A stretch of DNA of 64,000 nucleotides from an uncultured Porphyromonadaceae bacterium. Its GTDB lineage: Bacteria; Bacteroidota; Bacteroidia; Bacteroidales; Muribaculaceae. Below the pieces are notes generated by a model. The model was not told where the DNA came from, did not search any database, and worked only from the letters and a program-made list of their open reading frames with translations. This document shows, piece after piece, positions 1 through 64,000 of the stretch (positions are counted from its first letter, which is position 1; each line of letters opens with the position of its first letter). The translations under genes were made by a program, and so were the position numbers. The stretch covers positions 246 to 64,245 of the forward strand of contig CANOLV010000016.1 of assembly GCA_947567425.1 (NCBI GenBank). Direction: 5' to 3'.

Positions 1-48
1 TGAAGCGGTGCCGACATTTACTAATAAACGGATAATCTCTTAATTACA

Positions 49-1230
49 ATGGCAGAATCCAATTTCATAGATTACGTAAAGATAATGTGCCGTTCTGGAA
101 AAGGCGGTGCCGGATCCAGACACTTTTATCGGGCTAAATATATACCTAAAGGAGGACCAGACGGCGGCGACGGCGGCCGTGGGGGACACATAATTCTCCG
201 GGGCAATAAAAATATGTGGACTTTGCTCCCGTTGAAATTCCAGCGTCACGTATTTGCGGGCAACGGTCAGGCGGGATCCGCCAACCGCAGCTCCGGTAAG
301 GACGGGGAGGACAAGGTGATCGAGGTGCCGTGCGGAACTGTGGTGTTCGATGCCGAGACCGGTGACTTCCTGTGTGAGGTGACTTCCGACGGAGAGGAGA
401 TAAAACTGCTCCGGGGCGGCAGGGGCGGACTGGGCAACTGGAACTTCAAGAGTTCTACGAACCAGACTCCACGCTACGCTCAGCCTGGTGAACCGGCTAT
501 TGAAAAGACTGTGATTCTTGAACTGAAACTTCTTGCCGATGTCGGTCTGGTGGGATTTCCGAATGCCGGTAAGTCCACGTTGTTGTCGTCGATTTCCGCC
601 GCCCGGCCTAAAATAGCCGATTATCCGTTTACGACCATGGAGCCTCAGCTGGGCATAGTAAGTTACCGCGACAACCGCTCTTTCGTCATGGCGGATATTC
701 CCGGCATAATCGAAGGCGCGAGCGAGGGAAAGGGGCTTGGCCTTCGGTTCCTGCGTCATATCGAGCGTAACGCCGTGCTGCTGTTCATGGTGCCGGCCGA
801 CGCCGACGACATCAAGCGTGAATACGAGATACTTCTTAATGAAGTAGGGCAGTTCAACCCGGAACTTATGGATAAGCCCCGTGTATTGGCCATAAGCAAG
901 AGCGACATGCTTGACGACGAGCTTATGGACGAACTGTCAAAAGACCTGCCGGAAGGGGTAGAGCATGTGTTCATTTCGTCAGTGACGGGATTTGGAATCT
1001 CGGCCTTGAAGGATCTGTTATGGCGTGCCATAACAGATGAGTCCAATAAGATAGAGACGGCCTCCATCACCCACCGTAGACTCGACGGGCATCATAGGGT
1101 GCGGGAAGAGGATGAGTTTATTTTTGAAAATGAACTCCCTGAACCACCCACCGACGATGAACTGGCCGAGGACGATTGGGAAGAGGATTGGGATGAGCAA
1201 GCCTGGGAATATGAAGACCCCGAACAGTAG
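49..1230 (+). CDS. obg: GTPase Obg/CgtA
   Basis: 393-aa ORF with ATG at 49. Glycine-rich Obg fold ([22 protein letters not shown]), G1 motif GFPNAGKST and an acidic C-terminal tail. Confidence 0.95.
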
Positions 1231-1975
1231 CGGTGATGAATTTCTGATACCTCTTTTCAGAGGGTCGAAAGTCGATGTGTTTACCACCTGCAGAGGTGAG
1301 ATTAATAACAGCGGAGATCCTTATTCGGGATTTTCGCTGTGTAATTATACCGGTGATGCTGAAGAGCATGTGGATGCATGCAGGCGGATGCTTGCCGACA
1401 GGCTCGGTGTGGATGCGTCCGGAATTGTCGTTCCGCGCCAGACACATGGCTCACGATGCGAGACGGTCTGCGGACCGGCGGGTCAGGATGCAGACCTTTA
1501 CGGAGTGGATGCTCTTGTCACGTCCGGTGCGGGAGTCGTAATAGGCATCAATACGGCAGACTGTCTTCCGGTTGTGCTTGTCGACGATGTCCGCGGGGTC
1601 GCAGGAGTAGCACATGCCGGATGGCGTGGAGCTTTGGCCGGAGTTGTGCAGGAGACTGTGCGTAAGATGCTTTGCCTTGGCGCGGAGCTTGATGCCGTAG
1701 AGGCATTTATGGGCCCGTGTATCTGCACCGGTTGTTTTGAGGTCGGGGATGAGGTTTCGTCGAGATTTCCGACTGCAAATGTGCGGTGCTTCGGGAAGCC
1801 TCATGTGGATCTTGCAGGATATGTACGCGACAGGTTGCTTGACAGCGGAGTGTCGGTGATACACCTTCCCCGGGAGTGTACAAGGTGCAATCCCACGAAA
1901 TATTATTCCGCACGGGCCATGGGCATAGCCTCAGGCCGCAATCTCACGTTTGCTGTCGTCAAGAAAAAGTCTTGA
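1211..1975 (+). CDS. pgeF: Peptidoglycan editing factor PgeF / YfiH (DUF152 laccase-like) family protein
   Basis: YfiH-type motifs NTADCLPV and HAGWRG. The longest ORF (1112) overlaps obg by 119 nt. The internal ATG at 1211 leaves a 20-nt overlap and is preferred. Confidence 0.8.
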
Positions 1976-2431
1976 CTACCATTTTTTCAGTTCGTAGCGA
2001 TATGTCATACCGGATTTATCCCGGTAGGTCAGGGCCATGCGTGATGAGGTCAGTGACTCGATGTCGAGCATGTTGATTCCCGGAGTTAGCCCGGTGACCG
2101 GAAGGGGTGAGTACATGTCTGACTCCGCTGGATGGGCGTCGTCATGGTGCGAGAAGTTCAGTTCGAGCGTCCTGTCGTCATGCTCTGCCCAGGATCCCCA
2201 CCTTATGTCGGTGTCGTGGTGCGGCAGTACCTGCCTCATGCAGAATACCGTGGTCTGAAACTGCCAGAATATGTCGCCGCGATACGATTGGTCAACGTTT
2301 CCGTCTACCTCGATGGATGTGAGTTTCCATGTGCCGAAGTATTCTCCTATGTCGCCGTTGTTGTGCGTGCATGACATCAGGCTGAAGAGCCCGATGATTA
2401 TGGTGCATAGTGCTGTGGTGCGGAATGTCAT
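1976..2431 (-). CDS. Lipocalin-like domain lipoprotein
   Basis: 151 aa. Signal peptide with lipobox (LFSLMSC) and a GTWKLTSIEVDG motif typical of the Bacteroidota lipocalin-like domain. Its ATG overlaps the upstream stop (ATGA). Confidence 0.7.
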   Translation of the reverse strand: MTFRTTALCTIIIGLFSLMSCTHNNGDIGEYFGTWKLTSIEVDGNVDQSYRGDIFWQFQTTVFCMRQVLPHHDTDIRWGSWAEHDDRTLELNFSHHDDAHPAESDMYSPLPVTGLTPGINMLDIESLTSSRMALTYRDKSGMTYRYELKKW

Positions 2432-3954
2432 TGTTTTGATGGGTTAAAAGAACCTTTATACGATACGGAGATTCCGAATCCGAAGGTGTCTCCATACATG
2501 TTGCCTCTGTCCATTGCCAGTTGGGCTTTGAATGTCCATCTTGGCAATGCCGGTGCTTGATATGTGCCTTCGACCATAAACGATGTCGTGTGTACGGTCG
2601 AGATCCGTGGTATGAATGAGTCGCCCCAGCTTTTGCGGTACGACACCATGGCCCGGTATCCTAAGCCGGAGCTTATGTGGCCTCTGGCCGCGAGGTGGAA
2701 TCCTCTTACCCTGGTATCCGTGTAGCGGAGGTAACCGTCGGTGTTGTAGATGGTCGATTTGAGCATCGGGGTGCCTTGCGACATCCCGTAATAGGCATAG
2801 CCGTTGTAGAAATAGTTGTTGTAGTATGTGTCGGCACCTGTGGCCTGGCCGGGGATCGTGGTGCCGGGATTATCGCCGGGGGCCCAATGGATGGGGCCTG
2901 ACTGGTTGGTGAAGTCGAGATATTCTATGACCGCCCCTTCGATTATTCCTTTGTCCGACGATTTATATTCGATGCCCCAGAGTCCGTCAAAACCGTTTAG
3001 TTTTCCGATTCCGGAACCGTCTTCCCAAGGCCATTGGAAATAGGCTTTGAGGGCGTGTCCCGACTTGAATTTGCAGGTAGCCATCATGTCCCAGCTTCCG
3101 AGATGGTTGCCGTCATAAAAATTGTCGCCTCCATGAGGAAACATCATGTTGAAGAAATCTTTCAGTCTCAGAGGGCTATCCTGCTCGAACAGGATCTGTC
3201 CTCCGGAATAAAATTTCTGATGTCCTGCAAATTGTGCCACGGCCTGCATGCCGACAGTTACCGATAGAGGCATGTCGGGTCGAGTGCGGAAGTAGCAACG
3301 TTTGTAGTTGGCCCACCGTCCGGTGGTTATGAATGCGTTGTAGTAGTTAAAGTGATGTTTAAGCCAGCCGTTGTCGGTCGGTTTTCCAAAAAAGAAGTTG
3401 CCGTTTATCTGAACCCAACCTCCGGTATAGGGTATGTCGACAAAGTCGATGAATCCGATTCTGACTCCCGGCATAGGTCGTGCGTTGGCGCTCCATGTGA
3501 TGTCGCCGCTTGAGAGCGCATCGTCAAGCAGGGCGGAGCCTACTTCCTTTAAGCCTAATGTCATAAACACTTTCCGGTGGCGGATCTCGCCGTATAACTG
3601 CTGGATCCATGCCCTTGACGGATGCAGGTCGTGCGACGACCATTCATCGGCTTTGCGGTCAAACATTGAATAGGAGGTGGATGAAGCCGCGTCGAGAATG
3701 ATGTCGGCTCCAAATCCGAATCCCCACCGTCCGGACATTGCCGTCGGTCGGTTCAGGTAGGTCCTCGACAGTACGGTGGAGGTTTGGGTGACGACTCCGA
3801 ATCTGTTTGAAGCCATGTAGTAGGGGGCGAAGTCGCCGGTGCCTGTGTTCACCCACAGTTCCTCGCCGTATTCGATCGGTTCGGCCGCAGTCGCTGCCGT
3901 GGCAGTGGCTGTGACGGAGAGAAGTAAGGCCGCCAGCCTTTTGGCGGTGGACAT
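2428..3954 (-). CDS. Outer-membrane beta-barrel protein, capsule assembly Wzi-like
   Basis: 508 aa. Signal peptide (LLLSVTATATAATAAE), aromatic/Gly-rich beta-strand pattern and a GDFAPYYMASNRFGV motif resembling Bacteroidota Wzi-family proteins. The family call is from memory of the motif, not a search. Confidence 0.55.
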   Translation of the reverse strand: MSTAKRLAALLLSVTATATAATAAEPIEYGEELWVNTGTGDFAPYYMASNRFGVVTQTSTVLSRTYLNRPTAMSGRWGFGFGADIILDAASSTSYSMFDRKADEWSSHDLHPSRAWIQQLYGEIRHRKVFMTLGLKEVGSALLDDALSSGDITWSANARPMPGVRIGFIDFVDIPYTGGWVQINGNFFFGKPTDNGWLKHHFNYYNAFITTGRWANYKRCYFRTRPDMPLSVTVGMQAVAQFAGHQKFYSGGQILFEQDSPLRLKDFFNMMFPHGGDNFYDGNHLGSWDMMATCKFKSGHALKAYFQWPWEDGSGIGKLNGFDGLWGIEYKSSDKGIIEGAVIEYLDFTNQSGPIHWAPGDNPGTTIPGQATGADTYYNNYFYNGYAYYGMSQGTPMLKSTIYNTDGYLRYTDTRVRGFHLAARGHISSGLGYRAMVSYRKSWGDSFIPRISTVHTTSFMVEGTYQAPALPRWTFKAQLAMDRGNMYGDTFGFGISVSYKGSFNPSKQ

Positions 3955-4901
3955 CAGCTGTTGTTGTTTGATGATAGGAATGTGCCGATATGCCGTCCTT
4001 TTTTTTCTTCGAAAATGTCTTCGATGGCGAAGAATATACCGCTTTCCTCCACATCGCCGAATTCGTCGTTGATGGCGGTGCCGAACATTTTCATCGAAGG
4101 TGACAGGCTCATGTAGGCATTGACCAGGGGCGGAATGTTGTAGCCGTGGTCGCGGATGGCTTTGTTAAGGATTTTGTAGTCGTCCTTGAACGTTTCTCCT
4201 GTGAACACTGCTTTCATGGCGGCATTGTCCATGTGGGTGCTCAGCGGAGTGATCGGTTCCACGAGGCGCTCATCGTCAGGAAAGTGCTTAGAGAGGAAGT
4301 ACAGGATCATGTTGCGGCATTCGGGATTGTAGCTCGGATACATGGTCACCTTTCCGAACAGGTATTTTATCCGGGGGTATACCACGGTAAGCGCTCCAAG
4401 ACCGTCCCAAAGATTGTCAAGGGTGTAAAGGGCGGTGGCGCCGGCCCGCGAGGATTGATATTCATATCTGACGAATGAGCGTCCGAGCTCAAGTGTGTAG
4501 GGCAGATATTCCGATAGGAATCTTTGCGAGAACTTGAACATGTGGGCTGTGGCTATCCTCGGCGTGCCGTCGGGATTCATTTTGATCTGGTCGCCGGTGA
4601 TGAACCTGTAGCCTCCAAGAATCAGTTTGTCGACAGGATCCCATACTATCAGCTGTTGGCATGGGGGATCCATGGTGTCGAAGTCGTCAATGTCACACTC
4701 TTTTCCGGTGCCTCCTCCGGCCGTGCGGAAGGCTATCTCGCGCAGACGTCCGATCTCGCGCATTACGTTAGGTGCGTTAAGTGAATTGACTATGTATATT
4801 TTGTTGCCACCCTTATTGGTGTCGCGCAAAAATCTTTCGTGAACGAGTTCGCTCTCGATGAGTTCTACCGGTATGGGGTCGATAATTTGTTTATCTTTCA
4901 T
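3954..4901 (-). CDS. glsB: OlsB/GlsB-like lipid N-acyltransferase (hemolysin-like GNAT; glycine-lipid synthesis)
   Basis: 315 aa. LREIAFRTAGGGTGKECDIDDFD region typical of the OlsB-type Acetyltransf_5 family. Overlaps the PlsC-type acyltransferase gene upstream by 11 nt, as in known gls/ols pairs. Confidence 0.7.
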   Translation of the reverse strand: MKDKQIIDPIPVELIESELVHERFLRDTNKGGNKIYIVNSLNAPNVMREIGRLREIAFRTAGGGTGKECDIDDFDTMDPPCQQLIVWDPVDKLILGGYRFITGDQIKMNPDGTPRIATAHMFKFSQRFLSEYLPYTLELGRSFVRYEYQSSRAGATALYTLDNLWDGLGALTVVYPRIKYLFGKVTMYPSYNPECRNMILYFLSKHFPDDERLVEPITPLSTHMDNAAMKAVFTGETFKDDYKILNKAIRDHGYNIPPLVNAYMSLSPSMKMFGTAINDEFGDVEESGIFFAIEDIFEEKKGRHIGTFLSSNNNS

Positions 4902-5769
4902 CGCTGATGTGCTTTTTGTCGAGTGAGTCTTTTAAACTATAGACAATTTTCTTCACAGCTTTCGCTTCCAATAAAGCAGAATGTCCGCCGCTGAGCCTCT
5001 CCCATGGAATCGGCTTGCCTGCGACGATGGTGAAGCGTGCATTTCGGCTCCGGAATATTTCTCTGGGCAGGTAAATCATTTCAATATTGAACTTAAGCCC
5101 TGTCCATGTCCGGAACTTTGCAAAATTATAAAAAAATGATGAATTCTGTCCGTCGAAATAGACCGGAATTATGTCGCGATTGAACTGCACGGCCTTATTT
5201 ATGAACATTTTTTGCCATTTTAGGTCTTTGATTCCATCTTTTTGCTTTCTGGAAACCATTCCTGCGGGAAACATGATTACCGGACCGTCGCCGGCCATGC
5301 ACCGATCGATGTCGGATGTGGCCTGCCGGCTTTGCTTGCCATGTTTGTTGATTGGCAGAAACACGTCGCTAAGCGGCTTTACCGCAGTCAGCAGGTCGTT
5401 GACGATGAAGTGCATGTCAGGACCGTAGATGCTGTTGACCCAATGGATCATGGCTATTCCGTCAAGTCCTCCGAGCGGATGGTTGCAGACGATCAGCACT
5501 CTCGAATCCGACGGATCCGGACGTTGGCCCTCGAACCTGTAACTTACGTTGAGGTCCTTCAGCACTGCATCGCAGAATTCTGCACCTGTCTTTCCTCTTG
5601 TGCGGTTCAATATGCCGTTGAGTTCGTCTTGACAGATGGTGCTTTTCAGCCATTGTATGAGCGGACGGGGGATGAAACGTGCATACGACGGCACGCGGTC
5701 ATGGATGACCGCTTCAACGTCGACTTTCAATTCGCTTGCCGTTTTTCCGCTGTTGTCCGTTTGATTCAT
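4891..5769 (-). CDS. glsA: Lysophospholipid (PlsC/OlsA/GlsA-like) O-acyltransferase
   Basis: 292 aa. Acyltransferase block VCNHPLGGLDG (H..D catalytic motif) and FPAG motif. Paired with the glsB-like gene. Confidence 0.7.
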   Translation of the reverse strand: MNQTDNSGKTASELKVDVEAVIHDRVPSYARFIPRPLIQWLKSTICQDELNGILNRTRGKTGAEFCDAVLKDLNVSYRFEGQRPDPSDSRVLIVCNHPLGGLDGIAMIHWVNSIYGPDMHFIVNDLLTAVKPLSDVFLPINKHGKQSRQATSDIDRCMAGDGPVIMFPAGMVSRKQKDGIKDLKWQKMFINKAVQFNRDIIPVYFDGQNSSFFYNFAKFRTWTGLKFNIEMIYLPREIFRSRNARFTIVAGKPIPWERLSGGHSALLEAKAVKKIVYSLKDSLDKKHISDER

Positions 5770-5876
5770 AATGCAAATTTAGTAAAATTCCCATGTGCGG
5801 CAAATTGCATCAATCAAAAAGCTTGGAATCAATGTCGGTTCCAAGCTTTTGAGTATTGTCAGTGTATTGGTTGGAG

Positions 5877-6995
5877 CTATTGTACAGTTCCGTTGTTCTG
5901 CGATTTAAACGAATCTTTAAGACCTCGTCCAAACAGAATCCACGCGCTTGCGGCACATACGGCAAGGAATACAAAACCTGCTAAGATCATAACTTTCCTC
6001 GGTTTGGATGCTTTTACCGGTACTGTCGCAGGCTCGATGACGGCGTAGACAGGGGTGTTTTCCTGGACTTTTGCCCGTGCGGCCTGAAGCTGCTGGGCCG
6101 TGGTGTTGTACAGGTTAAACGCCAGTTGGGCTTCGTTGCGGAGACGCTCTTCTTCGGTCTTTCGCGAGTTCAGCGATATTCCGTGGTTCTTGTCGACATA
6201 CTCCGCATATTTTTGCTGTGCTTCGTAGTAGTCGGCGCGAGCTTCTTCGTTGATCTGTTTGGCATACTCCATGTCGTGACGGGCTTTGTTTGTGCGGTAT
6301 TCCGTCACGTACTCCTTCAGATTGTGGGCCACGGAGTCGGCGAGCATGGCCGACACGAGTGGATCCTGCATTGTGGCTGTGATGGTGATCACGTAGCTTT
6401 TGGAGTCGACGTTAACGCCTATACGCTCGCCGAGCGACTGCACTATGGCATCTTCGTCGGCGGTGAGCATGAACGGATTCCGGCCTTCGCCCTGTTCGGG
6501 TTCATCGTCAATAAACAGTGATTTGACGCCTCCGATAGCTTTGCCGGGGAGTCCCATTATGACGCCCCACCACGGCGATGAAGTATAGTTCTCGATATAG
6601 TCGGCCACGGTTATAACAGAGTCGCCTTCCGCCTCTTTGACCTTTACGTCAAATAGACCTACCGAGAAAGGTATTGACTTTACTACGTCCGGATAGAGGT
6701 CGGGATAGACGGCGTCTATCGATGATCCGCTTCCGAGATTCACGCCGGCCATTGAAGCCAATGCTCCGAGTCCGCCGCTCATCTTGCTTTTCCCGTCAGA
6801 AACCTCGGGTGCGAGTTTTACGGTGGTGGTATATTCTTTGGGTATGGAAAATGCAACGATAATTCCTACTATGGCTGCTATTCCGGCCCAGCGGAATAGC
6901 ATACGCCGCTCGGCCCATAATTTTTGAGCCAGTTCCATAAGGTCAATTTCCTGCTCTTCCGTATCCATATAATCGGGTCTTTCTTTATCTTCCAT
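5877..6995 (-). CDS. wzz: Chain-length determinant (Wzz/GumC family) protein
   Basis: 372 aa. N-terminal TM (WAGIAAIVGIIVAF), coiled-coil periplasmic region and C-terminal TM (VMILAGFVFLAVCAASAWILF). Typical Bacteroides CPS Wzz architecture. Confidence 0.8.
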   Translation of the reverse strand: MEDKERPDYMDTEEQEIDLMELAQKLWAERRMLFRWAGIAAIVGIIVAFSIPKEYTTTVKLAPEVSDGKSKMSGGLGALASMAGVNLGSGSSIDAVYPDLYPDVVKSIPFSVGLFDVKVKEAEGDSVITVADYIENYTSSPWWGVIMGLPGKAIGGVKSLFIDDEPEQGEGRNPFMLTADEDAIVQSLGERIGVNVDSKSYVITITATMQDPLVSAMLADSVAHNLKEYVTEYRTNKARHDMEYAKQINEEARADYYEAQQKYAEYVDKNHGISLNSRKTEEERLRNEAQLAFNLYNTTAQQLQAARAKVQENTPVYAVIEPATVPVKASKPRKVMILAGFVFLAVCAASAWILFGRGLKDSFKSQNNGTVQ

Positions 6996-7024
6996 TTTGA
7001 TCGTTTTGAATGTCCGCTGGAGAA

Positions 7025-9445
7025 TTATTTAAACAGGTTGGCGATTGTGGCTCCCATGAGTCCGATAGAAGCGGCCGCGGTGGTAATAGAGAGTATCTCC
7101 TGCAGTTTCACCGGATTCTTGTGCTTGGACGGTATGATGATATGGCATCCGGGTTCAATCGGGGTATTGCCTTTTGCCTTTGCCACGGTGCCGTTCATGT
7201 ATACGATGAATGCCTTTGACTTTTTGGCTGACGATCCATAACCTCCCGCCTGCTCGATATAGTACTTCAGCTTTTTGCCGCTCTGGAACACTACCGTGTT
7301 AGGGAACATCACGTCGCCCGATATTTTCACGGTATTGTTCATTTCGGGAATGAACAGCTCATCGCCTTCCTGCAGTACGAGGTCCATGCTCGATCCGGGG
7401 TTGGCGAGGGCTTTGTCAAGTTCGATGCCGACGGTGTAGCGCGTAGCGGTCATCAATTTCGACATGGATATCGAGTCGCCGCCTTCTCCTGCCTGATTGG
7501 CCGCTGCAAGCTTAATGGCTTCATTGCGTGCGGCTATTTCATCTTCGGTCATTCTGCGGCTGAGGTGCGCACCTCTGATGTATGCCTGCGGGGTCAGACC
7601 TCCTGCGCGTTTTACGAGGTCGCTTAACCGCTCGTTCTTTACGGTGAGCGTGTAGCCTCCGCCGAACTGTACTTCGCCGTCGATGGTGACGCGTTTTTGA
7701 GTCTGGTAGTTTGGCGAGCGTCTGACTTCTACGATGTCGTAAGGCTCAAGTAGAAATCCTTTTTTGCCGTTGACCACAAGGCCGTTTTCAAGATCGAATG
7801 AGAAGAGCTGGGCTGTCTGGTTGCCGCTCTTCAACGCTGCCGGATCATTGATGCGGCGCGACACGTCAAGGCGTGCGGTCGACGCTCCGCGGATCAGTCC
7901 GCCGGCCATTACTATCAGGTCTTCGACTGTGGTGTTGTCGGCGTAGGGGAACACTCCGGGACGGGCCACCATTCCGCTGATGGTAAGTGTGCCTCGGTCC
8001 TCCATCTCCTGTATGCTCGGAATGACGATCATGTCATTGCGGCGCAGCGCGATGTCGGGAGCCGTGCCGGCCATGATAGCTCCGAGGTCGAGTGGTATGA
8101 CTTCAAGCTGCAGGTTCTGGCCTTCGCGATAAAGAATCACACGTGTGGTGTAAGCGTCTTCCATAAGTCCTTCGGCGGCATTGACGAGATCTTTCACAGT
8201 GTTCAATTCGCTTGAAAGCGCGTACATGCCCGGGCGGAACACCGATCCTTTGAGCTCGACTCTATTGGCGTAACGGTCGAGGATAGTGCCCACGCTTACT
8301 ATGTCGCCGTTGTTGAGGCGGTAGGTGTCAAAGTCGGCGTTGGCAATGTTGAACAGTTCATTTTCGCGTCCGGTCTGTCTGGCCAGGCGAATCTGGTCGG
8401 TATAGGCGTCGCCGGTGAAGCCTCCTGCATAATCGATGAGGTCCTTGATGGTCTCTTCGGGGTTCATTTCGTAGTACATCGGACGCTTGACGTTGCCGTC
8501 GATGCTGACCAGCTGGCTGTAGGGGGGCACTATGATCACGTCGCCTTCCTGAAGCCTTATGTTCCCGTCCTGTTTGCCTTCAAACAGATAGTCGTAGATG
8601 TCGATATGCTTTATCACCTTGTTGTTGCGCACGAGTTGTATGTCGCGCATGGTTCCGAGGTCGTTTATGCCGTTGGCTTTGTATAGAGCGTGGAACACGG
8701 TGGAAAATGGCGACAGACGGTAGGTTCCGGGTACTGCCACTTCGCCCATGATGTTGATCTGTATGGTGCGCACCTGTCCTAAGGTGACGTTGATGTCCGA
8801 GTCGGGATCCTCGCCGCCGATGCCGGAATATTTTCCTGCAAAAGCGTCGCGTATGTGATTGTTGGCTTCTGCGATAGTCATTCCGTTCAGGTAAATCGGA
8901 CCGATCTGGGAGATCATTATGCGTCCTTCTGGCGATATGGTCTGGCGAAGGTGGTCTTCGTTTGCTCCCCAGATGTCGATCACCACTTCGTCGCCGGGGC
9001 CGAGACGATAGTTTTGCGGTGTGGCAAGATTCTCGTTTGGCTCGAATGTGAGTTGGGGATTGGTGAATATCGAGTGTCCGTAGATCTTTCTTGCGGACAC
9101 GCGGTCATTGTTGCCTTTGTCTACTTCACGGCCTACGTCGGTAAGTTCGGCCGCCGATACCTCTGTCGATGCGTCGCGCTGTCTGTCACGGTTGTTTTGT
9201 GCTACAGTTTTGTCTGCGACGTTTGTGTCACTTCCTTGCGACTCTTCAAATCTGGCTTTCAGACGTTCCACCTGGGCAGGGGTCACTCCTTTGGCGATAA
9301 GCTCATTGCCTATCTGGCGATGTGATTTTCCCGCGGCGGTCTGTTGTTTTACATACTCTAACACTTGGTCGTCTGTCATTGCATTGATTGCGGTGACTGA
9401 TGACATCGCCATAGCTATGGCAAGTGCTAAAACTCTAATTTTCAT
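7025..9445 (-). CDS. wza: Polysaccharide export outer-membrane protein (Wza/BexD-like, multiple SLBB domains)
   Basis: Poly_export motif (YRLGPGDEVVIDIWG) followed by repeated SLBB-like units (GDV/GDI..V). Start moved to the ATG at 9445 (MKIRVLALAIAMAMSSVTAINA signal peptide) from the longest ORF at 9526. Confidence 0.85.
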   Translation of the reverse strand: MKIRVLALAIAMAMSSVTAINAMTDDQVLEYVKQQTAAGKSHRQIGNELIAKGVTPAQVERLKARFEESQGSDTNVADKTVAQNNRDRQRDASTEVSAAELTDVGREVDKGNNDRVSARKIYGHSIFTNPQLTFEPNENLATPQNYRLGPGDEVVIDIWGANEDHLRQTISPEGRIMISQIGPIYLNGMTIAEANNHIRDAFAGKYSGIGGEDPDSDINVTLGQVRTIQINIMGEVAVPGTYRLSPFSTVFHALYKANGINDLGTMRDIQLVRNNKVIKHIDIYDYLFEGKQDGNIRLQEGDVIIVPPYSQLVSIDGNVKRPMYYEMNPEETIKDLIDYAGGFTGDAYTDQIRLARQTGRENELFNIANADFDTYRLNNGDIVSVGTILDRYANRVELKGSVFRPGMYALSSELNTVKDLVNAAEGLMEDAYTTRVILYREGQNLQLEVIPLDLGAIMAGTAPDIALRRNDMIVIPSIQEMEDRGTLTISGMVARPGVFPYADNTTVEDLIVMAGGLIRGASTARLDVSRRINDPAALKSGNQTAQLFSFDLENGLVVNGKKGFLLEPYDIVEVRRSPNYQTQKRVTIDGEVQFGGGYTLTVKNERLSDLVKRAGGLTPQAYIRGAHLSRRMTEDEIAARNEAIKLAAANQAGEGGDSISMSKLMTATRYTVGIELDKALANPGSSMDLVLQEGDELFIPEMNNTVKISGDVMFPNTVVFQSGKKLKYYIEQAGGYGSSAKKSKAFIVYMNGTVAKAKGNTPIEPGCHIIIPSKHKNPVKLQEILSITTAAASIGLMGATIANLFK

Positions 9446-9602
9446 TATACTGTCGTTTGGGATTATGATTTTATATGCATTGTGAATAGGCAACGTGCCT
9501 TTGCGGGCATTAATTGTCAGCTGCAAAATTAGTAATTAATTTACTTACAAACAAATATGGATGCTTATTAATGAGCCTGCAAAAATAAGTTGTAAAGTAA
9601 TG

Positions 9603-9656
9603 GCATAAAATAAAAGGGACCGCCATTGAGCGAAATTGCTCCCCGAGGCGGTCCCT
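9603..9656 (-). terminator. Rho-independent terminator after pfp
   Basis: 10-bp stem AGGGACCGCC/GGCGGTCCCT (9615-9624/9647-9656), followed on the minus strand by a T-rich run. Confidence 0.6.
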
Positions 9657-9735
9657 GCAAGCTGTGATTCGGGATTATTGTCTTAAATCTCGGTCGGTTT
9701 GGCTGTCAAAGCGGCCGGATTTTGAATTCGATATT

Positions 9736-11391
9736 TTATGAATGATGCTTTTGGTACTCGTACTGGAGTGTCAGTGATGGCTGGTCGCACACTTCTGCCG
9801 GGCCGAAGTACTGGATCGGGCCTGGGTATATGAATGAAGTGTTGAGCGCCCATGAGTCGCGCATTGCGGCGAACTTCTGGAACGGTGCTCCATCGAGAGT
9901 GACGAGAGCCTTTTGTATCACGGGCTTCATCATGCCGTGGCGGCGCTCCATGTTCATCATCATCGTGATAGGTATACCGCCGCTTACCCACTGTACTGAA
10001 GGCTTGGTCAAGCCGCGTACGCTTGACATGTAGCCGGTGACTCCGGCGCGGATGAGGCATGCGGCGTTGAATCCGAGCGCATAGCAGTAGTCGGCGTCGA
10101 AGTTAGATGGGTCGGCGCAGCGTCCTTCATATCCGAAGAAGTGGAACATGCTGGCAAACTTGCCTACATAGCGTCCTTCCGACTTAAGCTGGTCGAGACG
10201 GCGTGCTACCATGTGGCCGAGAAGCTTTTCGGTCTCGATGAGCGACACCTGGACATTGCCGTGGGGGTCGCGGTCGAGGCAGAGCTGATGTGCCACGCCT
10301 TCGGGGAGGCTTGCGAATATGGCTGAATTGTCGGCGCTGAGACGGTCGATGATCCAGCTGATCTGGTTGGACTGTTCTACCTTGGCAAATTCGTCGGCAT
10401 TCTGGGCCATGAGGTCGTTAAGCTCGGCGATGAGTGCCTTCATGGCGGGGATGAACTCGATGAGGCCTTCCGGGATGAGTACGGTTCCGAAGTTCATGCC
10501 TTTGGCTGCGCGTGCGGCCACTACGTCGGCTATGTTGTTTACTATGTCGTTGAGCGTTTGCTTCTTGGCCTCTACCTCTTCTGAGATTATGCAGACGTTG
10601 GGCTGGCACTGCAGGGCGCATTCGAGTGCGATGTGGCTTGCCGAACGACCCATGAGTTTGATGAAGTGCCAGTATTTTTTAGAAGAGTTGCAGTCGCGCT
10701 GGATGTTTCCGATGACTTCGCTGTACACTTTTGTCGCGGTGTCGAAGCCGAACGATGTTTCGATGACTTCGTTCTTGAGGTCGCCGTCGATGGTCTTGGG
10801 GCATCCGATCACCTGTACTCCCGCGTTGATGGCCTTGTAATATTCGGCGAGGATAGCGGCGTTGGTGTTGGAGTCGTCGCCTCCGATTATCACGAGAGCC
10901 TTGATGTTGAGTTCTTTCAGGATTTCGAGGCCTTTGTCGAATTGGGCCTGGGTCTCCAGCTTGGTGCGTCCGGAACCGATTATGTCAAATCCTCCGGTAT
11001 TGCGGTATTCGTCGATTATGTCGGCGGTAAGTTCTTTGTACTGGTGGTCAACGAATCCGCCGGGGCCCATAAGGAAGCCGTACAGGCGGCTGTCGCGATG
11101 GATTTTCTTGATTCCGTCGAAAAGACCGCTGATCACATTGTGGCCGCCGGGGGCCTGTCCGCCCGAAAGGATTACTCCTACGTTTATCGGTTGTCCTTTT
11201 ACCGGTGAGCCGTCTTTTTCGAAATGAATTTCCGGCAGTCCGTAAGTGTTGGGGAACAATGCTTTGATTTCCTCCTGGTCAGCAACAGACTGAGTAGCTT
11301 TTCCCTCGACAGCCTTAACTGCCCCAGTAAGCACGATAGGCAACTTGGGCTGGTAAGCCGCGCGGGCTTTTTGAAGTGCACTCTTCTTCAT
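9736..11391 (-). CDS. pfp: Diphosphate--fructose-6-phosphate 1-phosphotransferase (PPi-PFK)
   Basis: 551 aa. PFK motifs [10 protein letters not shown] and MGRSASH, with the long PPi-dependent form architecture. Confidence 0.9.
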
Positions 11392-11660
11392 CTTTTAGTA
11401 ATTATGGTTTAATATTGATTGTAGTAATTTCAGAGTGCAAATTTCGTAAAAAAATATCAATATATCAACTTATCCTATAGATAATAAAGTCATCAAATAT
11501 TAAATAGTTTATAAAAACAGGCTGTCGGGGAAGTGAAATGTGTGTATAGCTGTCTCAATTATTGTTAAAATCATGGAATATCGGATGCTTAATGGCCTTA
11601 TCGGTCGGTGTCTGTTTTTAAAATGGCTTAAAAAAGGGTCTGACTTTCGTCTAAAATCCG

Positions 11661-11668
11661 TATATTTG
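11661..11668 (+). promoter_or_regulatory. Bacteroidota -7 promoter box (TATATTTG)
   Basis: Matches the TAnnTTTG consensus, 32 nt upstream of the ATG at 11700. Confidence 0.5.
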
Positions 11669-11699
11669 CACCTCATAATTAAAAAATGAGAAGCCGTTA

Positions 11700-12734
11700 A
11701 TGTTACAGCAGATAATTTCTGAATCAAATATAAAGCAGGTGCGCAAGTTGCTTGAAGAAAGCGAACGGATAGTGATCACTTGCCACAAGTCGCCCGACGG
11801 CGATGCGATAGGTTCGTCGCTCGGACTCGCACACACGCTTTCCAATATAGGGAAGGAGGCGAAAGTGGTGACTCCTGACCGCCCGCCGCGCAATCTTCGG
11901 TGTCTGCCGGGTATAAAGGATATTGTGCCGTTTACCCAGTATCCCGACTTCGCCCATCAGCTTCTTGAGGACGCCGACCTGATATTCTGTCTTGACTTCA
12001 ACGCGCTTTACCGTGTCGACCGTATGCGCGACGAGCTGGCCGCCACCCATTGTCCCAAGATAATGGTTGACCACCATGAGGGTCCGGAGCCGTTTGCCGA
12101 CGTCATAATCTCGCATCCCGAGCAGTCGTCGACATCGGTGCTCGTGTTCAGGCTTCTTTGCAGGCTTGAACTGTTCAACAGGATCGACCGCAAGGCCGCC
12201 ACGTGCATCTACACTGGAATGATGACCGACACCGGCAATTTCACTTATAATTCCAACGACCCCGACCTCTATATAATCATCGCCGAGCTTCTCCACAAAG
12301 GAGTCAACAAGGATGAGATATATAAGAAGGTGATGAACACCAAGACGGCCGATGTGCTCAAACTGCATGCCTATGCCGTAGCCGAGAAGATGGAGCTGTT
12401 TCCCGAACTGCATACCGCGCTTATCGTGCTCCGTCAGGACGACCTGAAGCGGTATGACTATCATCCGGGCGACGATGAGGGGCTTGTCAATATGCCTCTG
12501 GGTATTGAGAACATGGTCTACTCCGTGTATCTGCGCGAGGACACGAACCAGATAAAGGTGTCGACCAGAAGCACCGGCAATTTCCGTGCCGACCTTATTT
12601 GCCAGAATTTTTATAACGGAGGCGGTCATATAAACGCGGCCGGCGGCGAATTGCCCCCGGATCTGGATGCGGCTTTGGCAGTGTTCCGCTCGACATTCCC
12701 CACGATAGAAGAGTATTTGAAAGATAAACATTAG
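11700..12734 (+). CDS. nrnA: DHH family phosphoesterase (NrnA-like oligoribonuclease/pAp phosphatase)
   Basis: 344 aa. DHH motifs HKSPDGDAIGS, DHHEG and GGGH (DHHA1). Confidence 0.85.
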   Translation: MLQQIISESNIKQVRKLLEESERIVITCHKSPDGDAIGSSLGLAHTLSNIGKEAKVVTPDRPPRNLRCLPGIKDIVPFTQYPDFAHQLLEDADLIFCLDFNALYRVDRMRDELAATHCPKIMVDHHEGPEPFADVIISHPEQSSTSVLVFRLLCRLELFNRIDRKAATCIYTGMMTDTGNFTYNSNDPDLYIIIAELLHKGVNKDEIYKKVMNTKTADVLKLHAYAVAEKMELFPELHTALIVLRQDDLKRYDYHPGDDEGLVNMPLGIENMVYSVYLREDTNQIKVSTRSTGNFRADLICQNFYNGGGHINAAGGELPPDLDAALAVFRSTFPTIEEYLKDKH

Positions 12735-12759
12735 AAAATCAATGATAATAACCCTGACA

Positions 12760-13383
12760 ATGAAAAGAATCAGAAACATAATCGCACTGTTTGCCGTTGC
12801 CGTGGCCTCCTGGACGATGGTCGGCTGCAACGATACAAAGAGCTATGCCGAGCGTCTTGCCGACGAGACCAAGTACATCAACGCCTATTTGGCTGACCAG
12901 AAAGTGGTGGGGTATGTTCCGGAGGACAGTATATTCGAGGTCGGTCCGGATGCTCCGTATTACCGTCTTGACGAGGACGGTAATGTCTACATGCAGGTGC
13001 TTAATGCCGGCGATAAGGACAATAAGGCTAAATACAACGATTTGGTGTATGTGCGCTTCACCCGCTATAATCTCGAATATTACGATTTGGCCAAATACCA
13101 GTACACCGACGAGCAGATTGAGTATGGATATGTGCCCGGCTTTCCCGAGGATCTGGGCGAGGGCAATGCCACCGATGTGACGTATAGCGAGCAGTTCCGC
13201 TATCAGAATTTCTCGTCAAGCTCCTCCTACCAATGGGGCGAGTGCATTCAGGTTCCGCTGGCTTTCCTCGGCTATGGTTGCGAAGTCAACATAGTGGTCC
13301 GTTCGGCCAACAGCCGTACTGACGAGATAGCCAATGTGATTCCATATCTGTACAAGGTGCGCTATTATAAGAGCAATATTTAG
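12760..13383 (+). CDS. Lipoprotein of unknown function (DUF4827-like)
   Basis: Signal peptide plus lipobox (ALFAVAVASWTMVGC) from the ATG at 12760. The family name is a recollection, not verified. Confidence 0.55.
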   Translation: MKRIRNIIALFAVAVASWTMVGCNDTKSYAERLADETKYINAYLADQKVVGYVPEDSIFEVGPDAPYYRLDEDGNVYMQVLNAGDKDNKAKYNDLVYVRFTRYNLEYYDLAKYQYTDEQIEYGYVPGFPEDLGEGNATDVTYSEQFRYQNFSSSSSYQWGECIQVPLAFLGYGCEVNIVVRSANSRTDEIANVIPYLYKVRYYKSNI

Positions 13384-13392
13384 AATTTCGAT

Positions 13393-13425
13393 ATGCCTTG
13401 CCGGCTCCCGGCAAGGCATTGTTTA
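13393..13425 (+). terminator. Rho-independent terminator
   Basis: Perfect 12-bp stem ATGCCTTGCCGG/CCGGCAAGGCAT with a 3-nt loop, then a T-rich tail. Confidence 0.65.
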
Positions 13426-13444
13426 CATTAAATAATATATATAC

Positions 13445-14830
13445 ATGGCGTTAATCAAGTCTATTTCAGGAATACGCGGAACTATCGGCGGAGCACCCGG
13501 CGATGGACTGAGTCCGCTTGACGTGGTGAAATTCACCGCCGCTTATGCACGGTTTATCAGTGAAAACACTACACGCACAGGTAAGACCATTGTCGTGGGC
13601 CGCGATGCCCGTCTGTCCGGTCAGATGGTGTTTGATCTGGTGGCCGGAACCCTTTGCGGAATGGGATTCGATGTCGTGAACATCGGACTCGCTACCACTC
13701 CGACCACGGAAATAGCGGTGACTATGGAGAAGGCATGTGGTGGAATCATAATCACTGCCTCGCACAATCCGAAGCAGTGGAATGCCCTTAAGCTTCTTAA
13801 CGAAGAGGGCGAATTCCTCAACGATGCACAGGGCAAGGAGGTGCTTCGTATAGCCGCATCCGACGACTTTGAATTTGCCGATGTAGACTCCCTCGGACAT
13901 GTATTCACCAATGACACCTATGGATCCAAGCATATCGAGGCCGTGCTCCGGCTCGGCCTTGTGGATGTAGAGGCGATAAAGAAGGCTGACTTTACGGTTG
14001 CTGTAGACGCGGTGAATTCGGTCGGCGGCGTGGTCATCCCGCAGCTTCTGCGTGCGCTCGGTGTCAGGAACGTCATAGAGCTTAATTGCGAGCCGACAGG
14101 CCGGTTTGCTCATACTCCCGAACCGATTCCGGAGAATCTTACACAGATATCCGACCTGATGCGCGACGGCAAGGCCGATGTCGGTTTTGTCGTGGATCCA
14201 GACGTAGACCGTCTGGCTATCGTGATGGAGAACGGTGAGATGTTTGTCGAAGAATATACGCTCGTAGCCGTGGCCGATTACGTGCTTCAGCACACGCCCG
14301 GATCTACGGTGTCCAATCTGAGTTCGTCAAGAGCTCTGCGCGATGTCACTAATGCGCATGGATGCTCTTATTCAGCTGCCGCTGTAGGTGAAGTCAACGT
14401 AGTCACCAAGATGAAGGAGACTGGCGCGGTCATCGGCGGTGAGGGCAACGGCGGTGTCATATATCCGGAGCTTCACTATGGTCGCGATGCATTGGTGGGA
14501 GTGGCATTGTTCCTGACGTTGCTCGCAAAGAGCGGAAAGAAAGTCAGTGAGCTGAAAAAGACTTATCCTGCCTACGCTATTGCCAAGAATAAGATAGAGC
14601 TGACCCCCGACATTGATGTCGATGCCATACTTGAGGCCATTAAGAAGAAGTATGCTTCGGAGACCATAACGGATATCGACGGAGTCAAGATTGATTTTGC
14701 TGATTCCTGGGTGCATCTGCGTAAGTCAAACACAGAGCCTATCATCCGTATATATTCCGAGGCCGCTACTATGGCCGAGGCCGATGCGCTTGCGCAGGAC
14801 ATAAAGGCCGTTATCGCTTCGCTGGCTTAG
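13445..14830 (+). CDS. glmM: Phosphoglucosamine mutase
   Basis: 461 aa. Phosphoserine loop TASHNP, Mg site DPDVDR and GEGNGG sugar-binding loop. Confidence 0.9.
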   Translation: MALIKSISGIRGTIGGAPGDGLSPLDVVKFTAAYARFISENTTRTGKTIVVGRDARLSGQMVFDLVAGTLCGMGFDVVNIGLATTPTTEIAVTMEKACGGIIITASHNPKQWNALKLLNEEGEFLNDAQGKEVLRIAASDDFEFADVDSLGHVFTNDTYGSKHIEAVLRLGLVDVEAIKKADFTVAVDAVNSVGGVVIPQLLRALGVRNVIELNCEPTGRFAHTPEPIPENLTQISDLMRDGKADVGFVVDPDVDRLAIVMENGEMFVEEYTLVAVADYVLQHTPGSTVSNLSSSRALRDVTNAHGCSYSAAAVGEVNVVTKMKETGAVIGGEGNGGVIYPELHYGRDALVGVALFLTLLAKSGKKVSELKKTYPAYAIAKNKIELTPDIDVDAILEAIKKKYASETITDIDGVKIDFADSWVHLRKSNTEPIIRIYSEAATMAEADALAQDIKAVIASLA

Positions 14831-14863
14831 ATTGATCGGGCGTGATTTTATGCGTAAAATATT

Positions 14864-14897
14864 AAGAGGTGCCAAGTCCGGCACCTCTTTTTTTTTG
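14864..14897 (+). terminator. Rho-independent terminator after glmM
   Basis: Stem AAGAGGTGCC/GGCACCTCTT followed by T9. Confidence 0.8.
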
Positions 14898-14935
14898 AAT
14901 GACAACACGTCTTGTCTGTCGTGAACTGATTTTGG

Positions 14936-15463
14936 CTATAAGGGGCGTTCGGTTTCCGGCTCGATGTAGAAAAGGTCGCCATGTTCGTCGTCGACTTCGA
15001 CACAGACCACCATGTGGCACGGTGTACGGTCGGTGGATCCGCCTTTCAGACTTATTCTGAGTTCATTGTCTTCAATCTCGATTTTGTAATATGGCGAGGA
15101 ATAGCAATGGTCGGTTATTGTCCATTCCGATTTATCCGATGGATTCGAATGCCAGCAATTATCATTAAGGCATCCGTAGCCTACAACGTGCGTCGACCCG
15201 AATTTCAGATTCCTGTAATTCTTGCACTTGATTTTGAAGGAACAATCAGTCAGCGGATAATATATTTTGTGCTCACGCTTGTACGGAAACATTGTCTCTG
15301 TATTCAATTCAACATCTGATTCCCAGACCATGTATATGTCGTTTTGTTCCTCATCGTCCGTGCTATCCTGGGGTTCCGGATCAGATTCACATGACGCCAT
15401 GGATAAGATTGTAATGGCGAAGAATATCCGGTATAATGTGCGGAATAATACTGTCCTCTTCAT
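14936..15463 (-). CDS. Cys-rich lipoprotein of unknown function (candidate partner of the C10 peptidase)
   Basis: 175 aa. Lipobox ILSMASC, acidic linker and 8+ Cys in the mature part. Starts 4 nt after the C10 peptidase stop. Lies in an AT-rich stretch. Confidence 0.6.
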   Translation of the reverse strand: MKRTVLFRTLYRIFFAITILSMASCESDPEPQDSTDDEEQNDIYMVWESDVELNTETMFPYKREHKIYYPLTDCSFKIKCKNYRNLKFGSTHVVGYGCLNDNCWHSNPSDKSEWTITDHCYSSPYYKIEIEDNELRISLKGGSTDRTPCHMVVCVEVDDEHGDLFYIEPETERPL

Positions 15464-15467
15464 AATT

Positions 15468-16718
15468 TTAGTTTCTTGATAGGGTTGAGAATCTAAGATT
15501 GTACTTCAATATTAAATCACGGCTTTCACCTCCGTCTGAGCTATCGGTAAAGGCGGGACCTTCTCTTAAATTAAATACGCTGCATTTGTAATAACCGTCG
15601 CACATTCCTCCCCATCCCCAATTGCAATGGAGGTAGCTTTCAAATCTATTTCCGTTTTTGTTAATTGTAATGTATCCATCAAAAACCCATCCATGTCCTA
15701 CTATTTTAGAATCATGATCGCCGAACCCATCAGAATATACGATGTCTTTTTCATAAATAGCATTCCTTACGGAGTTATAGTCGAATTCTTTTAATGAAGA
15801 AGCTTTAAGTATAGTGTTGTTTTTAACCCAGTTTAGTAGCTTTTCAGAATTAGTGCTGGTTGAAGTCTGGTTATAAGTTGCATTAACATCAATACTGATA
15901 TGGCGCACTAAATGAGCTATGCTTAAACTTGAGTTTGGGTGTTTTGATAAGTCAAGTTGTCCTTTGTTATTTACGCAATCATTTTTAATTTGTGGCCAAT
16001 TAACTGTAACATCGTATGATTCATTGGTGAAGTCATCAGTATAAGAGAATTGTATTGGAACCATATAATATGCCAAACATTGGGCAATTGCAGTTGGGCC
16101 GCATCCGACCACTTTGTTTGGCGCAAATTGATTATAAGGAGCGTTTTGACTCCATTTTGTGTATAGTAAGGAAGAGACCCTAATCGTGTCATATCTGTCC
16201 ACTCCATCCCAAGGTAGATATGGCTTTTCTACAATTTCTTTAACATAAGAAAATGTATCTAACAACCCATTTTGAATAAGTCCATATTTAGCCATATCAA
16301 TATAGCGAAGGAATGAAGGTGGCATGAGTTGTGCTGAAGATGGATTATAGTACCCATGCTTGCTATGTGCTAATACTGGACTCTTTTCGTTGCGATTAGC
16401 TATGATTATGGAAAAGCCATTGTTTTTAGCATAATTGACAACATATAATAATGTGTCATTTAACTTGTTCCTGAGATCCTCGGCGCGAGATCGTGTGTTA
16501 ATGTCATTAGTAATTACAAAGACATCACTAATTTCTGTTTCGCTTCTGGATTTTGAACTGTTGATAGAAAAATTAGAAGCAATTCTTATTGCTTCTTCTT
16601 CGGAAATAATGGAAGAAGAATTTTCTTGAATTGTTGAATCCAAATACAGGTCAGGAGATAGTTCGGAGCATGCAAATAGTATAAAGCAGGTCAAAATGGC
16701 GGAGAGTAAATTTTTCAT
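15468..16718 (-). CDS. C10 family (streptopain/SpeB-like) cysteine peptidase with N-terminal Spi-type prodomain
   Basis: 416 aa. Lipobox FILFACS and prodomain pattern (LLYVVNYAKNNGFSIIIANRNEKSPVLAHS). Catalytic Cys block GCGPTAIAQCLAYY, His block GHGWVFDGY and HCNWGWGG. Confidence 0.85.
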   Translation of the reverse strand: MKNLLSAILTCFILFACSELSPDLYLDSTIQENSSSIISEEEAIRIASNFSINSSKSRSETEISDVFVITNDINTRSRAEDLRNKLNDTLLYVVNYAKNNGFSIIIANRNEKSPVLAHSKHGYYNPSSAQLMPPSFLRYIDMAKYGLIQNGLLDTFSYVKEIVEKPYLPWDGVDRYDTIRVSSLLYTKWSQNAPYNQFAPNKVVGCGPTAIAQCLAYYMVPIQFSYTDDFTNESYDVTVNWPQIKNDCVNNKGQLDLSKHPNSSLSIAHLVRHISIDVNATYNQTSTSTNSEKLLNWVKNNTILKASSLKEFDYNSVRNAIYEKDIVYSDGFGDHDSKIVGHGWVFDGYITINKNGNRFESYLHCNWGWGGMCDGYYKCSVFNLREGPAFTDSSDGGESRDLILKYNLRFSTLSRN

Positions 16719-16744
16719 AAGGTTAAGTTTTTAGTTAATATGTG

Positions 16745-16752
16745 CAAATGTA
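16745..16752 (-). promoter_or_regulatory. -7 promoter box (TACATTTG) for the C10 peptidase operon
   Basis: Minus strand reads TACATTTG, 27-34 nt upstream of the ATG at 16718. Confidence 0.45.
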
Positions 16753-16887
16753 GTTTTAATTTGTGTGTTATGCAAGTCTTTGGGTAAAAAATGTTATGTT
16801 TGGTGTGTTTTAAAGTTGTATTTTTTTGTAACGTCAACTTTTTTGAGGCGAACAGGAGGTAGCAGTTATTCAATAGGAGGCGGATTT

Positions 16888-16918
16888 AGAGCGTGAAGTC
16901 AAAATGACTTCACGCTCT
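16888..16918. terminator. Strong hairpin after the DUF362 gene / boundary of the AT-rich islet
   Basis: Perfect 13-bp stem AGAGCGTGAAGTC/GACTTCACGCTCT with a 5-nt loop. No clear U-tract. Confidence 0.45.
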
Positions 16919-16925
16919 TATAAGA

Positions 16926-17870
16926 TTAATCGATTGACTTAAGGATGTATTTCTTTGATCCGAGACCGATTTTTTCGGCATAGTCTACAGTGTGGTTGCC
17001 GTGGCGGCTTTCTATGCGTTCGATAAGCGGCCGGTTGTCGTTTCCGTCTGTAGGCTTTACTCCGTAGACCAGCTCAAGACAGGCTTGATCAAGTGCCACC
17101 GGATCGGTCGATGCCAGGATGCCGATATCTTTCATCTCCGGATCGGCAGGATGCGCATCGCAGTCGCAATCGATTGATATGTTGTTCATCACATTTATAT
17201 ACAGGATCTTTTCGCCGAAGTGGTCGGCTACGCTCTGTGCCGCGGCGGCCATTGATTCGAGAAATCCGTCCTGATTGTCGATATGGTTCCATACCTCATT
17301 GACATCTTCCGTCACTCCGGCACTGTGTATGTAGGCCTTGCCGGCGGCTGACGCTATGCCGATCGACTGGTTTTTTATGACGCCTCCCATTCCGGCCATC
17401 TGGTGGCCCTTGAAGTGCGCCAGGTTTATCAGGAAGTCGTAGTTGTCGAGATGCGAGCCTACGAGATTATATTTAATGTGGGTAGTGTCCTTGACCGGGA
17501 GCTTCAAGCTTCCGTCGGCGTCCATTATGTCGACGGGGGCTATGTCTGAAAATCCATGTTCCTTGATTACCTTCCAGTGCTCTTCTGTGGTATTTCGGCG
17601 GCCTTCGTATGCTGTGTTGCATTCGACTATGGTTCCGTTCACCTTGTCCACGAGGTCCTTGATTAATTCCGGTTTAAGGTAGTTGTGGCCTCCTGCTTCG
17701 CCGGTGCTTATTTTCACGGCTACTTTACCGCTTGCCTCCCTTCCTGTCGCTTCATAGATTTTAACGAGGGCTTCGGGTGAGATGTCGGTGGTCATAAACA
17801 CTGTCGGTTGCCCGGAAGCACATGCCACGGATGCCGCGAGCATAGATGCCGATAATATCTGTCGTACCAT
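16926..17870 (-). CDS. DUF362 domain-containing protein
   Basis: 314 aa. Resembles DUF362 proteins (KISTGEAGGHNYL.., CDCDAHP). N-terminal hydrophobic signal-like segment. Confidence 0.7.
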   Translation of the reverse strand: MVRQILSASMLAASVACASGQPTVFMTTDISPEALVKIYEATGREASGKVAVKISTGEAGGHNYLKPELIKDLVDKVNGTIVECNTAYEGRRNTTEEHWKVIKEHGFSDIAPVDIMDADGSLKLPVKDTTHIKYNLVGSHLDNYDFLINLAHFKGHQMAGMGGVIKNQSIGIASAAGKAYIHSAGVTEDVNEVWNHIDNQDGFLESMAAAAQSVADHFGEKILYINVMNNISIDCDCDAHPADPEMKDIGILASTDPVALDQACLELVYGVKPTDGNDNRPLIERIESRHGNHTVDYAEKIGLGSKKYILKSID

Positions 17871-18131
17871 AATGTATGATATAAGTTATATTGGTTGTGA
17901 TGTCGGTATGTATGGGCGGAGCCTGCCGGATGCCAATTTGTCAGTATGGCATGTCATGTCCCGTCTGTCAGATGCAAAGATAGTGATAAAAGCCGGCGCT
18001 TATCTACCCCGATTGCGGTATTTATACCCATTTTTACATTTTTAATGTCAAATTCACTTAAAACATCGGGAGTCATTATTAAAATCCTTTAAGTATAGAT
18101 TTTTTAATACTTGGGAATTAAATTATTGCAT

Positions 18132-18139
18132 TACTTTTG
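18132..18139 (+). promoter_or_regulatory. -7 promoter box (TACTTTTG)
   Basis: TAnnTTTG match about 68 nt upstream of the htrA ATG. Confidence 0.4.
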
Positions 18140-18206
18140 CGTCATAATTGATAGTTAAAATTTAACAGTCAGAAATTTGAAATTTAACAACCAATCTTCA
18201 TAGAAT

Positions 18207-19763
18207 ATGAATTTATACAGCAAAATTGCATTATTGACTTGCGGAGTGGCTATAGCCAGTTCTGCCGTTACGGTAGTAGGATTAAACACGTTGTCCGACG
18301 AGGAATATGGCCACGAGCCTTATGTGGAGGTGGTTCAGCGTCCTTCGGCTGAAGGTGCGCTATATACCGTAGCAAATACGGTGACTCCTCCTACCGACTT
18401 TACCCATGCCGCCGAGAGCACGATCAACGGCGTGGTAAGTATAAAGAACTATGTGTCGTCGCGCGGCTACCGCAATGGTGGCGGCGGTAATCGCGGCGGA
18501 GGCTATATCGACCCGTTTGAGTTTTTCTTCGGCTCTCCGTTCGGCGGATCGAGCCCGCGCCAGCAGTCGCCCCGCCAGGACGACGGACAGAAGAACGAAC
18601 AGCAGCAGGGCCTCGGTTCGGGCGTGATCATCAGCCAGGACGGCTATATCGTCACCAATAATCATGTGATCGACGGTGCCGACCGTCTGGAAGTGACGTT
18701 GAACGACAACCGCATTTTCAATGCCAAGGTCGTTGGTACAGACCCTTCTACCGACGTGGCTCTGCTTAAAATTGAGGCAGAGGGGCTTCCCGTCATTCCG
18801 ATCGGCGACAGCGACGCTCTCCGTGTGGGTGAGTGGGTTCTTGCCGTGGGCAATCCGTTCGGATTCACGTCGACCGTGACCACCGGCATCGTGAGCGCTA
18901 AGGCACGCAGCGTAGGCGGCGCGGCGCAGGGTCGCTCTATGGGCATCGAGAGCTATATTCAGACCGATGCCGCCGTCAATCCCGGCAATTCGGGCGGTGC
19001 GCTTGTGAATATCAACGGCGAACTCGTCGGAATCAACACTGCCATTTATTCTCAGACCGGCAACTATGTAGGCTATTCTTTCGCAGTGCCTACGTCGATC
19101 GTGACCAAGGTGGTGACCGACATAAAGCAGTATGGAGCAGTGCAGCGCGCCATTCTGGGTGTGTCGTTCCGCGAACTCACTCCGCAGCTTGCCAAAGAGA
19201 AGGGTATAACCGCTGTCAACGACGGTATTCTTGTCGAGGAGGTGGTCGACCGCAGTGCCGCCATGGAAGGCGGAATTGAGAAGGGCGATGTCATAATAGC
19301 CATCAACGATGCCCCCACCCACAGCACGGCTCATCTTCAGGGTGAAATCAGCAAATATCGCCCCGGCGATAAGATTAAGGTGAAGTATGTGCGCAACAAT
19401 GAGATCAAGTCCACTTCGCTCACGCTGCGCAATAATCAGGGCGACACCAAGGTGACCAAAGCCGAAGACTTTACCTCGCTCGGTTGCGCGTTCAAGAAGC
19501 TCTCCGACGAGCAGCTCCGCGAATACCGTATATCCGGAGGCATACAGGTGGTAGGTCTGAAGGCCGGTAAGTTCAAGGACGCCGGCATTAAGGAAGGATT
19601 CATCATCCTTGATATCAACAATGCCCGTGTGCGTTCGCAGGACGATGTCGAAAAGATATATGACGCCATAATGAAAGGCTCTGATGCCGATAAGGTTATG
19701 TTCATAACAGGTATCTATCCTACCGGACGTAAGGTGTACTATGCAGTCGATCTGAGCGATTGA
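18207..19763 (+). CDS. htrA: Do/HtrA family serine endopeptidase with two PDZ domains
   Basis: 518 aa. Catalytic His (TNNHVIDGA), Asp (DVALLK) and Ser (GNSGGAL), followed by two PDZ-like regions. Confidence 0.9.
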   Translation: MNLYSKIALLTCGVAIASSAVTVVGLNTLSDEEYGHEPYVEVVQRPSAEGALYTVANTVTPPTDFTHAAESTINGVVSIKNYVSSRGYRNGGGGNRGGGYIDPFEFFFGSPFGGSSPRQQSPRQDDGQKNEQQQGLGSGVIISQDGYIVTNNHVIDGADRLEVTLNDNRIFNAKVVGTDPSTDVALLKIEAEGLPVIPIGDSDALRVGEWVLAVGNPFGFTSTVTTGIVSAKARSVGGAAQGRSMGIESYIQTDAAVNPGNSGGALVNINGELVGINTAIYSQTGNYVGYSFAVPTSIVTKVVTDIKQYGAVQRAILGVSFRELTPQLAKEKGITAVNDGILVEEVVDRSAAMEGGIEKGDVIIAINDAPTHSTAHLQGEISKYRPGDKIKVKYVRNNEIKSTSLTLRNNQGDTKVTKAEDFTSLGCAFKKLSDEQLREYRISGGIQVVGLKAGKFKDAGIKEGFIILDINNARVRSQDDVEKIYDAIMKGSDADKVMFITGIYPTGRKVYYAVDLSD

Positions 19764-19800
19764 TCCGAAGCAGATTCTTTACAATTCTTCTAAATAGCGA

Positions 19801-19830
19801 GGAGGCAGATTCAATCGGGAATCTGCCTCC
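19801..19830. terminator. Bidirectional terminator between htrA and ettA
   Basis: 11-bp stem GGAGGCAGATT/AATCTGCCTCC between convergent genes. Confidence 0.6.
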
Positions 19831-19877
19831 TTATTATTATCCTGGTATTCTGCTCCGGCAAGGGGCCGGAAGGGGTT

Positions 19878-21563
19878 TTATTCCATGAGCTTGCGGTAGC
19901 GGCGACGCGGAAGTTCCTTGCCTCCGTTGTGAGCTTTCTTATACTCTTCGTAGTCGGAGTAGGAACCTTCGTAGTACACGACATTGCCTTCGCCTTCAAA
20001 CGACAGGATGTGGGTGCAGATGCGGTCGAGGAACCAGCGGTCGTGGCTGACCACCACTGCGCATCCTGCAAAGTCGTCAAGACCCTCTTCGAGAGCTCTC
20101 AGGGTGTTCACGTCGATGTCGTTGGTCGGTTCGTCAAGCAGCAGCACGTTGCCCTCCTCTTTCAGTGCCATGGCGAGGTGCAGACGGTTGCGTTCGCCGC
20201 CTGACAGCACTCCGATCTTTTTCTCCTGGTCGGCTCCTGTGAAATTGAATTTCGACAGATATGCGCGTGCGTTGACGTCGCGTCCGCCCATTCGGAAGGT
20301 TTCGGTTCCTTGCGAGATGACTTCGTAGACGGTCTTTTCGGGCAGAAGGTCGTGGTGGGTCTGGTCGACGTATGCGATTTTTACGGTCTCGCCGACATCG
20401 AATGTGCCGTTGTCCGGAGTCTCCTGTCCCATTATCAGACGGAAAAGGGTGGTTTTGCCGGCTCCGTTGGGTCCTATCACGCCGACGATGCCGTTGGGCG
20501 GCAGGGTGAAGTTGAGGTCTTTGAACAGTTGCTTTTTCCCGAACGATTTTGCCAGCGACGAAGCTTCGATCACCTTGTTGCCCAGACGCGGGCCGTTGGG
20601 GATGAATATCTCGAGCTTTTCTTCGCGGGCCTTCTGGTCCTCGTTGAGCAGTCGGTCGTAGGAGTTGAGTCGGGCCTTTCCCTTTGCCTGACGGGCTTTG
20701 GGGGCCATGCGCACCCATTCAAGCTCGCGCTCAAGTGTCTTGCGCCGTTTGCTGGCCTGCTTCTCTTCCTGGGCCATGCGTTTGGTCTTCTGTTCGAGCC
20801 ACGACGAGTAGTTGCCCTTCCAGGGGATGCCTTCGCCGCGGTCGAGTTCGAGGATCCAGCCGGCCACATGGTCGAGGAAGTAGCGGTCGTGGGTGATGGC
20901 TATCACCGTGCCGGGATACTGCTGCAGATGCTGTTCGAGCCAGTCGATCGACTCGGCGTCGAGGTGGTTGGTCGGCTCGTCGAGAAGCAGCACGTCGGGC
21001 TGCTGGAGCAGCAGTCGGCACAGTGCCACTCTGCGGCGTTCGCCTCCTGAGAGTGTCGACACTTTCTGGTCGTCCGGCGGGCATTGTAGAGCGTCCATGG
21101 CACGTTCGAGTTTGCTGTCGATGTTCCAGGCGTCAGCCGCGTCGAGCTTGTCCTGCAGTTCGGCCTGACGTGCTATGAGCGCGTCCATCTTGTCGGGGTC
21201 GTCGAGCACGTCCGGATCTGCGAATGCTTCGTTTACTTTGTCAAATTCAGCGAGCAGGTCCATTATGGGCTGCACACCCTCGCGCACTATGTCGATGACG
21301 GTCTTGTCGGGGTCGAGTTTGGGATCCTGCTCCAGATAGCCTACCGAATATCCCGGCGAGAACACGACTTCGCCCTGGTATTGCTTGTCGATTCCGGCGA
21401 TGATCTTGAGCAGCGATGACTTACCCGATCCGTTCAGACCGATGATGCCTATTTTCGCTCCGTAGAAGAAAGAGAGATATATGTTCTTCAGCACTTGTTT
21501 CTGCGGCGGGTAGATCTTGCTCACGCCCACCATGGAGAATATTATTTTCTTGTCGTCAGCCAT
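19878..21563 (-). CDS. ettA: Energy-dependent translational throttle protein EttA (ABC-F)
   Basis: 561 aa. Two ABC cassettes (GLNGSGKSS, GPNGAGKTT; LSGGERRR, LSGGERNR) with an inter-domain linker. Confidence 0.95.
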   Translation of the reverse strand: MADDKKIIFSMVGVSKIYPPQKQVLKNIYLSFFYGAKIGIIGLNGSGKSSLLKIIAGIDKQYQGEVVFSPGYSVGYLEQDPKLDPDKTVIDIVREGVQPIMDLLAEFDKVNEAFADPDVLDDPDKMDALIARQAELQDKLDAADAWNIDSKLERAMDALQCPPDDQKVSTLSGGERRRVALCRLLLQQPDVLLLDEPTNHLDAESIDWLEQHLQQYPGTVIAITHDRYFLDHVAGWILELDRGEGIPWKGNYSSWLEQKTKRMAQEEKQASKRRKTLERELEWVRMAPKARQAKGKARLNSYDRLLNEDQKAREEKLEIFIPNGPRLGNKVIEASSLAKSFGKKQLFKDLNFTLPPNGIVGVIGPNGAGKTTLFRLIMGQETPDNGTFDVGETVKIAYVDQTHHDLLPEKTVYEVISQGTETFRMGGRDVNARAYLSKFNFTGADQEKKIGVLSGGERNRLHLAMALKEEGNVLLLDEPTNDIDVNTLRALEEGLDDFAGCAVVVSHDRWFLDRICTHILSFEGEGNVVYYEGSYSDYEEYKKAHNGGKELPRRRYRKLME

Positions 21564-21601
21564 TATTATATTATAAATGAGTGGTTGATATGAAGTGTTG
21601 G

Positions 21602-22165
21602 TTATTTGCGTTTAGGAGCGTAGCGGACAGGGTAGTCGACACGTTTTTTCCCGGTGATGATGTTGTTGAGCTTGCCTTTGATCAGCTGTTTGCGGATAGG
21701 GGATATATGGTCGATGTAGAGCTTGCCTTCAAGATGGTCGCATTCGTGCTGGACTATGCGGGCGAGGAATCCAGAGATCTCCTCCTGGTGGCTGTTGAAG
21801 TCCTCGTCCACCCAGGTCAGGCGTATGTGTTCGGTTCTCGGCACTGACTCGCTCATGTCGGGGAGGCTGAGGCATCCCTCGTCGCGGTTGACCTTCTCGT
21901 CGCCGAGAATCTCGATCACGGGGTTTATCAGCGTGAATTTGCGTCCTTTGCATTCCGGGTGCACTTCGCCCACCGGATCGGCGTCTATCACTACTATGCG
22001 GTCGTTTCTGCCTATTTGCGGAGCGGCGAGTCCGACACCTTCCGAGTAGTACATGGTCTCCCACATGTCGGCCACGAGGGCTTTCAGGTCGGGATAGTCG
22101 GGGGTGATTTCTTCTGAGACTTTACGGAGCACAGGGTGTCCGTACAGATATATCGGTAGTTTCAT
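21602..22165 (-). CDS. def: Peptide deformylase
   Basis: 187 aa. Motifs [15 protein letters not shown] and QHECDH. Confidence 0.95.
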
Positions 22166-22587
22166 TTTGAGTAAGATTTGCTCTGTAGATAATCGTTAAG
22201 TATGATGGTGGCGGCCATCTCGTCGACTATGGCCTTGTCCTGGCGTCTCGACTTTTTCATTCCGCTGTCGAGCATCGACCGGTGGGCTATGGCCGATGTG
22301 AACCGCTCGTCCCACATCAGTATCTCGGTCTGCGGGTCTATCGACTTGCGGAGGGCATTGATGCCGGGGGTTATGTAGCGCATCGATTCCGACGGATTGC
22401 CCTTCATGTCGGTCGGGAGCCCGACCACTATGGCGTCGACCGTCTCTTTGGCCATGTATTCCTTGACGAAGGCGGCCAGGTCGCATGTGCGCACTGTGGC
22501 AAGCCCGGTGGCTACGATGCGTAGCGGGTCGGTCACGGCTATGCCGCAACGTTTTCTGCCGTAGTCTATGGCCATAAGTCGTCCCAT
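22162..22587 (-). CDS. ruvX: Holliday junction resolvase-like RuvX (YqgF)
   Basis: 141 aa. [19 protein letters not shown] pattern. Its stop overlaps the def start (ATGA). Confidence 0.9.
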
Positions 22588-22700
22588 ATCTGTGCAAAGA
22601 TAACTATAATCCTGCGCTATAGCAAATTTTCATGGTGCCGATGGCGGGTGCCGGGCCGTCGGTTTTGCTAATTTCGGGGAGATTGGCTAATTTTGCCGCT

Positions 22701-24419
22701 ATGGAACAGATGGAAATGACCACGGATAAGGATTCGTGCCGTATACTGGTCAGCGTGATGTTGAAGCACGGTGTCCGGGAGGCTGTCGTGTCGCCCGGAT
22801 CGCGCAATGCGCCGCTCGTGGTGGCGGTGTCGGCATGCGCTGGCATCCGGACCACAGTCGTTGTCGACGAGCGGTGTGCCGCATTCGTAGCGTTGGGTAA
22901 GGCTTCGGTATCGGCGGCGCCGGTCATGCTTGTGTGCACCTCCGGCACCGCCGTGCTGAACTACGCTCCGGCCGTGGCCGAGGCTTATTACCGCAATATA
23001 CCTTTGGTAGTAGTGTCGGCCGACAGGCCCATGGAGTGGATCGATCAGGACGACAGCCAGACGCTGCGCCAGTATGAGGCGCTGTCGCACTACGTCAAGC
23101 GCAGCTACAACATCCCGTCGCCCTGCGCCGACGACGCTCTGCGGTGGTATGTCAACCGCGTGGCCAACGATGCCATGATCAACTGTCTGTCAGGCCGTCG
23201 GGCTCCCGTGCATATCAACGTCCAGCTCGACGCTCCTTTGGGCACTCTTGCGGCTCCTCGGCATGACCGCTGGGCGGAGCGGCATATCCGCATGGTTGAG
23301 CCGGAGATGTCGCTTTCCCCGGAGCAGACGGCCGGTTTGGCCCGGCTCCTGGCTCCCGGACGCAAAGTGCTTGTCATAGCCGGTTTCCACGATCCATGTC
23401 CGGAACTTGACCGGGCGCTTGAGTCGCTGTCGGAGTCGGGCAATGTGGCGGTGATGTGCGAGACGGTGGCCAATCTGCGTTCCGGCAGGTTCATTCACGA
23501 CATCGACGCCACTTTGAGTTCGATGACCGAGGAGGAGCTTGCCGCCATGCGTCCCGACACGGTGGTCACTCTCGGCGGGGCCATAGTGTCCAGATTCGTA
23601 AAGACATATCTGCGCGGGGGAGCGCCGGTGGAGCATATCCACGTGGGCATGACCGACAACACCGTCGACTGCTTTCAGCGGCTGACGGTCAGAGTGCCCA
23701 TGCATCCGGCCGACTTCTTCGGGACGATGGCCGGATATGTCAGGTCGGCCGGCGGTGCGGATCCGTGCGCCGGCGGCTACGGCGTGCGCTGGCAGGACTA
23801 TGCCCTGCGGGGTAGGAGGGTGCATGCCGGATATGTGGAGTCGGCTCCGTGGTCCGACCTTAAGGCCATGGGGTTCGTCATGTCGCATCTGCCCGAAGGG
23901 TGTGCCCTGCAGCTGTCCAACGGCACTTCGGTGCGCTATGCACAGCTGTTTCCGGCCATGCAGGCGGTCCGCTCCGACTGCAACCGCGGCGTGAGCGGTA
24001 TCGACGGGTGTACATCCACGGCCATCGGGGCCTCCACGGAGTATTCCGGCCCGACGGTGTTTGTCACCGGCGACATGAGCGCCCAGTATGACATGGGTGC
24101 TTTTGCGCTCGACTGTGTGCCGGCGCGGTTCAGGATGGTCGTGCTGTGCAACGGTGGCGGAGGCATATTCCGCTTCATCGGCTCCACGTCGGCGCTTCCG
24201 CAGCTGGAGGAGTATTTCGTAGTGCCTCGCCGGTTCCCGTTGCGTCAGCTCGCCGAGGCATACGGCTACGGCTATTTCGAGGCCGGTTCCGAGGAGGACC
24301 TTGCCGTGCAGTTCGACCGGTTCATGGCTCCGTCCGACAGGCCTGCTGTGCTTGCCATACATACTTCGGGCGATGTGAGCGCGTCGGTGCTCCGGGAATA
24401 TTTTCGCCTGAAGGGATGA
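22701..24419 (+). CDS. menD: 2-succinyl-5-enolpyruvyl-6-hydroxy-3-cyclohexene-1-carboxylate synthase
   Basis: ThDP enzyme layout with SPGSRNAPL and the GDMSAQYD ThDP motif. Start set to the ATG at 22701 because a TAATTTTG box lies at 22688-22695, inside the longest ORF. The true start could be 22710 or 22716. Confidence 0.85.
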   Translation: MEQMEMTTDKDSCRILVSVMLKHGVREAVVSPGSRNAPLVVAVSACAGIRTTVVVDERCAAFVALGKASVSAAPVMLVCTSGTAVLNYAPAVAEAYYRNIPLVVVSADRPMEWIDQDDSQTLRQYEALSHYVKRSYNIPSPCADDALRWYVNRVANDAMINCLSGRRAPVHINVQLDAPLGTLAAPRHDRWAERHIRMVEPEMSLSPEQTAGLARLLAPGRKVLVIAGFHDPCPELDRALESLSESGNVAVMCETVANLRSGRFIHDIDATLSSMTEEELAAMRPDTVVTLGGAIVSRFVKTYLRGGAPVEHIHVGMTDNTVDCFQRLTVRVPMHPADFFGTMAGYVRSAGGADPCAGGYGVRWQDYALRGRRVHAGYVESAPWSDLKAMGFVMSHLPEGCALQLSNGTSVRYAQLFPAMQAVRSDCNRGVSGIDGCTSTAIGASTEYSGPTVFVTGDMSAQYDMGAFALDCVPARFRMVVLCNGGGGIFRFIGSTSALPQLEEYFVVPRRFPLRQLAEAYGYGYFEAGSEEDLAVQFDRFMAPSDRPAVLAIHTSGDVSASVLREYFRLKG

Positions 24420-24912
24420 TTGTCTGTCCCGATGGTCGAGGATTGAAGTTAAAACCTATGGTTTAAGTATTTTTAACTTTTGTGTCAGCGGATTTGCCGC
24501 TAATTTCGCGTCGCGAATCGGCTACAAGGCCGAAGGAGGATTACATCACCTTGGCAATTCGGCCCGGAGGGGCTGAAAGTGATGGGACGGCTCTTCCTCC
24601 TTTCGTAAAAAAACGTTACATATAAATCTGAGTCCCGTCTTGCAGAATAGTGAAAGCGTACTTGAGCGGTATGCGTTTCGCCCCGCGTATCTCGGTGAGC
24701 CGAGGTGTGCCGGAAATGACTGCATGGATGGATCGGAATTACTTCTTCTTCCATTAATATCCCCATTTTTCGACTGCGTGAGGTGGCGTGCCGGTTGAGG
24801 CCCGTTGCGCTTTCGTGTGTTTAAATTGTTTTAGAGCCGACCATGGGCGACGGCCAAGGAGTGTTAGAGATTTTTCAGAACTTACATAATTTTATTAGTT
24901 TCAGAATTTGAT

Positions 24913-27447
24913 ATGAGAAATAGCGGAATTATCTGTTTTTTCATCACGGCGTTCATGCTTCTGTGTGCCAGGGATGCCGTTGCGATAAGTTATTATGGGT
25001 ATTATAATGGGGGATACTCGGGCTATGCGATGCTCCTTGACGAGGAGGATGAGGCGCTGACTGAAATCACCATACCGGCGCAGGCTACTGTCGACGGTGT
25101 GACCATGGATGTCGTCTTTGTGACTTATAACCATAACTCTGAAGATGGGAAAGAGCGAACTCCACAGTTCACTAATCTGAAGAAGCTCGTTATAGAGGAT
25201 TCCGATTCTGAGTTGCTTATGGATTATATTTATATATGGACGGGTCCGTATAGTGGTGATTATATAGGAATGTTTGCCAAATGCTCGACTCTCGAGGAGA
25301 TCTATTTGGGGAGAGAACTTGATCATGGGTATTATGAACCACTGGAAGTGGGGTTCAACGAAGCGCCTGTAAAGAAGTTGACATTCGCTGGAAGTGTGAA
25401 GAAAGCCGAGTGGGGTGGTAATAAACGAGACCATCTGGAGGAGCTTATTATTAAAGAGCCGGTGAAGGAGGTATGGAATTTCAGTGGGAGTACGAATCTG
25501 ACATCGGTCTCGCTGCCTAACTCTCTTAAAACGATCTACGATTATGCGTTCGCGGGATGCACCGGCTTGACTTCGATAGCGTTGCCTAATTCTCTTGAAA
25601 GTATCGGCGATGAGGCGTTCAGCGGATGCACCGGCTTGACTTCGTTTACCCTTCCCGGTAGTGTTGTCGATATGGGGTGGAGGTGTTTCAAAGGTTGTAG
25701 GTTCGATACCTTCACGGTCGAATACGGCGAGACGAAATTTACGAGAGAAATCACGCTTGATTATTGCAAGACGCTCAACGTCAATAGAATCGGAGGATAT
25801 TATGACTGTCCGAAGGTGACTGAGCTTAACATAGGTAAGGACATAACCGCGCTTGACCAGCAATTCATGAATATCGAGAATCTGGAGCGGTTCACGATGC
25901 CGGCTAATATTAATGTGGTGATAGCCCCGCTGTTTGAAGGCTGCGAGGGGATTAAGACCTTGACTTTCGAGGAGTCGACCGAGCCTCTCTACCTTACCGG
26001 CAACCTGTTTGACAATTCTCCGGGCCTTGAGGTGCTGAATCTTGACCGTGACCTCTACTACGGACCGATCACCGTGGGTGGGACTCACGACTACGACTGC
26101 AAGCCCTCGTTCGCCAATACGAAGGAGCTGACCACTATCAACTTCGGTCCGGCATTCACCAAGATCGTGCCGGGCATGTTCTCCGGTTGCGAGAGCCTTC
26201 GCTCTGTCTCCATACCCGACGGTGTGGAGATGATCTGCGACAAGGCTTTCTCCGGATGCCTCAAGCTGAAGTCGGTCAACATCGAGGATTCCGACAAGAG
26301 CATCACCATAGAGTCGTCGACCGAAAACGGCGGATATGGCACGACCTTCCTGCTGGCTCCGATCGAGACCATCTACATGGGCCGCAACATAGAGTACAAG
26401 GGCACCGAGCTGTCGCCGTTCAGAAATCTCATCTCACTGCACAACCTGACCATCGGCAACAAGGTGACGGAGATCAACGACTATCTTTACTACGGCTGTG
26501 CCAATCTGACTATGATGGCGGTTCCGTCGTCGGTCAAGCGGGTGGGCGGCTATGCTTTCTACGACTGTTGCGAAGCCAAGACCCTGACCATCTCGCGGTC
26601 GGTGGAGGAGATAGGCGAATATGCGTTCTATAACTGCAACAAGCTTAAGCGTGTCAGCATTCCGAATTCGGTGGTGACCATCGGCGACTATGCTTTCCGC
26701 TCCTGCTCCGGCGCAGAGACCATAAAGATAGGCGACGCCGTGGAGACCATCGGCCAGTATGCTTTCCTCGACTGCTTCGGCGCCAAGACCATCACTATCG
26801 GCGGCTCGGTGAAGACCATCGGTGACAATGCTTTCTATAACTGCGCGTCGCTTCAGCACATCGAGGTTCCGAACTCGGTCAAGACCATCGGCGACAATGC
26901 GTTCGCGCTGTGCGTCGAGGCTGTGGATGCTGTGATTGGAGAGGGTGTGACGGAAGTTGGCATGCGAGCCTTTGCCGACTGCGAGAGCCTTAAGTCGCTG
27001 ACTTTGGGAGCTTCCGTGGCCGACGTGGGCATGATGGCCTTCTTCAACTGCGAGAGCCTTCAGTCGGTATATGCCCGTCCGCAGGTTCCTCCCATGGCCG
27101 ACGAGACCGTGTTCTCCGACTATTCGGCCACGCTCTACGTGCCGAGCGGATGTCTGGCCTCCTACAAGAATGCGTCCGACGACTGCTGGCCTCTGTTCAC
27201 GTCGTGCCGTGAAAGCTCGTTTGACTATTCCGGCATAGACCTCCCCTCCATGCCCGATGCCGACATACCCGTAAGCACGGGCGACGGCTACATCGATTTC
27301 AGCGGATGTGATGCCGGCATGGATGTGACGGTGGTGTCGCTCGACGGAAAAGTGGTGTATTCAGGCCGTCCGGCGCGTCTGGATGTGGCCCCCGGAGTCT
27401 ATGTGGTTCGCGCGGCCACTGATGCTGTGAAGGTGCTCGTCAAGTAA
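24913..27447 (+). CDS. BspA-like leucine-rich-repeat surface protein with T9SS C-terminal sorting domain
   Basis: 844 aa. Signal peptide, many ~23-aa repeats (IP.SV..IGD.AF..C..L..I) and a C-terminal tail (VVSLDGKVVYSG..APGVYVVRA..KVLVK) typical of the T9SS CTD. Confidence 0.8.
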   Translation: MRNSGIICFFITAFMLLCARDAVAISYYGYYNGGYSGYAMLLDEEDEALTEITIPAQATVDGVTMDVVFVTYNHNSEDGKERTPQFTNLKKLVIEDSDSELLMDYIYIWTGPYSGDYIGMFAKCSTLEEIYLGRELDHGYYEPLEVGFNEAPVKKLTFAGSVKKAEWGGNKRDHLEELIIKEPVKEVWNFSGSTNLTSVSLPNSLKTIYDYAFAGCTGLTSIALPNSLESIGDEAFSGCTGLTSFTLPGSVVDMGWRCFKGCRFDTFTVEYGETKFTREITLDYCKTLNVNRIGGYYDCPKVTELNIGKDITALDQQFMNIENLERFTMPANINVVIAPLFEGCEGIKTLTFEESTEPLYLTGNLFDNSPGLEVLNLDRDLYYGPITVGGTHDYDCKPSFANTKELTTINFGPAFTKIVPGMFSGCESLRSVSIPDGVEMICDKAFSGCLKLKSVNIEDSDKSITIESSTENGGYGTTFLLAPIETIYMGRNIEYKGTELSPFRNLISLHNLTIGNKVTEINDYLYYGCANLTMMAVPSSVKRVGGYAFYDCCEAKTLTISRSVEEIGEYAFYNCNKLKRVSIPNSVVTIGDYAFRSCSGAETIKIGDAVETIGQYAFLDCFGAKTITIGGSVKTIGDNAFYNCASLQHIEVPNSVKTIGDNAFALCVEAVDAVIGEGVTEVGMRAFADCESLKSLTLGASVADVGMMAFFNCESLQSVYARPQVPPMADETVFSDYSATLYVPSGCLASYKNASDDCWPLFTSCRESSFDYSGIDLPSMPDADIPVSTGDGYIDFSGCDAGMDVTVVSLDGKVVYSGRPARLDVAPGVYVVRAATDAVKVLVK
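25490..27075 (+). repeat. Internal LRR_5/BspA-type coding repeats
   Basis: Iterated ~69-nt units. For example, an identical 21-mer GGATGCACCGGCTTGACTTCG occurs at 25554 and 25623. Confidence 0.7.
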
Positions 27448-27478
27448 ATAGCCCGGATATATCCCGGGTCTGACCCAT

Positions 27479-27538
27479 ACAGAGGTAGGCCGGTAGCGGT
27501 GTGAGATATCCCGCCCGGCATACCTCTGTTATTTTTTA
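27479..27538 (+). terminator. Rho-independent terminator after the LRR gene
   Basis: Arms ACAGAGGTA..GCCGG / CCGGC..TACCTCTGT, followed by TTATTTTTT. Confidence 0.65.
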
Positions 27539-27738
27539 GCGAAAAAAACTTTGCCGACGATAAAAAGAATGGTAAAATGTTGTGTAAGTGCGGAAAAATT
27601 CGTTACTTTGCAAACTGTTTTTAGGCTCATCCTGTAAAGCCGTTGAGAATGATGCACTTAACGGTGATATGAGACTGAGATGGGAGCCTAAATCCGATAC
27701 GTTAATTAAATAACAAACTAAAAGATAATAAAACAGCC

Positions 27739-27999
27739 ATGTCAAAGATTTGTCAGATTACAGGCAAGAAAGCAATGGTGGGCAACAATGTGTCGCACTC
27801 AAAGCGTCGCACCAAGCGCAAATTCAACGTGAACCTGTTTGAGAAGAAGTTCTACTGGGTAGAACAGGATGCGTGGATTCGTCTAACCATCTCCGCCGCT
27901 GGTCTACGCACCATCAACAAGCTCGGCCTCAACGCCGCCATGATTAAGGCAGCCGAGAAGGGTTTTTTAACTGGAAAAGATATTAAATTTATAGACTAA
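27739..27999 (+). CDS. rpmB: 50S ribosomal protein L28
   Basis: 86 aa, [29 protein letters not shown]. Confidence 0.95.
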
Positions 28000-28010
28000 G
28001 AGAGAGTACT

Positions 28011-28199
28011 ATGGCAAAGAAAGCTAAGGGTAACAGAGTGCAAGTGATCCTTGAATGCACCGAGCACAAAGCCAGCGGAATGCCTGGCACTTCCCGTTAT
28101 ATCACCACCAAGAATAGAAAGAACACCACCGAGCGTCTGGAATTGAAGAAATACAATCCTATCCTCAAGCGTGTCACTGTCCACAAAGAAATTAAATAA
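28011..28199 (+). CDS. rpmG: 50S ribosomal protein L33
   Basis: 62 aa, [20 protein letters not shown]...YITTKNRKN. Confidence 0.95.
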
Positions 28200-28209
28200 T
28201 ATTTAAGAT

Positions 28210-28359
28210 ATGGCAAAGAAAACCGTAGCATCACTTCAGAAAGGTGAAGGACGTACCTACAGCAAGGTCATCAAGATGGAAAAATCGCCCAAGACCGGTG
28301 CTTACGTCTTTAAGGAAGAGATGGTTCCTAACGACCAGGTTAAGAACGCTCTTAAGTAA
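28210..28359 (+). CDS. Small DUF4295-like protein (49 aa), third gene of the rpmB-rpmG operon
   Basis: Not in the ORF track (under 60 aa). ATG at 28210 and TAA at 28357. Hand translation: MAKKTVASLQKGEGRTYSKVIKMEKSPKTGAYVFKEEMVPNDQVKNALK. Starts 10 nt after rpmG and is followed by a terminator. Confidence 0.75.
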   Translation: MAKKTVASLQKGEGRTYSKVIKMEKSPKTGAYVFKEEMVPNDQVKNALK

Positions 28360-28416
28360 TCCCGCGCCTGTTGGATTATAGGTAAGGTATAATAAAACAA
28401 TACTATATATGGTCCG

Positions 28417-28449
28417 GAGGGTCGACAGTCATGTCGGCCCTCTTTTTTT
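28417..28449 (+). terminator. Rho-independent terminator of the rpmB operon
   Basis: Stem GAGGGTCGAC/GTCGGCCCTC followed by T7. Confidence 0.8.
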
Positions 28450-28494
28450 GCACATACGCCCGTGCGTCCACGGTTTGATGCGTACATTTTGTTT

Positions 28495-28523
28495 GTAGGG
28501 ACGCACGGGCCGTGCGTCCCTAC
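28495..28523. repeat. Perfect 29-nt palindrome (REP-like hairpin)
   Basis: GTAGGGACGCACGG-g-CCGTGCGTCCCTAC. A 10-nt half-copy CCGTGCGTCC also lies at 28460-28469. Confidence 0.6.
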
Positions 28524-28634
28524 AATTCAATAACTTATCACGTCTGGATAGTTATTATAAATGTTAATACGGTTAATTAAAGTTAAAGCAGAGATTTTTT
28601 CAAGTATGTTGTACTAATATTTCTTTAGAAATGC

Positions 28635-28642
28635 TAATTTTG
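28635..28642 (+). promoter_or_regulatory. -7 promoter box (TAATTTTG) upstream of susC
   Basis: TAnnTTTG match 213 nt upstream of the susC ATG. Long leaders are common for PULs. Confidence 0.35.
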
Positions 28643-28854
28643 CGGATATTCTCTATTCGAAGTTTGTTCTATCGATGAAAAAGCCTCGATAGTGATGATT
28701 AAAGATAGTAAGTTTAACAGACATTTATTCTTTTTTCTACTGACTTAAGCCCTGCATAGGTGTAGGGTGGATAGTGTCTACGCGGTTTATCGTGCTTGGA
28801 AAATTTAAAATTGAGATAATTATTAATTAATTGTAAAACTAAACAAACTCTTGC

Positions 28855-31800
28855 ATGAAGAACATTTGTTTCCAAATGAACCGAAAGGCATGGATAGTGG
28901 CGGTCATGCTACTGTGCCTGTCTTTCCCGGGTCTGGCTCAGAAGATTACCGTCAACGGTAATGTGTCTGACGCTACCGGTGAGCCCCTTATCGGAGCGAG
29001 TGTGTTGGCCAAAGGTACCTCTGAAGGTACGGCTACTGACTTTGACGGTAATTTTACGATTTCCGTCGAGCCTAACGCCGTCCTTGTAGTGTCATACGTA
29101 GGTTACGACACCAAGGAGGTGGCCGTCAACGGTCAGTCGACAGTCAATGTCGTCCTTTCTGAGAACAGCGTGATGCTGAACGAAGTAGTGGCCATCGGTT
29201 ACGGTACCGTGAAAAAGAGCGATGCCACAGGTGCGGTGTCGGCCATCAAGCCCAGCGAGATCCAGGCCGGTCTGGCCACTTCGGCACAGGACCTTCTTGT
29301 AGGCCGTAGCCCCGGTGTGGTTGTGACCACGAGCGGAGGTCAGCCCGAGGGCGGCGCCAACATCCAGATCCGCGGCGGCGCATCGCTTTCTGCTTCCAAT
29401 GAACCTCTTATCGTGATCGACGGCGTGCCGATGGACACCAAGGGCACGCTCGGATCGTCAAACCCGATGTCGCTGGTCAATCCGGAGAACATCGAGTCGA
29501 TGACCATCCTTAAGGACGCTTCAGCCACGGCGATCTACGGTAGCCGTGCTTCCAACGGTGTGATCATAATCACTACCAAGAAGGGTTCGTCCGGCAAACC
29601 GGTGGTAAACTTCGCCGCCAACATGTACATCAACACTCCGCGCAACTACGTGGACATGATGGACGCCGGTGAATTCTCAAGATTCATCCTCAACCGCTAT
29701 GGCGAGGGTTCGCCCCAGGCAAAGGCTCTCGGACAGTACAACACCGACTGGCAGAAGGAAGTGCTCCGCACCACCGTGTCGAGCGACTATAACCTGAGCG
29801 TCGGCGGAACTTATAAGTTCCTCCCTTACCGAGTCTCGGTAAGTGACGAACTTAAAAATTGGAACCTTACTCACTCAAGGAAGGTGACCCCGAAAAAGAG
29901 GGTATACAAGTAGCCCAAGATATGGGACGCGGTACGTTACACCAATAACAATGGTATCATACGTACCACTAAGATGGACCGCGTGACCGTGGGCATCAAC
30001 CTGTCGCCCAAGTTCTTCGACGGACTCCTCTCGATCAACGCCAACGTCCGCGGCGCTTATCTGAAAAACCGCTACCATAAGGGTGAGACTCTCGGCAACG
30101 CCGTCAGCTTCAACCCGACTCTGCCGGTGTATAATCCGGAAGGAAACGTGTTCAACAACTATACCACATACGTGGGTACGGGCGTGGCCGGTCCTAACTC
30201 CAAGGGCGACCAGATAAACACGCTTAAGGCCCTCAACCCGGTGTCTCTTCTCAACGACTACCGTTCGGTGTCGGATGTCTATCAGAGCATCGGCAATATC
30301 CAGTTTGACCTGGCCATGCCTTTCCTCCCCGACCTCCATGCCAACCTTAACCTCGGCTACGACATAAGCAAGTCGAACGTCAACAACAATACTGCCGCCA
30401 ATTCTCCGCAGGCGTGGAAAGACGGTAGCGACCTGCCATATATCAAGGGCGTGGGAGCCGACGGCAACGAAGTGGATATGCTCGTGCCGGTGGGCGACAT
30501 AGCCAACGGCGGCTACTTTATCAAGAACACTAAGGACGGTGCCGGACGCTACAGCTACGAGCATCAGGTGAAGGCCAACCTTCTTCTTGACTTCTACTTG
30601 AACTATAAGCATAACTTTGAGGAGGCATACTCCAACCTCGACGTGACGGCCGGCTATTCATGGCAGTCGTTCCGCTGGCAGGGCAAGAGCTTCAGCAACA
30701 TCAATTCGGGCGAATACGAAGGATTCCAGGGCTATGCCACTTCCAACTACCGCAATGACCTGGCGCTCGTGTCGTTCTTCGGACGTGTGAACTATACGTT
30801 CATGGACAAATATCTGGCCACTGTCACCGTACGTGGCGACGGTACGTCGCGATTCTCGAAGGACCACCGTTGGGGTACATTCCCCTCCGTGGCTCTCGGA
30901 TGGCGTGTCATCGACGAGGACTTCATGGAACCGATACGCAACGTGTTCTCCGAACTTAAGCTCCGTGGGGGCTGGGGTATCACCGGTCAGCAGGACATAG
31001 GCGACAACTATTTCCCCTATCTGCCTATCTACACTATCGGCAACAACGGTAATCCGACCCCGAACACCACGGCTTACCCGAGTACTAAACCCGGTCAGGG
31101 CGGATTCATCAACGTGATAAAGCCTAACGGATATAATTCCGACCTTAAGTGGGAGGAGACCACCACATGGAACCTGGGTCTGGACTTCGGTCTGTTCAAC
31201 AACCGCGTCAACGGTAGCTTCGACTTCTATAAGCGCAAGACCAAGGACCTTCTCACATGGTCGACCGTGGCTGCCGGATCGAACCTGACCAACGCCATGA
31301 ACACCAATATCGGCGACCTTGAGAACACCGGTATAGAGTTCAACGTCAACGCCCGTCCTATCGTGACTCAGGACTTCACCTGGACCACTGACTTCAACAT
31401 CTCCTGGAATAAGAACAAGATCACCAAGCTGACTGCCGGCGACGATCCCGACTACTTCATCGCCACAGGCGGCATATCGGCCGGTACGGGTACTAATATC
31501 CAGGCCCATAAGGTCGGCTATCCTGCCTACAGCTTCTATGTATATCAGCAGGTATATGACGTGAACGGCGACCCGATCGAGGGTCAGTACGTGGACCGAA
31601 ACGGCGACGGACAGATCACCGAGGCCGACAAATACATGTACCACAGCCGCGACCCGAAAGTGGTGTTCACCTGGAGCAATACGTTCAACTATAAGAACTG
31701 GGACTTCGGCATCGTGCTCCGCGCCAATATCGGCAACTGGGTCTACAACGACTTCGAAGCCGCCAATACATCCATCTCGGCCACCCAGTCGGCTCCTCTG

Positions 31801-32091
31801 AGCAATCTGATGAGCGGACGCCACCTATTCCAGGATCTCGGCGTGCAGGGTGTGCAGAGCGACTACTTCGTGCGCAATGCCTCGTTCCTCCGCTGCGACA
31901 ACATCACCGTGGGCTACACTTGGCCCGGTCTGCTCAACGACGCTCTCCGTCTGCGTGTCTACGGAGCCGTGCAGAATCCGTTCGTGATCACCAAGTACAA
32001 TGGCCTTGATCCGGAAGTATTCTCCGGTATCGACCGTGAGGTATATCCGCGGCCTATCACAGTGTCGTTCGGTGTTGTAGCTCAATTCTAA
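28855..32091 (+). pseudogene. susC: SusC/RagA-type TonB-dependent transporter, interrupted by an in-frame 93-nt insertion carrying a TAG stop
   Basis: ORFs 28855-29913 and 29974-32091 are in the same frame. The N-part has a carboxypeptidase-regulatory-like domain (ITVNGNVSDATGEPLIGASV) and plug (VIDGVPM..). The reading frame runs ..LPYRVSVS[31 foreign codons incl. TAG at 29911]YTNNNGIIRTTKMDRVTVGINL.., whereas this SusC family, as I remember it (no alignment run), normally reads RVS..YTN..G contiguously. Confidence 0.8.
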
Positions 32092-32111
32092 ACCTTTAAT
32101 GATTTACTGCA

Positions 32112-33689
32112 ATGATTATAAATAAGATAAAATCCATATCTATCGCCTGTGTGGCCACGTTTGCACTGGGTGCTTCGGTGACCTCATGTGTCGACGACCT
32201 CGATGTGACACCTAAGAATCCGAGCAATCTTACCGACCTCACCAACGGCGACGAGTATTATCAGTTTCTGGCTCAGGTCTACGGCGGTCTGACGCTGTCA
32301 GGTGTCAACGGCGGCAGCGACATCACTGTCGACGACCCCGGTGCCGGTGTCTACACCCGTCAGCTTTGGAATCTGCAGGAGCTGCCTACCGACGAGGCTT
32401 TCATCGGAAAAAACTGGAACGATGCCGGACTTGACGAACTTGACTATGCCACATGGTCGTCTGACAACCACTGGCTGTATGAAGCCATGTCGCGATTTAC
32501 ATTCCAGGTCAACATCTGCAATGAGTTCCTTCGCAAGGTCGACGGAGCTTCGTCGGTGGAGAATCCCGTTTCGGCCGAAGAGATAGCCCGCATGAAGTGC
32601 GAGGCCCGCACGCTTCGTGCATTGTCCTACTATCATATCATGGACTGCTTCGGCGTGGGTCCGTATGTGACCGAGGACCATGCCATCGGTACCGTTCCTC
32701 CCACCATGAAGCGTGAGGAGATGTTCCCGCTCGTGGTCGAGGATCTTAAGGAGGCTGTCCAGGGGCTTCCGCTCGCCAAGGACCAGGTCTACGGACGTGT
32801 CTCCCGCGAGGCCGGCTATATGCTTCTGGCAAAACTCTATCTTAACGCCGAAGTCTACACCGGCACTCCGATGTGGACGGAATGTGCGCAGGCCTGTCAG
32901 GAGATTCTCAAGACCAACAATACGCTTGCTCCCGAATACAAGTATCTGTTCTGCGGCAGCAACGACAAGTATGTAGGCACGGGTGAGATTCTCTGGGGTG
33001 TGCCTCAGGACAACTCCTACACCCAGTCATACGGCGGCACCACCTATCTCGGCATGGGCGCCTACAATGTCAGCATCGACGAGAACCTCCAGAAGCGTCT
33101 CGGCATCAGCGGTACGGGCTGGGGCGGTCCGCGCGTACGTCCGGAGCTTGCCAACGTGATCTCCCGCGCCGACAAGCGCTATCTGTTCTACACCGAGGGT
33201 CTGGCCAACAATCTGTCGAACATCGGCGACTGGGAACTCCCCGGCGGTTCAGGCTATATGTGCATCAAGTATGTCTACACCAACGAGTCAGACTACTACA
33301 ACGAAAGCGGTGCCGTAAGCCTCAACACGTTCAACAATGCCGACTGGCCTCTGTTCCGACTGGCCGACACATTCCTGATGCTTGCCGAATGCCAGCTCCA
33401 CGGCGTGCAGTGCAACGGCAAGAACTATTTCGACCTTGTACGCCAGCGCGCAGGTCTTGACCCTGTCGACCTTACTGCCGACAACCTGCTTGACGAACGT
33501 GCCCGCGAACTTTACTGGGAAGGACACCGCCGCAGCGACTTGATCCGCTTCGGCAAGTTCACCGGTTCATCCTATGTGTGGTCATGGAAGGGCGGCATCG
33601 AAGCCGGCCAGGGTATCGACTCTTTCCGCAACCTGTTTGCCGTGCCCACCCAGTACACTAACACCCTCGGCCAGAATGCCGGTTATTAA
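32112..33689 (+). CDS. susD: SusD/RagB family nutrient-binding outer-membrane lipoprotein
   Basis: 525 aa. Lipobox (GASVTSC). SusD hallmarks LRALSYYHIMDCFG, AKLYLNAEVYTG, ERARELYWEGHRRSDLIRFGKF. Confidence 0.9.
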   Translation: MIINKIKSISIACVATFALGASVTSCVDDLDVTPKNPSNLTDLTNGDEYYQFLAQVYGGLTLSGVNGGSDITVDDPGAGVYTRQLWNLQELPTDEAFIGKNWNDAGLDELDYATWSSDNHWLYEAMSRFTFQVNICNEFLRKVDGASSVENPVSAEEIARMKCEARTLRALSYYHIMDCFGVGPYVTEDHAIGTVPPTMKREEMFPLVVEDLKEAVQGLPLAKDQVYGRVSREAGYMLLAKLYLNAEVYTGTPMWTECAQACQEILKTNNTLAPEYKYLFCGSNDKYVGTGEILWGVPQDNSYTQSYGGTTYLGMGAYNVSIDENLQKRLGISGTGWGGPRVRPELANVISRADKRYLFYTEGLANNLSNIGDWELPGGSGYMCIKYVYTNESDYYNESGAVSLNTFNNADWPLFRLADTFLMLAECQLHGVQCNGKNYFDLVRQRAGLDPVDLTADNLLDERARELYWEGHRRSDLIRFGKFTGSSYVWSWKGGIEAGQGIDSFRNLFAVPTQYTNTLGQNAGY

Positions 33690-33719
33690 ATCTATAAATT
33701 CAATATAAGCATTTGACTT

Positions 33720-34667
33720 ATGAAAAAGATATTATTACTTTTTGCCGTGATTCTGACCGCCGTGGCGTTCACTGCCTGCAACGACGACGAGAACCCCAAG
33801 GCATATCAGCCGACAGATAAGAACTTCCTGAATGTGCCGCCTCTGTCGACTCAGACCTACGACCTGCAGACCGCCGGAACCGTGCGTCTAACCTGCTCAC
33901 AGCCCGACTACGGCGTCGGCACAACTCCGATGTACGGCGTGCAGGTGTCGCTCAACGAGGATTTCACCACTGTATATACCGGTTCCGAAGTCTACGATCC
34001 GGCCAAAGCCGTGGCTTTTGTGGAGCTTCCCTACGCCACCACCAACACCACTCTCGAAGTGCCTGCCAAGGATGTGGCCAACGGCATCAGCACTCTTCTC
34101 GGCTATACTGACATAACCGAATATGAAGGTCGCACTCCATACAGCGGTCCGCTCTATGTGCGCCTCCGTTCATATTTCCCGAAGCTTGACGGCGAGCTTG
34201 CCGAGATGTACTCGATCGAGTCCAATGTGGTGAAGCTCGACAATGTGCTCGGCTACGCCACTGTACGCCAGCCGGCCTGGATCTATCTCGTCGGAACTCC
34301 GGTTGCCGGAAATCCATGGCCTGGACCTACAGAGGATAATGCTGCACTGTTTGAACCGTGGAAGCTATATGAAGCTGACGATGCCATCGGCAGCGACATC
34401 TACAGCGCTACGTTTATGATTCCTGACGGACAGTTCGAATTCCGTTTCTATAAGGCTTTGACCGGATGGGACGAAGACTCTTATGGAGCGCAGAAGGACG
34501 ACAATACTGTGGATATCGGATTTGAAGATGACGAATATGCAGGACCGATAGTCAAAGGTAAGGGTAAATATCATGTGCCGGGATGGACTGCCGCTTGGGT
34601 TAAGATGACCGTCAATCTGAAGTCTATGTCTGTGACATTCGACATCGTGGAGGAGCCGGCCGAATAA
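33720..34667 (+). CDS. susE: SusE-like outer-membrane lipoprotein
   Basis: 315 aa. Lipobox AFTAC. N-terminal SusE pattern YDLQTAGTVRLTCSQPDYGVGTTPMYGVQVSLNEDFT. Confidence 0.7.
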   Translation: MKKILLLFAVILTAVAFTACNDDENPKAYQPTDKNFLNVPPLSTQTYDLQTAGTVRLTCSQPDYGVGTTPMYGVQVSLNEDFTTVYTGSEVYDPAKAVAFVELPYATTNTTLEVPAKDVANGISTLLGYTDITEYEGRTPYSGPLYVRLRSYFPKLDGELAEMYSIESNVVKLDNVLGYATVRQPAWIYLVGTPVAGNPWPGPTEDNAALFEPWKLYEADDAIGSDIYSATFMIPDGQFEFRFYKALTGWDEDSYGAQKDDNTVDIGFEDDEYAGPIVKGKGKYHVPGWTAAWVKMTVNLKSMSVTFDIVEEPAE

Positions 34668-34719
34668 GCACCGGTGAATTAAATGAAAGTGTTCAAAAAT
34701 AAGTAATTCTTTGAAAACT

Positions 34720-36177
34720 ATGAAAATAGGATTAAATATAGCTCTTTTTGCGGTTCTTGCTCTCGGACTGGCTTCATGCAGCGACGACGAGTACAAGGGA
34801 ATCGCACAGGTGACTCCCGGCGAGCCGACCATGCCCGCCGACGGAATCGCGGCCACCGATGTCGTGGCCAACGGCGCGGCTGTGGATCTGAATGACGGCG
34901 CGGCCCGCCTGATCAACGTCACCAAACTCGAGGACTTCCCTGCAGGAAGTGAGCTTCAGGTGATGATGAGGGTGGCCAAGGCACAGGATATGTCCGGTGC
35001 GCAGAGCGTGGCCATGGTCAATACAGAGGGTGTCGACGGCGCGGTGTTGTCGTGCAATGCACCTAATACGGTGTTTAACAAGGTCCTTCAGACGCTTTTC
35101 GGTAAGAATCCGTCGGAAAAGACTGTCTACGTGGACTATACCGCCTATGCTGTCGACGGAACTTCGTCGGTGCTTCTTGGTGCGGTGGGTGCCGCCCAGA
35201 TGCTTAAGGTGATGCCTTTGGACCTTGGATATGTGGTCGAGGACGAATACTATCTGCTCAATACGGTCGACGGATCGACCTATAAGATGGTTCAGGCCGA
35301 TGCAAGCAAGGATGTCTATGACGTTCCCGTGTTTGACGCGGTCATAACGGTCGGGGCCGACGGCTTCGCATGGAAGTTAGTTCCTAAATCGGCTCTTAAT
35401 TCGCTCACTGACGCGTCGAAGCTGTACGGCAACGGCGAGCCAGGGGCCGACGCGGCCGACGGAGCACTGGTGCTCGGTGCCGGTGCCGGCGAAATCGAGG
35501 AGATGGGTCCCTATCAGTTCTCTGTCAACATGGAGAAACTGACATTTACCTGGAAGCCGGCATACAAGGCGCTCTACGTGGTAGGACAGGGTCAGGGCTG
35601 GAATCCGGCTACGCCTTCGCAGATGACCACCAAGGACTATATCAAGTATGGCGGATTCGTGCCGGTGGCCGGAGATTTCAAGATCATCACCACTTCAGAC
35701 GGAGAATGGTCGGAACCTCAGATCGGCGGCTGTACGTTTGAGAAGGACGGTGCCGACAGCTATAAGGCAGTGGCGAAGTTCGAGCAGGGCCAGGCCGGCA
35801 ATATGAACGGTCTGCCCAACGGACTCTGGGCCATGGTATTCAAGATGGATACCAAGGAGATCACCGCCTCTCCAGTCACCTCGCTTGAGTTCATCGGCGA
35901 AGCTACCGGTAGCTGGACGGACGAAAGCAAGGTGCAGGAGCTGACTCCGCAGCTTGAGAATGGAGTCGCTACGTCATGGACAGGCACCATCACATTCACC
36001 GGCAGCGGTGAATACAAGATCCGCGCCAACCACGGATGGACATTCAGTCTCGGCGGCGATGCCTCTCAGCTCGTCTGGGATGCCGGCAATATACCTTCGC
36101 CCGCTGCAGGTGAATATATCGTGACGCTGAACCTTAACGATCCGGTGCTTCATTTGGATATGCAGAAGGTCAATTAA
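34720..36177 (+). CDS. SusF/SusE-family-like surface lipoprotein (putative glycan-binding)
   Basis: ATG at 34720 (the track start 34711 is TTG). Lipobox LGLASC. C-terminal modules GDFKIITTSDGEWSEP and GEYKIRANHGWTFSLGGD resemble SusE/F CBM-like domains. Confidence 0.55.
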   Translation: MKIGLNIALFAVLALGLASCSDDEYKGIAQVTPGEPTMPADGIAATDVVANGAAVDLNDGAARLINVTKLEDFPAGSELQVMMRVAKAQDMSGAQSVAMVNTEGVDGAVLSCNAPNTVFNKVLQTLFGKNPSEKTVYVDYTAYAVDGTSSVLLGAVGAAQMLKVMPLDLGYVVEDEYYLLNTVDGSTYKMVQADASKDVYDVPVFDAVITVGADGFAWKLVPKSALNSLTDASKLYGNGEPGADAADGALVLGAGAGEIEEMGPYQFSVNMEKLTFTWKPAYKALYVVGQGQGWNPATPSQMTTKDYIKYGGFVPVAGDFKIITTSDGEWSEPQIGGCTFEKDGADSYKAVAKFEQGQAGNMNGLPNGLWAMVFKMDTKEITASPVTSLEFIGEATGSWTDESKVQELTPQLENGVATSWTGTITFTGSGEYKIRANHGWTFSLGGDASQLVWDAGNIPSPAAGEYIVTLNLNDPVLHLDMQKVN

Positions 36178-36202
36178 GTACTGATAATTATCTCGGTTGA
36201 CC

Positions 36203-36240
36203 GGGGTGCGGGCCATGCGGCCTGCACCCCTTTGTTTTTG
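36203..36240 (+). terminator. Rho-independent terminator at the end of the Sus-like locus
   Basis: Stem GGGGTGC..GCACCCC followed by TTTGTTTTT. Confidence 0.7.
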
Positions 36241-36288
36241 ACGCATCTTGGAGGGGAGGCATTTGTTGTGCGTGACGGTTTTTATTCT

Positions 36289-36296
36289 TAATTTTG
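36289..36296 (+). promoter_or_regulatory. -7 promoter box (TAATTTTG)
   Basis: 52 nt upstream of the MFS ATG. Confidence 0.5.
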
Positions 36297-36347
36297 CACC
36301 CCGTAGTATTGATTCACTATTATAAGGTACTTTATTGAAAATAATGT

Positions 36348-37508
36348 ATGAAAAAAGGACTTTTCGCATTGGCCATGGGCACGTTTGCCCTCGGCATCTC
36401 GGAATTTCTTATGATGGGCATTTTAGGGAAGCTTTCCCAGGATCTGGATGTGTCCATCTCTGAGGCCGGTCATCTGATATCGGCCTATGCCACCGGTGTC
36501 TGCGTGGGCGCCCCGGCATTGCTGTTTGTGAGGAAAGTGGCATTGAAGCGGATCATGCTCGTGCTTGCCGCGGTAATAGCCCTCGGCAATCTTTTTGCGG
36601 CGTTGTCGCCTAACTACTGGTGTCTTTTCGCGGCGCGTTTCATATCCGGATTTCCCCATGGGGCATATTTCGGCGTGGGAGCCATAGTGGCCCGCAGGCT
36701 TGCGAGTCCCGGCAAGGAGGTGTCGGCGGTGGCTTTTATGATCGGAGGCATGACCGTGGCCACTCTGGCCGGTGTGCCGCTCGGGACGTTTGTCACCAAC
36801 CATTTCACCTGGCGTATAGCGTTTATGATTGTCGCTGCCTCGGGCGTGGCCACTTTTTTCGCCATAAGGCATTGGGTGCCTCAGGTGCAGGGCCTGAAGG
36901 ACATGGGATTCAAGGGGCAGTTCAGGTTTCTTAAGACGTTGCCGCCGTGGCTCATATTCGGGGGCGTTATCTTCGGTCAGATAGGTCTGTATTGCTGGTA
37001 CAGTTATATCGATCCGCAACTCACGGAGGTGGCCGGATTTTCGGTCGATTCGCTTTCATGGCTTATGGTGCTTGCCGGATTCGGCATGTTTGCGGGCAAC
37101 TATGTGGTCGGACGCCTCGGCCCGCACTTCCGTCCGTCGGCGTTGTCGGCCACGGTGGAGGCCATCGGGGTGCCGGTGCTTCTGCTGTTCTACTTTTTCG
37201 GCGACATCAAGATCCTGGCTGTCGTGCTGATGATTCTCGGCACGGCGATTCTGTTCGGATCGGGCAGTCCGCTGCAGTCGTCGATAGTGGGCTATGCCAA
37301 GGGGGGCGAGATGCTCGGCGCCGCGTCGATTCAGATAGCCTACAATGCCGGCAATGCGATAGCGGCATGGATAGGCGGGGCCGTGATCAAGGCCGGCTAT
37401 GGATATGCCGCGCCTTCGGCTGTCGGAGTCCCTATCATTATGATTGGTTCGGCCATGCTCTATTACCTTTATTTCCATAGGGAAAGGCGCTTCGGCGTTC
37501 CCGACTAA
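36348..37508 (+). CDS. MFS transporter (DHA1/AraJ-YdhP-like)
   Basis: 386 aa, about 12 predicted TM segments, MFS N-terminal pattern LAMGTFALGISEFLMMGIL. Confidence 0.85.
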   Translation: MKKGLFALAMGTFALGISEFLMMGILGKLSQDLDVSISEAGHLISAYATGVCVGAPALLFVRKVALKRIMLVLAAVIALGNLFAALSPNYWCLFAARFISGFPHGAYFGVGAIVARRLASPGKEVSAVAFMIGGMTVATLAGVPLGTFVTNHFTWRIAFMIVAASGVATFFAIRHWVPQVQGLKDMGFKGQFRFLKTLPPWLIFGGVIFGQIGLYCWYSYIDPQLTEVAGFSVDSLSWLMVLAGFGMFAGNYVVGRLGPHFRPSALSATVEAIGVPVLLLFYFFGDIKILAVVLMILGTAILFGSGSPLQSSIVGYAKGGEMLGAASIQIAYNAGNAIAAWIGGAVIKAGYGYAAPSAVGVPIIMIGSAMLYYLYFHRERRFGVPD

Positions 37509-37523
37509 AAAATTAGGTAATTT

Positions 37524-37545
37524 ATCCGCCGTCGGCGGATATTTT
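37524..37545 (+). terminator. Short terminator hairpin after the MFS gene
   Basis: ATCCGCC-gtc-GGCGGAT followed by ATTTT. Confidence 0.5.
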
Positions 37546-37575
37546 CACAAATTATTGCTACATTTGTGAAAATAT
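37539..37575. promoter_or_regulatory. 14-bp perfect inverted repeat overlapping the promoter of the tricorn-like protease gene
   Basis: ATATTTTCACAAAT-N9-ATTTGTGAAAATAT. The right arm contains a -7 box TACATTTG (37559-37566), 43 nt upstream of the ATG at 37609. Confidence 0.5.
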
Positions 37576-37608
37576 TTAGATACACTTTTTAAACCAATCA
37601 TAGCGACA

Positions 37609-40600
37609 ATGAAAAGAAAGATTATTGCTTTAGCATTGTATGCCGCTTCGGCTGCCGGGATGGCTGCCGGACCGCTGTGGCTGCGCAATGTGGCCATATC
37701 GCCGGACGGCGGCACGATTGCCTTTACCTACAAGGGTAATATTTTTACAGTAAAGTCGACAGGCGGCGATGCCAGGCAGATAACGTCGGGGGGAAGCTAT
37801 AATACCTCTCCGGTGTGGAGCCCTGACGGATCGTCGATAGCGTTCAGCAGCGACCGCGAAGGTTCGATGGACATTTATCTGGTGGACAGCAAGGGGGGCG
37901 CGCCGCGCCGGTTGACCACCTACTACGGCAAGGAGACTCCGCTGGCGTTTAAGGACGACAAAAGCATCCTGGTCGCCGCGTCGATTCAGCCCGACCGCAG
38001 GGCCGCCCAGGGCGATTTCGGCAGTCAGGTATATCTGGTCGACACTGAAGGACACCGTCCGCAGATGCTCGTGTCATACGCCATGCCGGCCCTGAGCGTA
38101 GGGAAGGACGGCCGGATTCTTTATCAGGATAAGAAGGGCTTTGAAAATGAATGGCGCAAGCATGAGCGTTCGTCGGGCACAAGCGACATCTGGCTGATGG
38201 ACGGTGGCCGACATACCAAATTGACCGCTTTCAACGGCCATGACCTGAATCCGGTGTGGGCTCCTGACGGCGACTTTTACTTCATAAGCGAGGAGGACGG
38301 CACTCTGAACGTCTACAAGCGCTCGGTCGACGGAAAGCGGAAGACGCAGCTGACCAAATTTGCCACACATCCTGTAAGGTCGCTGTCGGCTTCCGACGGC
38401 GGCAAGATCGCTTTCAGCTGGGATGGCGAGATATACACCATGTCGGAGGGCGGACAGCCTGCCAAGGTGGAGGTCAATATCGTGACTGACGACTATGATT
38501 CCGATGTACGTAAGTCTGTGATGCGTTCCGGAGCCTCTTCTATGGCGGTGTCGCCTGACGGGGAGATGGTGGCGTTCGTGCTTCGCGGCGACGTATATGT
38601 CACATCGACCGAGTATAACACCACGCGCCGTATCACCGACACCCCTGCGCAGGAGCGTATAGTGGACTTCGCGCCCGACGGCCGCAGTCTGGTGTATGAC
38701 AGCGAGCGCGACGGCATCTGGCAGCTCTTTACGGCCGAAATAAAGGATCCTGATGAAAAGTCGCTCCTTTATGCCACTGAACTTGTTGAGAAACCGCTCT
38801 ATAAGAGCGACAAACCGTCGTTTCAGCCAGACTATAGTCCTGACGGCAAGAAGGTGGCTTTTCTTGAGGACCGCACTACGCTGCGTGTCATAGACCTCAA
38901 GACCAAGGAGGTGACGACCGCGCTTGACGGTAAATATAACTATAGCTATACCGACGGCGACATAGGATTTGAGTGGAGTCCCGACAGCCGGTGGCTCCTT
39001 ATCGACTATATCGGCGTGGGCGGATGGAACAATTCCGACATAGCTCTGGTGAAGGCCGACGGATCGGAAGTGGTCAATCTGACTGAGAGCGGCTACAGCA
39101 ATTCGTCGCCTCAATGGGTGCTCGGAGGAAAGGCCGTGGCATACGCCACCGGTAAATATGGCTACAAGAGTCATGGAAGCTGGGGCAACGAGAGCGATGT
39201 CGTGGCTATGTTCCTTGACGGCGATGCTTTCGATCGGTTCAATATGACCGAGGAGGAAGTCAAACTCGCCGAGAAAGCCGAGGCTGAGGCAAAGGAGAAG
39301 GCCGAAAAGGATAAGAAAGATGATAAAAAGAAGAAGGATAAGAAAAAAGGCAAGGACGACAAGGCTGACAAGGAAGAGGTGAAGCCGCTGGTGCTTGACC
39401 TCGATAACCGCCGTTACCGCATGGCGCGCCTTACTGAGTCGTCGTCGCGTATGGGCGATTATTTCTTGGCTCCCAAGGGCGATAAGTTCTACTATGTGGC
39501 ATCGAGTCCCGACGGTCGCAGCCTCTATGAGCGCAATATAAAGGACGGCGGTACCAAAGTGCTTGCGAAAGGACTCAGCGCATGGAATCTGATTCCCGAC
39601 AAGGATGGCAAGAATCTGTTTGTGATGACCTCGTCGGGGATTAAGAAGGTGTCGTTGAGCGACGGCGGTCAGAAAAACGTCAGCTTTGAAGCCGACTATA
39701 CTCGCCGCAAGTCGGATGAGCGCGGCTACATCTACAACCACATGTGGAGGCAGGTGCTCGACAAATTCTACGATGCCGACCTGCACGGCGTGGACTGGTT
39801 GAAATATAAGGATGAGTATGCTAAATTCTTGCCTTATATCAACAACAACTATGACTTTGCCATATTGATGAGCGAGATTCTCGGCGAGCTTAACGCTTCG
39901 CACACGGGTGCGAGGTTCTATGCTTCGGGCGCTCCTATGTCGACGGCTTCGTTGGGCGTGTTCTACGACGAGGACTACGCCGGCGACGGACTTAAGATAG
40001 CTGAAATAATCAAGCGCGGTCCGCTGGCTTCGCCCGCTCTGGGAATCGAGCCGGGCGACGTGATCATGTCCATCAACGACTCCCTCGTCCTCGCCGGTGC
40101 CGACTATTTCCCGCTTCTTGAGGGCAAAGTTGGCAAGAAAGTGAAGCTCGATGTAAAAAAAGCCGACGGCAAGCAGAAGACCGTCTATGTAAAGCCGATA
40201 TCCTACGGCGCTAACTCCGACCTGCTCTACCGTCGTTGGGTCGAGCGTAATGAAGCCATTGTCGACAGTGTTTCCGGAGGTCGTGTGGGCTATGTGCATG
40301 TCGAGGGTATGGACAGCCCGAGTTTCCGTGAGGTCTACGACCGTCTGCTCGGCAAGTACCGCAACTGCGATGCCGTAGTGGTCGATACACGCTACAACGG
40401 TGGCGGCTGGCTCCATAACGACCTTGCCATATTGCTCGGCGGCAAGGAGTATGTGCGCTTTACTCCGCGTGGACAGTATATAGGTAGCGAACCATTCTCG
40501 CAGTGGACCAAACCGTCGGCCATGCTTGTCAACGAGAGCAACTACAGCGATGCGCATGGGTCGCCGTTCACATACCAGTCGCTTAAGATCGGCGATGTGG

Positions 40601-40848
40601 TGGGAGCACCGATTCCCGGAACGATGACTGCCGTGTGGTGGGAGAATCAGATAGACCCGACTTTGGTGTTCGGAATACCGCAGGTGACCTCGCGCGACAT
40701 GGATGGAAATGTGCTCGAAAATCGTCAGCTTAATCCTGACGTGCTGATATATAATTCGCCTGAAAATGTGCTTCGGGGTGTAGACGACCAGCTCATCGGT
40801 GCCACCAAGCATCTGATGAAGAAGCTCGACGCGCAGAAAAAGAAATAA
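37609..40848 (+). CDS. Tricorn protease homolog (S41 peptidase with PD40/WD40-like beta-propellers and PDZ)
   Basis: 1079 aa. Repeated SPDG/WSPDG propeller motifs, ELNASHTG, PDZ-like segment and C-terminal S41 core (VDTRYNGGG). Confidence 0.85.
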   Translation: MKRKIIALALYAASAAGMAAGPLWLRNVAISPDGGTIAFTYKGNIFTVKSTGGDARQITSGGSYNTSPVWSPDGSSIAFSSDREGSMDIYLVDSKGGAPRRLTTYYGKETPLAFKDDKSILVAASIQPDRRAAQGDFGSQVYLVDTEGHRPQMLVSYAMPALSVGKDGRILYQDKKGFENEWRKHERSSGTSDIWLMDGGRHTKLTAFNGHDLNPVWAPDGDFYFISEEDGTLNVYKRSVDGKRKTQLTKFATHPVRSLSASDGGKIAFSWDGEIYTMSEGGQPAKVEVNIVTDDYDSDVRKSVMRSGASSMAVSPDGEMVAFVLRGDVYVTSTEYNTTRRITDTPAQERIVDFAPDGRSLVYDSERDGIWQLFTAEIKDPDEKSLLYATELVEKPLYKSDKPSFQPDYSPDGKKVAFLEDRTTLRVIDLKTKEVTTALDGKYNYSYTDGDIGFEWSPDSRWLLIDYIGVGGWNNSDIALVKADGSEVVNLTESGYSNSSPQWVLGGKAVAYATGKYGYKSHGSWGNESDVVAMFLDGDAFDRFNMTEEEVKLAEKAEAEAKEKAEKDKKDDKKKKDKKKGKDDKADKEEVKPLVLDLDNRRYRMARLTESSSRMGDYFLAPKGDKFYYVASSPDGRSLYERNIKDGGTKVLAKGLSAWNLIPDKDGKNLFVMTSSGIKKVSLSDGGQKNVSFEADYTRRKSDERGYIYNHMWRQVLDKFYDADLHGVDWLKYKDEYAKFLPYINNNYDFAILMSEILGELNASHTGARFYASGAPMSTASLGVFYDEDYAGDGLKIAEIIKRGPLASPALGIEPGDVIMSINDSLVLAGADYFPLLEGKVGKKVKLDVKKADGKQKTVYVKPISYGANSDLLYRRWVERNEAIVDSVSGGRVGYVHVEGMDSPSFREVYDRLLGKYRNCDAVVVDTRYNGGGWLHNDLAILLGGKEYVRFTPRGQYIGSEPFSQWTKPSAMLVNESNYSDAHGSPFTYQSLKIGDVVGAPIPGTMTAVWWENQIDPTLVFGIPQVTSRDMDGNVLENRQLNPDVLIYNSPENVLRGVDDQLIGATKHLMKKLDAQKKK

Positions 40849-40869
40849 TAGTCCTTGACCCATTAGTAA

Positions 40870-40909
40870 CGAGGCCGCGGTGCGAATCAATTCCTGCACC
40901 GCGGCCTCG
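40870..40909. terminator. Bidirectional terminator between the tricorn-like gene and dnaB
   Basis: Perfect 14-bp stem CGAGGCCGCGGTGC/GCACCGCGGCCTCG. Confidence 0.7.
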
Positions 40910-40932
40910 CCGTTATCGTCATAATGATGTGA

Positions 40933-42483
40933 TCAGAATGGTGGCGGTTCGTCGCCTGGTCCTTTGAGGAAGTCGGCGGTGCCGCCGTTGAACGGATTTT
41001 GGGTCTGTATCGACGCATCGTCCATCGAGTTGAGCCTTGAACCTACGGTCACTGTCGAGGATATGTCGAAATTATCCTCTTCTTCCCAGTTCTCAAACCG
41101 GGCGAAGCGGGCTTTAAAGCGCATTTTTATGTCGTCGACGGAACCTGAGCGGTGTTTGGCCACGATAAATTCGGCCAGTCCGCGGATGTCGTTGCCGGAT
41201 GCATCCTGGTCGGATTTCGTATAGTACTCCGGACGGTGGATGAAGCACACGATGTCGGCATCCTGCTCGATGGCTCCCGACTCACGGAGGTCGCTCAGCT
41301 GGGGGCGCTTGCCGTCGCCGGTCTGTCGCGATTCTACCGATCGGTTGAGCTGCGACAGGGCTATGATGGGGATGTTAAGCTCTTTGGCGAGCTGTTTAAG
41401 CGAGCGTGAGATCATACTGACTTCCTGTTCGCGGCTGCCGAACTTCATGCCTGATGCATTCATAAGCTGGAGGTAGTCGATGATGATGATCTCGACCTGG
41501 TGTTCCCTGACGAGGCGGCGGGCTTTGGTGCGCAGTTCAAAAATCGACAGCGAAGGGGTGTCGTCGATATACATGGGCGCACTGTAGAGGTGCTTCACTC
41601 TGGACATTAGCTGGTCCCATTCGAGCGATGTCAGCTGTCCTGACTTTATCTTCTGGCTCTCCAGCTCGCACACATTGCTTATCAGACGGTTGACGAGCTG
41701 CAGATTGGACATTTCGAGCGAGAATATCGCCACCGGGATATTGAAATTCACGGCCATGTTCTTTGCCATCGACAGCACAAACGCCGTTTTACCCATGGCA
41801 GGACGCGCCGCGATGATGATCAGGTCCGAACGTTGCCATCCCGACGTAAGCTGGTCGAGCTTATGGTAGCCTGTCTGGAGTCCGCTCAATCCGGATGTAC
41901 GGTTGGCCGCCACCTGTATCTGGTCGATGGCCTGTCCGATAACGGGATCGATCTGGGTGACATCCTTTTTGACGTTGCGCTGCGATATTTCGAATAGTTT
42001 GCCTTCGGCTTCCTGGAGCAGGTCGTCGACATCGTTGCTTTCGTCAAAAGCCTTGCCCTCGATGGCCGCCGCGAACGAAATCAGCTCCCGCGCCAGATAT
42101 TTCTGTGCCACGATTCTGGCATGGAATTCGACGTTGGCGCCTGACAGCACCCTTGATGTCAGTTCCGATATGACCACCGGGCCGCCCACCGCTTCAAGCT
42201 TTTCATTGCGTCGGAGCTGCTCCACCACGGTCAGCATGTCTATAGGCTTCTGTGCGGCTCCGAGGCTTTGTATGGCGGCATAGATATGCTGGTGGTTAGG
42301 CTCGTAGAAACTTTCCGGCTTGAGTATGTCGCATACGGCGGTGTAGGCGTCTTTCTCAAGCATCAAGGCTCCGAGGACGGCCTCTTCGACCTCTTTGTCC
42401 TGAGGCATGACACGGCCGCCGGTCTCAAAGATGGCCGGTTTTTGGTTCTGTCCCCGATAGGATTGCGGTTTGTTGTCTGGCAT
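40933..42483 (-). CDS. dnaB: Replicative DNA helicase DnaB
   Basis: DnaB N-domain (EEAVLGALMLEKDAY) and Walker A ARPAMGKTAF. Start moved to the ATG at 42483 because a TAACTTTG box (42504-42511, minus) lies inside the longest ORF. Confidence 0.9.
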   Translation of the reverse strand: MPDNKPQSYRGQNQKPAIFETGGRVMPQDKEVEEAVLGALMLEKDAYTAVCDILKPESFYEPNHQHIYAAIQSLGAAQKPIDMLTVVEQLRRNEKLEAVGGPVVISELTSRVLSGANVEFHARIVAQKYLARELISFAAAIEGKAFDESNDVDDLLQEAEGKLFEISQRNVKKDVTQIDPVIGQAIDQIQVAANRTSGLSGLQTGYHKLDQLTSGWQRSDLIIIAARPAMGKTAFVLSMAKNMAVNFNIPVAIFSLEMSNLQLVNRLISNVCELESQKIKSGQLTSLEWDQLMSRVKHLYSAPMYIDDTPSLSIFELRTKARRLVREHQVEIIIIDYLQLMNASGMKFGSREQEVSMISRSLKQLAKELNIPIIALSQLNRSVESRQTGDGKRPQLSDLRESGAIEQDADIVCFIHRPEYYTKSDQDASGNDIRGLAEFIVAKHRSGSVDDIKMRFKARFARFENWEEEDNFDISSTVTVGSRLNSMDDASIQTQNPFNGGTADFLKGPGDEPPPF

Positions 42484-42503
42484 GGTCAGTGTCGAATTTT
42501 TTA

Positions 42504-42511
42504 CAAAGTTA
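42504..42511 (-). promoter_or_regulatory. -7 promoter box (TAACTTTG) for dnaB
   Basis: 21-28 nt upstream of the ATG at 42483. Confidence 0.45.
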
Positions 42512-42608
42512 AGCAATCCCGCCAAATAGAGGGCAAATGGACGGGCGATTATTGTAAACAATGTATCAACATGGCCGTTACGGACATTGACTTCGGAAAA
42601 ATTTTTCG

Positions 42609-42616
42609 TACCTTTG
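42609..42616 (+). promoter_or_regulatory. -7 promoter box (TACCTTTG) for the S9 peptidase gene
   Basis: 35 nt upstream of the ATG at 42651. Confidence 0.5.
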
Positions 42617-42650
42617 CGGAGATACAAAATTTCACATCTATTTATTAATC

Positions 42651-44759
42651 ATGTTCAAATATTACAAACCAATCGTTATGTCGGCGACATTACTTGCCGT
42701 GGCTGCGTCCTGTACTACCGGGGAGCAGGCCAATGATAAGATTATCGACCGGCCTGAGGTGACTATCACCGACGGTAAGTTTTCAGTGGAGGCTCTTGAG
42801 GCTCTCGGACGAGTGACTGACCCTGTGATATCGCCCGATAAGACTAAAGTGCTGTTCGGGGTGTCGTATGAAAGCATCGAGGAGAATGCTTCTAACCGTG
42901 ACCTGTATGTGATGAATGTCGACGGATCGGATCTGACAAGGCTTACCAAGACTCCGAAGTCGGAGAACAATGCCGTGTGGATCAACGGTGGACAGCAGAT
43001 AGCGTTCATGTATCCCGACGGCGACAAGAATCAGGTATGGGTGATGAATGCTGACGGATCCGGACGCAAGTGCGTAAGCTCGGTGGAGCAGGGTGTAGGC
43101 GGATTTCTCATATCGCCCGACGAAAAGCATATAGTGATGATAGCCAACGTGAAGTACAGCCGCACGGCTCAGGATGTATATCCCGATCTGCCGAAGGCTT
43201 CAGGACGCATCATCGACGACCTTATGTACAAGCATTGGGACGAATGGGTGACCGAAGTGCCTCATCCTTTCCTCGGCGACTTTGACGGCAATGCGGTGAC
43301 TAATGTCGCCGACATTATGGCCGACGAGCCATACGAAGCTCCGATGAAGCCGTTCGGCGGTGTGGAGTCGTTCGCCTGGTCGCCTGACGGCAAGCAGTTG
43401 GTCTATGTGTCGCGTAAGAAGACCGGCATGGAGTACGCCCTTTCTACCAATTCCGACCTTTACCTCTATGACCTGGCCGACAAGTCGACCCGCAATCTGA
43501 CCGAAGGCATGATGGGCTACGACACGAACCCCGTGTTCTCCCCCGACGGAAAGTATGTGGCTTGGCTGAGCATGGAGCATGACGGATATGAAAGCGACAA
43601 AAACCGCATCTTTGTACTTGACATGGCTTCCGGCGAAAAGAACGACCTTACCGTCAACTGGGATTATACGGTAGATGCCATAGCATGGCAGCCGTCGAGC
43701 CGAGGCTTGTTCTTCCAGGCTTACCGCGACGGTGTGAAGCCGGTGTTCGCCATCGGTCTTGACGGCACTGTAAGTGTGGTGGCACAGGGTGAGTATGACT
43801 ATGAAAGCCTGTGCCCGGTTTCCGACACAGAACTCATCACCATGCATCATTCTATGGTGGCTCCTAATGAGATCTACTCGGTCAAGAACGGAGAGGTGAC
43901 CCAGTTGAGCTTCATCAACAAGGACCTCCTCGACAAGGTGACGATGCCTAAGGTGGAAAGGGTTATGGTGCCTACCACTGACGGCAAGGAGATGCTCACA
44001 TGGGTGATCCTCCCTCCCAACTTCGACGAGACCAAGCAATATCCCGCCATACTTTACTGCCAGGGCGGCCCTCAGCAGGCTGTCAGCCAATTCTGGAGCT
44101 ATCGCTGGAACTTCGCCCTCATGGCTTCCGAAGGCTACGTCATTATAGCTCCTAACCGCAGAGGTCTGCCGGGATTCGGCACCGAGTGGAATGCCCAGAT
44201 CTCAGGCGACTACGGCGGCCAGAACATGAAGGACTATCTCAGCGCAGTCGACTACATGAAGGTTAAGCCCTATATCGACGAGAAGCATATCGGTGCCGTT
44301 GGCGCAAGCTACGGCGGATTCTCGGTATATTGGCTTGCCGGCAACCACGACAACCGCTTTGCATGTCTGATTGCCCATGCCGGAATCTTCAACACTGAAG
44401 CGCAGTATCTTGAGACCGAGGAGATGTGGTTTGCCAACTGGGATCTCGGCGGTCCGTTCTGGGACAAGTCAAACGCCGTGGCTCAACGTTCGTTTGCCAA
44501 CTCGCCCCATCGTTTTGTCGACAAGTGGAATGCTCCGATCCTGATCACCCACGGAGAATTCGACTTCCGCATCCTTGCTTCTCAGGGCATGTCGGCTTTC
44601 AATGCCGCACGTCTGCGCGGGGTGCCTGCCGAAATGCTGATCTTCCCCGACGAAAACCATTGGATTCTCAAACCGCAGAATGCCGTGCTTTGGCAGCGCG
44701 TGTTCTTCCGTTGGCTCGACCGCTGGCTCAAGGAAGCCCCTGCCCAGCCCGCCGAATAA
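42651..44759 (+). CDS. S9 family (prolyl oligopeptidase/acylaminoacyl-peptidase type) serine peptidase
   Basis: 702 aa. Lipobox-like AVAASC, N-terminal beta-propeller (SPDG repeats), nucleophile elbow GASYGGF, and a C-terminal Asp/His region. Confidence 0.9.
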   Translation: MFKYYKPIVMSATLLAVAASCTTGEQANDKIIDRPEVTITDGKFSVEALEALGRVTDPVISPDKTKVLFGVSYESIEENASNRDLYVMNVDGSDLTRLTKTPKSENNAVWINGGQQIAFMYPDGDKNQVWVMNADGSGRKCVSSVEQGVGGFLISPDEKHIVMIANVKYSRTAQDVYPDLPKASGRIIDDLMYKHWDEWVTEVPHPFLGDFDGNAVTNVADIMADEPYEAPMKPFGGVESFAWSPDGKQLVYVSRKKTGMEYALSTNSDLYLYDLADKSTRNLTEGMMGYDTNPVFSPDGKYVAWLSMEHDGYESDKNRIFVLDMASGEKNDLTVNWDYTVDAIAWQPSSRGLFFQAYRDGVKPVFAIGLDGTVSVVAQGEYDYESLCPVSDTELITMHHSMVAPNEIYSVKNGEVTQLSFINKDLLDKVTMPKVERVMVPTTDGKEMLTWVILPPNFDETKQYPAILYCQGGPQQAVSQFWSYRWNFALMASEGYVIIAPNRRGLPGFGTEWNAQISGDYGGQNMKDYLSAVDYMKVKPYIDEKHIGAVGASYGGFSVYWLAGNHDNRFACLIAHAGIFNTEAQYLETEEMWFANWDLGGPFWDKSNAVAQRSFANSPHRFVDKWNAPILITHGEFDFRILASQGMSAFNAARLRGVPAEMLIFPDENHWILKPQNAVLWQRVFFRWLDRWLKEAPAQPAE

Positions 44760-44787
44760 TATAACTCGCAAAAAGCCGATAACGCAG

Positions 44788-44824
44788 AAGCCGGAGATTG
44801 CACCCAAGTCGCAATCCCCGGCTT
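44788..44824 (+). terminator. Hairpin after the S9 peptidase gene
   Basis: AAGCCGGaGATTGC..GCAATCcCCGGCTT. No strong U-tract. Confidence 0.45.
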
Positions 44825-44891
44825 CATGCTAAATTATTTAAGATGTGTTTTATAACATGTTGTTTTGTTTGTGATTGTAAATTTAAAGCCA

Positions 44892-44899
44892 TATATTTG
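44892..44899 (+). promoter_or_regulatory. -7 promoter box (TATATTTG) in front of the four-gene array
   Basis: TAnnTTTG match at the start of the AT-rich segment. Confidence 0.45.
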
Positions 44900-44961
44900 C
44901 GAAAATACGAGATGCGATGCCTCGTCGCGCATCAGAGGTAAACAAACCTACCGCACGCGAT

Positions 44962-44997
44962 ATGAAAACCAATCATCTGCTCCTCGCCGTGGCCATC
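44962..44997 (+). repeat. Left copy of the 36-bp direct repeat bracketing the four-gene array
   Basis: ATGAAAACCAATCATCTGCTCCTCGCCGTGGCCATC versus 46997-47032, 32/36 identical by hand alignment. Confidence 0.7.
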
Positions 44998-45018
44998 TTT
45001 GCGAATAGAATAGGTTGT

Positions 45019-45471
45019 ATGGAAAATAAGTACAGATTTATTGAAGATGATAATGATTTTGGCTACAATTGTCAAAACATTGAAGAAAAAATATTCCTTG
45101 AAATATTGTCGCAATTGCCAGATGATGTATATTGGTATTGTGGCGACTATGTCTATGACCTTATTAAAGATGAGAGATTGCTAGGACTTGCTCGATGGGA
45201 AATACCATTAGATGATAGTTATGGCTGGTATTGCAAGCGATATATACTAAATAGCGAATGCAAGAAATATCTAAAAGAAAATTTACATGGAAATTTATTG
45301 TCGTATTATTTTTGTCATCACATGATAAAAAGTAAAAGTAAAGTGTATCTTATAGTGTTTGATGCAGTATTGTTTGATGTATATTCAGGCATAAACATAC
45401 CTCAAAATATATTGGATAGTGGGGAAAATAATGGTGTATATGTAAGTTTCAGCGACCCAGTTGAGATTTGA
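45019..45471 (+). CDS. Hypothetical protein, array paralog A (about 150 aa)
   Basis: Frame open from 44917. The ATG at 45019 gives a length matching the three paralogs. Shares QLPDD.., ECKKYL, FCHHMI, YLIVFD, IPQ, FSDPV blocks with the next three ORFs. Alternative starts are 44917 and 44962. Confidence 0.65.
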   Translation: MENKYRFIEDDNDFGYNCQNIEEKIFLEILSQLPDDVYWYCGDYVYDLIKDERLLGLARWEIPLDDSYGWYCKRYILNSECKKYLKENLHGNLLSYYFCHHMIKSKSKVYLIVFDAVLFDVYSGINIPQNILDSGENNGVYVSFSDPVEI

Positions 45472-45515
45472 TAGCAAGATTACAAACACTTAAAATTAGA
45501 TTAAATCAGTAAATT

Positions 45516-45965
45516 ATGGCATATAATGAAAATTTCAATGATACAATCGACGATGATCGAGAAACAGAAATATGTAATAATGTTGTAGCATTCCTATTTG
45601 AACAAATTCCTGATAATGCCGGCTTATACGTAAGCGATTATATTGATATTTTACAAATAGAGTGTCCATATTTTGGAGTGTTCCAATATGAATCAAGCAA
45701 CGATGATAAAAATTATAAGAGAAAATTTATTTTATCAAAAGAATGCAAAAAATTCTTTCTTGAAGAGGATAACTCTACATTTTTATTTGGAGGTGTTTAT
45801 TTCTGCGATTACATGATTAGAGATAACAATAAATTGTACGTCAGCGTATACGATGGATGTCACTTTAACATTGACAAGTCCATCAAGATTCCTCAACACG
45901 TGCTTGACGAGTGCGAGAGGGAGCTGGAAATGGACTTTACATTTAGTGACAACGTGACACCATGA
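45516..45965 (+). CDS. Hypothetical protein, array paralog B (149 aa)
   Basis: Paralog blocks QIPDN, ECKKFF, FCDYMI, YVSVYDGCHF, IPQHVLDECE, FSDNV. C-terminal third nearly identical to the fourth ORF. Confidence 0.7.
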   Translation: MAYNENFNDTIDDDRETEICNNVVAFLFEQIPDNAGLYVSDYIDILQIECPYFGVFQYESSNDDKNYKRKFILSKECKKFFLEEDNSTFLFGGVYFCDYMIRDNNKLYVSVYDGCHFNIDKSIKIPQHVLDECERELEMDFTFSDNVTP

Positions 45966-45983
45966 ACACGACAATGGATAGAT
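45837..45983 (+). repeat. 147-bp block duplicated at 46822-46968
   Basis: Roughly 84-85% identity by hand count. Covers the last ~43 codons of paralog B, its stop and 18 nt downstream. Confidence 0.7.
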
Positions 45984-46427
45984 ATGCGGAACTATTATTT
46001 AGAATTTGAACCTGGTGAATTAGAAGACGACACAGATTATAGTGCCGATGTTTTGATTGAAATTTTGAATCAGATACCGTCCAATACTTATTTATATATG
46101 GGCTGTTATGTTGACCAACTTTTCGCAGATCAACGTATGCTTGGACTTCTGGAATATGAAATACCATTGGACAAAAGCTATAGGATATATGACCGACGTT
46201 TCAAATTGACCTCTGAATGCAAACAGTATCTTAAAAATAATTTACATATAAATTATGAGAGTTTCTTTTGCCATTACATGATTAAGGATGATGAGAAAAT
46301 ATATTTATTGGTTTTTGATTCATATAGTTTCGATTTAGACGCAAGCCTAAGTTTGCCGGACAAACTTATCCAAGATTGTGAGAAAGAAGAAATTTACATT
46401 CGATTCAGCAATCCGGTAATACTGTAG
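45984..46427 (+). CDS. Hypothetical protein, array paralog A' (147 aa)
   Basis: Paralog blocks QIPSN, ECKQYL, FCHYMI, YLLVFD, LPDKLIQDCE, FSNPV. Closest to the first ORF. Confidence 0.7.
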   Translation: MRNYYLEFEPGELEDDTDYSADVLIEILNQIPSNTYLYMGCYVDQLFADQRMLGLLEYEIPLDKSYRIYDRRFKLTSECKQYLKNNLHINYESFFCHYMIKDDEKIYLLVFDSYSFDLDASLSLPDKLIQDCEKEEIYIRFSNPVIL

Positions 46428-46515
46428 TATTGTAGTGTTTTTTGGGGCATCAAAAGTTTTGGACAATACATTATGTCGATTATTTAAAATGTCAACTAAA
46501 TAAATAAGACTATAT

Positions 46516-46950
46516 ATGGAAGAGTTTGATTTAATTTGTCAAGACAAATTGACATTTGCATTATTTGGTTACATAATCAAACAAGTACCCAATGATGCGT
46601 TTATTGATTGTTCTGATTATTTGGCACTATTAAAGAGAAAGCCTGTCGAAAAGCATCTTCCTATTGAGATTCTAAAATGGGAAATTCCTTGTCAGAATTA
46701 TTATGAACCGGATTCTGTCAGAATTGAGTTAAATGAAGAATGCAAAAAGTATTTGCATTCTAACATTTTGAGAGTGTCTGGATTTTTGTGTCACTTTACA
46801 ATTAGTGATGCCCAAAAAACTTATGTTAGCGTATACGATGGATGTCATTTTGACATTGACAAATCTATAAAGATTCCTCAGCGCGTGCTTGACGAGTGCG
46901 AGAGTATGTTGGAAATGGACTTTCGTTTCAGCAACACCGTGACACCATGA
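46516..46950 (+). CDS. Hypothetical protein, array paralog B' (144 aa)
   Basis: Paralog blocks QVPND, ECKKYL, LCHFTI, YVSVYDGCHF, IPQRVLDECE, FSNTV. Confidence 0.7.
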   Translation: MEEFDLICQDKLTFALFGYIIKQVPNDAFIDCSDYLALLKRKPVEKHLPIEILKWEIPCQNYYEPDSVRIELNEECKKYLHSNILRVSGFLCHFTISDAQKTYVSVYDGCHFDIDKSIKIPQRVLDECESMLEMDFRFSNTVTP

Positions 46951-46968
46951 ACGCGACAATATATAGAT
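46822..46968 (+). repeat. Second copy of the 147-bp block
   Basis: See 45837-45983. Confidence 0.7.
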
Positions 46969-46996
46969 GGAAATGCAGAATTTTTATTCATAATTT

Positions 46997-47032
46997 ATGA
47001 AATCCAATCATCGGCTCCTCGTCGTGGCCACC
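46997..47032 (+). repeat. Right copy of the 36-bp direct repeat bracketing the array
   Basis: ATGAAATCCAATCATCGGCTCCTCGTCGTGGCCACC. Confidence 0.7.
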
Positions 47033-47055
47033 GCATCGCAAAAGTATGATAATAG

Positions 47056-47111
47056 ACAAAGGAGACAGCCCCACAAGCTTTTTTACATGCTTGCGGGGCT
47101 GTCTCCTTTGT
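47056..47111. terminator. Bidirectional terminator hairpin between the array and the convergent LRR gene
   Basis: 17-bp stem ACAAAGGAGACAGCCCC/GGGGCTGTCTCCTTTGT with a 22-nt loop. Confidence 0.7.
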
Positions 47112-47131
47112 TGCTTGCCGATAAGTATTCT

Positions 47132-49438
47132 TTAATTGTTGCTATATATGATCTTGCGGATGCCTTCAGATGTCTTCTTGATCAGGATCTGTCCTTCCTC
47201 GGGGTTCTCTACGCGGATACCCTGAAGATTGTAGTAAGTGGCTTTGCCGTCCTGTTCGTTCATTATATCCTCGATGCCCGACGGTTCGTCGCCGGTCCAT
47301 AAGATGTTGAGGAAGTCCTTCCATTCGTATGCCTCCTTATATGCATAGTAGCCTTCGGAAGGCACGTACAGTGTGGTTCCGGAATAGTTGTCGGATGTAA
47401 AGGCATTCTCTCCTTCGGTGATGGTCGGAGGCGTGACGGCCTTGCAATTGATCGACTTCAGATTCCAACAGCTCAGGAAGGCTACATTGCCCAGCGATTT
47501 AAGGGTCGATGGGAGTTCGAGTTCGGTAAGATTCCAGCACCATCCGAATGTGCGGAAGCCTATGGTGGTGACTCCTTCGGGGATAGTCAATTTTCCGGTG
47601 AATCCGGAGCAGCTGACGAATGCCTGGTCGCCGATTGTGGTCACGTTCTTTCCTATGGTAAGTGCGCCTTTGAAACCCTCGCACATGGCAAATGCCATGG
47701 AGCCGATCGACTCTACATTGTCGGGAATAGTGAGCGGTCCGGTCAGCTTGTCGCAATTGGCGAATGCCGAAGCGCCTATTGTCTGCAGTGAAGCGGGCAG
47801 TGTCAGCCATCCCCATAGTTTGCCGCAAAGCTGGAAGGCGGATTCGTCGATGACCGTTACCGAGTTGCCGAGTTCGAGACCGGTGATTTGAGAACATTGT
47901 GTGAACGCCTTTTTGCCTATGGTGGTGACATTCTCCGGTATGGTGAGTGTTCCTGACAGTGATGAGCAATTATAGAATGCGCCGTCGCCGACAACTGTCA
48001 CCGACGATGGTATGGCGAGTGTCCCGGACAGCGATGTGCATCCGAAGAACGTGTTTGGGGCTATTTTTGTCAAGTTGTCGGGAAGAGTCAGTTGGCCGTC
48101 GAGCGACGAGCAGCTCATGAATGCACCCTCGCCGATTGTGCTGACGGAGTTGGGTATTGTCAAGGAGCCTTTGAGGCTGGATGCGCCCATGAAGGCCTGC
48201 TTGCCTATTGAAGTCAGGCCGGAGCCGAATTTTATATCTCCGTCCAGTTTTTTACAACCGTTGAATGCTCCTTCGCCGATAGTGGTCAATCCTGCCGGGA
48301 AGTCAAGGCCTCCGGTCAGACCGCTGCATAGGATGAAGGCGTTTTTGCCTATGGATTGGAGGGCATTGCCGAATTTCAGAGTCCCGTTAAGTCCGATACA
48401 TGCGCTGAAGGCGCTTGTTCCTATAGTAGAGACTTTGTCGCCGAACACTAATCCTCCGGTGATGTTTTGGCATCCGTTGAATGCATTGTCTCCGATGACC
48501 TCAAGATTATCTCCGAGCGTTAGCGTGCCGGTGATATTCTTCATCCCGGAAAATGCGTTGTCCTTTATCGCCGAGACGATATACTCAACTCCGTCGACGG
48601 TCAAGGTGGAAGGGATGACCAGATTCTCGGCATCTGCTTCGGGATTGACGAATCCGATGACTGTGGCCCGTTTTGCCGTTTCATCAAAGGTATATGCCAG
48701 GATGCTTTCTGTTTCTTCCGGAGGTGTTAATGGATTGTCGATCTGTGTGACGTTGTCCAGTCCCACGAGTTTTAAGAATATGTCCTTTGTCGGAGTTACC
48801 TGGAAGTCGGTCGTCACTTTGTAGTTGTTGGCCTCTTCGGTGAATGTCAGTGTGTAGGCCTTGTCGATGCATGGGAATGCGTAGATGAAGTAGCCCTTTC
48901 CGTCGACGATGTCGGTGCATCCCTTATAATGCTTGCCGGGCATCTCTCCGAAAGGTTCGGTTCCGTCGGAGGCCACGGCATAGAGGTCGATGTCATATCC
49001 GGTGTTCATCTTGAATGGGAGTTCGTCGATGTTGACATACAGCATTTTGTATACGTTGACCCCACCTTCTGTGTATGCTGTCAGGCCGTCGGCATTTGCT
49101 ATTATATAGTAGTCTTTGTCCTCCATTGTCAGGGGATAATCAGCTTTTCCCCGGCTCCAATTGTTTGAGTATTGAACGTTGACATCCATGCCGACCGCGT
49201 CGTCCGAGATCGTGAATTTGTCAAAGGTCAGGTCGTACTTATCGACTGTTCCCTCGGAATAGCCGTTATAGCCGAAGTCTTTATAATTCTGGTCGGCGTC
49301 ATATCCCCATACGTACACCAGAGGCTTGTCGAAGCCCGTTTGGTTGCTGATGTAGAGCGTAGGCGAGGCGTTTGCCGGAAGACTGAAAAGTCCGAACGTT
49401 CCGAGCATACTTAAAAATAGGGTACTGGCTTTCTTCAT
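47132..49438 (-). CDS. BspA-like leucine-rich-repeat surface protein with T9SS C-terminal sorting domain
   Basis: 768 aa. Signal peptide MKKASTLFLSMLGTFGLFSLPANA, about 15 LRR_5-type units (IG..AF..C..L.G.L.IP..V..) and a CTD-like tail (ATYYNLQGIRVENPEEGQILIKK). Confidence 0.8.
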   Translation of the reverse strand: MKKASTLFLSMLGTFGLFSLPANASPTLYISNQTGFDKPLVYVWGYDADQNYKDFGYNGYSEGTVDKYDLTFDKFTISDDAVGMDVNVQYSNNWSRGKADYPLTMEDKDYYIIANADGLTAYTEGGVNVYKMLYVNIDELPFKMNTGYDIDLYAVASDGTEPFGEMPGKHYKGCTDIVDGKGYFIYAFPCIDKAYTLTFTEEANNYKVTTDFQVTPTKDIFLKLVGLDNVTQIDNPLTPPEETESILAYTFDETAKRATVIGFVNPEADAENLVIPSTLTVDGVEYIVSAIKDNAFSGMKNITGTLTLGDNLEVIGDNAFNGCQNITGGLVFGDKVSTIGTSAFSACIGLNGTLKFGNALQSIGKNAFILCSGLTGGLDFPAGLTTIGEGAFNGCKKLDGDIKFGSGLTSIGKQAFMGASSLKGSLTIPNSVSTIGEGAFMSCSSLDGQLTLPDNLTKIAPNTFFGCTSLSGTLAIPSSVTVVGDGAFYNCSSLSGTLTIPENVTTIGKKAFTQCSQITGLELGNSVTVIDESAFQLCGKLWGWLTLPASLQTIGASAFANCDKLTGPLTIPDNVESIGSMAFAMCEGFKGALTIGKNVTTIGDQAFVSCSGFTGKLTIPEGVTTIGFRTFGWCWNLTELELPSTLKSLGNVAFLSCWNLKSINCKAVTPPTITEGENAFTSDNYSGTTLYVPSEGYYAYKEAYEWKDFLNILWTGDEPSGIEDIMNEQDGKATYYNLQGIRVENPEEGQILIKKTSEGIRKIIYSNN
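47518..48571 (-). repeat. Internal LRR_5/BspA-type coding repeats
   Basis: Iterated ~23-aa units across about 350 residues. Confidence 0.65.
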
Positions 49439-49482
49439 AAAATAACGTTGGTTTATAAGATGTTTGTCGAATCAAATATGTG

Positions 49483-49490
49483 CAAAGTTA
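49483..49490 (-). promoter_or_regulatory. -7 promoter box (TAACTTTG) for the LRR gene
   Basis: Minus strand reads TAACTTTG, 45-52 nt upstream of the ATG at 49438. Confidence 0.45.
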
Positions 49491-49511
49491 AGAAGATAGA
49501 TAAAAGTCTGA

Positions 49512-49527
49512 ATTGATTTAAATCAAT
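49512..49527. promoter_or_regulatory. Perfect FNR/CRP-family box ATTGAT-TTAA-ATCAAT
   Basis: 16-bp perfect palindrome containing TTGAT-N4-ATCAA. Lies between the Crp/Fnr regulator stop (49571) and the LRR gene start (49438). Confidence 0.6.
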
Positions 49528-49570
49528 AAATAGTGCAATGGATGAAAAATTGAGGCAGTATATTATAGGT

Positions 49571-50161
49571 TCATTTGTCGGTCCTGACTCTGTTGCGTCT
49601 GACTCTTGACAATGTTTCCGGTGTTATTTTAAGATATTGCGCGATGTATTTCAAGGGTATTGCGTTGAGCACCTCTATGGGTCTGGCCCGCAGAAGGGCC
49701 TCGTAGCGCGACAGAGCGTCGCCCGTGCCGATTATGATATACCGTTGTTCGAGTACATAAAGCTGTTCCATAAGCAGTCTGACCAGCCAATCCTGCAGGT
49801 CGCGTGACTTTTGTATGATCTCTTTGAAATCGTCAAATTCGACTACGTATGCATCAACGTCGGAAATCGCCTCGATCGAGAATATCGCCGGAGCGCCTGT
49901 ATGAAATGCTGTCACCGATGTCAGGACGTCGCCTTCTGATGCAAACCATCGGGTGTCGGTGGTCTCGTCTTTTTCATAAATACCGCGGAGCAGTCCTTCG
50001 GCCACGAAAAATATGGATGTGCATTTCCGGCCTTGAGTGACTAAGTGCTGGTTTTTGTTGAAATGTCTGAGTTTGGACACTTTTTCCAATTTTGCCGTAA
50101 CTTCGTTCTGGAGTGGATAAACTTCGTTGAGGATCTCCGCGAGAGAATTATATCGTTTCAT
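49571..50161 (-). CDS. Crp/Fnr family transcriptional regulator
   Basis: cNMP-binding beta-roll (FFVAEGLLRGIY) plus C-terminal HTH IAQYLKITPETLSRVRR. Start set to the ATG at 50161 because a TAAATTTG box (50234-50241, minus) overlaps the longest-ORF start. Confidence 0.85.
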   Translation of the reverse strand: MKRYNSLAEILNEVYPLQNEVTAKLEKVSKLRHFNKNQHLVTQGRKCTSIFFVAEGLLRGIYEKDETTDTRWFASEGDVLTSVTAFHTGAPAIFSIEAISDVDAYVVEFDDFKEIIQKSRDLQDWLVRLLMEQLYVLEQRYIIIGTGDALSRYEALLRARPIEVLNAIPLKYIAQYLKITPETLSRVRRNRVRTDK

Positions 50162-50391
50162 CTGATAATGGCCGTTATGGTTGTAAAGAATAATTAATGG
50201 AGTGTGACGTACCGATAGTATGCTCTCCCATGGCAAATTTAATACTTTTCGTTAGACTAATATCATGCCGTTACTCGGAAAAACGATATCAGCATGAAAA
50301 TGTGGCCGCGTTGCGGCCTCCTGAGATGGCCCTGACTGGGTAGGGGCTTATTTTATGTCGGCTATGGGTGCGGATATTGACGGAAGTTGCG

Positions 50392-50399
50392 TATATTTG
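50392..50399 (+). promoter_or_regulatory. -7 promoter box (TATATTTG)
   Basis: 80 nt upstream of the ATG at 50479. Confidence 0.4.
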
Positions 50400-50478
50400 T
50401 AGCTTCAAACTTAACAGGCGTCTCTTTTGTTTGACATAAACATTGCCACTGTTTGAATTAAATTAACGAATAGATTAT

Positions 50479-51693
50479 ATGCCACAAGTATCAGAACGTG
50501 GGGAAATTATGCCGGCATCCCCGATTCGCCGTCTTGTCCCTTTGGCCAATAAGGCTATGGCTAAGGGAGTCAAAGTTTATCGCCTGAACATAGGCCAGCC
50601 TGATGTGCCCACGCCGCAGGAAGGCCTCGACGCATTGAAGCATATCGACCGAAAAGTGCTTGAATATAGTCCGTCCGACGGACTGCCGTCGTTGAGAAAG
50701 AAGCTGAAGGAGTATTATAAGAAGTATAATATAGAAGTGGATGTCGACGATATAATCGTCACTACCGGAGGGTCGGAAGCAGTGCTGTTTGCATTTATGG
50801 CCTGTCTGGATCCTGGCGACGAGATAATTGTCCCGGAGCCGGCATACGCCAACTATATGGCTTTCGCCATATCGGCCGGAGCCAAGATTGTCACTGTTCC
50901 GTCGAGCATCGAGGAGGGATTCGCGCTTCCGCCGGTGGAAAAATTTGAAGAACTCATCACTCCGCGTACCAAGGGCATACTGATCTGCAATCCGAATAAT
51001 CCCACAGGCTATCTCTATACGATGAAGGAGATGCTTCAGATCCGCGATCTGGTGAAGAAGTATGATCTTTTCCTATTCTCCGACGAAGTTTACCGCGAGT
51101 TCTGTTATACGGGTGCACCCTATATATCCGCATTTCATCTGCCCGGCATTGAGGAGCAGGTGGTGCTTATCGACTCGGTGTCGAAGCGCTACAATGAGTG
51201 CGGCATACGTATCGGTGCTTTAATCACCAAGCATAAGGAGCTGAAGAAGAATGTGATGAAGTTCTGCCAGGCACGTCTGAGTCCGCCTCTTTTGGGTCAG
51301 ATAGTGGCTGAGGCTTCTATAGATGCTCCTGCAGACTATATGCTCGCTACCTACAATGAGTATGTGGAGCGGCGCAAGTTCCTGATCGACGAGCTTAACA
51401 AGATCCCCGGGTGCTATTCGCCGATACCGATGGGCGCGTTCTACACCGTGGTGAAGCTTCCTGTAGACGATGCCGACAAGTTTTGTGAATGGTGTCTGGA
51501 AGAGTTTGAATATGAGGGGCAGACCGTGTTCATGGCGCCTGCTTCCGGATTCTATACCACTCCGGGAATGGGACGGAATGAGGTCCGCATGGCCTACGTG
51601 CTTAACAAGGAGGATCTGGGCCGGGCCATGCATGTGCTCCGCGAGGCGTTGAAGGCATATCCCGGACGCACGCTTTCTGGTTGTGACGACTGA
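50479..51693 (+). CDS. Pyridoxal-phosphate-dependent aminotransferase (class I, aspartate aminotransferase-like)
   Basis: 404 aa. NPNNPTG and the PLP-lysine block SVSKRY. Confidence 0.85.
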   Translation: MPQVSERGEIMPASPIRRLVPLANKAMAKGVKVYRLNIGQPDVPTPQEGLDALKHIDRKVLEYSPSDGLPSLRKKLKEYYKKYNIEVDVDDIIVTTGGSEAVLFAFMACLDPGDEIIVPEPAYANYMAFAISAGAKIVTVPSSIEEGFALPPVEKFEELITPRTKGILICNPNNPTGYLYTMKEMLQIRDLVKKYDLFLFSDEVYREFCYTGAPYISAFHLPGIEEQVVLIDSVSKRYNECGIRIGALITKHKELKKNVMKFCQARLSPPLLGQIVAEASIDAPADYMLATYNEYVERRKFLIDELNKIPGCYSPIPMGAFYTVVKLPVDDADKFCEWCLEEFEYEGQTVFMAPASGFYTTPGMGRNEVRMAYVLNKEDLGRAMHVLREALKAYPGRTLSGCDD

Positions 51694-51698
51694 ATGCT

Positions 51699-52949
51699 AT
51701 GGGGTATGAGTTGATGGTGGCGCGTCGGCTGAGGCTCCGTACCGACGAACGCGGGCTTTCGCCGAGCATTGTGATCGCGGCAGTAGGAATAACGCTGTCG
51801 CTGGTCGTGATGATAGCTTCCTTGTGCATAGTCCTCGGATTTAAGCGGGAGATCCGTAATAAGGTCATGGGGTTTGATGCGCATGTGAGCATAATACCCG
51901 GACATCTGTCGACGGAGGATGCCGAAGATAGTTTTATCGAATTTACGCCTGAACTGCGCGACATTGTCGCCGGCACGGGCCTGTTCGGCGAGCCGTCGCC
52001 GACGTTGGATCAGCCGGGCATCATCAAGACCGACTCCGATTTTGAGGGAATAGTGGTCCGTGGAGTGAAGTCGGGCGGTAGCCGCGACTTCATCGAGTCG
52101 AACCTCGTGGCGGGATATATACCCGACTTTTCACTCGAAGAGTCCAAGAATAAGATTGTGATCTCCGGCGTGACGGCCGATGCGCTCGGTCTGGGAGCGG
52201 GCGACCGCGTATATGCCTATTTCTTTACCGGAGGATCGGTTCGGGTCAGGCGGTTAGATGTGGCGGGAATCTACGACACGCATTTCGGCGACTATGACAA
52301 GGTGTATGCTTTCGGTTCGCTCGGCATGACTCAGGCCCTGAATTCGCTTGATAGTCTTTCCTGCAATAAGGTGGAGCTTTACATGAACGACGCGTCTGAC
52401 ATCGACGCAGGTGCGCTTGCTCTTCAGGAGCAGATGATGAGGGCGGTGTATGAAGGCCGGTTGTCGGGCATGTACCGGCTCTCGTCGGTAAATGCCACGG
52501 GCATGATGTACTTCAACTGGCTTGACCTTCTTGACACGAATGTCGTGGTTATACTGGTGCTGATGGGATTGGTGTCGGGATTTACCTTGATTTCCAGCCT
52601 GTTCATCATAATTCTTGAACGGGTCAACATGATCGGCATACTTAAGGCTATGGGGGCTAAAAACGGATCCATAAGAAAAATCTTCATATATCTGGCTCAG
52701 AGGATAGTGGTCATGGGCATGTTGGCCGGCAATTTGCTGGGAATAGGGCTGATGGAGCTTCAGAAGCATACCCACGTCATCCCTCTGTCGCCCGAAGCCT
52801 ACTATCTGAGCTATGTGCCGGTGGAGATCAACTGGTGGCACATATTGGCTTTGAATGCCGGAGTGTTCGTGGTGGCATGGGCCATGCTCCTTATACCCGG
52901 ACAGCTGATTGCAAAGATCTCCCCGGCTTCATCTATTCGCTATGAATAA
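51699..52949 (+). CDS. FtsX-like ABC transporter permease (LolC/E family)
   Basis: 416 aa. N-terminal TM, MacB-like periplasmic domain and C-terminal FtsX 3-TM bundle (ILKAMGAKN). Confidence 0.8.
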   Translation: MGYELMVARRLRLRTDERGLSPSIVIAAVGITLSLVVMIASLCIVLGFKREIRNKVMGFDAHVSIIPGHLSTEDAEDSFIEFTPELRDIVAGTGLFGEPSPTLDQPGIIKTDSDFEGIVVRGVKSGGSRDFIESNLVAGYIPDFSLEESKNKIVISGVTADALGLGAGDRVYAYFFTGGSVRVRRLDVAGIYDTHFGDYDKVYAFGSLGMTQALNSLDSLSCNKVELYMNDASDIDAGALALQEQMMRAVYEGRLSGMYRLSSVNATGMMYFNWLDLLDTNVVVILVLMGLVSGFTLISSLFIIILERVNMIGILKAMGAKNGSIRKIFIYLAQRIVVMGMLAGNLLGIGLMELQKHTHVIPLSPEAYYLSYVPVEINWWHILALNAGVFVVAWAMLLIPGQLIAKISPASSIRYE

Positions 52950-53022
52950 GCAACTTTAGGGCGATATGGATTGTTGTATTTTTATTAACACTGATTAATA
53001 AAAATATTTAAAGGAATTGCAT

Positions 53023-53030
53023 TACCTTTG
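53023..53030 (+). promoter_or_regulatory. -7 promoter box (TACCTTTG)
   Basis: 32 nt upstream of the rsfS ATG. Confidence 0.5.
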
Positions 53031-53061
53031 TAATTTATTAGACATATTTTTGAATTAAATA

Positions 53062-53421
53062 ATGAACGCAAAAACTGATATTTTAAAACTGATAATAGAG
53101 GGAATCCAGGAGCGCAAGGGAAAGCATATCACTGTCGTGGATCTGACTGAGATAGAAGGAGCCGCCGCGTCCGGTTTTGTGATTTGCCAAGGCTCGTCGA
53201 CTATGCAGGTGTCCGCCATTGCCGACAGTGTCCGCGAATACGTTCAGGAGCAGGGCGGAGTAAAGCCTTATAATTACGACGGCTACCAGAATTCGCAGTG
53301 GATAGTGCTTGACTATGGCGATTGGTTCGTGCATATATTCCTTCCTGATATCCGTGAATATTATAATCTGGAGGAGCTTTGGAGCGATGCCGACATAAAG
53401 GAGATTCCCGATCTGGACTAA
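53062..53421 (+). CDS. rsfS: Ribosome silencing factor RsfS
   Basis: 119 aa, RsfS/YbeB-like (VVDLTEIEG..FVICQGSS..WIVLDYGDWFVHIF). Confidence 0.9.
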   Translation: MNAKTDILKLIIEGIQERKGKHITVVDLTEIEGAAASGFVICQGSSTMQVSAIADSVREYVQEQGGVKPYNYDGYQNSQWIVLDYGDWFVHIFLPDIREYYNLEELWSDADIKEIPDLD

Positions 53422-53460
53422 GAAGAATAAATGTTAATAAGATCATATTCTATTCCTTAA

Positions 53461-55506
53461 ATGAGCATGGAGCAGAAACCTAAAAAGAGAACCATAAAAT
53501 TCAGCATATACTGGATGTACGCTATTGTGGCGCTGTTTATCGTCGGTCTGTATGTGCTTGACGACAATTCGATTACGAAGGAGGTCAGCTATTCGGACTT
53601 TGAGAAGCAGGTGCTTGACGGCGGCGTGGAGCGTATAGTCGTGTTCACAAATAAGAATCAGGCAGAGGCGTACCTTGCCGATTCAGTGGCCTCGAAGATA
53701 TTCCATAAGAGCCAGTTTACGCAAAATTCCGGACAGGAGGCAAAGCTTCTGACCGACATCCCGAGCGCCGACAAACTTCAGGACAAGATCGAGCAGTGGA
53801 AAGCTGAAGGAGTGTTCAACGGCGATGTGAAGTTTGAGAAGGGCAGCGACTTTTCGGCTCTGCTATGGTCGTTCGGCCCGATTATTCTGATTATCGCCTT
53901 CTGGATATTCGCTTTCCGCCGTATGTCAAATAAGGACGGAGGCAGCGGAGGCGTGTTCAGTGTTGGCAAGTCGAAAGCTAAGATTTTTGATAAAGACGGC
54001 CCGATACAGGTGACATTCAAGGATGTGGCCGGACTGTCGGAGGCAAAGACGGAGATCGAGGAGATCGTGGAATTTCTTAAGAATCCGCAGCGCTACACCG
54101 ATCTCGGCGGCAAGATACCAAAGGGTGCGCTTTTGGTGGGCCCTCCCGGAACCGGTAAGACTCTGCTTGCCAAGGCTGTTGCCGGAGAGGCTAACGTGCC
54201 GTTCTTCTCTATGTCGGGATCCGACTTCGTGGAGATGTTCGTCGGTGTGGGTGCTTCGCGTGTGCGCGATCTGTTCCGTCAGGCTAAGGAGAAGGCTCCG
54301 TGCATCGTGTTTATCGATGAGATCGATGCGGTAGGCCGTGCCCGTGGGCGTAATCCGAACATGGGAGCCAATGACGAACGTGAGAACACGCTCAACCAGT
54401 TGCTTACAGAAATGGACGGTTTCGGATCTAATTCCGGAGTGATTATACTTGCGGCCACTAACCGTGCCGACATTCTCGACAAGGCTTTGATGCGTGCCGG
54501 ACGTTTCGACAGGCAAATTTATGTGGATTTGCCCGATTTGAACGACCGTGTGGCCATATTCAAGGTCCATCTGCGCAATATAAAGACTGACGAATCGCTG
54601 GACGTGGAGACTCTTGCCCGCCAGACTCCCGGATTCTCCGGTGCCGACATAGCAAATGTCTGCAATGAGGCCGCGCTTATTGCGGCCCGAGGCAACAAGA
54701 AGGCCGTGACCAAGGAGGATTTCAACAATGCGGTCGACCGTATAATCGGCGGACTCGAAAAGCGTTCGAAAATAACTACTGACGAGGAGAAGCATGCCAT
54801 CGCAGTACATGAGGCCGGACATGCCACCATATCCTGGCATCTGCGTTATGCTTCGCCTCTGATCAAGGTGACGATTGTGCCTCGCGGCAAGGCGCTTGGT
54901 GCCGCATGGTATCTGCCGGAAGAGCGCCAGATCACTCCGTCGCAGGCCCTGCTTGACGAAATGTGCGCCACTTTGGGCGGTCGTGCCGCCGAAGAGCTGT
55001 TCCTCGGACGGATATCTACCGGTGCCGCCAACGACCTTGAGCGTGTAACCAAGCTGGCCTACGCCATGGTGGTCTACTACGGAATGAGCGACCGTCTGCC
55101 CAATCTGAGCTATTACGATTCGACCGGTCAGGAATATGGCTTCTCCAAGCCCTACAGCGAGGAACGGGCCAAGGATATTGACGCCGAAGTGTCGAGAATC
55201 ATAAATGAGCAGTATGAACGTGCTAAGAAGATTCTGACCGAGCATTCGGATGGGCATCGACAGCTGGCCGAAGTGCTCATTGCCCGCGAGGTGATATTCA
55301 CCGAAGATGTAGAACGTATATTCGGTAAGCGTCCGTGGGTGTCGCGTACCGACGAGATTTTCGCAAGCCGCAAGGAGCAGGAAGAGAATAAGAAGTTGCC
55401 CGAAAATGCTGAAAGCGGTGATGCCGGCAGCGCATCTGAACAAGGCACTCCTGCGATTCCGCCCGTACCGCCGCAGGCTGGACTTCCGGACGCGCCGGGA
55501 AATTAA
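53461..55506 (+). CDS. ftsH: ATP-dependent zinc metalloprotease FtsH
   Basis: 681 aa. Walker A GPPGTGKT, second region of homology (SRH) and zinc motif HEAGHA. Confidence 0.95.
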
Positions 55507-55522
55507 TCAAGGCATTCATCAG

Positions 55523-55569
55523 CCGCGCCGGAGGTTTATGTCCATTACCTCCGGCGCGGTTTCGTTTTT
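55523..55569 (+). terminator. Rho-independent terminator after ftsH
   Basis: 13-bp stem CCGCGCCGGAGGT/ACCTCCGGCGCGG followed by TTTCGTTTTT. Confidence 0.8.
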
Positions 55570-55693
55570 GTGCATTTTGTACCGGAGAACAATTGATTTT
55601 GTGAGATGGAAACTCGTACTCTAATTCTACCTAATTCTAATTCCTGCGAACTTAAAAATATTGGAAGGTGTTGTAAAAGCGAGGGAATATGCA

Positions 55694-55701
55694 TAACTTT
55701 G
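55694..55701 (+). promoter_or_regulatory. -7 promoter box (TAACTTTG) for dapA
   Basis: Lies just inside the longest ORF (start 55689), which argues for the downstream ATG at 55731. Confidence 0.45.
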
Positions 55702-55730
55702 CAATTACAAAAACATCCACAACATATTAT

Positions 55731-56615
55731 ATGTCGCGTATTTGTTTAAAAGGAATGGGAGTGGCTCTGATCACTCCGTTTAAGCATGATAAATCGGTTG
55801 ATTATAATGCTCTTGCGCGCTTGCTCGAATATCAGGTGAAGAACGGGGTAGACTTCCTCGTGGTGCTTGGTACCACGGCCGAGACCGCTACCCTTGATGC
55901 CGAAGAAAAAGATGCTGTCAAGCGGTTTGTGGTCGATCGTGTCGCCGGACGTGTACCGTTGGTGATAGGCATCGGTGGCAACAACACCCACGCTTTGGTG
56001 AGGCAGTTGAAGTCCGAGGATCTGTCGGCTTACAGCGCGGTGCTTTCGGTGGTGCCGTGCTACAATAAACCTTCACAGGAGGGAATATACCAGCATTACA
56101 AGGCCATCGCGGAGGCTTCGCCGCTTCCGATAATCCTATATAATGTGCCCGGACGTACCGGTGTCAATATGACTGCGGAGACCACTCTGCGGTTGGCTCG
56201 CGATTTTGACAATATCATCGGTATAAAAGAGGCTTCAGGAAACTTTTCACAGATAGATGACATAATCAAGAATAAGCCCGAGGACTTCATGGTCATTTCC
56301 GGCGACGACGGCATCACATATCCGTTGATAACACTGGGCGCGGTCGGAGTCATATCTGTCATTGGCAATGCGTTTCCGAAGGAATTCTCCCGCATGGTGC
56401 GCATGGCTCTCGAAGGCGACTATACCAGAGCGCTTACCATACATCATCGCTTTACCGAGCTGTTCAGCCTGCTCTTTGTCGACGGTAATCCGGCCGGGGT
56501 AAAGTGTCTGCTGCATGCCATGGGATATATCGAGAATGAGCTGAGGCTGCCTCTTGTACCCACACGCATAACGACCTACGAGCGTATCCGGCAGGTGCTG
56601 GAAAAGCTCGCGTGA
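55731..56615 (+). CDS. dapA: 4-hydroxy-tetrahydrodipicolinate synthase
   Basis: GVALITPF, GTTAE and Schiff-base lysine context GIKEASGN. The start (55731 versus 55689/55755) is uncertain. Confidence 0.9.
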   Translation: MSRICLKGMGVALITPFKHDKSVDYNALARLLEYQVKNGVDFLVVLGTTAETATLDAEEKDAVKRFVVDRVAGRVPLVIGIGGNNTHALVRQLKSEDLSAYSAVLSVVPCYNKPSQEGIYQHYKAIAEASPLPIILYNVPGRTGVNMTAETTLRLARDFDNIIGIKEASGNFSQIDDIIKNKPEDFMVISGDDGITYPLITLGAVGVISVIGNAFPKEFSRMVRMALEGDYTRALTIHHRFTELFSLLFVDGNPAGVKCLLHAMGYIENELRLPLVPTRITTYERIRQVLEKLA

Positions 56616-56669
56616 AGAGGATGTCGTGAATAGATGGCAAAAATATTTGTCAAGTAAGGCAAAAAACAC

Positions 56670-56677
56670 TAACTTTG
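56670..56677 (+). promoter_or_regulatory. -7 promoter box (TAACTTTG) for tRNA-Arg
   Basis: 23 nt upstream of the tRNA 5' end. Confidence 0.5.
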
Positions 56678-56699
56678 CAAAAAAATAACTGAAAGGTGA

Positions 56700-56773
56700 G
56701 GTCCGGTAGCTCAGCTGGATAGAGCAACAGCCTTCTAAGCTGTGGGTCTTGGGTTCGAATCCCAACCGGATCA
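56700..56773 (+). tRNA. tRNA-Arg (anticodon TCT)
   Basis: Hand-folded cloverleaf. Acceptor GGTCCGG/CCGGATC (one G-U pair), D-arm GCTCAGCTGGATAGAGC, anticodon loop CTTCTAA and T-arm TTGGG-TTCGAAT-CCCAA. Discriminator A. No encoded CCA. Confidence 0.9.
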
Positions 56774-56777
56774 CACA

Positions 56778-56805
56778 AGGGTCACTTCCGAGTGGCCCTT
56801 TTTTC
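56778..56805 (+). terminator. Rho-independent terminator after the tRNA
   Basis: AGGGTCACT-tccg-AGTGGCCCT followed by T6. Confidence 0.75.
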
Positions 56806-56854
56806 GTTTGTGGAATAAGGTTTAAGATAATTTGCTTATTCCGATTATATTATA

Positions 56855-56862
56855 TATCTTTG
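56855..56862 (+). promoter_or_regulatory. -7 promoter box (TATCTTTG)
   Basis: 62 nt upstream of the ATG at 56924. Confidence 0.4.
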
Positions 56863-56923
56863 TGAAAATATTTAAAGGGAAGAATGGGGAATTTCTTCCG
56901 GATAAAACGTTATAATAAGCATT

Positions 56924-58888
56924 ATGAAATTAGAAGGACTAAAGCCCTTTTTAGTGCGCTATTTGAATTCATGGGTTATTCTATGTATTGACCTGACAGT
57001 GTCTTTTATAGCAAGTGCTCTGGCACTGGCTATGATTTCGTTGTTGGATAAAAGCTTGTTTGCTTCTGTGTCGTTGCCGGTGGTATGGCTCGGTGGCTCG
57101 GTTGTCGTGTCTGCTCTGAGCTTCTATCTGATGCATACATACAGGAGCGTTATCCGCCACACCACGCTTCGCGAGGTGGGACGTCTTTTTGCCGCAGTCC
57201 TTTCAAAAGAGGCGCTGATGCTCGTCCTTATGTTTACATTGCCGTGGCTTGCCGGACTGCGCATGCTCAGCGCGTTGGAGATCACGCTCCTTTTGGTGCT
57301 CGACGCCACATTGACGGCTACTGCCCTGCTTGTGCTTCGAGTGGCCATGGTGCTTGTCTACGACCGTATAAAAGGCAATATCCGCCGTCGTCAGAACACT
57401 CTGCGTGTGCTGGTTTACGGTGTCGGTGATAAGTCGGTGGCTTTGGTGCATCGTCTTGCACAGTCGCCCCACTATGATATAGTCGGATTCATCGAACCCG
57501 GTTCGGAGGCCAACAATAATACGATAGCCGGACGTCCGGTATATTATTATGACGGACTTTCCGGCCTAAAGGCATTGCGCGGCAGATATGATATTTCCGC
57601 CATCTTGTTTGCCAAGGAGGAGGACGGCCGTTCGGAGCAGGAGCGTCTTGTGAAGCATGCTGTCGATTCAGGCATGAAGGTGCTGATAGCTCCCCCCATC
57701 GACGAGGTCATTGACGGGCGTGTGATGAAGAACGGAGTCCGTGAAATCAAGATTGAGGATCTGCTCGGACGTGACGAGATTAAAATATCACTGGACGAGA
57801 TTCGTGCCGACTTTAAGGGAAAGACGATTCTTGTAACCGGTGCCGCCGGATCCATAGGGTCGGAACTATGCCGTCAGCTTGCCGGATTCGGTATCGGTAA
57901 ACTGGTCATGTTTGACAATGCCGAGACTCCGATGCACAATGTCCGTCTGGAATTTGAAGAGCGTTATCCGGATCTTGATTTTGTCCCGGTCATAGGCGAT
58001 GTCCGTATTCCTGCCCGTCTTGACTTTGTGTTCAGGAAATATCATCCCCATGTAGTGTTCCACGCCGCCGCTTATAAGCATGTGCCGTTGATGGAGGAGA
58101 ATCCGTGCGAGGCTGTGCTTGTCAATGTGGCCGGTTCGCGCAATGTTGCCGACAAGTGTCTTGAATATGGAGCTGAAAAGATGGTGATGATTTCTACCGA
58201 CAAGGCTGTTAATCCTACCAATATAATGGGTTGCACGAAACGTCTGGCCGAGATATATGTCCAGTCGCTGGGTCTGGCGCTCGCTTCGGGCGAGAGAAAG
58301 GGAAAGACCCGGTTCGTCACCACCCGGTTCGGCAATGTGCTTGGATCGAACGGATCTGTGATACCGAGGTTCCGCGAGCAGATTGCCAAGGGCGGTCCCG
58401 TGACCGTCACGCATCCCGAGATCACGCGCTTCTTTATGACCATTCCTGAAGCATGCCGTCTGGTGATGGAGGCCGCTACGATGACTACCGGCAACCAGAT
58501 TTTCGTATTCGACATGGGCGAATCCGTTAAAATCGCGGCTTTGGCAAAGCGGATGATCGAATTGGCCGGATTTGTGCCCGATAAGGACATCCGTATTGAG
58601 TATACCGGACTGCGCCCTGGTGAGAAACTGTATGAAGAGGTGCTGTCAAACACGGAGAACACCATACCTACCGACCATGACCGGATCAGAATAGCTAAAG
58701 TGCGCGAATATTCCCATGCTGATGCTTCTGGCACGGTAGACACCCTTGAAGAGCTGTCGCGTGCGGTTGAGATTCCGTCCATGGTGCGTTTGATGAAGCG
58801 TGTTGTGCCGGAGTTTAAATCCAAGAACTCTGTCTACGAGAAGTACGACCATGAACTTGACGAAGTGGCTGAATCCGTAGCCGATTGA
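56924..58888 (+). CDS. Membrane-anchored NDP-sugar 4,6-dehydratase/epimerase (CapD/WbpM/PglF family polysaccharide biosynthesis protein)
   Basis: 654 aa. Four N-terminal TM helices, then the Rossmann motif VTGAAGSIGSEL and the Polysacc_synt_2 core (YKHVPLME, STDKAVNPTN). Confidence 0.85.
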   Translation: MKLEGLKPFLVRYLNSWVILCIDLTVSFIASALALAMISLLDKSLFASVSLPVVWLGGSVVVSALSFYLMHTYRSVIRHTTLREVGRLFAAVLSKEALMLVLMFTLPWLAGLRMLSALEITLLLVLDATLTATALLVLRVAMVLVYDRIKGNIRRRQNTLRVLVYGVGDKSVALVHRLAQSPHYDIVGFIEPGSEANNNTIAGRPVYYYDGLSGLKALRGRYDISAILFAKEEDGRSEQERLVKHAVDSGMKVLIAPPIDEVIDGRVMKNGVREIKIEDLLGRDEIKISLDEIRADFKGKTILVTGAAGSIGSELCRQLAGFGIGKLVMFDNAETPMHNVRLEFEERYPDLDFVPVIGDVRIPARLDFVFRKYHPHVVFHAAAYKHVPLMEENPCEAVLVNVAGSRNVADKCLEYGAEKMVMISTDKAVNPTNIMGCTKRLAEIYVQSLGLALASGERKGKTRFVTTRFGNVLGSNGSVIPRFREQIAKGGPVTVTHPEITRFFMTIPEACRLVMEAATMTTGNQIFVFDMGESVKIAALAKRMIELAGFVPDKDIRIEYTGLRPGEKLYEEVLSNTENTIPTDHDRIRIAKVREYSHADASGTVDTLEELSRAVEIPSMVRLMKRVVPEFKSKNSVYEKYDHELDEVAESVAD

Positions 58889-58890
58889 TT

Positions 58891-60225
58891 ATGAATATAG
58901 CTGTTGTTGGCACCGGATATGTCGGACTCGTATCGGGCGCTTGTTTTTCCGAAATGGGCATTAATGTCACGTGTGTCGACATTGACAGTGCTAAGATCGG
59001 TCGGTTGGTCAATGGCGAGATTCCCATTTACGAACCCGGACTTTCCGATTTGGTGAAGCGTAACGTTGAGGCCGGCAGGCTTCATTTCACTACTGACTTG
59101 ACCTCGGTGCTTGACAGCGTCGATGTCGTGTTCTCGGCGGTAGGAACGCCTCCGGATGAGGATGGCTCGGCCGACTTGAAGTATGTGATGGAGGTGGCGC
59201 GTACATTTGGCCGAAATATCAATAAGTATACGATTCTTGTCACCAAATCGACTGTTCCCGTCGGGACGGCACGTAAGGTTAAGGCGGTAATTGAGGAAGA
59301 ACTTGCTCTGCGCGGTGTCGATGTGCCGTTTGAAGTGGCTTCCAATCCTGAATTTCTCAAGGAAGGGGCCGCGATAAAGGATTTTATGTCGCCCGACCGT
59401 GTAGTGGTAGGTGTTGAGTCGGAGCGTGCGCGTAAGGTGATGACCAAATTGTACAGGCCGTTCCTGACTAATAATTTCCGGGTATATTTTATGGATATTC
59501 CCTCGGCAGAGATGACGAAGTATGCCGCGAATGCCATGCTTGCCACACGCATATCGTTTATGAACGACATAGCCAACCTTTGCGACCTCGTCGGTGCCGA
59601 CGTCGATATGGTCAGGAAGGGTATCGGCACGGATGCGCGTATCGGGTCGAAGTTCCTTTATGCCGGTTGTGGATATGGCGGTTCTTGTTTCCCGAAAGAT
59701 GTCAAGGCGTTGGCCCGTACAGGTCGTGAAAACGGATATGTGATGGGTGTCATAGAGGCTGTCGAGGCGGTCAATGAACGGCAGAAGGAGATTGTGGTCG
59801 AGAAACTTCGTAACGCATTGGGAAGTCTGGCCGGAAAGACCGTGGCTATTTGGGGCCTTTCGTTCAAGCCGGAGACTGACGACATGCGCGAGGCTCCCTC
59901 GCTGGTGGTCATCGCTAAGCTGATTGAGGCGGGTGCTGCCGTCAAGGTGTATGATCCGGTGGCTATGCCCGAATGTAGGCGGCGTATCGGTGATGCTGTG
60001 ACTTATTGCAAGGATATGTATGATGCCGTGATGGATGCCGATGCATTGGCGCTCGTGACGGAGTGGAAGCAGTTCCGCGTCCCTTCATGGCCTGTGATGC
60101 GGAAAGTGATGCGCCCGCAGCTTTCTGTTGATGGCGCTATGCGGCCTGTGGTGGTCGACGGACGCAACATCTTTGACCGGGACGAAGTGCTCGAAAATGA
60201 TTTTACCTACATAAAGATTGGTTAA
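58891..60225 (+). CDS. ugd: UDP-glucose 6-dehydrogenase family protein
   Basis: ATG at 58891 (the track start 58885 is TTG). NAD fold VVGTGYVGLVSG and catalytic Cys block GGSCFPKD. Starts 2 nt after the capD-like stop. Confidence 0.9.
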   Translation: MNIAVVGTGYVGLVSGACFSEMGINVTCVDIDSAKIGRLVNGEIPIYEPGLSDLVKRNVEAGRLHFTTDLTSVLDSVDVVFSAVGTPPDEDGSADLKYVMEVARTFGRNINKYTILVTKSTVPVGTARKVKAVIEEELALRGVDVPFEVASNPEFLKEGAAIKDFMSPDRVVVGVESERARKVMTKLYRPFLTNNFRVYFMDIPSAEMTKYAANAMLATRISFMNDIANLCDLVGADVDMVRKGIGTDARIGSKFLYAGCGYGGSCFPKDVKALARTGRENGYVMGVIEAVEAVNERQKEIVVEKLRNALGSLAGKTVAIWGLSFKPETDDMREAPSLVVIAKLIEAGAAVKVYDPVAMPECRRRIGDAVTYCKDMYDAVMDADALALVTEWKQFRVPSWPVMRKVMRPQLSVDGAMRPVVVDGRNIFDRDEVLENDFTYIKIG

Positions 60226-62120
60226 CGGATCCTTATCCGGTGGGCCGTATGCTTCAACGACCGGAACGGTATGCCATGGACGGTCAGTGAGTCGGCGTAT
60301 CTGTCATGTCTGCGTATATGCAGGTTTGCGCTCAGAAGTATAGTGTCCGGTTTGAGTAGATTTGCCACGTCGATTACGTCCCCTTTGAATCCATTGCACA
60401 CCACTGCGTAGCCGGGGCTGCAGATGTATTTCCCCGAGAGGCAGGTGTCAGAGTCGACCATCAGGTAGCGGGTGCCGTGGATATCGATGAAGTTTTTGTT
60501 CAGTATGATGCCCGGCAGAGTGGCCGAGTCTGTAATCAGCGACAGTGAATCCAGTCCGCGCCGGCCCAGAAAGTCGCGGTGTCGGGTTATGCTCCTATCT
60601 TTTAGGTCAGATGCGATTTGTGGCGGGGCGAAGGCTATTATCGAAGCATTGTCGCCGTCGTAGTATATTATGGCTATATGGCGGCTGTCGCGCGGAATGA
60701 AGTATTCGCATTCCGGTCTGTCGGCGATTGTCGACGTCGGAATTATTATCATCGATGCCAGAACGCAGGCGGTCACCAGGCCGTATGTCCATCTGTTTCT
60801 GATCCGCAGACATAATGCGATGGCAAGAAGGCACATATAGTATGCCGCTATTGCAATGGGCTGCATATACAGATTTCGTATGACGGCTTTGGGCAGACTG
60901 CCTATTAATTCGGCGTAATTGTATGCGATGTTGTATATTTGGTCTATGATGCGGCATAACCACGTGGGGTCGCAGCCAAACTGTTCAAGAATTATAAGCA
61001 GGATGCCTCCGCCCATTATAGGAGGCATGAGCAATGCCGTAGGTATATTGGCCGGCAAAAAGTAGACCGGAAATGAGTGGAAATAGTAGGCCGACAGCAT
61101 GCCGGCTCCGGCCGTGGCGCATACCGACATTAGGGCGACCGCAAGGAGCGGCCTTAAGACTTTGTTTTTTAATCTGCCGTGCATCCGACCCGACGGCATG
61201 AACAGCAGTATGCACCCTACGGCCAGGAACGACATTTGGAATCCGGCGTCGAATAGTTGTGTCGGAGATGCCGCCAATATGATTATTGCGGCCAGCAGGA
61301 GGGCGTTGGCTGATACGTGGTGGCGTTGCAGTATATAGCCTCCGTACAGGCATGTGGCCATGATCACGGCACGCAGAACCGATGGCGACAGGCCGGTAAT
61401 GACTGCGTAGCCCCATAATAGAATGACGGTAAGGATCAGTCGGGCAGAGCGTTTGCGCAGCAGGATCAGCGGCATGGTCAGTATGGAGAGGGTGAACGCT
61501 ATGATGCCGACGTGCATGCCGCTTAATGCCAGGATGTGTGCTTGTCCGGCATCGGCAAAGGTCTGCCTGGTGTCGTCCGGAAGTGATGATTCGTCGCTCA
61601 GAAGAGCTGTAGCGAGAAATAGGGCACTTTCTTGCGACAGTGCGCTTCTTTTCAACAGAGCTATGCAGTGGCGCCGCATACCCTTTATCCTTGTCAGTAA
61701 TGACCTGTTTTTGGCGGTTATTTCTATATTTGAACCAGTGACGTAGCCTATAGCCGTTATACCCTCTGACTTCAGGTAGCCCGGATAGTCGAAAGCGTCC
61801 GGCGATGAGTCGTCATAGACCGGATATGCCAGTTTCGCGTGGATCGTCACACTGTCTCCCTCTTCAAATATGCTTCCAGTGGAGGTTACTGTCAGCCTTG
61901 CTTTGAATCCGGTAGACAGGCTGTCGAGCAGTTCTACGGTCAGCGAGTATCCTTTTTCCGACTCGACTGCTTCGCACACTCTGCCTGAGTATGAAGCTTT
62001 ACGGTCATAGAGCGCGGGCGTGGCAGGATCGAGCAGTCCGAAATATTTAAGCGCGACTATGACGGCAATAAGTAGTGTGGCCCATGGCAGCAGGGGCACA
62101 TAGGAGAGAGGAGGTCGCAT
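60222..62120 (-). CDS. comEC: ComEC/Rec2 family competence membrane protein
   Basis: 632 aa. N-terminal DUF4131-like OB region, then the multi-TM competence domain (HILALSGMHVGII). Confidence 0.8.
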   Translation of the reverse strand: MRPPLSYVPLLPWATLLIAVIVALKYFGLLDPATPALYDRKASYSGRVCEAVESEKGYSLTVELLDSLSTGFKARLTVTSTGSIFEEGDSVTIHAKLAYPVYDDSSPDAFDYPGYLKSEGITAIGYVTGSNIEITAKNRSLLTRIKGMRRHCIALLKRSALSQESALFLATALLSDESSLPDDTRQTFADAGQAHILALSGMHVGIIAFTLSILTMPLILLRKRSARLILTVILLWGYAVITGLSPSVLRAVIMATCLYGGYILQRHHVSANALLLAAIIILAASPTQLFDAGFQMSFLAVGCILLFMPSGRMHGRLKNKVLRPLLAVALMSVCATAGAGMLSAYYFHSFPVYFLPANIPTALLMPPIMGGGILLIILEQFGCDPTWLCRIIDQIYNIAYNYAELIGSLPKAVIRNLYMQPIAIAAYYMCLLAIALCLRIRNRWTYGLVTACVLASMIIIPTSTIADRPECEYFIPRDSRHIAIIYYDGDNASIIAFAPPQIASDLKDRSITRHRDFLGRRGLDSLSLITDSATLPGIILNKNFIDIHGTRYLMVDSDTCLSGKYICSPGYAVVCNGFKGDVIDVANLLKPDTILLSANLHIRRHDRYADSLTVHGIPFRSLKHTAHRIRIR

Positions 62121-62141
62121 GTGCTGTAGCCGGGAAGAATC

Positions 62142-62894
62142 CTATTCGTTCCAGATATTCCAGGATACGAATGCCTGGAGTAGGAGCATCTCAAGTCCAT
62201 TCTTCACCTCGGCGCCATGTTCCCGCGAACGCTTCATGAACAGGGTGACATCCGGATTGTAGAGGAGGTCGTAGCACAAGTGGTCCGGGGTGAGCTCAGA
62301 GTAGGGAATGTCGGGACATTCGTCGATGTGCGGATACATGCCAAGGGGAGTGGTATTGACTACGATCTTGTGCGACGACATTATTTCGGGTATAAGCTCC
62401 TGGTATGTGATGACGCCTTCACGTTTCGTGCGTGATACGTAGGTGGGTTCCACTCCAAGATTTATCAGTCCCTGGCGCACCGCTTTTGCCGCTCCCCCGG
62501 TGCCTAATATGAGGGCTTTGTCGCGCTTCGGTGTCAGCAACGGTTTTATCGAATCGCTGAATCCTATAATGTCCGAATTATATCCTTTGAATTTAAGTGA
62601 TCCTTTTTTCTTGATGAACTTGATGACGTTGACAGCGCCGATTTTCTTTGCGTCGTCGTCAATTTCGTCGAGATACGGCAATACCTGTTCTTTATATGGA
62701 ATGGTGACATTCAGTCCGCTAAGTGCGGGATATTCCGCCACCACCTCCATCAGGTCGCCGATGTCCGGTATCTCAAAGTTGAGGTACTGGGCACTTATGT
62801 TTTCAGCTTCAAACTTCTGGTTGAAGAAGTTTTGTGAAAACGAGTGCGTAAGCGGGTAGCCGATCAGTCCGAAAATTCGTTCATATTTGCCCAT
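62142..62894 (-). CDS. aroE: Shikimate dehydrogenase
   Basis: 250 aa. GLIGYPLTHSFS, NVTIPYK and GTGGAAKAV. Confidence 0.9.
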   Translation of the reverse strand: MGKYERIFGLIGYPLTHSFSQNFFNQKFEAENISAQYLNFEIPDIGDLMEVVAEYPALSGLNVTIPYKEQVLPYLDEIDDDAKKIGAVNVIKFIKKKGSLKFKGYNSDIIGFSDSIKPLLTPKRDKALILGTGGAAKAVRQGLINLGVEPTYVSRTKREGVITYQELIPEIMSSHKIVVNTTPLGMYPHIDECPDIPYSELTPDHLCYDLLYNPDVTLFMKRSREHGAEVKNGLEMLLLQAFVSWNIWNE

Positions 62895-62924
62895 GTGGTC
62901 GATGTATTATAAGGTTGCGTTTTA

Positions 62925-62932
62925 CAAAAGTA
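62925..62932 (-). promoter_or_regulatory. -7 promoter box (TACTTTTG) for aroE
   Basis: 31 nt upstream of the ATG at 62894. Confidence 0.5.
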
Positions 62933-63058
62933 CGCATTTTATGGAATTATTGTACACCTTTTGTGGTAAAACTTATGCGGGAAACATAAAAAATAAGGTC
63001 TCCGTCTCCGGAAACCTTATTCTTATAGTATTGCGATAAAACGCTTTAGCAAGACTGA

Positions 63059-63313
63059 TTACTTTTTCTTGCGGTTGCCGTAGCGGCTCATGAACTTATC
63101 AACGCGTCCGGCAGTGTCGACGAGCTTCTGCTTGCCGGTAAAGAACGGATGAGATGCGCTTGTGATTTCAAGCTTAACCAAAGGATAAGTAACGCCATCT
63201 ACTTCAATAGTCTCTTTGGAGGCTACAGTGGAACGAGTAATGAAGATTTCGTCGTTTGACATATCTTTGAACACTACTTCGCGATAGTTGGAAGGATGGA
63301 TGTCTTGTTTCAT
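63059..63313 (-). CDS. rpmE2: 50S ribosomal protein L31, type B (no CxxC zinc ribbon)
   Basis: 84 aa, [15 protein letters not shown]...HPFFTGKQK, lacking the Cys pairs. Confidence 0.9.
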
Positions 63314-63387
63314 CGTTTTATTATTTTAATCGTTATTGTTCAGAATTAATAAATTACGCTGGTAAGGCGATAATTCGTAATGGCGTG

Positions 63388-63395
63388 CAAATTTA
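63388..63395 (-). promoter_or_regulatory. -7 promoter box (TAAATTTG) for rpmE2
   Basis: About 75 nt upstream of the ATG at 63313. Confidence 0.4.
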
Positions 63396-63435
63396 CGAAT
63401 TTTAGTTGTTCTGACAAAACTTTCACGCAAAATTG

Positions 63436-64000
63436 TTACTCAAATTCTACTAATACGGCTTCTGTGCCAACCACTTCGTCCGGTTTTACGAATATGCGCT
63501 TGATGGTGGCGTCATGTTCTGCCTGAACGTCGTTCTCCATCTTCATTGCTTCGTAGGTCAGGATGGTGTCGCCTTTCTTGACTTTGTCGCCGGCTTTATA
63601 GTTGACCGCGATGATGCGGCCTCCCATCGGAGCCACGAGGGTCGGGCCGGTGATAGGCTCTTCGGCTTTGGCCTCAACCTTGACCTCTTCCTGTTTGGGC
63701 TTGTTGGCTTCGGAAGCTTTTTCCCATTCTTCGGCACGGCGTTTGCGCAGGAATGTGTTGGCCACGGAGGGAAGAAGTTCCAGAAGGAGGTATTCTTCAT
63801 CGTTTTTGGCCAATTTCACTCCGCCCATGTCGTCGAGGGTGGGGTTTTCGGGTTTCTTGTATTTGGTGACGTCGTAGGCTTTCTCTATCGGACTGCCGGT
63901 AATCTTTTCGCGGAATTCGGCGGTCACGGGAACGGGAGTATGTCCGTATTCTCCCTTTACGAGCGAGATGAACTGGTTTGACGGATTTGAATAGTCGGGA
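63436..64000 (-). CDS. Biotin-dependent decarboxylase/carboxylase alpha-type subunit, C-terminal part (oxaloacetate decarboxylase alpha / pyruvate carboxylase subunit B-like); 5' end outside the window
   Basis: C-terminal biotinyl domain with the EAMKMEN biotin-lysine motif. The frame stays open upstream of the track start (63927 is GTG) to the window edge (..VKGEYGHTPVPVTAEF..). Confidence 0.75.
   Translation of the reverse strand, partial: PDYSNPSNQFISLVKGEYGHTPVPVTAEFREKITGSPIEKAYDVTKYKKPENPTLDDMGGVKLAKNDEEYLLLELLPSVANTFLRKRRAEEWEKASEANKPKQEEVKVEAKAEEPITGPTLVAPMGGRIIAVNYKAGDKVKKGDTILTYEAMKMENDVQAEHDATIKRIFVKPDEVVGTEAVLVEFE

Follow-up and report, generated by a model that had tools for sequence, protein, structure and literature searches.

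A 93-nt interruption of a Muribaculaceae susC gene is probably a sequencing or assembly artefact over a 41-nt tandem duplication

Double Sanger traces read past a heterozygous indel, as well as dephased or polyclonal Illumina clusters, are clean until the breakpoint and carry two-template bases after it. Among genetic systems, invertible promoters and shufflons are known in Bacteroidales, and tandem-repeat copy-number change reportedly serves as phase variation in M. tuberculosis, to go by the title of a paper on that organism. Inverted repeats and GGC sequences, for their part, are documented triggers of Illumina miscall runs with mixed signals (Nakamura et al. 2011, PMC3141275). The window analyzed here, a 64,000-nt stretch of DNA from a mouse-gut-type, Muribaculum-like Muribaculaceae strain, contains a susC-like gene interrupted by 93 nt, and its sequence is likewise clean up to a breakpoint and then continues in bases that match two templates.

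The gene (28855-32091) is read as two + strand ORFs, 28855-29913 and 29974-32091, that share a reading frame, as the first-pass annotation had stated, and are separated by an in-frame TAG (Table 1). The second ORF starts at ATG 29974 and lacks a signal peptide; its 705-aa product is also present on four other contigs. Read-through translation across the split gives ...LPYRVSVS-DELKNWNLTHSRKVTPKKRVYK*PKIWDAVR-YTNNNGII.... In the protein of the intact allele (P0130), Pfam places CarbopepD_reg_2 at residues 33-112, the Plug at 121-236 and the barrel at 543-857. Uninterrupted orthologues were found at 94, 93 and 89% amino-acid identity, with lengths of 1046-1047 aa, and the motif LPYRVS(V/L)(S/A)YT(N/G)NNGI is contiguous in 12/12 homologues in which it was located, bearing out the initial statement that this SusC motif is normally unbroken. 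DNA alignment with the uninterrupted orthologues likewise returns exactly 93 extra nucleotides in the window, as first proposed. A homologous loop of about 31 residues was looked for in the orthologues and not found, all of them being contiguous. GC content is 0.43 across the insert, compared with about 0.55-0.6 in its flanks. Downstream, the SusE-like neighbor hints, weakly, at starch or other alpha-glucans as candidate substrates.

Table 1. Coordinates of features at and around the interrupted susC gene (window positions)
Feature	Position	Strand	Description
susC-like 5' part	28855-29843	+	Signal peptide, CarboxypepD_reg-like domain, Plug, first barrel strands; native to ...TCGGTAAG
41-nt unit U, GGCGGAACTTATAAGTTCCTCCCTTACCGAGTCTCGGTAAG	29803-29843	+	One copy in the window; tandem-duplicated in most other same-strain assemblies
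Perfect 16-nt palindrome GGAACTTATAAGTTCC	29806-29821	.	Inside unit U; codons for GTYKFL
Palindrome CTTACCGA-gtc-TCGGTAAG	29825-29843	.	3' end of unit U; native coding sequence
Garbled stretch X, 93 nt	29844-29936	+	Apparent blend of duplicated- and intact-allele continuations after GGTAAG
In-frame TAG	29911-29913	+	Inside the garbled 93-nt stretch; terminates the 352-aa ORF
susC 3' part, beta-barrel	29937-32091	+	Native from TTACACC...; ~99.9-100% identical to same-strain contigs
susD-like	32112-33689	+	Pfam SusD_RagB / SusD-like_3
susE-like	33720-34667	+	Pfam SusE
Unassigned lipoprotein-sized ORF at susF position	34711-36177	+	Orthologous gene has a faint precomputed CBM_1st_SusF match
MFS transporter	36348-37508	+	Pfam MFS_1

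Comparison with same-strain contigs from ENA metagenome assemblies (ERZ134104xx and ERZ14212046) reveals two clean alleles at this site. These contigs match the window at 99.9-100% identity over about 57 of its 64 kb, and positions 29855-29925 are the sole unmatched stretch within this ~57-kb overlap. The remainder of the window is error-free relative to the other assemblies; this is therefore not a generally noisy assembly. Nor is the window a piece of the public contig NODE_331, since by coordinates it reaches about 17 kb past the point where that contig stops. Upstream of 29844, full-depth same-strain contigs are identical to the window, with zero mismatches in L008 and L010, and low-coverage contigs show a few sporadic mismatches. 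Across more than 10 same-strain contigs, only +0 or +41 alleles were seen at the site, and the 93-nt version occurs in none of them. The first allele is an intact susC of 1047 aa (contigs L010 and L011, with protein P0130 on 2 contigs). The second carries a perfect 41-nt tandem duplication of 29803-29843 (unit U), and it breaks susC into ORFs of 342 and 705 aa because the duplication shifts the frame; its N-terminal product, P0124, is found on 9 contigs. Two exact head-to-tail copies of the unit (41/41) are present in L007/L015, L009, L013, L016 and L017, and two copies with 1-3 errors in L008, L012 and L018. The borders of the duplication are without microhomology. The intact allele was found on two SNP backgrounds, each also carrying the duplicated allele, on metagenome contigs of a kind that can be strain chimeras; the intact-allele contigs, covered only about 5x, may have arisen by assembly collapse. 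Contig L014 begins exactly at the 55-mer where the intact and duplicated alleles would converge. Judged from these assemblies, the 41-nt duplication is a real, ordinary loss-of-function lesion of the strain's susC. The initial claim that the gene is broken stands, and a strain-variable, repeat-mediated ON/OFF switch had rightly been listed among the possibilities.

The 93-nt stretch reads as a base-by-base blend of these two alleles. Two continuations after GGTAAG were compared with it: that of the duplicated allele, consisting of unit U plus the next 52 nt, and that of the intact allele, consisting of the next 93 nt. The stretch agrees with the former at 53/93 positions, with the latter at 46/93, and with one or the other at 82/93, against a shuffle null of 42.9 ± 4.6 (maximum 60 in 20,000). 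At the 75 positions where the alleles differ, its base is that of the duplicated allele in 36 cases, that of the intact allele in 29 and neither in 10; at positions where the alleles coincide, it agrees at 17/18. The source switches 37 times, every 1-3 nt, compared with 32 ± 3.9 switches expected under independent per-base choice. The 85-nt core of the insert gives the same picture: in an ungapped scan of the insert-removed window (+ strand; window-wide mean 21, sd 4.1), its top two matches are the two flanking registers, at 49/85 and 43/85. Mismatches to one register match the second register in 27 of 36 cases (P = 4e-10), and the two local allele registers explain 76 of the 85 bases. Mild enrichment is also seen for registers offset by ±1-3 nt, and the last 7-8 nt of the stretch resemble the end of unit U. 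Taken by itself, a gapped local alignment between insert and flanks scores 24-29 against a null 99th percentile of 27 and does not stand out clearly from the null; it takes ungapped register scans together with the second allele to bring the signal out. Extending the blend by a three-copy allele and by right-anchored registers explains just 2-5 of the 11 leftover positions.

A head-to-tail, near-exact tandem copy was not found in the window itself, where the insert only partly matches adjoining sequence (50/93 with the next 93 nt and about 68% with the upstream 41 nt). Decay of an ancient tandem duplication was considered and rejected: the window's own flanks resemble the insert more (50/93) than those of the orthologues do (42-45/93), outside the insert the gene is undamaged and matches the same-strain contigs at about 99.9-100% identity, and a second register accounts for the mismatches to the first. 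Transversions dominate among the core mismatches, with 8 transitions in 36. On this sequence comparison, the 93 nt derive from the susC locus itself and are not foreign DNA, as they had first been taken to be; a description of the insert as having neither homology nor coding capacity fails as to homology, its similarity to the sequence on either side being strong.

The repeats and palindromes described at the insert boundaries look different once the 41-nt unit is recognized. The flanking 8-mers, CGGTAAGT (29837-29844) and CGGTACGT (29930-29937), are indeed 7/8 identical and 93 nt apart; a match at least this good at that spacing occurs for only 0.16% of window positions. Their resemblance to a target-site duplication does not hold, however: by comparison with the other assemblies, what was read as an 8-bp repeat is where the duplicated 41-nt unit ends, with one base miscalled. 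The left palindrome is real, lies one base to the left of where it had been placed and consists of native susC codons, and is not a junction feature; it is kept in the intact allele and also, with a loop base that varies, in the L004-L006 orthologues (CTTACCGAGTATCGGTAAG). The right junction hairpin, GGTACGT / ACGTACC, has 7-nt arms 23 nt apart and lacks significance. Only a single odd base, the C at 29935, creates its left arm; every other assembly reads GGTAAGT there. In the duplicated allele, the 82 nt, folded as ssDNA, are predicted to form a 29-bp-stem hairpin starting with GGC (dG -34.4 kcal/mol, z = -10.7), in which the two copies of the 16-nt palindrome pair around the second palindrome.

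The 93 nt are most probably an artefact of sequencing or assembly on top of the gene-breaking 41-nt duplication, an option already on the initial list and one favored by the blend pattern and by the absence of the stretch from other assemblies. Two templates 41 nt out of register would have been read or piled up together, yielding a per-base blend, whether through a mixed population, through repeat slippage in amplification or sequencing, or through an ungapped pile-up consensus; the true source-genome sequence would then probably be the duplication allele, possibly mixed with the intact allele. Sequencing plausibly failed exactly here because the duplicated allele forms the 29-bp-stem hairpin beginning with GGC. 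In the low-coverage contigs L008, L012 and L018, errors fall within the repeat units. A read with mixed signal should not become clean again before it ends, and de Bruijn assembly involves no averaging of bases; here, clean sequence restarts at the first base after the unit, following 93 blended bases. Against the artefact, no specific pipeline step was identified that gives a clean flank, 93 blended bases and a clean restart. The length of 93 (41 + 52) is likewise left unaccounted for by it, and the otherwise clean state of the window also counts against it. A sub-case in which there is also no real molecule places the origin in silico, after assembly, in pile-up or multi-sample consensus, polishing, gap-filling or model-based infilling and not in base-calling. 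A position-wise majority vote over ungapped two-allele alignments would give exactly the independent per-base choice and would also explain why the sequence is clean again from the right anchor on, after a 7/8 copy of the end of the unit; the window's contig, moreover, is not among the public contigs carrying the identical 705-aa product. The 52 nt beyond the 41-nt duplication would still require a draft error, however, and we regard this route as unlikely. A real third allele, that is, an in vivo rearrangement or heavily mutated derivative of the duplication at an unstable palindrome, for example through breakage followed by error-prone template-switching repair, appears more doubtful still. 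Instability of the site is real (a tandem repeat, a long hairpin and polymorphic alleles), the window is otherwise cleanly assembled, and the insert is clearly derived from the strain's own flanks, but the blend alternates templates every 1-3 nt over 93 nt without indels, and we know of no repair, recombination or transposition process that does so. The excess of transversions also argues against it, as does the absence of the sequence from the more than 10 same-strain contigs and from protein collections.

A foreign miniature mobile element, in the form of a MITE- or IS-derived footprint that inactivated susC and left an 8-bp target-site duplication, would fit the lower-GC 85-nt core between 7/8 direct repeats and the empty site defined by the uninterrupted orthologues. 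However, terminal inverted repeats were not found, as had been observed at the outset: the ends GACGAACTT... and ...ATATGGGACG are not complementary, and the sole inverted match there involves native upstream codons. A second copy within the window is lacking at ≤3 mismatches or by short-word BLAST, and Rfam at permissive thresholds finds no known RNA or ribozyme in 29600-30200. An insert 29-mer has no exact match in 596 Gb of genomes (GTDB species representatives) and a 28-mer none in JGI metagenomes, where matching was exact only; a native-unit 29-mer is likewise unmatched in both collections, and the species is therefore simply absent from them. The 352-aa product, for its part, is absent from the gene index and from a 15-billion-protein collection. 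With 76/85 core bases (82/93 of the stretch) coming from local allele registers and the apparent target duplication being the end of the 41-nt unit, a foreign element is, by sequence, refuted in practice and highly improbable. Programmed recoding, either as ribosomal bypass between the two CGGUA sites or as TAG read-through giving full-length SusC, had been raised as a long shot and gains no support, to the point of being hardly credible. The insert keeps the reading frame, its length being divisible by 3, and on its flanks lie a hairpin and 8-mers that resemble each other; yet the gap sequence is conserved in no other same-strain assembly and no orthologue, the stop lies 67 nt past the putative take-off site and not adjacent to it, read-through would insert 30 unrelated residues within the first barrel strands, and the real allele at the site (+41 nt) is out of frame. 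A spliceosomal-type intron (GTAAGT...TAG) was dropped because the gene is bacterial; its removal would also not restore the conserved motif.

Beneath the artefact there would remain a frameshift that abolishes the function of an outer-membrane transporter, the one encoded in a polysaccharide utilization locus of the susC/D/E type; exact removal of one repeat copy would bring the gene back. The duplication disables susC in most sampled populations of this strain and may revert, which makes it a modest lead on within-host adaptation and not a new mechanism. More tentatively, and with the odds against it, the hairpin-forming duplication could act as a reversible ON/OFF switch in gut Muribaculaceae populations, with duplication and then precise deletion of one copy recurring. 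Were this so, the garbled sequence would reflect true within-sample heterogeneity, and glycan-transporter phase variation would proceed by a mechanism other than invertible promoters and shufflons. A far less likely extension of the switch, very improbable in our view, is that the 93-nt blend is itself a real molecule produced by an unknown process. Annotation should not credit the window's susC with a new insertion, a mobile element or a recoding site; the true lesion of the strain is the frameshifting 41-nt tandem duplication. In scans of raw sequence, what looks like an orphan insert between repeats may be two alleles blended, and testing such an insert in several registers against the sequence on either side, as well as against same-strain assemblies, exposes this quickly.

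Set against known systems, the interruption resembles several classes in part. With MITEs and IS footprints it has in common a short, non-coding, gene-interrupting insert with an apparent 8-bp direct repeat, but it differs in having no terminal inverted repeats, no copies anywhere searched and a target-derived sequence. The bypass in phage T4 gene 60 offers a similar untranslated gap between matching sites beside a hairpin; here, unlike there, the stop is not adjacent to the take-off codon, the gap is not conserved and the real allele shifts the frame. With diversity-generating retroelements it shares a diverged copy close by that differs by substitutions alone, indels being absent. DGR-type mutagenesis was nonetheless rejected, as the mismatches are not adenine-specific and involve all bases (21/43 have A in the insert). 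The Pfam assignments of same-strain contig genes overlapping most of the window include no reverse transcriptase, and, unlike in DGR variable repeats, the mismatches are explained by a second allele register.

Further likenesses are to mixed-template read-outs and to repeat-mediated frameshifts. Sequence-specific Illumina errors (PMC3141275) share the trigger context, a long inverted repeat with GGC. Unlike mixed-template read-outs, the blend lies inside a finished contig and is clean again after 93 nt, and, unlike ordinary dephasing by 1-2 nt, the register shift is 41 nt, or one repeat unit. Compared with the multi-copy simple-sequence tracts of the slipped-strand class, the strain has a single duplication without border microhomology. 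What the strain shares with slipped-strand or repeat-mediated frameshift systems is a perfect 41-nt head-to-tail duplication in a coding region that shifts the frame, together with an intact counterpart, seen in low-coverage contigs, on SNP backgrounds that carry the duplicated allele as well.

The susC-like gene of the window is present as two ORFs in a common reading frame (28855-29913, 352 aa; 29974-32091, 705 aa), and reading through both gives ...LPYRVSVS-(31 codons, TAG at 29911-29913)-YTNNNGII.... A codon-level DNA alignment reveals that the gene is longer than its orthologues by exactly 93 nt. The nearest full-length SusC homologues (94, 93 and 89% amino-acid identity; 1046-1047 aa) carry no interruption and their LPYRVSVSYTNNNGI motif is unbroken, which bears out the first-pass annotation's statement that this family motif is contiguous; its observation of a susC split by an in-frame 93 nt is likewise confirmed, the sequence being as described. 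The source belongs to the Muribaculaceae and is Muribaculum-like. The headline reading of that annotation, a foreign insertion, is unsupported, as the insert shows similarity to its own flanks and no copy of it turned up in the collections searched. No Rfam match was obtained even at E = 10, no second copy was found within the 64-kb window, and the insert ends lack inverted repeats. An exact 29-mer had no match in 596 Gb of species-representative genomes, nor an exact 28-mer in the JGI metagenome collection, and the window's 352-aa product was absent from the gene index and from a 15-billion-protein collection. A MITE or IS footprint failed its class tests (no inverted-repeat ends, no second copy in the window, insert related to its own flanks), as did DGR mutagenesis and programmed bypass or read-through.

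An ungapped scan of the 85-nt insert core against each window position placed the best match, over both strands, exactly 93 nt downstream (43/85; mean 21, sd 4.1). With the insert removed, the top plus-strand match is the 85 nt spanning the insertion point (49/85, binomial P ~1e-10), a register comprising 41 nt upstream and 44 nt downstream of that point. The two flank registers show no relationship to one another (17/85) and jointly explain 76 of the 85 core bases; among 36 mismatches to one register, 27 fall where the other matches (P = 4e-10). The insert is closer to the window's own flanks than to those of its orthologues, and thus derives recently from the window's own sequence.

Exact-protein look-up with the neighbouring susD and ORF2 products yielded numerous same-strain metaSPAdes contigs (ENA assemblies ERZ134104xx and ERZ14212046). 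Together with some additional contigs, they are 99.9-100% identical to the window across ~57 of its 64 kb, including one 22.3-kb stretch at 100.000%. The only unmatched stretch inside this overlap is 29855-29925. At this site the contigs carry two clean alleles (Table), and the two flank registers are exactly the sequences that follow GGTAAG in them.

Alleles at the susC site, gene order of the locus and coordinates of other window genes
Feature	Sequence, order or coordinates	Product	Contigs
Intact allele	...TCGGTAAG then TTACACC...	1047 aa (P0130, 2 contigs)	L010, L011
Duplicated allele	perfect tandem copy of the 41-nt unit GGCGGAACTTATAAGTTCCTCCCTTACCGAGTCTCGGTAAG (window 29803-29843)	frameshift ...YRVSVRAELISSSLTESR*, 342 aa (P0124, 9 contigs), plus 705-aa ORF	L007/L015, L009, L013, L016, L017
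Duplicated allele with small errors			L008, L012, L018
Locus order	susC / susD / susE-like / unassigned gene at susF position / MFS transporter		
LRR_5 and Tricorn-protease-like genes (listed jointly)	24913-27447 (+), 47132-49438 (-); 37609-40848 (+), 42651-44759 (+)		

The small errors are substitutions or a 1-nt deletion inside the repeat copies (L008 3784-3824, L012 ~1186-1226, L018 ~43-83; low coverage). In the second copy of L008, two of three wrong bases are, by eye, the intact-allele register base, and these errors may represent a milder version of the window's blend. Elsewhere, L011 against window 28160-28207 and L010 against window 37831-37891 show 7-10 differences packed into 50-60 nt of otherwise identical contigs, a pattern that either patchy recombination or local misassembly could produce. 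The BspA-type leucine-rich-repeat (LRR_5) proteins, which are large, and the Tricorn-protease-like proteins, two of each in the window, are unrelated to the susC finding.

The 93 nt lying between ...GGTAAG and TTACACC (29844-29936) match the duplicated-allele continuation at 53/93 positions, the intact one at 46/93 and either one at 82/93, against 42.9 ± 4.6 (maximum 60) in 20,000 composition-preserving shuffles. Where the alleles differ (75 positions), the insert has the duplicated base at 36, the intact base at 29 and neither at 10; where they agree, it agrees at 17/18. The source switches 37 times among the 65 informative positions, independent per-base choice expecting 32 ± 3.9, and the longest run fitting a single source is 7 nt. 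Registers offset by ±1-3 nt are mildly enriched, which fits blurred phasing; sequence autocorrelation could also be the cause. The last 7-8 nt of the insert (CGGTACG/T) are the end of the 41-nt unit with one base wrong, which accounts for the '8-bp direct repeat' reported between CGGTAAGT (29837-29844) and CGGTACGT (29930-29937), 7/8 identical and 93 nt apart, a match reached or exceeded at that spacing by only 0.16% of window positions. Of the reported junction hairpins, the left palindrome exists but lies at 29825-29843, while the right one (7-nt arms, 23 nt apart) hinges on a single odd base.

The underlying lesion is of an ordinary class, a short tandem-duplication frameshift, and the single-copy state is ancestral given the uninterrupted orthologues. 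The unit (two copies at L007 3743-3825) consists almost entirely of two palindromes within susC codons, one a perfect 16-mer (GGAACTTATAAGTTCC) and the other forming a stem of 8 bp around a 3-nt loop; no microhomology was found at the duplication borders. The duplication cuts SusC short directly past the plug, in the first barrel strands, and the barrel ORF has no signal peptide, so the allele is probably a transporter null. In a close lineage sharing the 90% protein cluster, orthologous susC is split at another position (P0133, 667 aa; P0131, 388 aa; P0129, 432 aa; NCBI contigs of 71,566 and 13,413 nt) apparently by a frameshift past ...RVNYAFMGKY that gives an out-of-frame tail, which may be either independent inactivation of the transporter or sequencing error. 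The 89%-identity lineage (L004-L006; e.g. L004 1147-5148) has phage-like genes directly 5' of susC (P22-type portal, SU10-type major capsid protein), where the window and L001 have DUF4295 and the genes for ribosomal proteins L28/L33, so that synteny is broken beside the locus.

Short tandem-duplication frameshifts can revert through precise deletion. Among L007-L018, SNPs at window positions 30652 and 31410 occur in all four combinations, and the intact allele lies on two backgrounds, each also found with duplicated alleles, in contigs of only ~5x. This pattern possibly reflects recurrent gain or loss, recombination or a chimeric metagenome consensus. Strain chimeras can occur among metagenome contigs, and multi-k assembly can merge the two copies of a 41-nt tandem repeat into an apparently intact allele. 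L014 (ERZ13410478 NODE_2886, coverage 18.6) starts exactly where the unit starts, and its opening 55-mer consists of the unit and 14 further nt, the point at which a k=55 graph would bring the alleles together; this suggests both alleles within one sample. L013 and L018 each have a contig end no more than ~120 nt away from the site. Together, these contig ends suggest either a mixture of alleles inside a sample or a loss of coverage at the hairpin. The SNP backgrounds of the intact allele and the start of L014 hint at recurrent switching of the duplication, a hypothesis we consider unlikely.

Copying by recombination, transposition, template switching or repair proceeds in contiguous tracts, and none of these is known to alternate templates every 1-3 nt over an indel-free 93 nt. 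Two sequences blended base by base, with a common left anchor and 41 nt out of register, are instead the signature of a mixed read-out, such as the double trace that follows a heterozygous indel, a polyclonal or dephased cluster, or a majority vote over ungapped pile-ups. The length of 93 equals 41 + 52, and clean sequence restarts at TTACACC. As single-stranded DNA, the duplicated allele folds into a 29-bp-stem hairpin (-34.4 kcal/mol, z = -10.7) that pairs the 16-nt perfect palindrome GGAACTTATAAGTTCC of both copies around the CTTACCGA/TCGGTAAG palindrome, and the unit starts with GGC. Illumina miscalls that come in succession with mixed signals have two documented triggers, namely GGC and long inverted repeats (PMC3141275). 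The hairpin, the GGC, the errors in low-coverage contigs and a 352-aa product absent from the gene index and protein collection make a mixed read-out plausible here. Judged from sequence, the window feature behaves like a mixed-template artefact and shows those defining features that sequence can reveal. We consider it probable that the 93 nt correspond to no real molecule, with higher confidence once in-silico routes are included. In the source genome the 41-nt duplication is most likely present, perhaps with admixture of the intact allele; two alternatives raised at first pass, an assembly artefact and a strain-variable repeat-mediated change, both pointed the right way.

Follow-up and report, generated by a model that had tools for sequence, protein, structure and literature searches.

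Four tandem genes in an AT-rich islet of the 64-kb stretch of Muribaculaceae DNA analysed here (the whole of which is called the window) probably constitute a homogeneous orphan polyimmunity locus that was acquired horizontally, a reading to which we assign a probability of roughly 0.7. The same reading had been offered in the initial annotation, and it is now supported by family members adjacent to toxin genes in other genomes, by decayed toxin stubs and by the published features of such loci other than variability between strains. Judged from sequence, the four genes are most likely "spare antidotes" against toxins injected by rival bacteria.

Gene array, composition and signals

The four open reading frames picked out in the initial annotation were recovered at the same coordinates on the + strand (Table 1), between an S9 peptidase gene upstream and a convergent LRR gene downstream, as had been described. 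The spacers between the four genes are 44, 18 and 88 nt long and contain no other gene. A second in-frame ATG at 44917 would extend ORF1 to 184 aa; the start at 45019 is preferred because homologs and the alignment agree with it.

The AT-richness noted by eye was borne out by calculation. GC content falls from 0.55-0.57 to 0.28-0.38 over positions 44800-47000 (400-nt segments), and the array genes have a GC content of 0.31-0.35 compared with approximately 0.51-0.55 in the two adjoining genes. Codon usage gave the same picture, with GC3 at 0.27-0.34 in the array and 0.54-0.68 in neighbouring genes. The difference in GC3 (about 0.3 in the array, about 0.6 on either side of it) shows that the array is foreign and arrived by horizontal transfer.

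Table 1. Features of the array and its borders, with positions counted from the first nucleotide of the window.
Feature	Position	Strand	Description
Hairpin I7	44787-44825	+	15-nt arms, 93% complementary; directly 3' of the S9 peptidase stop codon
Bacteroidetes-type promoter, TTTG-N20-TAnnTTTG	44868-44899	+	Predicted from motif
35-nt direct repeat, left copy	44961-44995	+	Host-like composition
ORF1	45019-45471	+	150 aa; predicted orphan immunity protein; family HMM E 2e-45; pI 4.57
ORF2	45516-45965	+	149 aa; predicted orphan immunity protein; family HMM E 1e-41; pI 4.23
Direct repeat D1, first copy	45816-45983	+	168 nt, 82% identity between copies; ORF2 3' end plus 18 nt
ORF3	45984-46427	+	147 aa; predicted orphan immunity protein; structure modelled (pLDDT 84.8, pTM 0.80)
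ORF4	46516-46950	+	144 aa; predicted orphan immunity protein
Direct repeat D1, second copy	46801-46968	+	ORF4 3' end
35-nt direct repeat, right copy	46996-47030	+	32/35 identical to left copy
Hairpin	47056-47111	.	Separates the convergent array and LRR gene

A -7 box belonging to the array had also been proposed, and TAnnTTTG is indeed present at 44892-44899 with TTTG 20 nt upstream. The composite motif occurs nine times in the window (0.64 expected by chance) and only once upstream of the array. The hairpin behind the S9 peptidase gene is, from its sequence and position, likely to be the terminator of that gene and the left limit of the array unit. At the other end, the strong terminator that had been annotated has 23-nt arms (96% complementary) with a dG of -44.3 kcal/mol (z = -8.95), and is likely to act bidirectionally; a sub-threshold Rfam match to mir-142 is merely this hairpin. 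One promoter motif upstream and one terminator downstream are consistent with a single polycistronic message, and the array would be transcribed as one operon from the predicted promoter to the downstream hairpin.

The AT-rich islet is bracketed by a pair of 35-nt direct repeats, for which shuffled sequence gave 0 matches and which is present in every same-species contig and at no other locus. Flanking direct repeats were absent around the other Muribaculum islets, where only internal family-gene fragments were seen. No motif is common to all three array spacers, the closest being a 14-nt match in two copies.

The claimed homology of all four proteins was reproduced: the alignment has 22 invariant columns, which include the motifs listed in the initial annotation, and pairwise identity ranges from 29 to 49%. 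A family HMM run over the window returned exactly four matches, ORF1-4, with E values from 1e-40 to 1e-46. An arrangement of two alternating subtypes stood in part. ORF1 and ORF3 (47% identity) and ORF2 and ORF4 (49%) do exceed the other pairs (29-36%), but the likeness of ORF2 and ORF4 is a mosaic, with 67% identity over the last 60 aa and 33% over the preceding part. The corresponding DNA repeat, D1, extends 18 nt beyond the stop codons of both genes, which indicates probable gene conversion or partial duplication between the paralogs; the family would seem to have been reshaped by recombination between paralogs. As had been stated, the proteins are small (144-150 aa) and acidic, with a pI of 4.2-4.9 and a net charge of -8 to -17; none of the four has a hydrophobic segment.

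A rare protein family

The initial annotation did not recognise the family, and none of the four ORFs has a match in Pfam, NCBIfam, PADLOC or PHROGs; sub-threshold matches to ICAM_N and YcgN were dismissed as noise. Pfam searches with 30 family members gave nothing consistent, including no SMI1_KNR4 and no Imm family. Family profiles A1 and A3 compared with PDB sequences reached a best E value of approximately 0.3, which is at chance level. Foldseek comparison of the ORF3 model (pLDDT 85) with the PDB gave a best E value of 0.84 with TM below 0.35, and a search of PDB and BFVD together gave nothing with E below 0.3. Profile and structure searches (Pfam, AlphaFold, Foldseek) thus found no match to a housekeeping family. 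A likeness to SUKH-type arrays, which had been suggested, was not upheld by either sequence (Pfam SMI1_KNR4) or Foldseek search of the PDB.

The family, which had no name before, is rare, with about 32 credible clusters at 50% identity among 1.84 billion. One apparent member, P0029 (1338 aa, 12 matched stretches), was discarded as a low-complexity repeat artefact. A putative Cys/His metal site (C79/C96/H97/C132) was also set aside, these residues being invariant in the Muribaculum clade only and replaced in distant members.

Pairing with an RHS toxin domain in other genomes

A search for homologs beside polymorphic toxin genes had been suggested, and distant members do follow RHS/YD-shell toxins at four independent loci. 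In this sample of four toxin lineages and approximately 32 family clusters, the family gene is co-oriented with the toxin gene that precedes it, at a distance of -4 to 121 bp (79 bp in L016/L017, 121 bp in L022 and L107-L112, 36 bp in L106, and a 4-bp overlap in L023). The partner genes in L016, L022 and L109 encode TIGR01643 YD repeats, Pfam TEN_YD-shell and SpvB domains and a variable C-terminal domain; that of L109 is intact and specifies a 2060-aa SpvB/FG-GAP/YD-shell protein. TIGR03696 (Rhs_assc_core) scored 63.7 and 61.6 bits on partner toxins against a cut-off of 32.5. Their RHS core ends at NRYSYCLNNPLCYVDEDGE, and beyond the NRYSYxxNNPLxYVDxDGE boundary come a Gly-zipper linker and the toxin domain, in that order. 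By this domain make-up the carriers are true RHS toxins.

The toxin tips form one family, with mutual homology at E values of 1e-10 to 1e-26 and 18 invariant columns. The domain, not described before, is basic, approximately 80-100 aa long, and conserves Q-E, K, R-x-E, R-H-M-N, E and H. It has no match in Pfam, NCBIfam or PDB, and a single-sequence model of one toxin, P0041, reached a pLDDT of 67 and was uninformative in Foldseek. An HMM of the toxin domain found matches solely at loci where a family member comes next. Toxin tips have a pI of 9.0-9.6, family members one of 4.2-5.0, and the latter have neither a signal peptide nor a transmembrane segment. Toxin and immunity divergence showed no significant correlation (Spearman rho 0.6, p = 0.21; n = 6 pairwise comparisons among four pairs). 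In two lineages besides these four, a decayed 3' stub is the sole remnant of the toxin; the orphan members in L018-L021 have such a stub, 'WINTPLPGHTTKNIHIFLEKK*' (HMM E = 4.6e-6), a short way upstream.

From the order of genes at these loci we infer that the array proteins are of the immunity type, and the ancestral and still widespread role of the family would be that of cognate immunity protein for one basic toxin domain of Bacteroidota RHS toxins. An alternative is that the family is a toxin accessory (for instance a chaperone, a stabiliser or an adaptor for secretion), the copies in the window being inert relics or repurposed in the cytoplasm. Gene order is the sole basis of the functional assignment, and a fold with no known relative offers nothing structural that points to inhibition. 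Effector chaperones and adaptors (Eag/DUF1795, DUF4123, DUF2169) are usually encoded upstream of, or with, the delivery genes. The family gene, however, is always directly 3' of the toxin tip, is acidic where the toxin is basic, and outlasts the decay of the toxin to a stub, as immunity genes do. Nor would chaperones or adaptors be expected to survive as an array of several copies where there is no toxin, and the four intact paralogs, each unchanged in all sampled strains, speak against relics as well. We therefore consider an accessory function very unlikely.

Probable orphan state of the array

The array is read as orphan because the window and the Muribaculum relatives have family members and no toxin, and its genes, unlike those of the distant members, are not directly downstream of a toxin gene. 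In agreement with the initial annotation, Pfam identified no toxin, recombinase or secretion gene adjacent to the array within 10 kb; nor did any gene up to 10 kb to the left or right match Phage_integrase or another recombinase. The toxin HMM and tblastn with the RHS core found no match over the window, and the toxin HMM at maximum sensitivity, applied to six frames of 44701-47200, gave a best E value of 3.

Nevertheless, RHS toxins with this C-terminal domain, one or several, might be encoded elsewhere in the genome, beyond the window. The array would then serve as a reserve of genes for self-immunity, or else be what is left, in a displaced position, of a toxin locus that belonged to the organism itself. 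The inspected DNA amounts to 64 kb, polyimmunity loci may also cover a cell's own newly acquired toxins (Zhang et al. 2012, PMC3482391), and one Muribaculum locus, L013, is an SpvB-type RHS toxin locus with a family member nearby. In L013, however, the member follows a different RHS C-terminus and a 227-aa ORF. Toxin domain, RHS core and toxin stub are all absent from the window and from five Muribaculum islets, and a scan of GTDB representatives with the family as query, in which the window's own species was not among the results, found members in three Muribaculum genomes only. On balance this alternative appears unlikely, and the array is best regarded as orphan.

Muribaculum species differ in having one to four family members at two chromosomal sites. 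Islets L009, L011 and L014 are located after carB, L011 and L014 containing family-gene fragments, whereas the array in the window has a different insertion site, with the S9 peptidase gene on one side and the LRR gene on the other. The sole family member of the Muribaculum MAG GCA_964543345.1 is 87% identical to ORF4. Eight same-species metagenome contigs carry all 2301 nt of the array at 100% identity, even where their flanks differ. An empty site in a sister strain was not found among 80 metagenome loci recovered with the S9 peptidase as query (at most 75% identity), because 0 of the 80 had the array and gene order was not maintained.

The initial annotation had left room for anti-defence or some other function, and the array could be anti-phage defence, anti-defence or other cargo of a mobile element that has nothing to do with interbacterial toxins. 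In favour of this are the AT-richness of the islet and the 35-nt repeat at both its ends, and the RHS locus of the L022 type adjoins a terminase gene, a DUF5675 gene and an integrase gene. Neither PADLOC nor PHROG gave a match, however; the family was absent from IMG/VR, INPHARED phages and PLSDB plasmids, the toxin domain and the 35-nt repeat were absent from IMG/VR, and neither the array in the window nor the Muribaculum islets have phage genes as neighbours. Nor would cargo of this kind account for the strictness with which the family is paired with an RHS toxin tip. With these searches negative, the proposal has found no support and we give it next to no credence.

Comparison with known immunity loci

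Homogeneous polyimmunity loci are known, for example, as tandem arrays of SUKH, Imm6, Imm11, Imm33, Imm36 and Imm41 genes (Zhang, Iyer & Aravind 2011; Zhang et al. 2012, PMC3482391). In such loci one immunity type dominates, at least four genes make a locus 'extended', no toxin cassettes lie inside, the genes point the same way with small gaps between them, and strains of one species vary in gene number and type (Zhang et al. 2012, PMC3482391). The array in the window shares with them the tandem, divergent paralogs of one type, the number of genes (at least four), the occurrence in Bacteroidetes, the co-orientation with spacers of 18-88 nt and the lack of a toxin cassette between genes. It differs in that its family coincides with no named Imm or SUKH family, in having no adjacent recombinase and in being invariant in the sampled population of eight contigs. 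The kind of locus is already known; the putative immunity family that fills it is new.

A second comparison drawn in the initial annotation was with the acquired interbacterial defence clusters of Bacteroidales. A rAID-1 cluster has by definition a XerD-like tyrosine recombinase at its 5' end, with an identity to BF9343_RS08045 of more than 44%, followed by at least two co-directional genes with a GC content of at most 41%, and has integron-like repetitive intergenic sequences (Ross et al., bioRxiv 10.1101/471110). Its genes are 32-91% identical to their cognates and number up to 31 of mixed type, and an acidic immunity surface has been reported for rAID I2 proteins (Ross et al., 10.1101/471110; Azhieh et al., PMC12247911). 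The array in the window likewise consists of low-GC, co-directional genes in a gut Bacteroidales host. It is not a rAID cluster, however, because no recombinase is present, the gene upstream being that of the S9 peptidase as judged by Pfam. It further differs in having four genes of one family and no integron-like repeated intergenic motif, in an identity to cognates of 22-35%, and in that the cognate toxins of its family are SpvB/FG-GAP/RHS proteins rather than recognised T6SS effectors. With so low an identity (22-35%) to the four cognate immunity proteins, the ORFs may have drifted in specificity.

Poole and colleagues in 2011 and Koskiniemi and colleagues in 2014 reportedly described, for Proteobacteria, orphan modules of toxin and immunity gene that lie downstream of rhs and cdiA. 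Features in common with these are an immunity gene directly 3' of a variable C-terminal toxin domain beyond the RHS core boundary, displaced modules with truncated toxin fragments (as in L018-L021) and loci reshuffled by recombination of repeated segments (compare the gene fragments of L011 and L014). The window array, in contrast, is far from rhs genes, has no toxin fragment and consists of immunity paralogs only.

Proposed function and significance

In the proposed mechanism, a competitor would deliver the toxin into the cytoplasm, where it would act, possibly on nucleic acid. Each of the four divergent paralogs may have its own variant of the toxin domain to bind and neutralise, and the array would in this way protect a cell that, as far as the window shows, makes no toxin.

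Muribaculaceae, a dominant group in the mouse gut, are poorly characterised, and the literature retrieved (eLife 2026, PMC13633076) has little to say about a role for them in contact-dependent antagonism. The present data suggest that Muribaculaceae may be attacked by SpvB-type RHS toxins and defend themselves by means of an orphan array, in parallel to human-gut Bacteroides, which defend themselves with AID/rAID clusters, the Muribaculaceae array having no recombinase. What is new is a putative toxin-immunity pair absent from Pfam, NCBIfam and PDB, represented by four cognate pairs and a four-gene orphan array. The family is a possible addition to the immunity-gene catalogues used for metagenome profiling. 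Its fold seemingly has no solved relative, which would make it a reasonable structural target for the question of how diverged orphans bind toxin. No link between DUF695 and immunity was found in the literature.

A broader and improbable combination would have both partners be new folds, the arrays spread among Muribaculaceae as recombinase-less cassettes, and the toxin be delivered by a route other than the T6SS. The last element is considered because a conserved small T9SS-tail gene adjoins the SpvB/RHS gene. The partners in this combination would be a small, basic RHS toxin domain with an 'RHMN' motif and an immunity fold of approximately 140 aa. Spread would proceed by site-specific recombination in trans, in the manner of integron cassettes, leaving 35-nt direct repeats with no resident integrase.

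Besides the arrangement in L013, two toxin loci have further genes of a kind typical of toxin/immunity islands beside the family member: in L023 it is followed by a gene for a Macro-domain protein, and L016 contains several small unannotated ORFs in succession, of which two are homologous to ORFs of the Muribaculum islets.

Organisation of the paralog array

Four co-oriented genes, ORF1 to ORF4, lie between an S9 peptidase gene and a convergent LRR gene, at positions proposed in the initial annotation and reproduced by the ORF listing. The stretch had been called much more AT-rich than its flanks and is so: in 400-nt windows, GC falls from 0.55-0.57 to 0.28-0.38 across the array and is back up by ~47200, and GC3 is 0.27-0.34 in the four ORFs against 0.54-0.68 in the flanking genes. 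Homology of all four products was borne out by an alignment with 22 invariant columns, and they are, as described, small and acidic (pI 4.2-4.9), with no hydrophobic segment in any of the four. The division into two alternating subtypes (A-B-A'-B') stood in part: overall identity is 47% for ORF1/3 and 49% for ORF2/4 against 29-36% for the remaining pairs, but the likeness of ORF2 and ORF4 is a mosaic, reaching 67% in the last 60 residues as against 33% before. The 3′ ends of these two genes form a 168-nt DNA repeat of 82% identity extending 18 nt beyond both stop codons, a pattern that points to gene conversion between these non-adjacent paralogs or to partial duplication.

Both the promoter and the strong terminator that had been attributed to the array were recovered, as a Bacteroidetes-type promoter motif (TTTG-N20-TAnnTTTG; nine occurrences in the 64-kb window versus 0.64 expected) and a hairpin with 23-bp arms (dG -44.3 kcal/mol, z = -8.95). 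A sub-threshold Rfam match to mir-142 on both strands (47041-47125; 33 bits, gathering score 57) was rejected as reflecting only this long terminator hairpin. An in-frame ATG upstream of ORF1 (44917-45018), used by some gene callers, would give a 184-aa product; the extra 34 aa are GC-rich, include the left copy of a 35-nt repeat and have no counterpart among homologs. With the predicted promoter, transcription would begin only ~10 nt ahead of this ATG, so the start given for ORF1 is tentative.

Coordinates of the array, its flanks and related features at other loci
Feature	Locus	Coordinates	Remark
S9 peptidase gene	window	42651-44759	one flank of array; Pfam Peptidase_S9, 1.5e-53
Promoter motif	window	44868-44899
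35-nt direct repeat	window	44961-44995, 46996-47030	two copies
ORF1	window	45019-45471	same strand as ORF2-ORF4
ORF2	window	45516-45965	same strand as other three
ORF3	window	45984-46427	same strand as other three
ORF4	window	46516-46950	same strand as other three
168-nt repeat	window	45816-45983, 46801-46968	3′ ends of ORF2 and ORF4
Terminator hairpin	window	47056-47111
BspA-type LRR_5 gene	window	47132-49438	other flank, convergent; Pfam 4.4e-120
Islet	L009		after carB; one family member
Islet	L011		after carB; two family members and decayed fragments
Islet	L014		after carB; two family members and decayed fragments
Islet	L012		tandem pair of family members
Islet	L013		one family member after 227-aa CxxC ORF, itself after RHS-type C-terminus
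Lipoprotein-like ORF	L009	10457-10933
Lipoprotein-like ORF	L011	2440-2865
Lipoprotein-like ORF	L014	9432-9857
Lipoprotein-like ORFs	L016	12798-13310, 13338-13763

Family searches and predicted fold

The initial annotation had not recognised the family, and none of the collections searched offered a credible match. Pfam, NCBIfam, PADLOC and PHROGs returned only noise for the array proteins, and family profiles found nothing credible among PDB sequences. An AlphaFold2 model of ORF3 built from nine family sequences (pLDDT 84.8, pTM 0.80) has an alpha/beta fold with the element order H-E-H-H-E-H-E-E-E-H-E, for which Foldseek found no neighbour in PDB or BFVD (best E 0.36-0.84, TM <0.35). A SUKH-like fold was rejected on this search, and the earlier comparison with SUKH-type homogeneous polyimmunity loci holds for organisation but not for fold. 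That the array serves phage defence or anti-defence seems extremely improbable, as PADLOC, PHROGs and phage/plasmid collections gave no supporting match.

Of the seven proteins that a word-indexed search of 5.8 billion clusters recovered, four are the window's own. An exhaustive HMMER scan of 1.84 billion representatives gave 33 matches at E ≤0.001, one of which was set aside as a repeat artefact. The remaining proteins are 40-184 aa long (most 130-150 aa, a few being fragments), and motifs common to the family are QxP near the first helix, ECxxYL, (F/L)CHY and VxD.

Distribution and recombination

The array occupies the same site in eight same-species metagenome contigs, with all 2301 nt 100% identical. 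In L004 (2743-12038), a strain of this species, the right flank carries 38 mismatches and the array is nevertheless 100% identical; the LRR gene is split into 561-aa and 180-aa ORFs, and gene order differs beyond the FtsX gene (Vsr, glycosyltransferase). A scan of GTDB species representatives found relatives in three Muribaculum MAGs only. It returned no locus from the window's own species although the search pattern matches the window ORFs, and perhaps the array, or that region, is missing from the representative genome. In the Muribaculum MAGs and related contigs, family members sit in other AT-rich islets (see table). No family member occurs at any of 80 loci with S9-peptidase orthologs (54-75% identity); ancestrally, the array did not neighbour that gene.

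A 35-nt direct repeat that the initial annotation did not mention (32/35 identical; none expected by chance) has both copies just outside the AT-rich segment, within host-like composition. All same-species contigs have the repeat, which was found in no other locus searched, nor in IMG/VR; flanking direct repeats of that kind are absent at other Muribaculum islets. The 35-nt repeat may have been left by insertion of the 2035-bp islet, as a duplicated target or an att-like core. An empty site was sought and none found, and no recombinase lies within 10 kb, as had been noted for the adjacent genes. In the carB islets, decayed family-gene fragments lie beside other genes (L011 802-833 and 3491-3583; L014 9862-9886 and 10486-10578), among them 93-nt 3′ ends, FCHYMIR pieces and a 'FSNPVRL*' stub ahead of a DUF695 gene. 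Given these broken pieces, the Muribaculum islets are evidently reshuffled by paralog-to-paralog recombination.

Association with an RHS toxin tip

In contigs L016 and L017, family member P0028 begins 79 bp past a 685-aa protein with TEN_YD-shell and RHS repeats, whose RHS repeat-associated core (TIGR03696, 63.7 bits; cut-off 32.5) ends at NRYSYCLNNPLCYVDEDGE and is followed by a Gly-zipper-like linker and a C-terminal domain of ~80-100 aa. In L022 and L107-L112, members P0012/P0043 begin 121 bp past a YD-shell/RHS protein; its gene is intact in L109 (894-7076; 2060 aa, SpvB, FG-GAP, YD-shell and RHS core), where a small Por_Secre_tail gene comes before it, and in the other contigs it is truncated to 992 aa with an integrase gene just upstream. 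The start of member P0013 (L023) shares 4 bp with the end of an ORF cut off by the contig edge, and a 135-aa member in L106 begins 36 bp past P0041, a 98-aa ORF. The four upstream C-terminal domains are mutually homologous (tblastn E 1e-10 to 1e-26). These toxin tips share 18 invariant columns (including Q-E, K, R-x-E, R-H-M-N, E, P and H-x-F-L-N), are basic (pI 9.0-9.6) and show 35-59% identity between the four lineages. Among all fetched loci the toxin-domain HMM matches only these four groups, and the next gene is always a family member. Orphan members P0038 and P0040 (L018-L021) are preceded, behind stop codons, by a stub, 'WINTPLPGHTTKNIHIFLEKK*', matching the last ~25 toxin residues (HMM E = 4.6e-6); such a remnant is what a displaced toxin-immunity module typically leaves behind. 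The L022/L107-L112 lineage is human-gut Bacteroidota (e.g. L107 5760-6578 and 11178-15330), and near the L022-type RHS gene lie a DUF5675 gene and a terminase large subunit with an intein (Hom_end/LAGLIDADG).

Strict gene order, survival past toxin decay, charge complementarity, a cytoplasmic look and neighbours typical of immunity islands are as expected of a cognate immunity family, and from these sequence data we put the probability that the members are cognate immunity proteins of the RHS toxin tip at roughly 0.7. A role as chaperone or adaptor, rather than in immunity, is very improbable: the position of the member 3′ of the toxin and its persistence without toxin both speak against it. 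Toxin domain, RHS core and stub are absent from the window, where no adjacent toxin had been noted, and from the Muribaculum islets; that the array is not truly orphan, its toxin lying elsewhere in the genome, is considered unlikely.

If the family does confer immunity, having four diverged paralogs would extend protection to more variants of a single RHS-delivered toxin. We infer that the array proteins would bind the toxin and protect, perhaps with one paralog per variant. The delivery route is likewise putative. No T6SS genes were seen in the fetched flanks; a small T9SS-tail gene adjoins the SpvB/FG-GAP/RHS toxin gene in L109 and L013, the two small proteins being homologous (1.5e-12). Zhang et al. 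place the SpvB/FG-GAP/RHS type in the TcdB/TcaC class, present in Bacteroidetes. The toxin target may be cytoplasmic and possibly nucleic acid, as suggested only by a small basic toxin with conserved K/R/E/H residues and an acidic inhibitor.

Comparison with known immunity loci

The array matches the homogeneous extended polyimmunity loci of Zhang et al. (2012, section 39) in its four tandem, co-oriented paralogs of one type and its spacers of 18-88 nt with no toxin cassette in between, and has a single promoter and a single terminator. It is therefore read as a probable orphan polyimmunity locus, as first proposed, a reading supported by the toxin-then-member gene order at distant loci. It would work like the AID/rAID clusters of gut Bacteroidales (bioRxiv 10.1101/471110; PMC12247911), as orphan immunity, but it is not an rAID cluster itself, as it lacks both the defining 5′ XerD-like recombinase and the integron-like intergenic repeats. 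Unlike classical rhs orphan modules, it lies apart from any rhs gene and carries no toxin fragments. The novelty lies in the putative immunity family and RHS toxin tip, the organisation being a known kind of locus; they would be of use for toxin-immunity catalogues and Muribaculaceae ecology, the underlying principle being unsurprising.

Other candidate toxin and immunity genes

In L013 (7705-9626), from a Muribaculum MAG, a small T9SS-tail/RHS-repeat ORF is followed by a signal-peptide ORF running into a 100-N scaffold gap. Beyond the gap a Gly-zipper linker leads into an AT-rich C-terminus (EGHHTLP...THIEIH motifs, no Pfam match), and a 227-aa protein with two CxxC pairs comes next. This C-terminus and the 227-aa protein probably form another RHS toxin-immunity pair, undescribed and unrelated to the first. 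One Muribaculum islet encodes a 320-aa protein (L011 842-1804) with DUF695 at its C-terminus (3.4e-5), whose N-terminal domain has a homolog among the ORFs of the post-RHS array of L016 (11151-12014; BLASTP 5e-26). This protein is a candidate for another immunity family, and the literature searched held no link between DUF695 and immunity. In unrelated genomes, family members repeatedly have lipoprotein-like ORFs beside them (141-170 aa, signal peptide ending in Cys); the L011 and L016 copies match with a BLASTP E of 2e-7, and these ORFs may encode periplasmic immunity proteins. The family member in L023 is followed by two other genes (713-1177 and 1198-1653), for a 154-aa repeat-containing product and a Macro-domain protein (1.8e-14), and in L024 (2-352) and L025 a homolog of this 154-aa ORF lies ahead of another member; these neighbours resemble additional components of heterogeneous immunity arrays.
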